Part shown: positions 1 to 64,000 of the stretch, in pieces | Layout: every line of letters starts with the position of its first letter | Numbering within the stretch: position 1 is the stretch's first letter | NCBI RefSeq assembly: GCF_964355755.1 | Contig: NC_092673.1 | Coordinates: forward strand, 2,418,001 to 2,482,000 | Source of the DNA: Antedon mediterranea | Taxonomy: Eukaryota > Animalia > Echinodermata | Reading direction: 5' to 3' | Length of the DNA: 64,000 bases | Translations under genes and position numbers: made by a program | Notes under the pieces: generated by a model | Seen by the model: the letters and a program-made list of their open reading frames with translations, nothing else | The model's database searches: none | What the model was told of the DNA's origin: nothing

Positions 1-64
1 TATTAGCTAAGGCAACATTAATGTTTCAATGTCCACTTACTGTTTTTGTATTTTACCTTTTTAG

Positions 65-9049
<8,985 letters not shown>

Positions 9050-10784
9050 CAACTACCAACAGACGCGGTGAAGTTATCTTTGCACAAAACACTATTTTGA
9101 TACATATTTATTACCAGTTGCTTTGCCGTAATATTCTCTATAGCTATCTATATAGTTAATTATAAATTGTTATTTGTATCAAATTAGCTGGATTATCAAT
9201 CACTGTTTTTTAATACATTTCAATATTTTTATTACAAATTAGTTATTAACTAAATACTAAACAAAATCATGAAATCAAACACGAAGATCTTATACTGGGA
9301 AACATGTTCCTCTAGAATATTGGGAAGGCTTTAAACGCCTAGTGGTAACATCTTGTGCTTAACATGCACAGACAGTAATATAGACATCAATATAGTTGAG
9401 TTTTTGTCCATATAACTTTTGATTCGCGATGACTTGGAACTAGGGAACTAGTTACATCATGTTAATTCATTGCACCTGTTTCTTTGCTTAATTCCATAAC
9501 ACCATTAGGTGAGTTTCAAGTCTGAATGACGGCCATACATAGCCAATCAAAAGCTTCCTATTAAAATCAACTTGTTTACTGAATAAAAATGTATATACAA
9601 ATAGAAAAACAAATATAAAACCAATTTAGTGGCCTTTGTAATTAACTTCGTCCTATGCTTGCTTACCGATACCAGGGTCCTGGTTCAAGTCCTGATGTGG
9701 TACCAGAATATTTCTTGATAAATAGGTACATTAGTTGTATAGTATGTTGTTCTATAGTTTAAGTGACGGCAGCAGATTTTAATGCTGCCCTTTTTTCATG
9801 CCAAAAAGTAGAACATTTTTTGATCTATGCTCAATGTGGATAAACATGCACAGTGATTGTACAGTTTTGTATTTTCAATTGTCAATATGCGCACCTTTTC
9901 CATATTTGTTTTCAATTTAATATTTCTTATAAAAGTGTGTTATTGTTGTGCAGACTCTGAGATAAAAATATTTAAATAATAATAATATATCTAGATATCA
10001 TGGTACAATGGTATGTTACTGGTTTTGTCAGCAAAAGATAAGTTTGTATTCTACTATTTTTATAAAATTACATAACGGTAGAGTCCAAGAAGTAATACAT
10101 TACATAAATGGTAGAGTCCAAGAAGTAATAAAGATTTTTGTATATTATACAGAGCATTGTTGCGCACATACTGTTTATAGGACGCGTGAATCCCAACCCT
10201 CCGTAGGAAATATCTTGTTGACATTTATTATTCATTTAATTACAACCAATTCAATCATTCTGTACCATAGCTTGATGGGATGTGCTAAGCTGTATATTGA
10301 TCTTTGTTGTCTTATTAAATATGTTTACAAAAAATTACATTTGTGATTTATTTCCTTTCATTCATTCCACTGAATTTTAAAGCAGTAAACGTAAACCAGG
10401 CTATCTACACTACCAAACTTTAAGTGACAAAACAATGTGATGGACATGATGATGTCATATCAATACCATATTTGGGCACATCACACTAGTTTGATAGTGT
10501 AGATGAAGCTTAAAAGCATGTTTTGTGAATACGATTGCTCCACACACGAGGGAGGTATACCTCACTGCACACGGGCCACCACCACGTACCACTCTCTCTT
10601 AGCCCTTCTTCTGTTTCCATGCGTTGTACTTCAAGAAGATTAATATTTTGGTACGATACATGACGGTTTGCAATTATTTATCAATATATAGTAATTGTAT
10701 AATATATAAATCAAAGAGCTGCATAGGCAGGATATAGAAAAAAATCAAGATCAAATAAGTTAAAACTGCCTCAATATAGATTTA

Positions 10785-10827
10785 TTTTAACGACATGTTT
10801 CGGGCATAGCCCTTCATCAGGTGAAAA
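10785..10827 (-). ncRNA. Minimal type-I hammerhead ribozyme motif (Penelope-like repeat)
   Basis: ttttcac-CTGATGA-a-gggc-tat-gccc-GAAAC-at-GTC-gttaaaa: stem I 6 of 7 pairs, stem II 4 bp, palindromic ACATGT across stem III. Confidence 0.65.
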
Positions 10828-11173
10828 GAATTGTAACAAAGGATAACATATATAAGTCACAAAATTACATACAAAAATATACATATCTGTATAATAATAT
10901 ACAGATACATATTTTCGCAGTACACCGATAATTCAAAACTGTCAATTGAACTACAAAATATGTTCTATATTAGGCTATGGATCCTTTGTGCAAGCAAAGA
11001 GAGAATGACGATAAAGACTATTTTTTATACATTTAATTTGAGTGTTCATATATAACAATATTATTTAAAATATTCAATTAATTGTGTTGCTATTTTATCC
11101 ATGATTAGACTACTAAACAATAAAGCATAGTTTTTACTTTTGTTCATTTCTCTGATAACAAAAATAAGTTATA

Positions 11174-11216
11174 TAGCGCCCTCTGTATCACCTATAATAA
11201 TTGTCATTTCCGGAAG
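11174..11216 (+). promoter_or_regulatory. Possible TRIM-proximal regulatory motifs (CTCF-like TAGCGCCCTCTG; ETS-like TTCCGGAAG)
   Basis: GC-rich motifs in an AT-rich background 90-130 bp upstream of the ATG; motif match only. Confidence 0.3.
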
Positions 11217-11305
11217 ATCTCATTATCTGCACATTATCATTATTTATCATCACTAAACATAGAGGTGGGGTATAAAAACAGAAGGAATTCGCTGAAAATA
11301 AGAAA

Positions 11306-13402
11306 ATGGCAGCATCCTTATCACAGTTGTCTGTTCTCAGTCAAATCAGCGAAGAATTTTTACTCTGTCAAGTCTGTTTCGAAGGATTTAATAAACCAAA
11401 ACTGTTGCCGTGTTTACATAGTTTTTGTGAAGCCTGTCTTGGGCGGTATGTATCTGTTCAAGGCACAATAAGGTGTCCTATGTGTAAACAAGATACTGAC
11501 TTACCCGATAACGGTGTAGGTGGCCTAAAGGATAACTTCTTTATACTTAATTTATCAGACGTTTTTACGCCCAAAAAGGACGAAGGACCTTCCAGAAGAG
11601 CTGTATGTACCGGCTGTGTCGGTCATGAAATAGAGGCTAGTTACAGATGTTTAGAATGTGTAGATTTTTTGTGTGATGAATGCGCTCCAACCCACGATCA
11701 TAGAATAGCAAGGTTTACAAGACAACACCATATTATATCATTTCCACCGTCTCCTGAAAATAAACCAGGCTATAAAGACGACCCCGTCTGTCAAAAACAC
11801 GGCCCCGAACTAGCACGATTTTACTGTGAAACTTGCGGCGTACCTATATGTAGGGAGTGTGTTCTCGTAGAACACAAAGATCATTCCCATAATTTCTTAA
11901 AAGACGAGGTTGCCAAACACAAGCAGAAAATAAATATACTTTTGCATGGTGTTAAAGATAAAATATCTGATTTTGAAGAAGCCCTTAGAAATGTTGACGA
12001 AGCCGAGGCTAATTTAGAAGCAAACAAAGGACAAGCTGAATATATTATTGATAAAACTGTGGACGAGTACATCGTGCTACTTCGACGTCAGCAGCAAGAA
12101 CTGTGCAAGCGCCTGGCACGAGTTTGCGAAAGCCGCCGCAAGCAGCTGACCGCCCACCGAAAGAGTCTTCAAGGGGCATTGGAGAATCTTCTCAGTGGGT
12201 TCGATTTCACGCAAAAGGCACTCGGACACGGAAGTCAACTCGATATGTTGTACATAAAAGACGAGGTCATTGACCGCCTTCAAGGCTTGTCAACTATATC
12301 TCCGCAACAGGACATGACAATCGATCAACTAAGTCAGTTATATTTTGTAGCTGATGAAACGCTTGTAGAAAGTAGAATTCCCGTTCTTGGTGAAATTAAA
12401 TGCGGCGATAGAACAGCTTCAGACATCTCTGAGGGCGACACACGATCGCTATGTTCGTATGAATCTTCCGAACCAGGTGAATTGCCGAGTTTAGAAATAG
12501 CTTGCCGGTCACCAAAACGGTTTGGTATGCCACCACCAAGTCCACTTCGTCAACCAATGAAAACAAAATTGTTGTACCATCTACGTGATGAGTCTGATGA
12601 AGCGGGTGAATTTGATTGGCCGAGTGGTGTCGCCGTCACCTCGGATAGTGAGTACATGGGGATTATAGATCGTGACAACGACCGCATTCAGGTATATAAT
12701 CGTAAAGGAAAATTTGAATGCAAGTTTGGATCGCGAGGGCGTAATCCAGGCCAGTTTGAGCTTCCACTAGATGTTGCGTTTACACAGGACGATGACCCTT
12801 TAATCTACATCACGGATGAATATAACCATCGCGTTCAAATTCTCACCTTATATGGAAAATATGTTGCGCATTTTGGCGATAACGGTATGATGAAGCAACC
12901 ATATGGAATAACGATTGATCACAAAGGGCGTATCATCGTGACCGACATCGGTAAACACCGCATTACAATACACGATCCGGACGGTCGGCTTGTGTACAGC
13001 TTTGGTTCCCGCGGTACCGGTGATGAAAATTTCAACGAGCCACGTTACGTCGCTGTGTGTAAGGATAGAATCGCTGTATCCGATCATTGCAATCATTGCG
13101 TAAAGGTGTTTAGCATAGAAGGGATCCATCTACATACATTTGGAACGTGTGGGTCGGGAAACGGACAATTCATCGGGCCGACTGGTATATGCTTTGATAA
13201 AGATGATAACATCTTAGTTGCAGACTGTGCTGACCGCGTGCAACTGTTCACCACCGAGGGCATGTTTATACGTATGGTTTTGTCGGAGGTTGATGGCATA
13301 AGTGGTCCACTTGGAATGGCGCTAAGTAAAGATGGAGAACTTATAGTGACAAACCTAGGAACGCATTGTGTTAACGTCTTCAAATACTCAGGTTGGTCAT
13401 AA
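11306..13402 (+). CDS. TRIM-NHL E3 ubiquitin ligase (RING, two B-boxes, coiled coil, NHL repeats; TRIM2/3/71-like), single coding exon, 698 aa
   Basis: Continuous ORF. RING CQVC..LPCLHSFCEAC..CPMC; B-box1 CTGC..CLECVDFLCDEC..H; B-box2 CQKH..FYCETCGVPICREC..H; coiled coil; NHL repeats (FDWPSGVAV, FELPLDVAF, QPYGITID, FNEPRYVAV, FIGPTGICF, SGPLGMAL). Confidence 0.95.
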   Translation: MAASLSQLSVLSQISEEFLLCQVCFEGFNKPKLLPCLHSFCEACLGRYVSVQGTIRCPMCKQDTDLPDNGVGGLKDNFFILNLSDVFTPKKDEGPSRRAVCTGCVGHEIEASYRCLECVDFLCDECAPTHDHRIARFTRQHHIISFPPSPENKPGYKDDPVCQKHGPELARFYCETCGVPICRECVLVEHKDHSHNFLKDEVAKHKQKINILLHGVKDKISDFEEALRNVDEAEANLEANKGQAEYIIDKTVDEYIVLLRRQQQELCKRLARVCESRRKQLTAHRKSLQGALENLLSGFDFTQKALGHGSQLDMLYIKDEVIDRLQGLSTISPQQDMTIDQLSQLYFVADETLVESRIPVLGEIKCGDRTASDISEGDTRSLCSYESSEPGELPSLEIACRSPKRFGMPPPSPLRQPMKTKLLYHLRDESDEAGEFDWPSGVAVTSDSEYMGIIDRDNDRIQVYNRKGKFECKFGSRGRNPGQFELPLDVAFTQDDDPLIYITDEYNHRVQILTLYGKYVAHFGDNGMMKQPYGITIDHKGRIIVTDIGKHRITIHDPDGRLVYSFGSRGTGDENFNEPRYVAVCKDRIAVSDHCNHCVKVFSIEGIHLHTFGTCGSGNGQFIGPTGICFDKDDNILVADCADRVQLFTTEGMFIRMVLSEVDGISGPLGMALSKDGELIVTNLGTHCVNVFKYSGWS

Positions 13403-15769
13403 ACAAATATAACTATAATCAATTATATCAATTATTATCTCCAGTTATAATAAATTATCAATATCATTTACTGTAATTGACTAACAGTATTATTAAATTA
13501 ATTATAATTAAATTACAAATAATATTTGTATAAAAATAATTTTAGTTTTTCAAATGATTTTATATATATGATATACTGTAGTTATTATTCAAAATTGATG
13601 GGTTAATGCATAAATTATGAATATAATGTACAAAATATATATACAGTAAGCAAGTACCTTATTTTAGAGAATGCGTTATTGTAAATTTTTGAATATTACA
13701 GATTTTATTGGTAAACTCATTTTTACCCAATTAAAATTACAAATTTACGATTTTAAAATGACTGTATTGTATAATAATCAAATTTTAACATGAAGAAAAA
13801 TGTAATTCAACAAAAAATTTCCTTTGTGGTTCAATTTTAATAAGTCTATGTACATTTGTTAATATTTTCCTCTGTACATAGTTAGCTCTTCCAAAATCAG
13901 ATTAAAAAATTATACATAATGTATGTGCTATTGTGATTGCTGCTATAAATCAGCTTAGAAATACTGCTAACACTAAACAGTAAAACAGCGCATAGAAAAG
14001 ATGCTTAGAAAAAATGCCGTTCAGCTTTGCCGACATAAATACATAATTTTCAACATCTGTTTTTAATGTATGTCAAACTGTGTGGAATTTATCATCACTG
14101 TAAAAGCCCTCAGGGGAATATTTCTGTACAAATGTATTGTAATTAAATATTGTAAAATTAATATATGAATGTATTTAACTAAATATTAAATAAGGTGATT
14201 GTTTTAAAGTAAGCTATTATTTTTGTTATGAATTGCATATCTGCATTATTTTAATTTTTTATTATAGTAGATTTATTAGATTAAAAGCTAGTTTGTTGTG
14301 CCATTTTTATTTTAGTCATTAGTGTCACAATCTTTTACCTTGAATCCATGTGCTGTGCATGACAGTGACAGATTAAACTGGGTTGTTTATCAAGGTTAAA
14401 AAAAAAGAATAAATTATGATATTTTTAATTATAGTCCTTGATGTATTTAATTTGTAACTTTAGATAGCATACAATACCTGTATCCAAATAATATTTTAAT
14501 TCTTTATATTATATTGGTTAGTATTATAAATAATAAGAATAAGAATTTATTTATAAAACTTTTTTTGTTGTTGTCATGGTATAATCTAAAATTAATAAAA
14601 TAAAAATCAGTGGTACTATAGAGTTAATAAATTGTAAATTTGGTAAAATTCCAACAGAAAAATGAACAAATTAAAACGTTTTTCATAAATTAGAATTGTT
14701 CTAGAAACATATTTCTAAACTGTTCCTTCTTGTGTGTCATTTAAAGGTCATTTGTATTTTTAACATTACGTCATAGTCCAATGTAGCACTCAATGTACTA
14801 GTCACTCCCAGTTTACAACAAAAATGTTCTCTTAAACATGCAACTAAAACAATTACAAAAACAAGTTATACCAAATTACTTGATAAAGATATAAAATATA
14901 AAAATAATTGCTATAGATATTAAAATCAAAAAAATGTATAATAAATATATCTTGGCATTTGATTCAGAAATAAGGAGAGTTAGGATTTTATTTTAAAAAT
15001 TGTATTATGGTTAAACTATTGTATGTCATCTTGTTATTACAGTATGGGCTTGTAAATTACATTCTAACTGGCCCAGTGGGCTAGTAAGAATGTCCCAATT
15101 CAGAATCAGTTAAAATTTAAATCAGTTCATAAATTATGTGGTGAAAGAATCCGTTACTATTGATTGTATGTCTGCTGGCATATGGCTGGCTAGAATACGG
15201 TGTGTGTAGGCGTCGTGTGACATCATTTGTGACTAGTATTATTAGCAAATGATTTGTCTGTTTGATAATACATTATAATATATAATGTTGTATAAACGTT
15301 GTATACAATAAATATTGTATCATATTTCAATGAACAAACAATACTTAAAATGTTATACATAATTTATTACTAATTTACATGTATTTGTGCTTTAAAACTA
15401 TAGTTATTTAATATTCAATAATCTATTGAAAAGTGGATTTAATCGTACAATAAAGTTATATATTTTTTATGATTGTCTAAAGAGATTTTAAATTATGCTA
15501 TAATATTATTAGATATTTGAGATGATTATTTTTAATAACTTAAATGATTTTAACTATATATTATGTATATTAATTATTATTTAATTAATATTTTGCGGTG
15601 CTTTTCTTACAAACAACTCTTTTAGTGGATTTTCTGTGCAGTGTTTCATATAATCCAAGTCACTATTTTTTTTTATATTTAGTAGTTATCAGTAAATTTC
15701 AAATAATATTTTTCTTATCTTATAATATATGTAAATTAAAGCAAGTATACATATTTATTTTTTATTAAA

Positions 15770-16461
15770 ATTATATTACCATGTTAAATTATATTACTAT
15801 GTTAAATTATAAAGTATATTGCATTATATATTATCTATATTGAATCATATTACTATGTTAAATTATATAGTATATTGCATTATATATTATCTATATTGAA
15901 TTATATTACTATGTTAAATTATATAGTATATTGCATTATATATTATCTATATTGAATTATATTACTATGTTTAATTATATAGTATATTGCATTATATATT
16001 ATCTATATTGAATCATATTACTATGTTCAATTATAAAGTATATTGCAATATATATTATCTATATTGAATCATATTACTATGTTCAATTATAAAGTATATT
16101 GCATTATATATTATCTATATTGAATTATATTACTATGTTCAATTATAAAGTATATTGCATTATATATTATCTATATTGAATCATATTACTATGTTCAATT
16201 ATAAAGTATATTGCAATATATATTATCTATATTGAATCATATTACTATGTTCAATTATAAAGTATATTGCATTATATATTATCTATATTGAATCATATTA
16301 CTATGTTAAATTATATAGTATATTGCATTATATATTATCTATATTGAATTATATTACTATGTTAAATTATAAAGTATATTGCATAATATATTATCTATAT
16401 TGAATCATATTACTATGTTAAATTATATAGTATATTGCATTATATTATCAATATTGAATTA
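15770..16461. repeat. 56-bp AT-rich minisatellite, about 12 copies
   Basis: atattactatgttaaattatatagtatattgcattatatattatctatattgaatc repeated. Confidence 0.9.
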
Positions 16462-17310
16462 TCAGGGTATCACTATCAGTTACTTAATTTGTGCAAGTAC
16501 GAAAAATATAAATTTACTTTACTTTATATATAACTACCGGTATATATATATATTTTATACATAATTTGTTTTAAAATATGTTATATGCTTTAAGAAATGT
16601 AACCTAAAATAATATAATGTGCAATTTATTTAAATTTGCAAATATTTTTATGGAGTACTTATGCAAAACATTTACATTTTATTAGAATTATTTATTCATA
16701 TTTTAATATTAATAATATTGAAGTATTACATGCGTGCTTTGTATTTGGCAATGAACCTTTTGTACTGTATTAAGTTTGTAAAGTGTCTGTGATTGCCTTA
16801 AATATTATGTTATATTTGTATTAATAATGTGCTAATATTAGAATGTAATAAATGGTACTTTTGGTCTCCGGTACGGTGCTTTATAATATAATGATATTCT
16901 AAAGGTTATAGGAATGTCAAACATTTGTGATGCATAGTTTGATATTCTAATAATATATGTTGTTTATAGTTTACTGATTATAATAATTATAATTTATTAA
17001 TCATTTTAATCATATGATTATGTTATTCATGTAATGTGAATACTGAAACGTATGTATAAATAATTATTAAGCTATATATAATGTATGTAGATTAACAATA
17101 AATATTAATAGTCGGTATGTATATACAATGATAACGAATGTAGTTGAAAGTGATTACCAAAAATTAATTTTAATTTAAAATATGTGTTATATTTGTATTA
17201 TTGCAGCTTTTGTTTTAATGTTTATTATCTAATCCCTTCAGTCAGCAGTATTTATTCTATACCCAAATAACATGCTGCTGAGACTGAGTGCTGTGACTGA
17301 ATGTCAAACC

Positions 17311-20300
17311 TAGTTTTTCGAAAATTTCCCTGTAAAACTGGTTACTATAGCACAATTAACATGCGTAGAACCCATTAGTCGACTTTGCGCATGTTTATTA
17401 TGCTATAGTAACCATTTATGTCAAAAAATAAAAGGGTCGAAAATCGGCCTTTTTTCGAAAATTTCCCTGTACTATAGTACAGGGATTTTTTCCAAAAATT
17501 AACAATTTTCGACCTTTTTATTTTTCGATAAAACTGGTTACTATAGCACAATTAACATGCGCAGAACCCATTAGTCGACTTTGCGCATGTTTATTATGCT
17601 TTAGTAACCATTTATGTCAAAACTGGTTACTATAGCACAATTGACATGCGCAGAACCTATTATTCGTCTCTGCGCATGTTTATTATGCAATAGTAACCAT
17701 TTATGTCAAAAGATAAAAGGGTCGAAAATCGGCCATTTTTCGAAAATTTCCCTGTACTATAGTACAGGAATTTTTTCAAAAAATTACCAATTTTCGACCT
17801 TTTTATTTTTCGATAAAACTGGTTACTATAGCACAATTAACATGCGTAGAACCCATTAGTCGACTTTGCGCATGTTTATGATGCAATAGTAACCAATTAT
17901 GTCAAAAAATAAAAGGGTCGAAAATCGGCAATTTTTCGAAAATTTCCCTGTACTATAGTACAGGAATTTTTTCAAAAAATGACCAATTTTCGACCTTTTT
18001 ATTTTTCGATAAAACTGGTTACTATAGCACAATTAACATGCGCAGAACCCATTAGTCGACTTTGCGCATGTTTATGATGCAATAGTAACCAATTATGTCA
18101 AAAAATAAAAGGGTCGAAAATCGGCAATTTTTCGAAAATTTCCCTGTACTATAGTACAGGGATTTTTTCCAAAAATGGCCAATTTTCGACCTTTTTATTT
18201 TTCGATAAAACTGGTTACTATAGCACAATTAACATGCGTAGAACCCATTAGTCGACTTTGCGCATGTTTATTATGCTATAGTAACCAATTATGTAAAAAC
18301 TGGTTACTATAGCACAATTGACATGCGCAGAACCTATTATTCGTCTCTGCGCATGTTTATTATGCAATAGTAACCATTTATGTCAAAAAATAAAAGGGTC
18401 GAAAATCGGCCTTTTTTCGAAAATTTCCCTGTACTATAGTACCGGGATTTTTTCCAAAAATGGCCAATTTTCGACCTTTTTATTTTTCGATAAAACTGGT
18501 TACTATAGCACAATTAACATGCGCAGAACCCATTAGTCGACTTTGCGCATGTTTATTATGCTATAGTAACCATTTATGTCAAAACTGGTTACTATAGCAC
18601 AATTGACATGCGCAGAACCTATTATTCGTCTCTGCCCATGTTTATTATGCAATAGTAACCATTTATGTAAAAAAATAAAAGGGTCGAAAATCGGCCTTTT
18701 TTCGAAAATTTCCCTGTACTATAGTACAGGAATTTTTTCAAAAAATGACCAATTTTCGACCTTTTTATTTTTCGATAAAACTGGTTACTATAGCACAATT
18801 AACATGCGCAGAACCCATTAGTCGACTTTGCGCATGTTTATTATGCTATAGTAACCATTTATGTCAAAACTGGTTACTATAGCACAATTGACATGCGCAG
18901 AACCTATTATTCGTCTCTGCGCATGTTTATTATGCAATAGTAACCATTTATGTCAAAAAATAAAAGGGTCGAAAATCGGCCTTTTTTCGAAAATTTCCCT
19001 GTACTATAGTACAGGGATTTTTTCCAAAAATTAACAATTTTCGACCTTTTTATTTTTCGATAAAACTGGTTACTATAGCACAATTAACATGCGCAGAACC
19101 CATTAGTCGACTTTGCGCATGTTTATTATGCTTTAGTAACCATTTATGTCAAAACTGGTTACTATAGCACAATTGACATGCGCAGAACCTATTATTCGTC
19201 TCTGCGCATGTTTATTATGCAATAGTAACCATTTATGTCAAAAGATAAAAGGGTCGAAAATCGGCCATTTTTCGAAAATTTCCCTGTACTATAGTACAGG
19301 AATTTTTTCAAAAAATGACCAATTTTCGACCTTTTTATTTTTCGATAAAACTGGTTACTATAGCACAATTAACATGCGTAGAACCCATTAGTCGACTTTG
19401 CGCATGTTTATGATGCAATAGTAACCAATTATGTCAAAAAATAAAAGGGTCGAAAATCGGCCATTTTTCGAAAATTTCCATGTACTAAAAAACAGGAATT
19501 TTTTAAAAAAATGACCAATTTTCGACCTTTTTATTTTTCGATAAAACTGGTTATTATAGCACAATTAACATGCGCAGAACCCATTAGTCGACTTTGCGCA
19601 TGTTTATTATGCTATAGTAACCATTTATGTCAAAACTGGTTACTATAGCACAATTGACATCCGCAGAACCTATTATTCGTCTCTGCGCATGTTTATTATG
19701 CAATAGTAACCATTTATGTCAAAAAATAAAAGGGTCGAAAATCGGCCTTTTTTCGAAAATTTCCCTGTACTATAGTACAGGGATTTTTTCCAAAAATGGC
19801 CAATTTTCGACCTTTTTATTTTTCGATAAAACTGGTTACTATAGCACAATTAACATGCGTAGAACCCATTAGTCGACTTTGCGCATGTTTATTATGCTAT
19901 AGTAACCAATTATGTAAAAACTGGTTACTATAGCACAATTGACATGCGCAGAACCTATTATTCGTCTCTGCGCATGTTTATTATGCAATAGTAACCATTT
20001 ATGTCAAAAAATAAAAGGGTCGAAAATCGGCCTTTTTTCGAAAATTTCCCTGTACTATAGTACAGGGATTTTTTCCAAAAATGGCCAATTTTCGACCTTT
20101 TTATTTTTCGATAAAACTGGTTACTATAGCACAATTAACATGCGTAGAACCCATTAGTCGACTTTGCGCATGTTTATGATGCAATAGTAACCAATTATGT
20201 CAAAAAATAAAAGGGTCGAAAATCGGCCTTTTTTCGAAAATTTCCCTGTACTATAGTACAGGGATTTTTTCCAAAAATGGCCAATTTTCGACCTTTTTAT

Positions 20301-21435
20301 TTTTCGATAAAACTGGTTACTATAGCACAATTAACATGCGTAGAACCCATTAGTCGACTTTGCGCATGTTTATGATGCAATAGTAACCAATTATGTCAAA
20401 AAATAAAAGGGTCGAAAATCAGCAATTTTTCGAAAATTTCCCTGTACTATAGTACAGGAATTTTTTCAAAAAATGACCAATTTTCGACCTTTTTATTTTT
20501 CGATAAAACTGGTTACTATAGCACAATTAACATGCGCAGAACCCATTAGTCGACTTTGCGCATGTTTATTATGCTATAGTAACCATTTATGTCAAAAAAT
20601 AAAAGGGTCGAAAATCGGCCATTTTTCGAAAATTTCCCTGTACTATAGTACAGGATTTTTTTTTTAAAATGACCAATTTTCGACCTTTTTATTTTTCGAT
20701 AAAACTGGTTACTATAGCACAATTAACATGCGCAGAACCCATTAGTCGACTTTGCGCATGTTTATTATGCTATAGTAACCATTTATGTCAAAACTGGTTA
20801 CTATAGCACAATTGACATGCGCAGAACCTATTATTCGTCTCTGCGCATGTTTATTATGCAATAGTAACCAATTATGTCAAAAAATAAAAGGGTCGAAAAT
20901 CGGCCATTTTTCAAAAATTTCCCTGTATTATAGTACAGGAATTTTTAAAAAAAAATAACCAATTTTCGACCTTTTATTTTTCGATAAAACTGGTTACTAT
21001 AGCACAATTAACATGCGCAGAACCCATTAGTCGACTCTGCGCATGTTTATTATGCAATAGTAACCATTTATGTCAAAAAATAAAAGGGTCGAAAATCGGC
21101 CATTTTTCGAAAATTTCCCTGTACTATAGTACAGGAATTTTTTCAAAAAATAACCAATTTTCGACCTTTTATTTTTCGATAAAACTGGTTACTATAGTAC
21201 AATTAACATGCGCAGAACCCATTAGTCGACTCTGCGCATGTTTATTATGCTATAGTAACCATTTATGTCAAAAACTGGTTACTATAGCACAATTGACATG
21301 CGCAGAACCCATTATTCGTCTCTGCGCATGTTTATTATGCAATAGTAACCATTTATGTCAAAAAACAAAAGGGTCGAAAATCGGCCATTTTTCGACAATT
21401 TCCCTGTACTAATAGTACAGGGGTTTTTCGAAAAA
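17311..21435. repeat. Higher-order satellite of palindromic monomers (89-bp A1/A2 and about 107-bp B; 196- and 285-bp periods)
   Basis: A: ggttactatagca...aacatgcgca...tgcgcatgtt...tgctatagtaacc. B is centred on ccctgtactatagtacaggg. Repeated spurious ORFs are spaced 570 (2x285) and 481 (285+196) bp apart. Confidence 0.92.
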
Positions 21436-22450
21436 AAAAGATCAAATATATAAGCTTTTTAAAATTCAATTATTATGCCATAATAGTGCCATGTAGAGGG
21501 ATTTTTCAAAAAATACCATTAACATAGTAACATTAACATTTTAATATAAATATGTAAAAATGTGCACATATGGCCTCATCATCCGTCTGCCATTTTTTGC
21601 AATATCATTATTTTGATGATACAATATATCCACCACATAATTTATATGCTAGTTCAAACGCAAAACAAACTACAGTTTAAAAGGCTTTATACATGACGCC
21701 AGTTGTGACGTCATTAACAATTACGTCATCAGATAAATGTCCTATTTCAATCGGCAGAGGATTAATAAAGTCTCGGTGGAATACGTTGCAACTTATCTAC
21801 GCTATTGTCCGTTGTTTATGGTAATTGAACCTAATGTACATATTTGATTGCGTTTTACTCCGTTACATTTGTTTGTTTATTTAAATTTCTCATAATTTTA
21901 AGTTAATGTTGATAGTAAAATGCTTATCTTAGATCGTTAATATTTTATAATTTTCTTAATTATAATATTAATTACCCTATTATGGGGAGCAGTTAGAATA
22001 TAGAAACCTTGATTGGGTTATTTATATACTTTTGTAATTATCTTTATACAGGTTGACGGTAAAATAACTTTTACTCTAGTCACAATACAACAATAACAGT
22101 GTCACAGGCATGAGATGACTCAGGTAAGGAAATCATAAGATCTTTACATATGAATTCCTATGGCATTAACAACAAAATATACTTATCTATCCTATTGTAC
22201 TATGGTTTAACATACATAACAATGGATTAGACTGAAGGATATGTAAACAACCACAGAAGATTCCAGAAAACAGAATATGCTACTCAATATTAGAACATAG
22301 CATAATTGATAAAATTAAATGTTACAGAAAGAGGATGACTGAGAAAAGGACATAAATGATAGGCCTTCAGCTAGACTAGGTTCTAGCCCGTAATTACAAA
22401 AGATAAATATTTTGGCACATATAACATTTCGAATGAGGGTACGTTTATTG

Positions 22451-22623
22451 TAAATACATAATATAAAAATAACGCTTAAAAAAGAACGATGTTTCGACTC
22501 CATCATGGGGTCATTATCAAGTCCAATGAATAAAATATAAAACAACTAATTAAATAGCACAGTCTAATTAACAGAGTCGAAACGTCGTTCTTTTTTAAGC
22601 GTTTTTTTTTATATTATGTATAT
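22451..22623. repeat. About 50-bp inverted repeat with degenerate hammerhead-like core (Penelope-like end)
   Basis: tacataatataaaaataacgcttaaaaaagaacgatgtttcgactc pairs with gagtcgaaacgtcgttcttttttaagcg...tatattatgta; the minus strand reads cttgataatgacccc...gagtcgaaacatc. Confidence 0.6.
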
Positions 22624-23447
22624 AACATTTCATACGTATAATAAATACTCACAATTACAATTGTTATTACAATTACGTATAATTAATGTATTATCAGACA
22701 AAAATAAAAAAGTCGACCGGTGGACTAACATAAAAATGACAATAAATACAGACTTGGGGCAAGTATAGCCTTTAGCCTATGTTATTCATTCAATCTATTA
22801 TATATAGGAAAACGATATAGAAAACTACATCAAAATTGAATATTATTCCTCTCAACAATATATTGCATATAGATGGTCATGTGACCAATGACTTGCTGAA
22901 CCATAGCTAATCAACTGTAAATCGTTCCTAATCAACATCCGAATGGAACTACTGTATAAACATAGGAGATCATATACAATATTGAGAGACAGACAAGCTT
23001 AGATAATTGCTTGTTTTTATAAGTTTGTTCCAATGCGTGTAGTATTAGCATCCAGTGAATCTCAATTTTTCCTATGGCTATACAAGCATAATTTAAAGAA
23101 TATTGATTGTTTATTCTACTAATTTTCATCAGGGTTAGAGCTCTGTCTACACTATCAAACGACTAGGACGTTGAGCAAAAAAAAACACAATGATTTAAAT
23201 TAGCTAAGTCCTTGTACAGAATAATATACTGAAATTACAACGTACCAATATCAAAATATAGTTCGCAATAATGATTAATAGGCACCTAGATAATATTTAA
23301 AATTGAAATTGGGGAGACCAGGGTAAACCTAAGTGAACTTAATCACTGTAGCTGAGCCGGTTGACATCTCTTCATGTGTTGAGTACCTGTACAAATAAAT
23401 ACATATGATTACATTAAATCAAGGATAAATAATTAACCTTTTTCTCC

Positions 23448-23618
23448 CAGTGGCGTAACGGCTATGAGCGCTCACTGGCTAAACCCAAGGCCCCCAGAGC
23501 TTAAGGGGGCCTCTGAGCAGTGCCCAGAAAAGGGCTAAAAATTCCCGAGGCTTCCAGCGTTGGAGGGCCACTTAGGGTCCATAAACCAGTTGTCTCAAAC
23601 CTCTGCTTTATGCCACTG
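23448..23618. mobile_element. Small DNA element with CAGTGGCGTAA TIR (hAT-like)
   Basis: cagtggcgtaa ... ttatgccactg. A diverged relative at about 48879-49050 shares actggctaaaccca and ttggaggg.cactta.gg. No clear 8-bp target duplication. Confidence 0.5.
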
Positions 23619-24535
23619 ATTTGTTCATGATACAACCAGTAACCTAACAGAAAGATTACATGTTGAAAACCTGTAAAAATTACGCATGTTATTTTGAACA
23701 CAGTCATCGGATACTTAGCAGCTGTGGGTTTAAAAGCATTTCAATATTATTGCTGTAAATATTGATTTATGAAAAGTAAAAGAAGGTGGTTGCAGCCGGC
23801 GATTGAAAGTAGATTAGTGACGACGTCATCAAGTCCGTCCAACGCGATGCTTTAAGTTTCTCAAATGAGATGAATTAAAGAGATTAGAAGTTGAATATCC
23901 GAGAAAAATCTCAAGTAGGCATCTATATAGTATAACAAAATCAATAGGCGGAAATAGTTCAGAATTTTATTCTTGATGCCATGTTTTTTTAAAATAATTT
24001 ATCAGAGTACTTCTATCAGGGAAGAGTGTGCTTTTATTATACTTACTCATCTCATATGCGAATTAGTATATAACCAAATATTAAGGCAGAAAAAGACCTG
24101 TGCTGAGCATGGGTTACTGCTAGTTAATTCTCAATATTAAGGCCTAAACATTTTTACTACCCAATTATACATAGCTTACTAATAAGTATTAGTCAACAAT
24201 AAAAATATAAATTTGAAATCAATTAAAATATAGATACACAACATATTTTATGAGGTTTCTAAATATTTATTATTGAAATACTTATTTAAACAATGTAGGT
24301 ACTTAATTTAAAATTTAAATAATCAAAGTAAAATCCAAACTCATATTTTTATATTCAAACCAAAACAAACAAATATAAAAATCAATTCTTATATACAGAT
24401 CAACTGTATAATGTACATTTACAATACACTCATATAAACAAAATGAAATGTCAAAATATGTAAACATCTTATTATATAACACATACAAACATACAATCAA
24501 CATTAGGCACGACATATGGTTGCGTTTGAATACAG

Positions 24536-25092
24536 CCATATATAGACATTACATATCCATATGTAAACATTACATATCCATATATAAACATCACATATAT
24601 CCATATGTAGACATTACATATCCATATAGATATTACATATCCATATATAGACATTACATATCCATATGTAGACATCACATATCCATATATAGACATCACA
24701 TATCCATATATAGACATTACATATCCATATGTAGACATTACATATCCATATGTAGACATTACATATCCATATGTAGACATTACATATCCATATATAGACA
24801 TTACATATCCATATATAGACATTACATATCCATATATAGACATTACATATCCATATATAGACTTTATCCATATATATAGACATTACATATATCCATATAT
24901 AGACATTACATATATCCATATATAGACATTACATATCCATATATAGACATCACATATATCCATATATAGACATTATATATCCATATATAGACATTACATA
25001 TCCATATATAGACATCACATATCCATATGTAGACATCACATATATCCATATATAGACATTACATATCCATATATAGACATTACATATCCATA
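24536..25092. repeat. 21-bp minisatellite (ccatatatagacattacatat)
   Basis: Tandem copies; produce repetitive spurious ORFs on both strands. Confidence 0.9.
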
Positions 25093-25334
25093 TGCAGTCA
25101 ACAAATGAAATGACCCATAATGTGCCCATATATGGTAATAAAAATACAAACTATATCAACCATATATATATATATATTTAAAGAAACCCTTATAACAAAC
25201 CTTTAATAATGACATATTATTTAAAACTTAACTGTACAACAGCAACAAAATTATAATTGTTATATTTAAAATGGCAAGAAAACTACTATTTTGATAAATA
25301 TCCAGTAGTAAAAAAATAATTTATAACAAATAAA

Positions 25335-25745
25335 GCTGAATGATGTCACTATTCCATAATGTACCCATCATGAAATGATGTCATAATAGGTACACATGAT
25401 TTTGTAATGTATAATCCCTATACATATATAACAAGATGTGCTGAATGATGTCACTATTCCATAATGTACCCATCATGAAATGATGTCATAATAGGTACAC
25501 ATGATTTTGTAATGTATAATCCCTATACATATATAACAAGATGTGCTGAATGATGTCACTATTCCATAATGTACCCATCATGAAATGATGTCATAATAAG
25601 TACACATGATTTTGAAATGTGTAATCCTTATACAAATATAACAAGATGTGCTGAATGATGTCACTATTCCATAATGTCCCCATCATGAAATGATGTCATA
25701 ATAGGTACACATGATTTTTAAATGTGTAATCCTTATACAAATATA
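25335..25745. repeat. 105-bp tandem repeat, about 4 copies
   Basis: gctgaatgatgtcactattccataatg starts at 25335, 25440, 25545 and 25650. Confidence 0.9.
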
Positions 25746-25876
25746 CCAAAATGTCCAATGTATTCCAAATAGATGTACTATGGACCTTGAATAACCAGGA
25801 TATTAGTCAGGGTAAAAATCAGCAATTCTCAAGGACCAAACAAAACAAATTTAGAATAACTTGATATTAGTAAAAA

Positions 25877-26045
25877 CCTCTGTCTACACTATCAAAGTTT
25901 GTGTGACAACAAAATGTGATGTGCCCAAATATGGAAGTGATATGCACAAATATGGAAGTGATATGCACAAATATGGTAGTGCTATGACATCATCATGTCC
26001 ATACAGTATATTTGTCACATACAGTTTGAGTATAGACAAGGCTTT
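25877..26045. mobile_element. MITE family 1 copy
   Basis: ctctgtctacactatcaaag ... gagtatagacaaggcttt with internal 21-bp units. Confidence 0.7.
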
Positions 26046-27240
26046 AAACATTAAAATAACAAAGAAATACAATAACAACAAATATAAATTCAGCTAATCT
26101 TTACATAGGACAGACAGACAAACCAGACTGTCTCAAACCGGACATTGCGGGCCAGCCTAGGGTGTCCAATTATTGGACACTGGAATAAATACAGTAATAA
26201 TAACATTAACAATTCGTCCAATATATTTCTGCAGAACAAATGTACAATATTACAGATTGTTAGAATATCTTGGGCTAACCTAATATCTACGTCATTTAAA
26301 ATATCTAATTTGCATCATTGCACAATTTAATTAAAAAAAATGTTCTCTCAAATATTGAAATTATTTTAGTTTGAACTAATTTCTTCATGATGTGAAATGA
26401 TGTTAATTAACATTAATTAGTTCATTGAAAATCTTTATTTGCCTCAAAATAAAATGATACATTAAAAAGTACAAAACGGTGTCTACGAAATTAAAAAATG
26501 TTTGAGGCTATATTGATATTAATGTTACAAAACTTGTTGTAGGCCAATTAATGTATATGACAGATCTTTTATTTATTTTTTTTATTATTCAATTCAAATT
26601 AACATTTCATTTCAATCATTAATTTCGGAGCATGTTAAAATTATTATATATAATTTAATTTAAGTATATAAAAAATATTGAGCAATATCATCTTACAACT
26701 ATATAGATTTTTACACTAAAAATGATACATATATATTTCATTTTGAAAGAAGTAAGGAACAAGTAAACAATAATGATATTAATATAAAATTACTTAGTGT
26801 ATAATTTAGTTATTAGCAAATGGATATTTGTCCTAATTTTAAATACATTTTCAAAATATCTGCTCTTAACTTAGATTTTACTAATTCTAATTAACACCAT
26901 GTTTTTAAATCTAAAAATTATTAACTATGTTCAGTTTTTGAAAGATATGAAATATATGATATGTAATCAATAAATATTTATCCAATATTGATCAAAATAA
27001 ATCGATAACAATTCATAACAATTGATATCACCTAAAAGGCTGTAATTAAAATTTACTAACCCTGTCAAACAACATTTTACTAAAATTTAAAATAATTGAA
27101 AAACCACAAATTAAACACTACACTCTTATGATTACAACAAATAATATTAAAAATATATAAAAGTGATATTTATTTATTAAACAAAATATAGAAACATAAA
27201 ATGTTAATTGCATACAAATATTAAATATTTACAAAATGTA

Positions 27241-30200
27241 TTATACAGGAGGTGGTGGAGGGGAAGAAAGAGAAGATCTAGGCCTAATTTTGGGTTTTAT
27301 TTGTACCTGTGGCCTCCCGTTCGCAGGCTTTGGCAGTACCTTTGGCTTGTTAGCAATATTTGGAGGAGGGGGCCTAACAGGTGGAGGTGGTTTTATTGGT
27401 GAAATTGGCATATTTGCACTATTTGAGTTATTTGTATTAGGGTATGTAGGTTTTAATGCTGGCAGCTTAGGGGGAACCCGATTCCTCCAACTTGAATCGC
27501 CGTTTGATGTCCTAGGAGCTACACTCGGTTTTACAGAAGTTGATGGAGGAGGGTATGGTCGAACTGGAGTAACAGGCTTAACTACTCCTATCGGTTTCAG
27601 TGGAGGTGTAGGCTTGGGCGGCGTAGGCTTAGGCGGCGTAGGTTTAGGCGGTGTAGGCTTAGGTGGTGTAATTTTAGCCGGTGGAGGTTTTGATGGAGCC
27701 GGCCTAGCTGGTGCTGGTCTAACCGGTGCGAATTCAACTGTGGCTGTGGCAGGAGAAAAATTCATAGGGTAAGATGGTATATCAGTGGCGGAAGTACCTG
27801 AGGAATGTTTGGATGAGTATCCTGATGAATAACCTGAGTTGCCACCTGTATCTGAGTACGAACCCTGAGCCAACGGTACTTTGTGCTCAATCGACAAAGG
27901 CTGTCCTGGTGACGTGACTGGTTTACGCAGTTGCTTTGTATTGCTTGAAGGCTTAGGTCTTTTATAGTTCCTGGAACAGAGTTAAAAAAGAATTTAATGT
28001 ATAAAGAAATAACAAAATTTAAAATGATTGTAGAAATAAAAAATATAAAAAATAAGGTAAAAATAATTAGAACATTCATTCATTCTTTCATTTTTTCAAT
28101 AATAGAAAATAATATATTAAAAAATAAATAATAATATTATAACATTTAAGTAGTAGTAACAGCTAAATAATTAGTTCTCTTTTTATATGCGCAAAAGGCA
28201 GAAAAGTTTGAGGAACAGACACAAACAATCTTTTCATTTCTGCATTGACAAAGAAACAAGACTCACGCATTTCTATAGTTTTTCCATTTTGCAGCAATAA
28301 CCTCTCGTTTTATGTACGCTCCGGTTGCTAGGAGTCCAATGATGGGTAGAACTACAAGTAACATGACAATGATGATGACTGTGCTACTGCTTGAACCAGG
28401 CACTGCAATCAGAAAAAAAACAAACACTTGTTTGTTAATGAATAATGAGTATGGATAGTAACAAAAGCAATAACATGTTGTACATTCTTTTATGAAATAT
28501 TTTGATTTCAAAGATGAACAATTGCTTATATTAGTACAGTTAACTCTCCCAATACCAAACTTTCTGAAAACCAGGTAACTCTCCCAATACCAGACTTTTC
28601 TGGATGTCCAAAAGGTAACAAATTCATTTTTACCATTAAAAACACAAAGTTCCTTGAAAACCAGACAAATTTGGACAGCCCAAAAGTGTCCAGTATTTGG
28701 AGAGTTGACTGTATAAATAAAATAAATAAATTATCTTGGTTGAAAATTGTTCGTGTATATTTAATCATGTACTATACCACACTGTAGGTGGTAACATTAC
28801 AGTCAATAATATAATGAATAACTTTACTGCGATACACACAAAAAATAAAACTGGACTCCAAATATCAAATATCACAGAAAGAGTACAATGGCTCATTCAG
28901 AAGAACACAAAGTATAAAGCTCTCATGTCTACACTATCAAACTAGTTTAACAAAAAAGTTTGATGTGCCTTACTAAATATGGCAGTGATATGCTCAAATA
29001 TGGCAGTGATACTACATCATTATGTCCATATATGGGCACATCACATTTTTTTGTCACATAAAGTTTGATAAGTGTGGACAGAGCTTTACAGGAAGAGTAC
29101 AATGGCTCATTCAAAAGAACATATAATATAAATGCATTATGAATTATTAAAAATAATATTATTATAGTGAGCTGCATCATAGGACTAATTTAATTACTCA
29201 GGTCAATTAAATCAATTGCTATTAAACCATTGTACAAGATATATTGAATAAACACTGGTTTCATGCGTCACAACATATTTTGTTTGACATTGAAAATTAC
29301 TACAAAAATTAATATGTTTAGCCTAATTCACCAAGTTTCATTTTCAATTTATGAATATTAGCAACATTTTTAAGGTCTATGATTGTTTCAGCCGGCTATC
29401 ACAACAACAATTGACTTGTGAGCATGCTCAAACAATCTTTAGTGTACAGTGAGTCATGTGGTGTAATGGGTAGTGATACCCTAATAGTGCCATCAAGAAC
29501 AAAAAGAAAATATAGATATTTGAAGAAAAATAGAGTTAGGGTTAAGTATAAAATACATTAAAAAAAACCTTTATAATGATATTAATACAAACTTTCATGC
29601 AAATTGTGCAAAAATTTAAATATACACACAGTGCCTTGTATATTTTGTGTGATTTTATTAAATCAAAATATACACTTTTTCGTCAGCTTACTTTTATACC
29701 TATTCAAAGATTGTTATCAGAGAATTACAAAAAAAAATATGAAAGAGTGATTGGTTCGTTTTTTGAGTACCTTTTATGTCTACTTCATTAGTGACATTTA
29801 AAAAAATACCTGTTGTTTCTACTTCATTTGTAACAAAAGGAATGGAAGTGACTAGAAAAAAAAGATAAAGTATAAACTACAGTTAGACACAAATCTAATA
29901 TTAGTATTTATACAGGTAAAATTATACGGGTAAAAATATATTAGTTAAAATATTTCTATATAACTAATAGGAAATTTCTATATACTATATCTGGACCATT
30001 GAGCTTGTCGGCAATGACTTTAATAGTACGTCTTGTTTGTGATAGATAGAATGAAGAAAAGAAGATGCAAAAGAAAACAATAAAATTAAAATTAAACAAA
30101 AGTAATAAGATTACAGTAAAACATTCCAAATAAGGCAATAAGTAAAGTATACTTATGTATTATTACTATAATTCACTATGATTCAATTTTTTATATTTAA

Positions 30201-33200
30201 TTCAATACTTTTTTGACAGGCACAGAAAAATTCTAAAAACAAATTATTATTAAACTTTCAATCTAACTATGAATTGCTTTCTTTGAATTGTATACAACTT
30301 TATTTAAATTATATTACACATAATTAAAATTGTAAAGAATTAAAAAGCGGGATTATTATCAAGAATATAGCTGTACTGGTATTGTCCACACTACTGTCCA
30401 TACTGATTGCCTTCTAAGTTTTCTTAGATGCAGGGGCGACTGTAAAAAGGTGATTATCATAAAAGCGGATATATTTCCAACAATTTTATTCCAGTCTATC
30501 TTAAATACCAATGGTTTAATTTAAAGGAATTTATATATATTATTTATATATGCTGTACAACCACAGACTAGAAGGCTTTGCATTATTAGTATCCATAATG
30601 TATTATTTATGTATATGGTTAAATCTATATTTAGAATTCTTATTTCTAATATTATTTTTTCACAAATATTCTACAAACAATTATTATTAATATTAAAATT
30701 TATAATTAAAGTGTAGTATCATTACAGTTGTGTGAATTACAGTACTAAGTATAAAAAAATGCAATACACAAAAAAAACAACAAAAAATGCACATACAGAT
30801 GAGGTTATATACAGTAATGCACTTGAAATGGAATATGAAAATGCTTTAATAATATTATTACAAATGGCATATCCAAAGACATGAAGCAGTAGAGCATGTC
30901 AACCGACTGAGCATGATCACAGACCATTTGTGAGTTGTGATAGCTTTTGTAAACGTTCCAAATTTAACAGATGTTAAAGCTATAATAAAATTAACATCTA
31001 TTCAATTTCTTATTTATAAGTAAACAACATCATATTTTTGCTTTCTTTTTTATTGTAATTTTCAATGTCATTTGTAGTTTTTTGTGCGTAATTTTTTAAA
31101 CGTAATTTATTGTAAATAAGGACTTCTATTTTTGTACAGCGCTTTGGTCTCTGAGAAATATATAAATCACTATAATAAATAATATACCAAGTACAGAGAC
31201 ATGAGTAAAGAATATAAAATTATAATGTTATATTTTGCATTTTTTGTACTGAAAAAAAGTGTAAACTGGATAAAACCCCTAAACTGAATTCATATAATTA
31301 TAAGAAAACTAATATAAATATATAACAATAACATTCAAATATTAATAAAACATTCAGTTTACTGATGCAGTACTTTATAATGCACATTCACACAAGACAG
31401 ATAGTAATAAAATGAAATAAAACTGAAATTTAATATATAAATATAAAATAATAATCATTCTCAAGTTACTTTTTGTATAATAAAATGTATAGAAATAAAG
31501 TATTTTTATATAGTGTTAAAATGAATAAACATTTAAAGATTGAATTTCTTTTTAAATTGGGAGACATGAATAACAACATACTACAAAATCTGTGTATTTC
31601 CATAAATCAAATTGTGTTTTTTTTTGTCAAAGTTTGTCAATATTTGCTATACGACTGAAATGATTGAATGTTTAGACCTTTCGTTAATTTATAAATTGTT
31701 TCTTATTTTAATTTATTATTTGTTCAAATGTCATACACCCACTTCTAATTATAGTCAAGCAATCTTGCGTACGCTTGTAAGCTAATCTTTTCAGCAATGT
31801 ATCAGTGTAAACATATGTTTAGGTTTGCTTAAAAGAATATGTTTAGTGCACCAGTGGTTCTAAGTATTGATCAGTGTAAACACATGTTATATTTGGTTTA
31901 AACACTTAATTTTAAAGAATGAATATTCTGAGGTTTAAACTAAAAAATGTGCCTAATAATTGGTGAGGTAAAATTGAACATTATGTGGGTTTAGATTAAA
32001 TTTGATTATATAAATCTATTAGTTTATACTCATCAGCCATGGTACTCTTTTTGTGAGGATACTTTTTTAAGAAAGGTTACATAACTTTTGGGTGCTTTTA
32101 TAACTATGCCTTCTGTTTGTTAACATCTTTGATTGGCTAATTTGTTTTATTATGTCATTTTGTGACTTGTATATCTTATCCTTTGTTACAATTCTCTTCA
32201 CCTGATGATGGGCTATGCCTGAAACACGTCCTGTTAATAAATTTATATTGAAGTAGTTTTTTTTGTTTGATTTTGATTTTTTCTTCTACCCTGCCTATGC
32301 AGTTCTTTGATATATACATAATACTGTAACTGGATGATATGTTGTGAACAATACAAATATAAAAAATTGTCAATAATGGTCAACTTACTTGGTTCCGGAA
32401 GTCTTGCTGGGCCACTATCGATACTCCCACCATAGCCGGGATCTCTACAATTAGGAGGTCCCCACTCACTATCACAATGGCAGTTGTTATTACTGTTACA
32501 CACCTACAGGTGGATCATATATGGAATGTTTACTAAGTATAGTAGCTATACACACAATATAGATTTACTTGAAATTGTATGTTCAAATTTTAATAAAGTT
32601 CATTAATTAAAGATGTATTTGAAGATGAATGAAGATTAATAGATCATTTTGTAGTTTTATCACAGAAGAAACTTATAAAATGACAAAATAAACGGATAAA
32701 TTCAACCAAAAACCCACAAGTTGGCAGCCAATTTGACTATTTTTTGCTTTAAATTACAGTTTTTTTAGAATCCGATCCAATTTTTGGTCAAAGTGAATAG
32801 CTATTACATGACATTAAAATGGCATATTCAACAATACATCTTTAAACCTAATTAACTGTGAATGTTTAAATTATCAAATTGATGTGTTAATTTGAATATA
32901 TTTATTTATATGATATGTATTTACCCCACGTCCATAGCAATTTTTATTGCACGGTTTGATTCCAAGGTCAGTTAGGTTCTTGCACTGGAAATTACTGCAA
33001 ATCTGTAGATAAAATACACATATACAAATTAAGAAATTGGTTGAAATACGTTGATTTTCTGTCAATTTATACAGAGTAACATAAATAATAATAAGTAACA
33101 AAGCTGTTTGGCCATACCAAAAATAACAGAAACAATAAGAAGAATACTGTCTTCGCAATACAGAAGAGGTCATTGCAGATGTTCTGCTGTGGCAGACAAA

Positions 33201-36200
33201 ACATAGACTTGCAAAACAAGGAGACAGATACTGGTATGCAGAGAGAAGAACTGGCTGTCACAATGGCAGATAGGAAGTTATGGAGGAATCTAGTCATATA
33301 AGTTTGGGTATGTCCCGGAACAAGTAAGTAATATAACTAATTGAAAGAATCAGAAGACTTAACTTTCCCAACCAGTTCATTTTTCTTATAGAATAGGCTT
33401 CATCAAGACACTGAGCTCGCCTTACCAAGATAGGAACACGTAACAGTCCTTTGATCTTATGTCTAGCAGCGACAAATACCAACAGTACTGTACTGTCGCA
33501 GCCAGAGATAAACCCTTTGATCAGCGAAGCTCAGTATCCTGTTGTTAGATAGCCTTGACTTCATTAAGACATTTGCAAGCAGACCTTTTTTCGCTAAGCA
33601 TGTTTGATAAATTTGACTCAAGTTCCTAAATTTGTTTCATAATAATAATATAACCTGCATTGTACTCACTGAATTAGGACCGCACGGTGCTCCATCGACA
33701 ACGAGCCCGGGGTCAGGAACATCTTCGCCAAAATCAACTGATGCTACTTTACATTCGTGTTGGTTGAAGTTTTCATCGTACGTATTCAGAACCTGTGATC
33801 GCACCAATGAGCCGATGATTGGGTAGGTAGGACCGCCCTCACAGAATAGCTTTCCACACATGATATCTCTGTACAAAGCAAGAAAATTACCTTTTGTATT
33901 TTGAACTTTATTTTGTTCAGTGAAAATAATTTTTTTTAAATTTTTAGTAATGACTGAAATAACTTTCTGCAAATGTAAGTTTTTAAATATTTTTTTTATG
34001 AATGAAATGTTTGATAAGATGAAATATTAATATAATTGTATCACATATTAAAACCGAGTAGAACTCCTATTAAGACACAGCTTCCGGACCTAAAAAAGTC
34101 ACCTCTTAATGTGCGTCACCTGAATAGTGGTTTACTGTAGTTTTAAATCATACTCGTCACTCGTTTTACAGAAACATGTCCCCTTCATAGGATTGTCCAA
34201 AAGGGGTTCTACAAAATATTCATAAATTTACGCACTATATAATAATTTTCATGCACACCAGTAGCATGCAGAAGTCATCAATTAACTACTTTCTACACTA
34301 TTTATGTAACAAATAAAATCACATCAAACAAATCAAAGATGGCGATGAAAGATCGTATTAGTTGTAAATGTAATTTCAGTCATTAATTTTATGAATATTC
34401 ATATATACATAAATTAATAACCACCAGTCATTAAAATGAATTCAAACATATGTTAATGGTAAACACACTTGAACAAGAATTGATGTGATATGATTTTTGC
34501 ATCTATAAATGTACTGATTTTGAATAATTTTTCTGTTTCGCGAAAATAAATATGGCAACTATTTTAATTTAAGTCTTTTTTTGCATGCAACAATTTTATA
34601 TAACATGCATCTATTGCTACATAATCTAAAGCATTCAATGGTCTAATACAGTGCTATATGCACTCGGTGTATAATATACAAATAATGAATGTTTATGAGT
34701 GCAATGGTACAAATAATGGCACGAGGTGAATGATGAAAGGTTATATCAACTCGGCTTTGCCTCGTTGATATAACCTTTCATCATTCACCTCGTGCCATTA
34801 TTTGTACCATTACACGAATACAAAACATTCATTATTTGTTTTATATAACATCTAAATAACAAACAAAAATGTTTCAAAAAGTACTATTTAACGATCGTTG
34901 AATAGTGCGTACTATTGCACGCCATGTGACCCACATTCGTCCAATCAAATGACAGGAATTTATATAGGTGTTATATAATATGCATTATTTAACAAAAAAA
35001 CAATATGCACACATATGCTTAATGCATGGTTTTATTTAAAAAGGAATTTTAAATTTCGGGAAGGAAACCAAAGAATATCAAAACGAGTAGAGCATTTAAA
35101 ATCACACGCTCACAAACCAGTCAATGTTCTGATAGTACCTGTATCTGTGTAATTTATTGTTATTTGTACTGTAATGTATTTAGTAGTATAATCCTATATT
35201 TTCATACAGAGCCCCTAGTACTATATTCTGTGATATACTGTAGTTGTGTATTACCATAGATATGGTATGGTATTACATAGATTGGTATCACATAGATTGG
35301 TATTACATTATTTAGTATTGGTATTTACATAGATTGGTATTACATAGATTGGTATTACATAGATTGGTATTACATTATTTAGTATTGGTATTTACATAGA
35401 TTGGTATTACATAGATTGGTATTACATAGATTGGTATTACATAGATTGGTATTACATAGATTGGTATTACATTATTTAGTATTGGTTTATTTAGTATTGG
35501 TATTACATAGATTGGTATTACATAGATTGGTATTACATTATTTAGTATTGGTATTTACATAGATTGGTATTACATAGATTGGTATTACATAGATTGGTAT
35601 TACATAGATTGGTATTACATAGATTGGTATTACATAGATTGGTATTACATTATTTAGTATTGGTTTATTTAGTATTGGTATTACATAGATTGGTATTACA
35701 TAGATTGGTATTACATAGATTGGTATTACATAGATTGGTATTACATAGATTGGTATTACATAGATTGGTATTACATAGATTGGTATTACATTATTTAGTA
35801 TTGGTTTATTTAGTATTGGTATTTACATAGATTGGTATTACATAGATTGGTATTACATTATTTAGTATTGGTATTTACATAGATTGGTATTTACATAGAT
35901 TGGTATTACATAGATTGGTATTACATAGATTGGTATTACATAGATTGGTATTACATACATAGATTGGTTTGTATATTAACATAAGCAAACTTTAGTTATG
36001 CTCTATCGGTTCACTAACCTTTGGTATAGTGACATCATGGAGCTTTAAATTAACTTCATTCATTTGATTTTTAAATGACTATGACACACAGTATAACAAT
36101 GAGTATATTGCATGACTATTTTTGTTTTAAACAGAACAAGAATTAACAAATAGCTGAAATACTACATGGAAATAGGGTTATATAGTCTGCCTTAGAGGGA

Positions 36201-39200
36201 GGGTTAGATGTTAAGGTCCATGATCAATTGATGTTAAGGAGAAATTTGACGATGTTGAGAACAATTTGATGAAATCAAGTGTTTCTTTCCATATATAATA
36301 CCCTATAGATGTTTTATTGAGATTATGTCATGCATGAATGAATTTCCAAGTAGTCCACAAATACATATATAAATTAAAATTTGGAATACAAATTTATTCC
36401 AAGTGTCAAATCTATAGCTACTCTATCAACAACACAAACGCTGAATTTTTTTCCTTTTCATTAATTTAAAAGTAATGACTTAATATTAAAACCGCTTTAA
36501 AAAACCTACCAATGAAATGAAAGACTTCATTTTAAACATGTTTAAAATGTTTACCACTAATCAAGATTCTGAATTAGCAATTAAACCATGAATAATCTCA
36601 GTACATGACATTTACCTGAACTAATGACTCATAACGTTGATATAGGAAGAGTTGGAGACATACCAACGACAAATATGGGTTTTTTATTAGATGGAATATT
36701 CCTGTACACGTGTGTATAAACAAGGGCTCACAAAATAATCCGTAGCGAGAGATTATAAACAGATGACACAAAGTTATTGCAGGGGAATTGGGGTTGGTAG
36801 TAAAAATTGAAAATTACAGCCTCATGCTGGCTAGGGCCCTGCATATGCAATTAATATTACATTGCAACATTTTCTAGGAGTAGATTTGTGTTGAGAATTG
36901 ATTATTTATTGGTCTAGCAGTCTCAATACAAAGCACAGTTAAGATTGGCTAGGAGCGTAAAAGGAAACAAGAGTCATAGATTAATGTTTGGATTTCTATA
37001 CTTAGATAAGTGGAAGGTTGTCGACTGGACATATTTTTAAAATTAGTGAATATATTATTAAAGTTGATTAATAAATCTGACAAAAATACAACCTATTAAA
37101 ACATTCAGTGTTATTGTAATATGTGCTTTATTTGAGACAATATTATAATATTAATATTATCCACAAAAATTAGAAAACTAATACTGTTGTATTCAATATA
37201 TTTCTTTGAAGCGAATCGTCTAATAGTGGATTGTTAGGGAGAGAAAGCAACAAAAGCCGACACATAAAAGCGTTGTATACAGGATGATTAGAATCGGTGG
37301 TGGCGCTATTCATCTACAAAAGCCGAGAATTCTTCACAACTTACTTTTGGGCACATCTCACAATTACATCCCCTTTTATTCCACAATTGGCATTATCAAT
37401 TCCATCTTTATTATTTTCAAAGCATTGATATATACCAGCTGTCGATTCTGCACAATATATAAATAATGGTAAAAAATCAACATTTTTAATATTCACATAT
37501 ATTTATACAGTCAACTCCATCAAAACCGGAAACCTTTGATGAATTTTAATCGAATGAATTCTGAAGCTCTGTCTACACTATCAAACTTAATGCGACAAAA
37601 AAATGTGATATATGGACATGATGATGTCTACCATATTTGGGGATATCACGCCACCATAAATGGGCACATCACAATTTTGTTGTCAACCTAGTTTGATAGT
37701 GCATACAGAACCTAAACCATGTTACTAGGAAACAATGCATTATGGGAAGTCCAAATAATTCCAGTTTTCACAGAGTTGACTGTATATCAACTGTTTCTTC
37801 CCTATCCTAGACTTACTTTTTAGCACATTTAATGTATGTTTCGTCGTCGCCGTTTTTCACTGCACCACAATTTCCTCGAAATAATCCATTTGTATTGAAA
37901 TCATAGCATTTGTAATATGCTTGTTTTGATACTGTAAGGTAGGCAGGCATTTGTTTAAATAAACAGTAGTCAATAAATAGTATTAAAAAAGACGTCATAC
38001 ACAGCTTACAATGATAATAATTGTATTATAACATAAGCTTACAATGATAAAAATTGTATTATAACATACGAATAATAATAAACCAAAATTGAGCCTACAA
38101 AAAAGTTTTTTAGGCTAAAAAAAAAAGGAAATAATTGAAAAATGGTTTTCTTTGATAAAGAAAAATATAGTTAACACAATATCCTATTAAACAAGAATAA
38201 CCAAAAAAATCTAGATTGCTAACAAATCGAACTTTGAACTTTGAGAAGCACACTCCTATCTGCCGTGTTTATCAAGCAGAAGGTGCCGGGTTCGAATCTC
38301 TGTTGAGGTGACTTTTTTTCATTCTCAAAGATTTCCTCATCTTATCGTTTCAAATAAATTATTAAAATTTTCAGTATATTGCTGGGCAGTTTAGAATTAA
38401 TGTTCTATGCCTAATGTGTTTATATATATTTATATAAATGTGGGTTAAATGTGACTCACCGTCTCCCCATAAGGTCTTACACATGTTGTTATATGTGATA
38501 CATTGGCCATCATAACATGTAGCATCCTTCTGGTTCATGCAGCTATCACCATTCTGTATGTAGACATTCGATGGACACTGCAACACACAAAACATTTACT
38601 AAGTATGGCACATATTCAAGTGAAGCTGGGAGACCTCGCATACATATAATAGGAAGCTTTCAATTTCTGACGATTGTTTGTTATTGTGTCATTGAGCATT
38701 TCTCAAAGTCCCAGCTTGCAAACAATGAATTAAAATGACATAACTAGTACATACTAGGACCCTTAAGCATCAAACATTTTTGTGCACATTTGTCTATATA
38801 CGAACAGCATGACTTAACATCCCATTCGAAGGACGAGGCAAGAGTAAAAGATGCTACAAAAACAATTACTTACATCTTCCGATTTACCCGTACAATATTC
38901 CGGCAGGTCACACTCGTTGACCTGTGGTCGACAGAGTTCTGCAGGTGGTTTAATCTGACAGTTGTCGCAGCATTCTCCAATAGCGCATGTAGCGTTTTCA
39001 TGAAGCATACAGATCTCTGGTACGCAGCAAGGGTTGTTACAGTACTAAATGAAAAATATTTCTTTAAGCCAATATGCCTAAATATGGTAATTATATGACA
39101 TCATCATGTCAATGTATGGGCACATCACATTTTATTTTCACTTAAAATTTAATAGTGTAGACATAGCTTTAAAGGAGCTTTTAAAAGAATGGAAAAATAG

Positions 39201-42200
39201 TGCACTATCAAGGGAATTTAATTTGTATACTAAATACTTTTAATGTTTTTGCTTATCTCTTAAAATATAGGAATGTATATGTGTTTGACTGATTGATAAA
39301 AGAAGGGTTGGATGTTCCAGAAAATGCTGAGATATGTGCAGAGACATTCACCATGGAAAGAGGAAGCCAAGGATGGAGTTGCCTGACATGAGGAAGAAAA
39401 TAAAGTGAGAGGTTTATGGATGGTAGAGGAAAAAGAGAAAACAAATATTAACTTAACAAATAATTCTATCATACCTCAACGGAACCACAATCACACTCCT
39501 CTCCCTTCTCCACATAGCCATTTCCACAGATTGGTCCATCAAAGATTTCCTTAGGATAGTTGAAGAGGCAAGAGGCTAGGCCCTTCCCTAGGGAAGTCTT
39601 GAGGTATTCCTTAGTACACTCTGACCAAACAGTAGGAGGCACTGATCTGTAAATTAGATCACACGTTTTTGTTACAAGTAAACCACTCAATCTATCAGTG
39701 TAAAAAACCTTTCAATTTCATTTTTGGGCCTTCTTTTTAATGTGTGGCAGTGCACTCACTTCCAAAATGCCTTCGAATTGTGCCATTTACATGCAATATG
39801 TTGGTGAAATGCATGATGGGATAACTTAACGTCACCAGTATGAATTTTGTATATTCATTTTAAAAGCATCAGTTTTCCCAATGCTAGTGGTTCATAAGCA
39901 TGAGCACAACCCACATATTATAATTCAGTTATTATTTTATATTTGTGATACTTGTTAAAAATAAAGTTTTTTATGTGACTAATAAAACTGTAAAGAAGAC
40001 ATTTAATTACATGAAAATAGAAAATGTAAAAACATATAAACATTTAACTGAACATTTCTACAATAAAATTAACAATTAAAATAGCAGTAAAATGTATTAT
40101 ATAGCCTGTAGCAAAGCAGGTTTTGCCTAAAACATGATAAAAACAAATTAACGGTCACATTCCTCTTAACTTGTAATACACATGGTGCAACCTTGTACAC
40201 ACTCAAGATAACCCTTTAATTTTAGGTAGAATTCCATAAGTTATGTGGATCGGGTCAAAGGTTAAACAAACCAATAAAAACAAGGGACCCAATTGGATAG
40301 ACGGGTAGGCTGTAGTGAGTTAAAATCAAATTAAAAAAATGATAACTGTTATTATTTTAGAAGAAATGTTAAAGAAGGGATTTAGGAAAATGTTATTAGA
40401 GTAATAAATAATTAACTAATTTAATGAGATACAATAGTGTTATACAATAAGTAGACTTAAAATGCACTAGTAATAGAATAGAAAACAAAACACAAAACTA
40501 AATATAGTACAGGATTTACAGTGAATGTGACAGGGACAGGAGAAACTAATTATATTAATAGTATTAATACTGTTAATAAAGAGAGGTTAAAAATTAAAAC
40601 ATGACCTTTTTAAACTGGATCTCATGCATACATAATTTTTAATATAATTTCCATTGGGAAATAAATATATGATTCCCTATTTTGTCAGATTATGGTCAAA
40701 TAATAATCTTTGTCAAACAAACAAGGAGAATTTTAACATTACTGCCTATGAACCGTTTAGCCCCAAAGGTGTCCCTTTAATAGAGGTATGTATGTTGGTT
40801 TTTAAATATGATTTTCATTCTAATACATAGCTTTAAATATTTGCCACTCCTATATGTATATCTTGAAAACAAAAGGGCTGGAGTATAAGATAAAACACAA
40901 CATAAACAAAAACACGCTATTGTATTAATACTAAAGAAAAACAACGGAAAGAAGCGGAACACCAAACAGGGAAGTTTTAACAGGCAGATGTTAGTCAGCC
41001 CTTACCCCGCCGAGGGTCCCATGACACACCCCGTGGGTGCGTCACACTGGCACCCAGAAGCATCATGGTAGAACCCTAGGTTGTGCCCCATTTCATGAGA
41101 CATGGTTGATGCTACGCCTGCTGGGTCGGTGGCGTGGTCCTGTGAAATACATACAGTAATGTTATGCGTTAAGTTTAGTAGTAAGTATTATTATTTTAAT
41201 ATCTAATAAACAATTGTGATGAATTGCACTTCCTTCCGCTAGAATCTGAATCATTTCAGACTTGCAATCTTTAAATATAAAAATTGCTTTTAAACACAAA
41301 GTGTAATTTATTTCCATTTCAATTTGTTTGGGCAATATTGTCACGTGCCCATGTATGGAAGTGATATACCCAAATATGGTAGTGATATGACATCATTATG
41401 TTAATATATGGGCACATCACATTTTCATATAAAGTTTGATAGTGTAGACAGAGCTTTAGCCAACCAAGTAGACATAGTCATAGAACAATTCTGGTAGGAA
41501 ATTACGATCCATTACAATTGTTTATTTCAGTAATCTAAAAGCCTTACGATGCCACTGGTCCCATGATACAATCAATATTTTCAGCTTCCTCTGCACATTC
41601 ACATGTTGCTTCATCGTGATAAAAGCCCAGATTATGACCCATCTCGTGGCACATAGTGGAAGCTACGCCTGCTGCCTCCTCAGAGTGGTCCTAGTGGTCG
41701 TTATGGTGCAAAAGACCGCAGAGTATGGTAACATTTTGATATGTAATTGTTATACAACAGTTACGTTACAGAATACATTAAAATAGGCAATTATGTAGTC
41801 AATGCTTGTGACAGAATAAAGAAGATATGATGATGTCATTGATGATGTTAATGATGATGATGATGTCAATGATGATGTCAATGATGATGATGAAAGAGGA
41901 AGATGGCGATGATGATGATGTCAATGATGATGATGTCAATGATGATGATGATGTCAATGATGATAATGAAAGAGGAAGATGGCAATGGTGATTTAAATGA
42001 TGTTTTACTGTAAATATGAACACACTCAAGACACCAATCGTAATGCTGATGATGAAAATAATAAATAATGGGATGATGACAAGAGAAAGATGATGATGAT
42101 TAAAATGATAGTACTGTAAACATGAACACATACAATTTTGATGATGAAAATAATAATGATGATAATGATGATAAAAGAGGAAAATGATGATGATGACGAA

Positions 42201-45200
42201 AGAGGAAAATGATGATAAAAAAAGGAAAATGATGATGATGATGATGAAAGAGGAAAATGATGATGATGATGATGATGAAAGAGGAAAATGATGATGATGA
42301 TGATGATGAAAGAGGAATGGTGATGATGATGAAAGAGGAATGGTGATGAATAAAGTAATGACGAGGATAATGATGATGAAAGAGGAAAATGATGATGATG
42401 AAAGAGGAATGGTGATGAATAAAGTAATGACGAGGATAATGATGATGAAAGAGGAAAATGATGATGATGATGATGATGAATAAAGTAATGACGAGGATAA
42501 TGATGATGAAAGAGGAAAACTGTGATGATTAAAGAGGAATGGTGATGAATAAATGATGAGGAAAATGATGATGAAAGAGGAAAATGATGATGAAAGAGGA
42601 AAATGATGATGATGATGATGAAAGAGGAATGGTGATGAATAAAGTAATGACGAGGATAATAATGAGGATGAAAGAGGAAAATGATGATGATGAAAGAAGT
42701 GATGTTAATGATATACACCCTAAAACATACCTCATTGACTCCAGCTGACTTTGCTATAGAACACATTGAACCAAGGGACGCCATACCAACAGTACTACCC
42801 TCAAATGTTCGGCCACTATAAAGACAAAAATAATATATAATATTATCAAGTGTTTAAATCCTAAAACACACCTTGACTATTGGGTTTAATATTTTGTAGA
42901 AAAAAAATATTCTGATTTTTCATAAAGAATAATATAGAATTACTGTACAGTCAAATCTTGAAAAATTACAAACGCTCCCAAAACCAGATTTTTTTTTCTT
43001 TTTACCACAAAAAAAATGGCATACCAGAATTTGTGGAAAAACCAGACAACTCAGCCCTAGGATGCCTGGTATTGAGTTCAATGTATAATTGTTATTATAT
43101 CATTTGGTGGTTAGGGAGTGGAGTATGGTAGAATGAAAAATTATCAATTTCAAAGAAACAAATGAAGACTTGTACAAGAACAAATACATTGATCACATAC
43201 GTCATAAATTGAGCGTTATCATTCGGATGTTTTAAGTTATCTTTTCTCCACGCCTGAAATGCTCCCATCGTTTTAGCTGCATCTTCGTCAAAGATTATCT
43301 GATCTCCTTCGTTCCACACTGTGACGCTGGTGAGAGCAACTCGTATATTCAATGGCTTATACGTCTGTAAAATCAATTTGAAATAACACAGGATGTTCAG
43401 GAAAAGTAATACAAAAATATGCATATAAAAGTCAAATGAACAAGCTAATATTAACATGTGTAATTTCAATAACTACCCTGGAGACATATACTCTGGTATT
43501 AAAAACTACATTACATTTAAAAAGGGGAGTGCACAGTACTGTAGGCTGAAATTATTTATCTCATGCATACTCTAATCTCTTGGTGCCTATATAATATATT
43601 AACTGCATATTTTTTTCGCAAGTATTGTCAATGTACTTAGTATAAAGTACAAATTATGTCAGAGTAGGGCAAAACATCTGACCAATTACGGAAAATAAAG
43701 TTTGAAATATTGAATCATAATTGTTTACTTCACGTTTAAAAAAATATCTTATAATATCTATTCGCAATATGTGGGAATAGAAGATATTAAAAATAAGTCG
43801 GGATGGTTAAATAACAATTAGTAATTCTAATTAATTAATTAAAAATTATTATATTATTTTAAAAAAAGTATAAAGCAAGTCATCCTAAGGTCACTCATAA
43901 GCGTTGGTCTTTAGAGGCCAAGAAAATGTAAAACTATTAAACCATCAGGTTAGGCAACTTACAACATCCATTATGTTGGCAACTTTCTTACACCGTTCCT
44001 CTGTGCTCTGAACACTTCCCAGGGAAGTGAACTACAGGATAAAAAACAGACATTTACAGTTAGATTCAATCAATTTTACCTTATAAGGAATTTCATATAC
44101 TTTCTAAATAAGTTTTCTCTTTGTGTCATACTCATGTTGGGTTTCTCTTTCAAATTAAGAAACAAAAGAAGAAGCACTTTCTAATAATAATTCTGTTTTT
44201 CTTCATGTAGTATTAATGAAAGCTTATCCCGTTTGTAAATTATATTCATTGTTTGCCACTTATATATAAGCTTAGAATAAACAGAACGACTCAAGTAGGA
44301 CTTGTTTAATACACTGATGCATATTTGCATGTTGTTGAACAATATTTAACATCTGTAGGTAGACAATACGATACTATCATCAAACCACATAATTATTAAG
44401 TTCATTAAGAAAAGATGAGTACTTCAGGATTTGATTTTGTAAGCATTCTCACTACAGAATATCACCGTATGATTGATATATGCTAAGCATAGAAGACAAA
44501 AGGTAGTTTATGCACTTCATGTCATTAGCATCAAACAAATAGAAACGACTAATAAGACAGACTTGCTAACTGTCCAACCTCTATTAAAGCTCTGTCTACA
44601 CTATCAAACTTTATGTGACCAAAAAAATGTGATGTGCCCATATGGACATGATGATGTCATATTACTACCATATTTGGGCACATCACACTTTTTTCATCAA
44701 ACTAGTTTGATACTGATAGTGTCTTCTGAATTCAAAAATTTATAGTACCTCTGCATTATCAGCAACTATTGCAAGTTCAATAAACTTTGTCTCAGTAAAT
44801 GCATCTCTTTTCTGGCGACGAGGTAGCGTTTGTAGTATTTCTAGATGTTCTTCATGTTCTGGACGTTTAAATATCTCAGTATCATCTGAAAAAAACACAA
44901 ACAATGATCTTTATCTATTTTTTAAATTTATAATTTAATGACATGCTTCATTAATTTAAAAATTAATTTCACACGATTTAAAAAGTACACAACTTAACCA
45001 ATTTCCTCTAATTTTACGATGACAAAGAATAGTTGATTGAGAAAGAGGATAAAGTCAAATAAAATGATGGCAAAAAAATGCAAAGAGAAAAAAACAACAG
45101 CCAGAAAAGACAGGTTATTACCCCACATGCAAATGCCTAATCAGCTATCTCCATTAATATTCAAATATTCATAACATTATTTACCAATAAATTTCTTCTT

Positions 45201-48200
45201 TAATTGAACATCTTCTGGTTTGTAAATTAGATGATCAGTTGTCGAATCCTTGAACGGCTCAATATAAAATGTCTCAAAATCAACAACAAATATACCACTA
45301 TGGGAAAAAAAAACTTGATATTAGAAGTATTTGAGGATTTGATAGCTTTTACCAAGACTCATGTTACCTGAGGACAAGACTGCTATAGGTTTAACTGTAC
45401 TATGTCATGAATTAAAAAAATTATATGTTGTAAGCCGTTCAACGCAACGCAAACACAACGCAATGACAACGTGTTGAATGCGTTGGGATTTTTGCAATAA
45501 TTCTGTCCTGTAGTGTACTTTAAAACTGGGGGCAAGAAACACAAGGGCCAAGAAACACAAGGGCCTAGCTGGGCCTCAAAATTGTAAAATGATTATTACT
45601 TATTACATACAGATTATTTTTGGTTATTTATTCCAATATTACGACAGTTACTTAAAATATAAATATTAACATGATAGTGAAATACAAAAAAAACCACTCG
45701 TACCTCAAAAAGTAAATGCTGTCTGAATGCTAATGTAACAAATACATTAACATTACAGCATAGAATAACATTAGCAAATGTTATTAGCATACCTTATTCC
45801 TGAACATGTATCTATAGCAACAGTTGATGAATTGCTGTCTCGTACAGTACCATGATAATAACAGTGATGCTGAAAAATATATATATATAAATAAGTTAAA
45901 AAATAAATAAAAATATAAAAAATTAAGATGCCATTATAAAAATACATTTTCAAATGGAATTAATCAAAATGAATCAATGGGAAAAATTGTCATTTTCAAA
46001 TTTAAATAATACAATAAGTAGAAGGATGCTAACACCGAAAATCGAGCCTTTCTTTAAAATAGGGAGCACAAAGAAAACGGGGACTTGGAGGGTGAAAGTT
46101 TGTGCTGACCAATTGTTAGGGTTGCTACAGTACAGTATGTATGCAATAAACCACATAATAGCAAGTATCAATCATTTTTTTGGTTGTTCTTTTTTAAGAT
46201 CTACTCATAACTCCTCATTACGCTTCCTGTCATGTTTTCCTTTTGGTTCCTCAGGGTCTAAGTCATCAAATTTAATATTAAATTCTATTACCATAATTTT
46301 ATTATGAACTACTGTAATACTAATATTAATAGCACTAAATTATGTTCATTTTACATACCTTATTGTTTAAGCGTGGTTCCCACTAGCGACGCAACGCAAG
46401 GACGTAACGCAACGCAAGTGAATTGACCAATCACAAGCGATGGCTTATTCGCTTGTGATTGCTAACTTTCTATAACTTCGCTTGTCATTGGTTAAAACGC
46501 TTGCGTTGCGTTTACGTCCTTGCGTTACGTTCTAGTGGGAACCAAGCTTTAGGGAGGGGTTGGGTGGGGGAGGGATAAGGAGGAGAGAGGTGGGTGTAGC
46601 AGCTTGAAGGCCAATTTACATAGACGAGCAGTAAAACAGTAAAAAAAAAAAAATAAATAAATAAATATATAGAATCATAGATACAAATTTTTAGGATTCT
46701 AATTAAATAGTGAAATGATTTCTTTTCCTTATAAAATCAATTTCACGACATATAAGAAGTAGGTTAAATTAACAAAATTATATTACGGAAATAACCTTGA
46801 CAAATAACACCATACTTAATTTCATGATCACAATATAACCATTAATTTTTATTTAATAAATCATTTATTATTCAACGATCAGTTACTTTGAAGAAAGAAT
46901 TCTGAATTCTTTCACAGAAGTCTGCTTGATGATGTAATACATTAGCCAATCAATAATCAATGTAAATAGTTGCAACCTGTTTCCATGGTGATTTGGGAGT
47001 TTCAATATTTAAAGTAAACAGAGAATACTGTAAGGAGTGTAAGGGCCTGTTTGTATTTAGCAAGAAAGAATGATAATGAAAACATTTCTTCTGGTTTCGA
47101 TTCGTATAATGATTATAAGAAGGAATGATATTTGAAAATGGGTCCTTTTTATAATCTTATTTCGATGGTTAAAACCGGAAAGAAGAGAAGGAGAAACAGT
47201 TTCCAAGAAGCAATATTTAGCTGCAACGCAATCATGGTTTTAACTTGACATCACTGCAAAAGGTCACTGAAAGGTCCGAAAATTTGAATACTGTTTGTGG
47301 GTCACCAAATAAGAAAGTTTTATTTTGAGTAAACAATTTGATATTCAGTTTGTGACATTAACAAACAACTGGTTTCGAAAAAAAAAAAAACTGTTCATAA
47401 AATATCCAAGACGACTTTTCTGGTCGGTAGTACTGTATACCATAACAAACTATACAGTAGTAAGGAGATAAACATAGGTCAAAATTGCAGAAAACAATTT
47501 GCCTTAAACATTAATTAATAATTATGATTTCATAATAGTATATTCTTCTTATTAAGCCATAATTTTTGTAAAAATAGCGCATTTAATGAGCCTACTGTAG
47601 ACTCCCCTGGTAAACCAAACATTTCAAAATCAAGGCCAAAACATGGCATTTAAATCACAGTATACACATTGGAAACAAGCTATTTCCTTTCATCTTCCTC
47701 ATGAGCTGGCCATACACGGATGACCTCTTTAGAGTTCAACAAATAATTCCGCATGTTTTTGTGCAATTGACATTTTTATTCGTTTCCAGTGATTGAATCT
47801 AAAACATAAAATATATACAGAAAGTCTACAACAATAACGATAACATAACATGAAGATGAAAAGTTGTTGATAATAAAACTATGTGTAGACTATCAGTATT
47901 CAAACTTTACAATGTGTGTAGATGTTTGTGTTTGTTAAACCTGTAACACAGTCTATTGAATTGTAACAGTTAAATCTATTACAATGCTTAATACAATTCC
48001 TCTGCAAGTTTCAGTCTTGAAAATAACCTTGAAAATATAATCATTTTCCAAAAAGTTGCAAATAATACAAGCAATACAGGTAGTTGTACAATATTTCATA
48101 ACAGACAAGAAAGAAAAAATGTTTCAGTCTAATTGTCGAAATAGGTTAAGAAATAGTTATAAATTTAAAGTGTACAACCTTTTAGCCATTCATTTGGTAA

Positions 48201-51200
48201 AAAGGTTATACTTTATTAAAACTTGTCTTAAGAAGTGGCTTCTACTAATCTTTTGTTAATTCAGACTTATGGTGTTGTATGCTGGGTGCTGCGTAGGTCT
48301 GAACAGGCCCTAGTATTGATATAATTTAGAGATTTGAAGAGAGATTTATAAATTCAAGCCAGCTGTTCTGAAACAACTTTATTTCCCTGGAGACATCCAG
48401 GGAACATTGTATCTAACACCTCATTTTCTAGCAGCCGCGTCATTTCCTTTCAAATTTTGTCTATTATTTCACTTCATCAGTAGGGATGCACAATTACTGA
48501 ACGGCACCCTTATCATTTCAAATATCTAGTGGTATCTTGTCCTCTATTCTATAAAGCTTAGATAGATAAGACTGCTTCTGACAAATCAATGATTTAGCAT
48601 TTTGTTCAGTGACTATTGGTATGATTATTATGGCACCTTTCCATAAATGCATTTGATTGTATAGACTATAAAGAATAGGCAATGCAGACAATACTGTTGG
48701 CATAGCTACAGTACTGTAAACAAACTATAAAATGTTTAAAGAAGGGCTTGACAATTGATTCATCACATTACTAAGTTTTTAAAAAAGGGCACTGAGCATG
48801 GTACGGCATTCCACCAATCCATACCTATCATACAAGAGGATTTCCACAGATCCCATATCACACTTTCTGATTTGAATGCAGTGGCGATGCTATAAGTGCT
48901 TACTGGCTAAACCCACCAGCTTATGGGAGGGGGGGGGGGGGAGCAGTCTCCAGAGGAAAAAAACAGGCATTAAAATATGTTGAAAGGGCCAAAAACACTC
49001 GAGGCCCCATTGTTGGAGGGTCACTTAAGGTTACTAAACCAAGACCTCAGGCCTCTGAGTTATGTCACAGTCAGGTGATTTTTCTGGTTCCATTGTCCAC
49101 ATTACTATTTCTAATCACCTGGATACAGTTTTACTTTTAGTAGGTCCTTCAGTTGTATGTACATATTGGGACATGATATAAATAGTAAATGTGGTCAAAA
49201 TTGAGAGGATGAGCTCACCAACCACACAATAGTCATTATATCAGGCAGGAAGTCTTTACTTGCAGCCTCTTCCAGGGTTTCAATGGCAGGTAATGGTAAA
49301 TGGCCTCTAAATTGAGCATTGGTTGCGAACTACTAAAGCGTCATAGTTTAGAATGGTTTAATGGCCTCTAAATTGAAAGTCAATGCATTGGTGGATGACT
49401 ACTGTAGCCTCAATTAAGAAAGTTAGTAGAATTAGTTGATTACTGTATCCTGGTAAAGCTCTGTCTACACTATCAAACTTTATGTAATGTGCCTATATAT
49501 GGACATATCACTACCATATTTGGGCATATCACACTTTTTTGTCAAAAATGTTTGATAGTGTAGTTTTAAACAAATTATTGGACCTGCATCTTCATGATCT
49601 GAATGAATGAAGGACAAAACAAATGAAATGCTTACCTTAGAATGTGGCTTATTAACTACCCTTTGTTCATTCGGTAAATAGCTTATTACAACATAATTTT
49701 CAGGAAAAAGATTTCTATAAAAAAAGAAATTAAAAATATATAATTTTTGTTTATCTATGTATATTTTTAAGACCAATAACTGTTTGTCTAAAATCGAATC
49801 AACTTTAAAATTATAATTTTTGTTCAAAATTTTTAAAGCACTTGTGCTTATTTTCCCATTCCATTATTTTATAATTCTTTATTATTTTATTTTATGGGCT
49901 TTGATTACATTTTGATGTACTGTACACATTATTAAAATATATAAAAGGTCTGTTATACACATCACAGACACAGAATATTGTATATAAGGTCTGTTTACAC
50001 AGAATATATACATTCCCTTGTATTATTAAAATTAAAACAACATTTTAGAAAATCCTTCATTTTTGCTTGTCACATGCAAGTGAAACAAGTGAAGCATATT
50101 TGTGATTATTATTAAAATGCATTCTTATTGTATATTGTATAAATGTTTTTATTTTGATCTTGGGATAAAAATGAATGAATAATACAGAAAACAATTACAG
50201 ATTTGGTATTGAAAAACAATATGAATCACTCAAATATAGTTCAACAATACAAAATTAGCATAATTTACTGAATTCATATTCATAATGCAAACCTTATGGG
50301 CAATCAAATTATACCAACAATAACTATAGTAGGCAGGTCCAGTGTTAATATTTATGAGATACAGTAACTGTAAATTATCTATAGGAACAGACTTCCTGAC
50401 GCTCTCAACAAATATGAGATAATTCCACAGAGAAACAAAGCAATATAAAAACTGGAATATGTTATATGACTCAAAGAAAGTAATAGTTTGGCTGAAACTA
50501 AGAGCACAATAGAAATTTAATAATTAATTTATTTTTAAAATAGGTTGAAATTAATAGCAACCCAAATATAGATATTTTGTATGGATATTTATTGAAATTC
50601 ATTTATTTATAGTTTATTGTTTGTGAGAACCGACTTTTTTGTGTGATTATTCAGCAGAAAAACTCAATCTCAATTAAATAATGTTGTGTTAGAATAACGT
50701 CCTATATATCAGGAAAGTTGTGTAATCGGAGGTAATATACTTGAAAACCTCAATTCAAGATCCTTAACCAAGAATAAAGGTTGAAGATCCTTAACCGAGA
50801 TTAACGGTTGACACTGTATACGTGCAAGTTTTAAAGATAAAAAAAATATGCTAAATAATGGATAACTTTAATCTCTTTCAGTATGCCTGTTTAATGATGT
50901 TGTTTAATGTAGTGTATACCATTCCATACGCCGCTGCATGTGGTAGATAGTCCCTATCTAATCCATTTTATTTAAACCCATCATGAAAGCTCTAGGTGTA
51001 ATGGTACCATATCAAGCAGAAGATTTCCTGTTTGAATCTTGGTTGAGGTGGCTTTTCCTCATTCTTACAGATTTCCTCATCTTAAAATTGTGTATAGTTT
51101 TTAGCCTATAATATTAGAAATTATTCAGTACAGTTCAATTTATACCTAATTTTACTTTCTATGGACCAGAGATTCTAAAATAAAAGATTTAATTTAATTT

Positions 51201-54200
51201 TTTAACTTCATTATAACATTAACTATTATATTAATAAAGGTAAATTTATAGAAGGCGTTTTTTAATGAATAGATCTGTTAATATTTCGGTTGAGTTAATG
51301 GGCAGAGACCTAGTAATCTCTCTATGTCTTACTTATTATGTCAAAAGAGATGGATGTTGAAATTAAAATTTGTTATTTGCTCGATATATAAAATATAGGT
51401 TATAATATCGAAATAATAACAATATAACATTTTTCCTTTCATACAATTCTGATAACGATAGGATTGAGTTCAAAATGCTATTGTCTAAGTATGTAAAAAG
51501 GGATGGATGGCTTGGGGTTTTAATTAATTTTCTAATTATCTATTTGCCCGAAATAAAATATATGTTTGTTATCGAAATGAACAATATAAAATGATTTTTC
51601 CTTTTATACAATTCTGATAACGATAAGATTGAGTTCAACCGAAGAATGACTCATCAATGTTTTTAATGGTGTATGAATAATGCTACATTTCCCTATAAGG
51701 CGGCTATCATAAAATTCTACCATTGTGCATTTTAAAATGCTCGGATATTGTTACCCAATATATTTCCATCTTTATATTCAAACGTCCAATCAAACAATAC
51801 ACGAATCCTTGACTTGTGGTGTCGGAAGATCTACTTCCTGAGTAGAAGCCTCTTAATCCGAAATAATGTACTGTACCCCATGAGGTGTTTACACAGCACA
51901 CCTGTGTTGAAATTTAAGAGGTTTTAAGGAAGAGTACCAGGTACGCATGGTACCGAAATGGGTAGGAGTAGGCCTGCTGTGGGGTTTGCTGACTCATCAT
52001 AAATTGGGGTAATATATATAGATGATGAAAAGCCTACATGACATCTAAGAAAATCCAATCAAGTGAATGTTAAAGTTCATTGTATATAGCTCTGTCTACA
52101 CTATCAAAATAGTTTGACAAAAAAAGTGTGATGTGCCCAAATATGGTAGTGATATGCCCAAATATGGTAGTGATATGACATCATCATGTCCATATATGGG
52201 CAAATCACATTTTTTTTAAAGTTTGATAGTGTAGACAGAGCTTAAAGAACACCATTTAAAATCCCATAAAACATACACTACAGTAATATAAAATGTCCTA
52301 CAAAAAAAGTAATATCTAAATTAATTTCTAGAGTTGCAATTATGGTTGTTAATTTGTCAATTCATAGTTTAGTTTGCTGTACAGTACATAAATAGGCTAA
52401 TTTGATGTCAAATTTCAGCATTCCGAAATACTGAATGTGTCATGTGAGGCTTATGACGTGATCCAGTAACAGTGTAGTGTGGGAGCATACCTATGTATAA
52501 TATTTGAATAAATCAAAATTGATTTTCGAAAATTTGAAGAAATTCGTTGGATAAATTCTTGTGACCTACTAAATGAGGCAGAAATAAACGGAAAGCAGCT
52601 TTCCTATCAAAATCACTTTCACTTAATATTAAATAGAAAATTATACACAGGAATTATAGGTCTGCCATGACGTGTGATAATATAAATTTAATAAGCACCT
52701 GGACATTTCTAATTTTGCTACTGTTTGGTAAGGTCTGTTTTGTAATGATAATACAGGTTCAAGTCTCCTAATACCAGACACCCCTGGCCTGACTGTGACA
52801 GGATGTGTCTGGCTTTTCAGCAATTCTGGTTCAGATTGTGTTTTTTATGGTAAAGAATTTAACCTCAAGTGTGGTTCTGTGAAAGTTTCTGGGTTTTCAG
52901 TGAGCCTGGTATTGGGAGATCCAATTTCAACGGCAATATAGACCCCATTTACACTTACGTTTGGGTCCAGAGCCGGTCCTGGACCGGTTGCAAATATTTA
53001 CCTTTTAGGCCGGCCCCAGAGCGTTTACACTAGCGACGCAGATTACTGGTTGTAAATAATTTTATCGGAAGTACCATTGCATGCTGGGATACGAAGTACA
53101 GTTTGTTCACATTTTTCTCTCTCGATCGTCAATTCAACGCGCAAACCGACCGTTTTATATTTATACTGTATTGTTGTTTTTTGTCCCATTAAAAACAAAT
53201 TGAACCCCACTGTTTTATATATAATAATAATATGGCTGTATTTTATGTATATGCGAAACAAGCGGAGGAATACTTTATTGAAAGAAGATGTCTGAAAATA
53301 AATTTAACTATATAAATGATGAAGGAAACAAATTGTCATACAAAGGTATGATGTACTGAGAATGTCGGATCGTCATAACAACAACCTCATAAAAAGGTCA
53401 AACGTTGTTCACGGTTCACTGCGTAAGCCGGCCCAAACGTAAAAGCCGCTCCTGAACCTACCTGGAGAGGTGGCCCAGATCTGCGTCCGGCCCAGGGCCG
53501 GCCTAACTTTTTGGAGTATTTACACTTATCAATTGCCGACCCAGGGCCGGCCTAAATCGTAAGTGTAAATGGGGTCATAGATATAGTATACCATGAAAAC
53601 TGGCAATACAACACAAATTGTATTAGCTTTAGGTGATAAATTTTAACTTTAACACTAACAGTGCTAATGTGGACTACACTACAGTTAAGCTCTGTCTACA
53701 CTATCAAACCAGTTTGACAAAAAATGTGATGTGCCCAAGTATGGTAGTGACATGCACAAATATGGTAGTGATATGACATCATCATGTCCATATATGGGCG
53801 CATCTCATTTTATTGTCACTATAGTTTGATCATGTAACTTATTTCTCCATGGTTTGATAGTGTAGATAGATAGTGTAGCGATAGTCACATAGATTCTACC
53901 AATTATACACAGTTAGTCAAAGATAATTAAAAATGTTTTTTTTTTTGTAGATTTGGACATGGTTGGTATTTTGTAGGTGAAAGACATTCAAGAGTTCATA
54001 TTTGAATACTTTAATAAATCTAATTCAATATTATATAGTACAGGTAACTTTCAATGGCAGAAAGGTGTGTAACCGGAAGCATTTGATCTTCCTGTATTTA
54101 ATCTAATCTAAATAAACTGAGGATTGAAATTTTTTTAAATTCAAATATTTTGAGATTCTAAAACGAGAACGTTTGGATGGATGTACAGTATAAGAAATTT

Positions 54201-56047
54201 AAAAAAAATATTTACTGTAGTAAATTCAGGCAAAACTTTCCTGTAATTTGTTTGAATACTACATGGCCACGCCTACAGAATGCAACTTGGCCACGCCTAC
54301 AGAATGCAACTTGGCCACGCCTACAGAATGTAAAGTAACTCATGTTAAAGCAAAACCTGAATTGGGGTTATTATCCACTGTATAAATTTAAAAGAAATTG
54401 AAAGTTTATAATGACGTTTTTATGACATGTTCGCATTTGAATTCAAGTATAATTCTTGGAATTAATAGAATAATAACAGCAGATAATAAAATAGACTATC
54501 AAAACATAATAAACACTTCGTTCACCGGGTCAAGGTAAGAATAATATCATAAATATGAAGTAAACACACAAAAGCTCTATTATCAGTCAACTGATGGATA
54601 ACAGTACAGTAAAACAAACAAACAATAAAGACTTCCAGTAGGTACTCAGTAGAGAAGGTGGGTGGGGAGTTCATCTAGAACTCACTCAGATGCCTAAAAC
54701 TGATCTATAAAGGCCAATTTACACAGAAGAGCGGTAACGGAACTAAAAACCGCATAGCTTGTTATCCCACGTAGAATCTGTATCACTTCTCAACCGCCTG
54801 TCCGCTTTGTGTACTGTACATGGTCATAAGAAATAACATAGATTCTACTATATTTTTATTTTCCGCTTACTGTTACTGATCTTCTGTGTAAATTAACCTT
54901 AATAGTTCCATATCAGCTTCAGGATTTTTGGCTTAATTAACAATAACAGGGTCAAAATCAACTTTCTAAATAACAGCCTAGTGGAAAATCAGAAACTCTT
55001 CAACAACAGAATGGTCTATTTATTATTGGTCATCAATGCAATTTGTTATCATTGTTAACGTCTATTTTTAAACTTCGGAAAACAAACCTTCAGTTGCAAA
55101 AGTATGTAAATGAGAAGGTGGACTATTAATTAGTCTAAACAGTTTTCGAGGAGTTGACTATACTCAAATTTTAGGCATGATGATGTCATCAAAATGAAAA
55201 TGGTGGCGACTCATGAGAAAGGTAAACGATTGAGCAAGAACATATTAAAATTTGAGAAAATCAGCTCAAATTTGGAGGCTTTACTGATTGCTGTTACTAC
55301 AGTAAACTACAGGCATACAGTACAATACATTAATTTATTCATCTAGATTAATCAATTATAACCTTATTAAATATTAGTAATAGTTGGAAAGACGAGCTGC
55401 CAACACCCAATGTCTGCCGAATCTCATTAAACTTGTGATGACATCATACTGATTATAGTGGCAGACTCAGCAGAGCTGATATAAATGTATTCATCAATCT
55501 ACGAAGCGCTCAAGCGAAACAACATACCGGGTCATAATGCCATTATACTTTTGAAAATAGATACAGAAATGATGTATGTAAAAGTAAATTTTAATGTTTA
55601 ATTTGAAGTCATATTTCATAATCTGTCAATTAATATCACCAAAGAAGAGAGATCTGTACACTACTGTAGGTTATAATATTAAACGACATTAATTTTAAAT
55701 GAATGCAGATGCAAAATCAGATTTAAAACATGCAATATTTATTTCTAAATTTGCAGTGTTCAAATAATATATATATTTATCGTTGAATAATTTATCTTTA
55801 GATTATCAGTGTAGTGACCAAACTGTGTTTGCTTTGCAATAGAGCAACCAAGCAGGTCATTATAATAGGTCAGTCAAGGTCAAAACGCTTTTTTATTCGG
55901 GGACATCATAGAATTCGTACACGCAATACCGTTTTTTTATTTGATTGTAAAATAAAGTTGTACTTACTCATTTAAATTAACATCCAAAATAAATTCTCTA
56001 TCATTAGTTGTTGGAATAATAAATGTTGATGATTTTAGATGTCCATC
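27241..56047 (-). CDS. ADAM disintegrin-metalloprotease, meltrin type (ADAM12/19/33-like), intact catalytic motif; N-terminal exons not found in window
   Basis: Minus-strand exons in order: 56047-55968, 49714-49636, 45869-45793 (HCYYHG), 45297-45185, 44885-44749 (RRQKR furin site, [10 protein letters not shown]), 44031-43963, 43364-43201, 42815-42731, [41690-41548 or 41139-41006; [12 protein letters not shown]], 39646-39475 ([15 protein letters not shown]), 39044-38874 (disintegrin ECD), 38577-38460, [37931-37817 or 37447-37345], 33868-33670 (CGKLFC), 33002-32925, 32503-32389 ([11 protein letters not shown]), 29851-29810, 28402-28267 (TM), 27970-27241 (Pro-rich tail, TAA). All junction phases are consistent. 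Confidence 0.93.
28536..28713. mobile_element. Tc1/pogo-like MITE
   Basis: tacagttaactctcccaatac ... gtatttggagagttgactgta, TA target duplication. Confidence 0.7.
28915..29087. mobile_element. MITE family 1 copy
   Basis: aaagctctcatgtctacactatcaaac ... gtttgataagtgtggacagagcttt. Confidence 0.7.
32150..32305 (+). mobile_element. Second copy of the hammerhead-bearing Penelope-like repeat (core 32202-32230)
   Basis: CTGATGA-t-gggc-tat-gcct-GAAAC-ac-GTC; flanks are homologous (inverted) to 10718-10875; stem I is degenerate. Confidence 0.6.
33095..33332 (+). mobile_element. 3' remnant of an RTE-clade LINE (ORF2 C-terminus plus short-repeat tail)
   Basis: Translates in pieces to [15 protein letters not shown] and [23 protein letters not shown] (the LLW...M.DR..WR pattern typical of RTE ORF2 ends), followed by aagtaagtaa. 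Confidence 0.6.
34678..34839. repeat. Long hairpin (48-bp perfect stem, 13-nt loop)
   Basis: 34703-34750 is the exact reverse complement of 34764-34811; imperfect pairing extends outward. Confidence 0.85.
35270..35968. repeat. 15-bp minisatellite (attggtattacatag)
   Basis: Tandem copies with interspersed tatttagt variants. Confidence 0.9.
37345..37447 (-). CDS. ADAM cysteine-rich domain exon, variant C2
   Basis: cag|AA...AA|gtaagt, 103 nt, phase 1-2; (E)[33 protein letters not shown](K). Not captured by the ORF track. Confidence 0.82.
37506..37784. mobile_element. Tc1/pogo-like MITE (ta|CAGTCAACTC...GAGTTGACTG|ta) with nested family-1 MITE (37564-37712)
   Basis: TIRs tacagtcaactc / gagttgactgta with TA flanks; relatives at 28536-28713, 60511-60701 and 52752-52925. 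Confidence 0.7.
37817..37931 (-). CDS. ADAM cysteine-rich domain exon, variant C1
   Basis: cag|TA...AA|gtaagt, 115 nt, phase 1-2; (V)[37 protein letters not shown](K). Confidence 0.88.
38262..38345 (+). mobile_element. tRNA-derived SINE fragment (second family)
   Basis: B-box GGTTCGAATC; the shared tatcaagcagaag...gttgaggtg...agatttcctcatctt recurs at about 50995-51083. Confidence 0.55.
41006..41139 (-). CDS. ADAM catalytic exon, variant B (mutually exclusive candidate)
   Basis: cag|GAC...GCGGG|gtaagg, 134 nt, phase 0-2; [44 protein letters not shown](G). Confidence 0.9.
41345..41456. mobile_element. MITE family 1 partial copy between ADAM catalytic exons A and B
   Basis: Internal cccaaatatggtagtgatat unit and right TIR gtttgatagtgtagacagagcttt. 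Confidence 0.75.
41548..41690 (-). CDS. ADAM catalytic exon, variant A (mutually exclusive candidate)
   Basis: tag|GAC...GCATC|gtaagg, 143 nt, phase 0-2; [47 protein letters not shown](S). Confidence 0.88.
41825..42710. repeat. Compound (GAT)n / gaaagaggaaaat microsatellite
   Basis: About 880 bp of gatgat runs interleaved with gaaagaggaa motifs, filling most of the intron before catalytic exon A. Confidence 0.9.
46369..46549. mobile_element. MITE family 2 copy, strongly palindromic
   Basis: aagcgtggttcccactagcgacgcaacgcaaggacgtaacgc ... gcgtttacgtccttgcgttacgttctagtgggaaccaagctt. Confidence 0.75.
52088..52243. mobile_element. MITE family 1 (TIR AGCTCTGTCTACACTATCAAA; PIF/Harbinger-like), reference copy
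   Basis: TIR agctctgtctacactatcaaa / tttgatagtgtagacagagct, with an internal 21-bp repeat cccaaatatggtagtgatatg. About 14 copies or fragments (approximate): 5191-5312, 8397-8547, 10400-10513, 23138-23160, 25877-26045, 28915-29087, 37564-37712, 39062-39170, 41345-41456, 44585-44722, 49455-49563, 53687-53870, 56560-56737. Confidence 0.85.
52941..53576. mobile_element. Non-autonomous DNA transposon, 636 bp, perfect 19-bp TIR
   Basis: gaccccatttacacttacg ... cgtaagtgtaaatggggtc, flanked by ata on both sides; GC-rich subterminal ggccggcc repeats. Confidence 0.8.
54265..54330. repeat. 24-bp tandem repeat x3
   Basis: ggccacgcctacagaatgcaactt. Confidence 0.8.
54711..54900. mobile_element. MITE (TIR aaggccaatttacacagaaga)
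   Basis: aaggccaatttacacagaaga ... tcttctgtgtaaattaacctt; a fragment lies at about 46607-46640. Confidence 0.6.
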
Positions 56048-56148
56048 CTATGAAAAATATAAAAGAAACAAATAATATGTTTAGTTAAATATTTAAAAAA
56101 AATAGTGTTGCCAGCCTGTAAAAAATGCTGCACCTACAGTACAGTAGT

Positions 56149-56350
56149 TAAGCTTGGTTCCCACTAGCGATGCAATTTAACAAAACCTACAAAACGTAAG
56201 AAAATGCCCTTCCAATAATTATGTTTGCCCCCGCCTGCGTGAAATCAAACCTGCAATGTCTGTCTGCAGCATTGTTGCGTCGTCGGCTCCCACTTGTGAT
56301 TACGCAATACAACACTTATTGTGTTGCGTTCTAGTGGGAACCACACTTTA
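56149..56350. mobile_element. MITE family 2 copy
   Basis: Same TIRs and same internal tgtttgcccccgcctgcgtgaaatcaaacct as 1552-1743. Confidence 0.75.
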
Positions 56351-58090
56351 ACTTTATACTTGTAGTTGTTTGTTATTTTTAATGAAAGTATTCAACTTTT
56401 TATAACAAATGACTTGAACAGGAAGAATTCTCTTGACTTTGGGTTCATGCTACTTGACACTGCCTCAGGTTCAGACAGTATAATGTGGAAAAACTTGTTG
56501 AAGCCTTATAACATACAGCTTATTCAAGAGTAGTTGAACCGAAAATGGTAACGAGGTCATTGTCTACACTATCAAATTTTATGTGACAAAAAATGTAATG
56601 TAGCCATATATGGACATGATGATATCATATCACTACCATATTTGGGCATATCACTACCATATTTGGGCATATCACTACTTTGGGCATATCACTACCATCT
56701 TTGGGCACATCACACTAGTTTGATAGTGTAGACAGAGAAAATTGTAGACAACAAGGTACTGGTATGAAAATTATTTAATACTAAATAAATTGCTGTACAA
56801 CAATTTGGACTATTTGTTTTAATCATCAATACAGTATACAAACTGCCATTTTCCACAGCAAAGATAGATAGACACATACAGAAGCATATGATAATTCTAA
56901 AACTACATTTAACATACAGTAATAATATAATATTTCAACTTTAAAAGACATTGGTATATTTTTCTCTTATTACAGTGTGTTCAATAACATTTTTGAACTG
57001 ATGACTCTACCAGTTTTAAGTCGTTAAGTCTGTTAGTAACTTTAATGGCATTTTTAAAGAACACTTGAATTGAACGCTAGTCACGCTACGGTATTCCTGA
57101 AATACTTGAATGTCCAGTGTCATGGTGCTGCTAATCCTGGTCCTTAACTGCAACTAGATTTGTCACAAAATCACAAGATCGAACAGGATATATTTAATTT
57201 TAATTCTCAAATGATTTACTGTAAATGGTTTAAAAGAAATCCTTGATAAGATGCCACCACAAAGAAAGTGTTTGTCACTCTGTGATCACCAACTGTGTAT
57301 ATTCAGAACCATTTAGAGTGAACCATACATTGTGTTGAAACCAAATTTGTGTGAACAATTCCTGTTTTTCATATTAAAATCAGTTAAATATTAAGAGAAT
57401 AAGGACCGAGGAATTGATCTCATATTGTACTATTTCTTGGTACAGTATAAACACTGTACATGAATCGTAATGGTATGTGAAACATGGTTCACCTAATGAA
57501 TTGTAAATAAGTGATATCAATACATCCGGTGCTGAATCGTGGAATCAATTAGGCAACTGGCCTAATATGGGTTAGGAATTTTAACTTTTATTTCAATTAA
57601 CAAGAAATTATTTCACTACAATAATTATTTCCAAGCATTTCAGGCTGTAGAGAAATATTTACAGATGGAAAAAGAAACATGAATTTCAAAATGACCTATT
57701 ACCCACATCGCACAGAGGATGTGGTTTTCACTTTGAACAATACTGCTCTATTCTACAAATTATTGAGATCAGTACTGGAGAATGAGGTTGCCATTTTACA
57801 AACAGGCTTCAATTATATTTGCAACCAAAAGGGCAACCCTTTTAGAATTGAAAACCATGAATTGTAAATAATCACAAACTGTTTTTGTATTCCTTCTGAA
57901 TGAACGTGAGAAATGGAGGGGGGGACCCCTAATTTTTCCCCCTAAGAAATGATCAAGACAAATCATATTCACAATCAATTTCTGGACAGTATAGCTAATT
58001 AAAATTCAGGAATCAATGTCTTGATACTTGAATGTTCAATTATACTATAGTATAATATTATTAGCCTTAATATGAAAATGACAATATTAA

Positions 58091-59589
58091 GGCCAAATAA
58101 AAAAATATACTTGTTAAGTGTCACACCCTCATAAATTTTCAGGGGCGGGGGGACGGTTTTTTTTTTTTTTTTTTACTTTTTATAGAGGTATATTTTTGCG
58201 CGGTGGACGTTTTGGCCCACTTTTTTTTAGGACGAAACGTCAAACTTTTAAAATGCGAAACAGAACAAAATTGACTATGTATGAAATATTATTGCTTATG
58301 ACAAAATTGAGTTTTGTATTCTTTATATCCAGACGTAATTAAAACATTAATTAATTTAATTGCCACCAAGCGAAATTGTAGGCCCTAGGCTAACTAATCC
58401 GTCCAAGCTGCTACCCCCACCTCACTCATCGGCCATCCGCCGTCTCTCGCTCGACTCATCTATCCAGGAAATTCCTTATCGCGAGAAGCATGATTTGGTC
58501 TCAATAATACTAAATAGTGGGCTGATTTATAGTTTGAAAACAGCTTACGGCATTTCTTAAGTGAATTTTTGTTCAAAGTATTCATTCTTCTTTGATGAAT
58601 CCTTTGCCAATTGCTGTGTAAATCAGTATTTTTTTTTTTTACTTCATACTCATCCAACAGCGAGTAACCCGCCAATTACAGGATGGATAAACTATTTAAA
58701 ATTTCACAAGACAAACATATACACAAGATGCTCTACATAAACAAAGACTTATTATTAAGTCTTTGGGAGTGGAGTTGTAAATTGTCATGAGAAAAAACCC
58801 TGACATATGACAGGACTTCAACCCAGGACCCTTAGATTGGTAGCCAAGCATCATAACCACCAAGCCACAGCTCCACTCCAAAATGCAAAAAGTGTATGTA
58901 ATTATTCCACAGGTAAACCAGGCATAAGGAAACCCATCGCCCAACAGGACCTCGTGGTGTGCCGATCTCGAGCGCGAGATCATCGTAAACAAAATTGGTA
59001 GAGTCCATTATGTATGGGGTGTTTCCTATTTACGAACCTATAAAAAAACGCGCTTCGACCACTGTGTAGGCAAAATATTTATTTCGTTAAATCCCTAAGT
59101 TGATAATCGCGTATTCTGTAATCACGTGACTGATGATGTAATTCTCAGCGACGTACTAAATGCACATGATTTAATGTGTTGGGGAAAAAGCTTGCTGTTT
59201 ACCACATTACATGATTCACGGTGCTATTCGCGTTTCCTTGACGTAAATCGGCGGCGTGTAAATGAAACAATTGTTTTCACCAAATTGCCGTTGTCGACAT
59301 AGAGCGATCGGCGGCTAGCGTTGTCTAAGCTAAAAAGTACGTATTTTTCAAAAATTACATTAGCCTAACAAACATTTGCTAGTTTTGAAATTTTCAAATA
59401 GCAATTATGAAGAATCTACTAGCAAAATGCTAGTTTGCTAGCGTGAATTTCGAGCCCTACTCTGGAGCTGGGCCGGGCCGCTGAACTTTCCGTTGTATAT
59501 CGGTAAAAAAAAATAAAAATAAAAAGAGAGGCGGCTGGATAATCAGGAGCGGGCGGTGACGCTTAACAAGTATGTTTTTTTATTTGGCC
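58091..59589. mobile_element. 1.5-kb non-autonomous PIF/Harbinger-like DNA element with TAA target duplication
   Basis: taa|ggccaaataaaaaaatatacttgttaagtgtcac ... gtgacgcttaacaagtatgtttttttatttggcc|taa (about 34-bp TIR); no transposase ORF; contains a nested SINE. Confidence 0.75.
58697..58879 (-). mobile_element. tRNA-derived SINE (same family as 319-560), nested in a DNA element
   Basis: Shares acaaacatatacacaagatgctctacataaacaaag...gtagccaagcatcataaccaccaagcca with the first copy. Confidence 0.7.
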
Positions 59590-60730
59590 TAACGGCTAAA
59601 CTACATGTTTAATTATTGTACAATAATTTAAATACATTTGTTATCAATATAAACTTGTAATCACTCAATTACAGACTTTAATTTAATTGCTATACTGCAA
59701 TCTTCTTTGTCTGATTGTTTTTAATCAAGATTACTAATTGTCTATTTTAATTGGTAGTTATCTGGCAGCATACTTATTATATCCTGATTAAAAAACTATT
59801 ACAGTTTTAGTTTGTTAGTATGTCTGTAAATAATCACAAAACGAAAAGAAAAAAACAATTTACAGTACAGATGTACAGTACTAAACAGAAAGTAATATAA
59901 CTGATTGAATGTCATTTTATTTATTTATTTATTCAGGTATAAAAAATTACAAAAAGCAGACAAATCTGAAAATATTGTATTACAAAGATTGAAACCAGAT
60001 TAAAAATGACTGATCAAAAGTAGACAAATTCACAGCACAACTACACATAAAATGTAAACATACAGAAAGGCATAATATTTTTTTTAAAACCCATTAAAAG
60101 GTAACAGTATTGCAAGGTTTGATTGTATAATAGAATTCTGCACACTTTTTGTAAACTATTTATTCAAATCACAAAAGGTTTACGTTAAATCATGAATAGC
60201 CAAAGAACCATAAAATATTTTACAACTACTGTAGCTTTCAAAAAGCCAAAAACTAACACAATATTCTATCCATGAAAGGGTTTGTAAAGTATTCAATTAA
60301 CATAATAAAGCGTTATAAAAGCTTCAAATTTGGTAACTATCCTTGAACAGTTTCCAGAAAAGCTCAATTACATGGCTCAACAAATCAGAAATAAACTCAT
60401 CGTATTGTAACACAAGTGTTATTCAAATTTACTGAACAGTTAGCTAAACATGATCTACTGCTGTATACTAATACACTACAGTACTAGCTTTAATTATCTG
60501 ATCTATTTACTAGTGAACTCTCCTAATACCGGACACCATTGGACAGGCCTAATTAATGTGTCCAGTTTTCTGAAAAGTCTGGTATTCAGAATTTGTTTTT
60601 AATGGTAAAAATTATTTGGGACATTTTGGACCTCAAGAAAAAGTCTTGGTTTAGAGAGTTTCCGGTTTTCAGAGAGTCTGGTTTTTGGAACGTTGACTGT
60701 ATACTAGCTGTACAGTAACTACTCTATTAA

Positions 60731-61049
60731 CACGTTCACTGCCACGGCGTATTTATACTGTACGTCAAAAATTGCGTGTCGCTACTTGCCAAGACGTAAT
60801 ACTACGTCAAAATCGTAGCACTTTTGTATTGTATGTAGAATCGCTGGCAGTGGTGATTGGAACAGGAATTATCGCATGGCAGTTTATGAATGATGTACGT
60901 AAACGATAATCTAAAAATAAATGTCATATGTTTGTTTGTGTTTATTCCCTCATGCATTGAATATGGCGCCCTCACACTCAATATAATCATCTCAAACGGG
61001 ACTTGGCACTGGGACAGAAATTACGGAAAATGCCTTGGCAGTCAATGTG
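60731..61049. mobile_element. piggyBac-like MITE
   Basis: TTAA|cacgttcactgcca ... tggcagtcaatgtg|TTAA. Confidence 0.7.
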
Positions 61050-62145
61050 TTAAAGGTGGTTTCCACTAGAATGCAACGCAATGTAAGGCAGCAACGTATC
61101 GACGCAAAGTGTTGTATTGCATAATCACAAGTGGGAATATCTAAAAACAATCCAAAAAAATTGAGGCAAGCCATTTTTTATATAAGAATATTGGAATGTG
61201 GTAGAATAATTTTGATAACATTTGTTGAACATTACTATTTTTTTTCAAGCATTTTTAGTCATGAAAGTATGGTAAATTGGTTTAACATTAATTTGAACAT
61301 TTAAATTGCACTCTTTACATATTATTATTAGCTGAAACATACTTATAAAAATAGCATTTTCCTACATCAATCCCATTAAAGGTTTAATGGCTTTATGCCC
61401 ATAGACCATCAAACTAAAATGTGTTATGCATTTGTCAAAATGAAGCGGTGCATACCTTGATAAAAGGAAAACAGAGTTGGGATTGTTTAGAGCTTGTACC
61501 ACCAGGAAGATGATAATCAGTGACACATGCAACCAATCATCAATTTTATTTTCAATAAAATAAACAAGGACAATGTAGTATACTTTCATTTGTACAAATT
61601 CTGAGTACAAATGAATATACTGTACCTACTCATCCACCTTTATATTCTTATTTACAGTTTAAAGCTTGTTAAAATCCCCCATCCCACCCTCCGCACCATT
61701 TCTTACCAGATTCCACAAATCAATACATTACCAAATACAGTGAATACATGGCTGGTACAGGAAATCATGTTTAAAATAAAATTACATTTATGATTTTTTG
61801 GTTTTTGTTTTAAATTAATAATTTATGTCAATTAAATTATTTTAGGACTGAATATTATTTGGTGATAAAGAATTTTCAAATTATTATTTTTTTATCTATT
61901 AGAGGCAACTACTGCATAAATGTCCAGATAACTTTTTGAATTTCATGCATTCTTTTACAGTACCAGTGGGTTGGCATGCCAACTTAATTCGTTAGATCTT
62001 TGCAATCCTTTGATACAATTAGCATCAATGACAAGACAGCAGTATGTTAAAAGTAACCTATAAATAACTTGTAAACTAATTTTGTTAATGACTGCTTTTG
62101 GTTTTAGTATTGATTTTGTTTTTAAATAAAAGTGTTTTATTAATT

Positions 62146-62367
62146 GGGGATAAATTGGGGATAAATTGGGGATAAATATGGAATATGGGATAAACAGGGG
62201 ATAAATACTACTGTATATGGGATAAATAGGGGATAAATATTGGATAAATACTAGGGGATGAATAGAGGATAAATAGAATAGGAGGATAAATAGAATAGGA
62301 GGATAAATAGGAGATAAATATTGGATAAATAGGAGATAAATATGGGATAAATAGGGGATAAATAGGG
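62146..62367. repeat. Degenerate repeat of about 10 bp (ggggataaat)
   Basis: Repeated ggataaat cores. Confidence 0.8.
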
Positions 62368-62774
62368 AAAAAAGGCATTTACTCTACATTTTTATATTTT
62401 TTAAATTAAATCTAAAACATGATTAGAATGTTAGGCCCTTAGCAGCATTGCTGCTATTATTACAGTAGCCCAGATTAATCTCAATGCTATTGCTACAGAC
62501 AGATCAGATAATCCTAACTGTACATATTCATCATTACCTAAGCTTTAAATTGTTGTTGTAAGTTATCAGTAATGATTCAGAGCTTCCTCTCATGGGAAAC
62601 ATCAACCTACAGTATTATCTAATGAATATATAGACACAATACTCTACCAAGATAATATTTAAAACTGTGGTAGTGTGCTACCAGAAACATATAAATATTT
62701 GAATAGTTCTATATAATTCTAATTTTTTTGGATGTTTTACTTTATTGTTTTGATTTAGCTTTTTGCTCTATCAT

Positions 62775-63350
62775 TGCGATCCAGGCACTGATACCCACAG
62801 CATTGTCATTTTGTCAGTGCTTATTTTGTATCTCCATTGAGATCCAGCCACTGATAGTTACCCACAGCATTGTCATTTTGTCAGTGCTTATTTTGTACAT
62901 CCATTGAGATCCAGCCACTGATAGCCACAGCATTGTCATTTTGTCAGTGCTTATTTTGTATCTCCATTGAGATCCAGCCACTGATACCCACAGCATTGTC
63001 ATTTTTTCAGTGCTTATTTTATTTTGTATCTCCATTGAGATCCAGCCACTGATAGTTACCCACAGCATTGTCATTTTGTCAGTGCTTATTTTGTATCTCC
63101 ATTGAGATCCAGCCACCGATACCCACAGCATTGTCATTTTTTCAGTGCTTATTTTATTTTGTATCTCCATTGAGATCCAGCCACTGATACCCATAGCATT
63201 GTCATTTTTTCAGTGCTTATTTTATTTTGTATCTCCATTGAGATCCAGCCACTGATACCCATAGCATTGTCATTTTTTCAGTGCTTATTTTATTTTGTAT
63301 CTCCATTGAGATCCAGCCACTGATACCCATAGCATTGTCATTTTTTCAGT
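62775..63350. repeat. About 58-67-bp minisatellite, about 9 copies
   Basis: ccattgagatccagccactgatacccacagcattgtcattttgtcagtgcttattttgtat repeated. Confidence 0.9.
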
Positions 63351-64000
63351 AATTTGCCTTTGGATTTAATAATTTTATAATGAAATACTATAATATAACA
63401 GTTTTGCACAATTATTTAGTTTTATTGGAATAAAGTAGTTAACCCTTACAAATATGGGTTGGCCATTCCGTTCATTTCATGAGAAAGTGTCCCCTAAAAA
63501 AGGGTGTTTCTAGAATAGGGGTGTTTATAGTATGTAAAACAGGAGGTTACTCTACATAATATTTATTGTTTCAAATTTCTTCTTATTTAATTTGATTATT
63601 ATCTATGCAGTGGGAAAACCATTTCTTTATTATTTTAAAAACTTTGCTCAACCTACCTCTGTTATTGTCGAAACATCTCTTCGATCCCTACCATGTAGGC
63701 GATATGGTTGAACAATTTCATAATTATTAATTCTTGATAACTGTTCTTGTTGACTTATACTATGTTTTCCTGTTAAAAAAATAGTTTTATTTAAGAAAAT
63801 GTTTTAAATGTTATATCCGGTGGTATTAATTAATGCCATGTCTTTTATTCACCATCATCTGACCGGGTCACTATTGCCTACTGCAGATAGAATATTATTA
63901 CTCTTGTTGGGTAAAATGAGGTATAAAGCAGTATTAGTATTATTATTAAAAATAAATGATTTTTTATTAATCTTGCTTGAAAACTCTACTGTGCTGTGGA

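Follow-up and report, generated by a model that had tools for sequence, protein, structure and literature searches.

Two short, similar exons lie next to each other in a protease gene of the crinoid Antedon mediterranea, and the locus raises the question of whether a working mRNA carries only one of them and what their exchange would do to the protein. We analysed the window, a stretch of 64 kb, which holds an ADAM12-like gene on the minus strand. Our reading, to which we assign a probability of about 0.72, is that the exons, named C1 and C2 here, are duplicated versions of one exon, that a working mRNA likely contains one of them, and that the choice swaps a predicted loop (the V-loop) of the cysteine-rich domain, likely altering the partners or substrates of the protein.

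The gene and the place of the two exons

Isoform X1 protein (P0004) was placed exon by exon with tblastn, and the matches ran from 63773 to 27244. The first coding exon lies outside the window, and residues 26-1017 are encoded inside. The features needed for the main argument are as follows.

27244..63773, minus strand: ADAM12-like gene, coding exons for residues 26-1017 (tblastn of isoform X1 protein; RefSeq XP_071946871-4)
38460..38577, minus strand: 118-nt shared exon upstream, in which the cysteine-rich domain starts (Pfam ADAM_CR E=3.8e-6, under the curated cut-off; joint 38460>37931)
37817..37931, minus strand: 115-nt alternative exon C1 (3n+1, phase 1-2), which encodes residues 534-572 of RefSeq isoform X1; in the structure model it is predicted to form the V-loop, with a longer hairpin than in C2
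37345..37447, minus strand: 103-nt alternative exon C2 (3n+1, phase 1-2), shorter than C1 by four residues, with Ala in place of Gly before N-C-G in both crinoids compared here (in RefSeq isoform X3 of either species, P0006 for Antedon and P0002 for Anneissia; structure model)
33670..33868, minus strand: shared downstream exon, 199 nt, probably containing the hypervariable region (Pfam ADAM_CR E=6e-4, under the curated cut-off)

The protein consists of a prodomain, a reprolysin domain with HExxHxxGxxH, a disintegrin, a cysteine-rich and an EGF-like domain, a transmembrane helix and a proline-rich tail. This is the domain order of a membrane ADAM, and together with the intact zinc motif it places the protein among the ADAMs (M12B) and predicts that it is catalytically competent. 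The ADAM12/19/33-like membrane ADAMs, including a sea urchin ADAM (NP_999635) and ADAM12-like proteins of sea stars, have the same order. The RefSeq name of the Antedon protein refers to a venom enzyme, which we regard as an automatic label since the protein has a transmembrane helix and a proline-rich tail. Exon 33868-33670 is 100% identical to the Antedon RefSeq protein and 80% identical to the ADAM12-like protein of another crinoid, Anneissia japonica.

Full proteins run against the window with tblastn found a single locus per exon. No third copy of C1 or C2 was among the matches listed when the exons themselves were used, a weak search in which the C1 query did not list even C2. One could suppose that an assembly or haplotype artefact produced the two exons, or that they belong to different paralogous genes, as no contig among those listed spans both and the contigs break at a repeat near 37586. 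We consider this hardly credible: the two peptides are only 39% identical and their flanks are unrelated, C2 stands in intronic context in contigs of two studies, the window contains a single copy of each shared exon, and in a second crinoid family one annotated gene has isoforms of either version. Elsewhere in the window there is a tandem satellite of 4 kb at 17333-21439, with units of 89, 196 and 285 nt, and further tandem arrays are found at 35268-35957, 41827-42690 and 62772-63350.

Each exon fits the reading frame singly

The coordinates, peptides, CAG acceptors, AA/GTAAGT donors and phase 1-2 given for both exons in the preliminary description were all reproduced. The peptides are homologous by their global BLOSUM62 score of 59, which none of 5000 shuffles attained (mean -11.2, sd 8.8), and the exons are adjacent, with 369 nt of intron between them. 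They share phase and compatible splice sites, and the frame between 38577-38460 and 33868-33670 stays open with either C1 or C2, as had been proposed. Joining both exons leads to a TGA at codon 10 of C2, in agreement with the earlier estimate of a stop within about ten codons, and skipping both leads to a TGA 27 codons into exon 33868-33670. Thus, both or neither shifts the frame to a premature stop, and nonsense-mediated decay would be expected to clear such mRNAs.

Transcripts and predicted isoforms

The RNA evidence comes from contigs of one run, X1, which contains RNA because its contig carries GT-AG spliced joints. A single 464-letter contig joins 39044-38874, 38577-38460 and 37931-37817, and then enters 33868 with a loose end of 30 letters at 37817 that equals 33839-33868. 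With the joint 38460>37931 on its other side, C1 is therefore spliced on both sides and C2 is skipped. Of the junctions by which the preliminary description proposed to check the pair, 38460>37931 and 37817>33868 were thus seen; no C2 junction and no spliced C2 contig was found among the contigs listed for this one run, where 37345>33868 lay outside the stretches compared. In run X1, C2 is covered by one unspliced contig only (36491-37587). Since contigs lose rare variants and this is a single run, we do not take the missing spliced C2 as evidence against its use. Unspliced X1 contigs as a group span C2 and the start of the next intron (36088-37587), and may represent pre-mRNA, intron retention or DNA carry-over.

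The RefSeq predicted isoforms of Antedon contain C1 in three of four cases and C2 in one, and those of Anneissia japonica contain the C1 counterpart in six of seven and the C2 counterpart in one; none of these 11 crinoid isoforms contains both. The isoforms are automatic RefSeq predictions that existed before this analysis. C1 is therefore joined to both neighbours in the X1 contig, and C2 through the predicted isoforms of two species only. A productive mRNA with both exons was found neither in the frame analysis, where the join runs into the stop, nor among the predictions. The claim of mutually exclusive use is thus backed by predicted isoforms in two crinoid families, by a C1 contig that skips C2 and by the incompatible frames, with the use of C2 probable from the predicted isoforms and its conservation in two families. 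All seven Anneissia isoforms (P0002, P0007-P0012) stop at 710-759 residues, before the transmembrane helix and the tail, which would make them soluble forms unless the gene model is truncated.

Conservation and origin of the pair

Antedon and Anneissia belong to different families of Comatulida (Antedonidae and Comatulidae), and at the protein level both exons have counterparts in Anneissia japonica; conservation in sister species had been proposed as a check. Between the two species, C1 is identical at 24 of 39 residues and C2 at 21 of 35, whereas the four cross pairs of C1 with C2 are identical at 12-16 of 36 (14 of 36 within Antedon). Eleven other exon blocks are 68-86% identical. From the figures for C1 and C2, we conclude that C2 is constrained as a protein about as much as C1. 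The preliminary description had named the lack of C2 or C1 in transcripts together with a lack of conservation as the outcome that would speak against it; a C1 transcript was found and both exons are kept in Anneissia.

Exon trees were built from alignments of 36-38 columns only. In a tree of 19 rows, C1 grouped with C1 (89/96) and C2 with C2 (97/99), and a tree uniting the two Antedon exons could not be rejected (p-AU 0.316). With six more rows (25), C2 again grouped with C2 (92/91), C1 was not a single clade, and the four crinoid exons formed one group (94/89) that was absent from the 19-row tree (p-AU 0.353). Because the alignments are short and the p-AU of 0.316 leaves the species-wise grouping standing, the argument for an older duplication is carried by the pairwise identities, on which the duplication appears older than the split of Antedonidae and Comatulidae.

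We compared 21 groups of non-crinoid proteins, taken from sea stars, a brittle star, urchins, sea cucumbers, hemichordates, amphioxus, a coelacanth and a beetle, and none had two versions of the segment in one gene; four of the groups had a single member, and three partial proteins were without a match. The pair therefore likely arose in crinoids, as judged from annotated proteins rather than genomes. A profile search of representatives found no crinoid sequence beyond P0002 (Anneissia) that is closely like C1 or C2. Sequences of other echinoderms score nearer to C1 than to C2, and at a position that is Gly in 59 of 60 other ADAMs, C2 has Ala in both crinoids. C2 thus looks like the derived copy.

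The preliminary description had proposed a scaffold common to the two exons. The three Cys, the helix Asn, the Gly that follows it and N-C-G are shared by the four crinoid exons and nearly all of the 60 other ADAMs, so this part of the scaffold stood, and so did the statement that C1 and C2 each retain all three Cys; the letters of 'Y-x-C' and 'CA' are not retained in Anneissia. The diverging residues of C1 and C2, which had been described as lying on the surface, probably do so, judging by their position in the loop.

These comparisons bear on the idea that C2 is a relic or a poison exon, rarely used alone and acting, if at all, by joining after C1 and sending the mRNA to decay. The stop created when C2 follows C1 is what such an exon would produce, C2 is in only one isoform per species, and it sits on a long branch. 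Its protein is conserved in the productive frame like that of C1 (60% vs 62%), however, which a poison role does not need, and C2 keeps its three cysteines, and the gene models of both species include it without C1. We therefore regard this explanation as very unlikely, and continue with the reading of two exon versions that each serve a working mRNA.

The exchanged segment is a predicted V-loop

To see what the exchanged segment encodes, isoforms P0006 (with C2) and P0004 (with C1) were modelled with AlphaFold, each with a 62-row alignment. Residues 531-570 have a pLDDT of 90-97 in both models, so both variants are predicted to fold confidently; a structure prediction of both had been proposed as a check. 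In either model there is a short strand, a helix at 540-548 and hairpin loops, the last hairpin being longer in C1. The best structural match of both models is ADAM22, with a whole-chain rmsd of about 8.5; because this value is high, the arrangement of domains in the models is unreliable. A search of solved structures with the exon peptides alone returned chance matches only.

In section 3.4 of a 2016 structural review (PMC4885070), the V-loop is defined as a segment of 27 residues that runs from strand S1 to strand S4 and contains a helix in its centre and two hairpin loops. The predicted secondary structure and the alignment with ADAM22 and VAP1 show these features of a group-A V-loop (about 27 residues, a helix and two hairpins), suggesting that the alternative exon corresponds to S1, V-loop and S4, with approximate borders. 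The segment had been placed just before the hypervariable region, and by the definition, the models and the alignment this placement holds, the segment being the V-loop. On the assumption that residue 609 is the last of chain 2dw0 (419 residues), the hypervariable region would begin in the shared downstream exon, some 10 residues after this segment. Either form is predicted to keep the three cysteines and the helix while the sequence of the loop and the length of the hairpin differ.

Whether the exchange alters what the protease recognizes is less direct. A role of the swapped loop in substrate or partner choice is suggested by analogy: the specificity of ADAM13 in vivo is set by its cysteine-rich domain, a result from chimeras (PMC2173380), the cysteine-rich domain of ADAM12 binds syndecans and thereby supports adhesion (PMC2174829), V-loops of ADAMTS13 form exosites whose mutation reduces substrate cleavage (PMC4885070), and homologous mutually exclusive exons tend to alter surface residues near functional sites (PMC7954323). 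The step from these cases to a loop that serves as a binding surface and gives the isoforms different specificities has, in our estimate, about even odds.

A real either-or switch could also leave the choice of substrate unchanged, altering adhesion, trafficking, stability or little at all, with each exon tied to its own tissue pattern. Section 3.4 of the same review states that there is no clear evidence for the V-loop or the hypervariable region as an exosite in ADAMs, the binding of syndecans by ADAM12 can be read as adhesion, and the differences in net charge (+2 and -1 for C1, -2 and 0 for C2 in the two species) are small and inconsistent between species. Each exon retains its own residues in two families, on the other hand, and the loops of ADAMTS13 do form exosites, though they are of the short group-B type. 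We consider this alternative rather unlikely and favor a loop exchange that affects partners or substrates. The loss of Gly in C2 could, for its part, weaken the loop rather than retune it.

How one exon may be chosen

The intron between the exons contains repeats that might be thought to enforce the choice.

37448..37816, minus strand: intron between C1 and C2, 369 nt, GT-AG
37504..37786, no strand assigned: MITE-like element (a tentative family label) with TA ends and terminal inverted repeats of 35 nt, predicted to form a long RNA hairpin (z=-5.7, 0/100 shuffles); second copy near 28535-28713
37564..37709, no strand assigned: high-copy repeat nested in the MITE-like element, with more than ten copies in the window

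The linear sequence gives no support to steric exclusion: the branch-like motifs, at 64, 30, 23 and 13 nt upstream of the C2 acceptor, are more than 300 nt away from the C1 donor, and the threshold given for steric interference is less than 50 nt from donor to branch point (PMC5740500). The predicted hairpin of 37504-37786 leaves 30 and 56 nt of the intron outside, and if it collapses the intron, the distance from the C1 donor to a branch-like motif would be about 55 nt or more, near the 50-nt threshold. A regulatory role of this hairpin was not adopted, as it consists of pairing transposon-like ends; since similar repeats are common in the window, we regard it as incidental. Within 36000-38600, where RNA pairings for a Dscam-type docking/selector mechanism would be sought, most of the inverted repeats are such transposon-like ends, and the copy at 28535-28713 has TA-flanked inverted ends like those of the intron element. 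The length of the AG-exclusion zone was discarded as a mark of the alternative exons, since the zones of four alternative acceptors measure 61-112 nt and those of 16 others 14-157 nt (20 of the 22 acceptors).

We suppose that ordinary splicing regulation chooses one exon. Among human clusters of mutually exclusive exons, 377 (60%) have exon lengths that are no multiple of three, the commonest class, and reads that join the exons are found in 83 of these 377 frame-incompatible clusters (PMC5740500). Frame alone therefore does not imply strict exclusion at the splicing step.

A second exon pair at the active site

The same gene has a second pair of alternatives upstream.

41548..41690, minus strand: zinc-binding (HExxH) exon Na, 143 nt (3n+2); a loose end at 39646 matches its 3' end
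41006..41139, minus strand: 134-nt zinc-binding exon Nb (3n+2), which shows spliced loose ends at 41141 and 39647

Na and Nb each carry the zinc motif, are incompatible in frame when joined, and both have spliced ends in run X1. Their counterparts in Anneissia are identical at 39 of 49 and 35 of 46 residues. With C1 and C2, these exons give one gene with alternatives at both the active site and the V-loop. The predicted isoforms show the combinations Na+C1, Nb+C1 and Na+C2, and no Nb+C2 in either species. Automatic gene models need not list every exon combination, and we therefore draw no inference on a coupling of the two choices. The derived exon is Na, which sits on a long branch (98/99 support) and has an extra Cys just before HExxH in both species; Nb resembles the single exon of other echinoderms. 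The high-copy repeat nested in the element at 37504-37786 also occurs between Na and Nb.

Comparison with known systems

The pair shares with known homologous mutually exclusive exons (PMC8373072, PMC5740500, PMC7954323) adjacency, phase, similar length, the likely use of one exon per mRNA, a fold predicted to be preserved and lengths that are no multiple of three. The splicing mechanism is of the ordinary, textbook kind and no different here; what sets this case apart is its gene and lineage, and that one protease ectodomain has two such pairs. The nearest case in the same protein family is a duplicated exon pair of human ADAM23, an event of the same type and the only ADAM gene among the human catalogue rows matching 'ADAM' in the supplement of PMC8373072. 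That pair encodes a 30-residue hydrophobic, membrane-spanning-like segment, whereas the Antedon pair lies in the extracellular cysteine-rich domain and is accompanied by the zinc-motif pair. ADAMTS13, with its V-loop exosites, has the same ADAM_CR fold and the same named loop; the ADAMTS V-loops are short (group B), whereas that of Antedon is of the long group-A type, for which the review gives no exosite role (PMC4885070). The ADAM12/19/33-like relatives have one version of the segment per gene in all 21 non-crinoid groups, the sea cucumbers having two genes instead. A literature search, which covered few subscription journals, found no paper on the Antedon gene or on such a pair in the cysteine-rich domain of an ADAM.

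The locus bears on how ADAM sheddases select their substrates. It is possible, although we are doubtful, that feather stars have a two-by-two switchboard in which the choice of active-site exon is combined with the choice of V-loop exosite, giving up to four protease specificities under the control of tissue or stage. If true, this would be natural evidence for the long V-loop of membrane ADAMs as a site of specificity, in contrast with the sea cucumbers, where the whole gene was duplicated. As two naturally selected V-loops occur on an otherwise identical protein, the exosite idea could be tested without engineered mutants that possibly misfold, and the two active-site segments in the same gene add to this natural test of substrate choice. 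In the sea cucumbers, Apostichopus (P0095/P0096) and Holothuria (P0093/P0094) each have two ADAM12-like genes that differ in both segments; within each species, the contigs given for the two genes are equally long.

A further variable segment lies downstream in the stalk.

29772..29851, minus strand: short juxtamembrane stalk exon, left out of Antedon isoform X4

At the same site, directly after the EGF-like domain, optional stalk segments are found in isoforms of Strongylocentrotus, Lytechinus, Acanthaster, Ptychodera, Glandiceps and Anneissia.

Follow-up and report, generated by a model that had tools for sequence, protein, structure and literature searches.

Exchange of the zinc-binding exon in an ADAM12/meltrin-class gene of the crinoid Antedon mediterranea

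Related exon swaps and how the crinoid gene compares

Mutually exclusive exons that retune enzymes are already known, for example in COQ-2. Exons 6a and 6e of this prenyltransferase are exchanged in nematodes and other rhodoquinone-making animals, and the exclusive swap is tied to substrate choice (PMC7434440). The crinoid gene described here is comparable, as two internal mutually exclusive exons (A and B) exchange a part of the enzyme core. In contrast to COQ-2, for which the outcome was tested, the crinoid exon is known from sequence, and with the three metal ligands it carries both the catalytic Glu and the Met-turn of a protease. Furthermore, the crinoid gene has a second pair (C1 and C2), exchanging a candidate exosite.

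For homologous mutually exclusive exons, Lam et al. (2021) reported that the fold is kept and surface residues near functional sites are changed; nine of their events touch catalytic residues (PMC7954323). The changes between A and B likewise surround a conserved catalytic core. The terms protease, peptidase, ADAM, Meltrin and Neu3 are absent from the main text of that study, and ADAM-type terms from its six text supplements (PMC7954323). In a catalogue of 236 human tandem-duplicated exon events ADAM23 is listed as the sole ADAM (PMC8373072). Like the crinoid gene it is an ADAM with homologous exclusive exons, but the human exon encodes a transmembrane segment (PMC8373072). The domain order of the crinoid gene is that of the M12B reprolysins ADAM12, ADAM19 and ADAM15 and of a sea-urchin ADAM (NP_999635); in contrast to the crinoid gene, these have one catalytic segment in all isoforms listed. 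ADAM23 is catalytically inactive. For exon 17 of Dscam a model of steric hindrance plus RNA structure was reportedly presented by Yue et al. in 2013. A block on joining two tandem exons is proposed in both cases, but the crinoid stems are predicted from sequence alone.

No paper on an exon swap at an ADAM catalytic site was found in the open literature, a scope outside which the compendium of mutually exclusive Drosophila exons (Hatje and Kollmar 2013) lies; a precedent in insect meltrins may exist. The first-pass annotation had supposed the arrangement to be undescribed for ADAMs. This holds for the papers found, but RefSeq already models both isoforms. New here are the second pair C1/C2, the stems in both between-copy introns and a parallel in a nemertean.

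The shares of the catalytic pocket and of the cysteine-rich domain in the specificity of ADAM sheddases are still unsettled. The crinoid gene offers a natural swap experiment in a non-model animal, with two active-site cassettes and two V-loops on one backbone, and each of the two pairs is retained in two crinoid families. Should the isoforms prove to be different, a metzincin would have its entire zinc site exchanged by splicing.

Table 1 Features of the ADAM gene and its alternative exons (positions in the window)
Feature	Position	Strand	Remarks
ADAM12/meltrin-class gene	27241..63769	-	End points approximate; RefSeq XP_071946871-874, Antedon mediterranea; order: prodomain, reprolysin, disintegrin, cysteine-rich, EGF-like, TM, proline-rich tail
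Constitutive exon upstream of A/B	42731..42815	-	Phase-0 donor; spliced to B in an RNA contig
Alternative exon A, derived copy	41548..41690	-	Zinc-binding helix to Met-turn, 143 nt; Cys at His-1, longer acidic loop, last residues of the exon MGPVAS
A-B stem, 5' arm (predicted RNA stem)	41498..41526	-	Starts 21 nt after the donor of A
MITE-like repeat copy	41339..41459	.	In looped-out part of A-B intron
A-B stem, 3' arm (predicted RNA stem)	41205..41233	-	End about 66 nt before the acceptor of B
Alternative exon B, ancestral-like copy	41006..41139	-	Zinc-binding helix to Met-turn, 134 nt; ends MGPSAG
Constitutive exon downstream of A/B	39475..39646	-	One RNA contig with exactly the same borders
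Constitutive exon upstream of C1/C2	38460..38577	-	Ends ..CKTLWGD
Alternative exon C1	37817..37931	-	Phase 1-2; cysteine-rich helix and hairpin (V-loop); RefSeq models
C1-C2 stem, 5' arm (predicted)	37751..37786	-	30 nt after the donor of C1; transposon-terminal-repeat-like
C1-C2 stem, 3' arm (predicted)	37504..37539	-	End about 57 nt before the acceptor of C2
Alternative exon C2	37345..37447	-	Phase 1-2; homologous to C1; RefSeq models, two species
Constitutive exon downstream of C1/C2	33670..33868	-	DIMCGKLFC..; includes hypervariable-region equivalent

Sequence, splicing and history of exons A and B

The gene was examined in a window of 64 kb, i.e. the whole stretch of DNA that was analysed (Table 1). 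Within it no match was found for residues 1-25 of the ADAM protein. For isoforms X1, X2 and X3 the Pfam domains PF01562, PF01421, PF00200 and PF08516 (prodomain, reprolysin, disintegrin and ADAM cysteine-rich) were detected in this order above the cut-off. An EGF domain was not matched by Pfam in these three isoforms; the protein aligns to the ADAM22 ectodomain as far as and including the EGF-like region of the latter. A transmembrane helix is predicted at residues 735-760, followed by a proline-rich cytoplasmic tail. In a tree of 29 ectodomains, calculated without the alternative segments, the crinoid gene falls into a group of echinoderm ADAM12-like genes, to which the sea-urchin ADAM also belongs, and the neighbours of this group are hemichordate genes and the chordate ADAM12/19/15 clade. 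The Antedon isoforms were modelled automatically in RefSeq under a snake-venom-like name: X1 combines A with C1, X2 B with C1 and X3 A with C2, and X4 corresponds to A with C1 less a stalk exon. This cassette exon (29772-29852, minus strand) encodes 27 residues of the membrane-proximal stalk; isoform length varies in many relatives, too.

When exons A and B were re-read from the sequence, the coordinates, AG acceptors, GTAAGG donors and phase 0-2 given in the first-pass annotation proved accurate. Both exons have a stop-free translation, both contain CxC after the zinc motif, and B matches RefSeq XP_071946872 of Antedon mediterranea at 100%. The HExxHxxGxxH motif and the Met-turn are intact in each, from which we infer proteolytic shedding activity. 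Either exon alone preserves the frame between 42815-42731 and 39646-39475. With both, a stop is reached at the end of STTPPTQQA, and with neither the frame shifts and a stop is also reached; the early stop and the frameshift had been claimed, and the frame test bore them out. A and B share 28 of 44 aligned residues. In the core of 20 codons (AGVAST..YHD) a single non-synonymous difference was counted against 14 synonymous ones. For the 44 aligned codons, for which a comparison of dN and dS had been proposed, synonymous sites are saturated, with a pS of 0.88, and dN amounts to about 0.26. These values agree with the claim of an old duplication under purifying selection. By tBLASTn within the window every other exon is single-copy, except for the pair C1/C2.

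Five sequencing runs cover the stretch. Run X1 belongs to another study than the remaining four; its record bears no RNA label, it was judged to be RNA-type from spliced joints, and it is the sole RNA library. The contigs were compared over 39200-41345 for A/B junctions. In one contig of this run the loose end at 39646 is the 3' end of A, in another the loose end at 39647 is the 3' end of B; hence, A and B are each spliced to the downstream exon. The loose end of a further contig, at 41141, is the end of the upstream exon, which is accordingly spliced to B. Of the four junctions predicted in the first-pass annotation, 41548 to 39646, 42731 to 41139 and 41006 to 39646 were thus seen in this one library. 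The fourth, 42731 to 41690, follows from length: the loose part of the A contig measures 167 nt, i.e. 143 + 24, the B contig has the same overhang, and the first 30 letters alone were read directly. No A-B or skip junction was detected among the contigs of this run listed, and contigs drop rare forms. The depth of A to B, back-calculated from bins in one library, was about 58 to 10, contig depth being a poor measure. The supposed mutual exclusivity is supported by the spliced junctions, by RefSeq isoforms X1 and X2, and by the same pair in the crinoid Anneissia japonica.

An assembly artefact, an allelic collapse or one dead exon would explain that exon A occurs in none of the DNA contigs listed and that the DNA contig depth beside it is low (4.2, 1.06 and 0 over 41655-41830 in runs X2-X4), and the RNA contig depth of B (9.7) is near the intronic depth of 3-8. 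The low DNA depth possibly results from contig filtering. Exon B is contained in single DNA contigs (39081-41383 and 39200-41345). As the synonymous divergence of A and B is saturated, both are spliced in a run of another study and both occur in the Anneissia models, this explanation is largely refuted and highly improbable. The exon swap at the ADAM zinc site is real, old and expressed.

Just upstream of exon A a CAT-rich array extends over about 41800-42710. The acceptor of A has a weak pyrimidine tract and an AG-free zone of 112 nt.

A search in relatives had been suggested for both exons, and both segments were found in the RefSeq protein models of Anneissia japonica (Comatulidae; Antedon belongs to the Antedonidae). 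Seven isoforms are listed for this species, six with segment A and one with segment B, in the combinations A with C1, B with C1 and A with C2. The clusters listed for starfish, urchin, holothurian, hemichordate and amphioxus have one catalytic segment per gene. Holothurians possess two whole-gene paralogues instead of an exon pair, one of them with Cys at His-1. In Apostichopus japonicus this paralogue has also the equivalent of Cys240 and the other has neither, a contrast which echoes that of A and B by way of gene duplication. A HMMER scan of the cluster representatives with exon A gave 123 matches with Anneissia as the sole close one; no other A-type exon was detected among them.

In the exon tree the four crinoid exons (A and B of two species) form a clade (support 97.7/97). 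Within it a long branch (1.13) leads to the pair of A exons, which is supported at 99.8/100; the B exons are placed near the base and form no supported clade in this tree of short exons. The 14 outgroups have a mean identity of 0.50 with A and of 0.61-0.63 with B. Between Antedon and Anneissia 38 of 48 residues are identical in A and 34 of 45 in B, and the range of the constitutive exons (0.67-0.88) covers both values. These data indicate that the duplication probably arose in crinoids, before the split of Antedonidae and Comatulidae, and that A would have evolved fast and then been conserved, B being ancestral-like.

Active site of the two enzymes

Differences between A and B that are fixed in both crinoids concern the entry loop and the position His-1, which is Cys in A and Ser in B. 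In both species the lower-subdomain loop is three residues longer in A than in B, Met+3 is Val in A and Ser in B, and Met+5 is Ser in A and Gly in B. The zinc motif of 12 residues is identical in the two exons and the active-site helix near-identical. Helix 338-352 is predicted alike in the AlphaFold models of the A and B isoforms; that of A fits the catalytic domains of ADAM8 and ADAM33 with 1.4-1.5 Å and a TM value of 0.92-0.94.

The S1' residues of ADAM10 and ADAM17 presumably fall on His-7, His-4, His-3, Met-1, Met+4 and Met+5. Among the five positions equivalent to ADAM10 S1' residues on this mapping, one (Met+5) differs between A and B in both crinoids. The pocket residues described are V376, I379, T380, I416 and T422 for ADAM10, and the S1' pocket of ADAM17 is limited by Ala439 and Val440 (PMC7916773). 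The lower subdomain helps to form the substrate pocket's wall and is important in substrate recognition (PMC4885070). Gly at Met+5 was found in 118 of 120 representatives of the first family set. The view that Ser at this position is peculiar to A was dropped, since many protostome meltrins have it as well (36 of 117 representatives). Val at Met+3 is rare (2/120 and 0/117 family representatives), yet both crinoid A and the derived segment of the nemertean Lineus longissimus have it.

We regard it as fairly probable that A and B are swapped as complete zinc sites with Met-turn and that the resulting enzymes differ in substrate or inhibitor preference, much as the first-pass annotation had proposed for substrate or TIMP specificity. 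Such a difference is likely because the exons would reshape the primed-side wall and the lower loops of the cleft, with the catalytic core unchanged.

The identical zinc motif and the fact that most S1' equivalents are common to A and B would also be expected if the two enzymes were near-equivalent and kept by subfunctionalisation of expression in tissues or stages. The loop differences would then be tolerated drift, and the loop from the third His to the Met-turn is indeed free to vary across the family. Drift fits poorly with the strong rate asymmetry and the later conservation of A, with the Cys, Val and Ser that are specific to A and have become fixed in both families, and with the derived Lineus segment, which has a similar Val at Met+3 and has lost Gly at Met+5. 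Hence, this explanation appears rather improbable.

The cysteines allow another view of the swap, which would mainly alter stability, latency or redox control. The catalytic domain has eight cysteines in A and seven in B in both crinoids, and the new Cys of A at His-1 (Cys346) may pair with the otherwise unpaired Cys240. Such a disulfide, the fourth of the domain, would lock it in A, and B would leave Cys240 free. In the alignment, Cys at His-1 always occurs together with Cys240 (5/5 rows, namely crinoid A and two holothurian-type proteins, i.e. at most 2-3 lineages). In each of the 11 rows in which His-1 is not Ala, position 240 is occupied by Ser, Thr or Cys, and a large hydrophobic residue at 240 is combined with Ala at His-1 in 99 of 121 rows. 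In contrast, seven rows have Cys240 without the partner Cys, the covariation is confounded by descent, and the Lineus swap involves no such Cys. As the main effect of the swap, such control is considered unlikely, and a difference in substrate or inhibitor preference is favoured.

Second exon pair, intron stems and recurrence

C1 and C2 (12 of 35 residues identical) are a second mutually exclusive pair according to the gene models of both crinoids, in which both exons occur, and would swap the V-loop of the cysteine-rich domain. With C1 and C2 together, as with neither, the frame is shifted. The contigs over 36000-41830 consisted mainly of repeats, and no joints between exons were seen among them. 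The C2 copies of the two species group at 96.7/94; the C1 copies share 24 of 39 residues and form no supported clade in this short-exon tree. A helix plus hairpin is predicted for the segment, which fits the description of the V-loop (PMC4885070). The V-loop is a proposed ADAM exosite; according to the 2016 structural review, clear evidence for V-loop or HVR as exosites in ADAMs is lacking, as is a systematic test showing this (PMC4885070). With the pairs A/B and C1/C2 up to four combinations of pocket and exosite are possible.

Among the mechanisms of exclusivity that have been listed is a frameshift combined with nonsense-mediated decay (PMC6071210). It could enforce the exclusivity in the crinoid gene and would suffice without stems. 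Steric exclusion through a short intron was rejected, as the between-copy introns are too long (A-B 408 nt, C1-C2 369 nt); their AG-free zones are 61 and 65 nt.

In each of these introns a predicted RNA stem probably helps by pulling the donor of the first copy close to the branch point of the second. Compared with shuffled sequences, the folding of the A-B intron had a z value of -4.0 and that of the C1-C2 intron of -5.7; this excess stability is partly due to the repeat copy in each. The end-to-end stem scores were 18.5 (A-B) and 24.5 (C1-C2). Scores of 7.5-13 were obtained for the remaining 19 introns, for some of which the borders in the list used deviate by a few bases. Scores of at least 18.5 were reached by none of 528 pseudo-introns, satellites excluded. 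The A-B stem was noticed first, and the C1-C2 intron was then tested for one. With guessed branch points, the stems leave about 45-60 nt from the donor of the first copy to the branch point of the second. Distances of about 45-60 nt are near the limit for splicing. Of 113 inverted repeats, the 25 longest included no convincing docking/selector pairing with the flanking introns. The arms of the C1-C2 stem also match a repeat elsewhere in the window; they may be ends of a transposon and neutral. In run X5 two variants were noted in the A-B stem, at 41222 and 41225; one converts a G-U into a G-C pair, the other leaves a mismatch.

A further swap of the zinc-binding segment was identified in protein models of the nemertean Lineus longissimus (XP_064630042-046), the one case among 10 further clusters listed. 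Isoform X2 differs there from four other isoforms, and the exchanged part begins with the entry loop and reaches slightly beyond the Met-turn. The two Lineus segments cluster with protostome ADAMs (85/90), apart from the crinoid exons; thus, with moderate support, the event looks independent of the crinoid one. The swap is likely convergent and goes back to an apparently independent duplication. The derived segment has Val at Met+3, no Gly at Met+5 and no Cys at His-1. The Lineus parallel suggests that the zinc-site exon is repeatedly recruited.

A wider reading takes the zinc exon of meltrin-class ADAMs as a recurrent, convergent switch which in crinoids, together with C1/C2, would form a two-by-two code for pocket and exosite that is regulated, held exclusive by the stems and used for cell-specific shedding. 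We put it forward tentatively, as a possibility of lower probability. If it is true, one gene sheds different sets of substrates in different cells.

In a model of Nucella lapillus the start of the zinc motif appears twice with identical protein, the first being truncated; this is probably a duplicate of the model or of the assembly.

Copies of a very abundant MITE-like family of short interspersed repeats are present more than 10 times in the window (41339-41459, 37564-37709, 39072-39171, 44585-44715, 52085-52243 and others), one of them within the loop of each between-copy intron. Arrays of short tandem units or CAT-rich sequence lie in introns of the ADAM gene at about 24400-25100, 35300-35970, 41800-42710 and 62700-63300, and a satellite with a spacing of about 285 nt and internal inverted repeats at about 17300-21500. 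On the plus strand, at about 1300-7300, there are pieces that look like exons of a receptor tyrosine kinase having Ig-like segments, putatively FGFR-like by its motifs. A single ORF of the TRIM-NHL type (RING, B-box and NHL; about 694 aa) extends without intron over 11318-13399 of the same strand.
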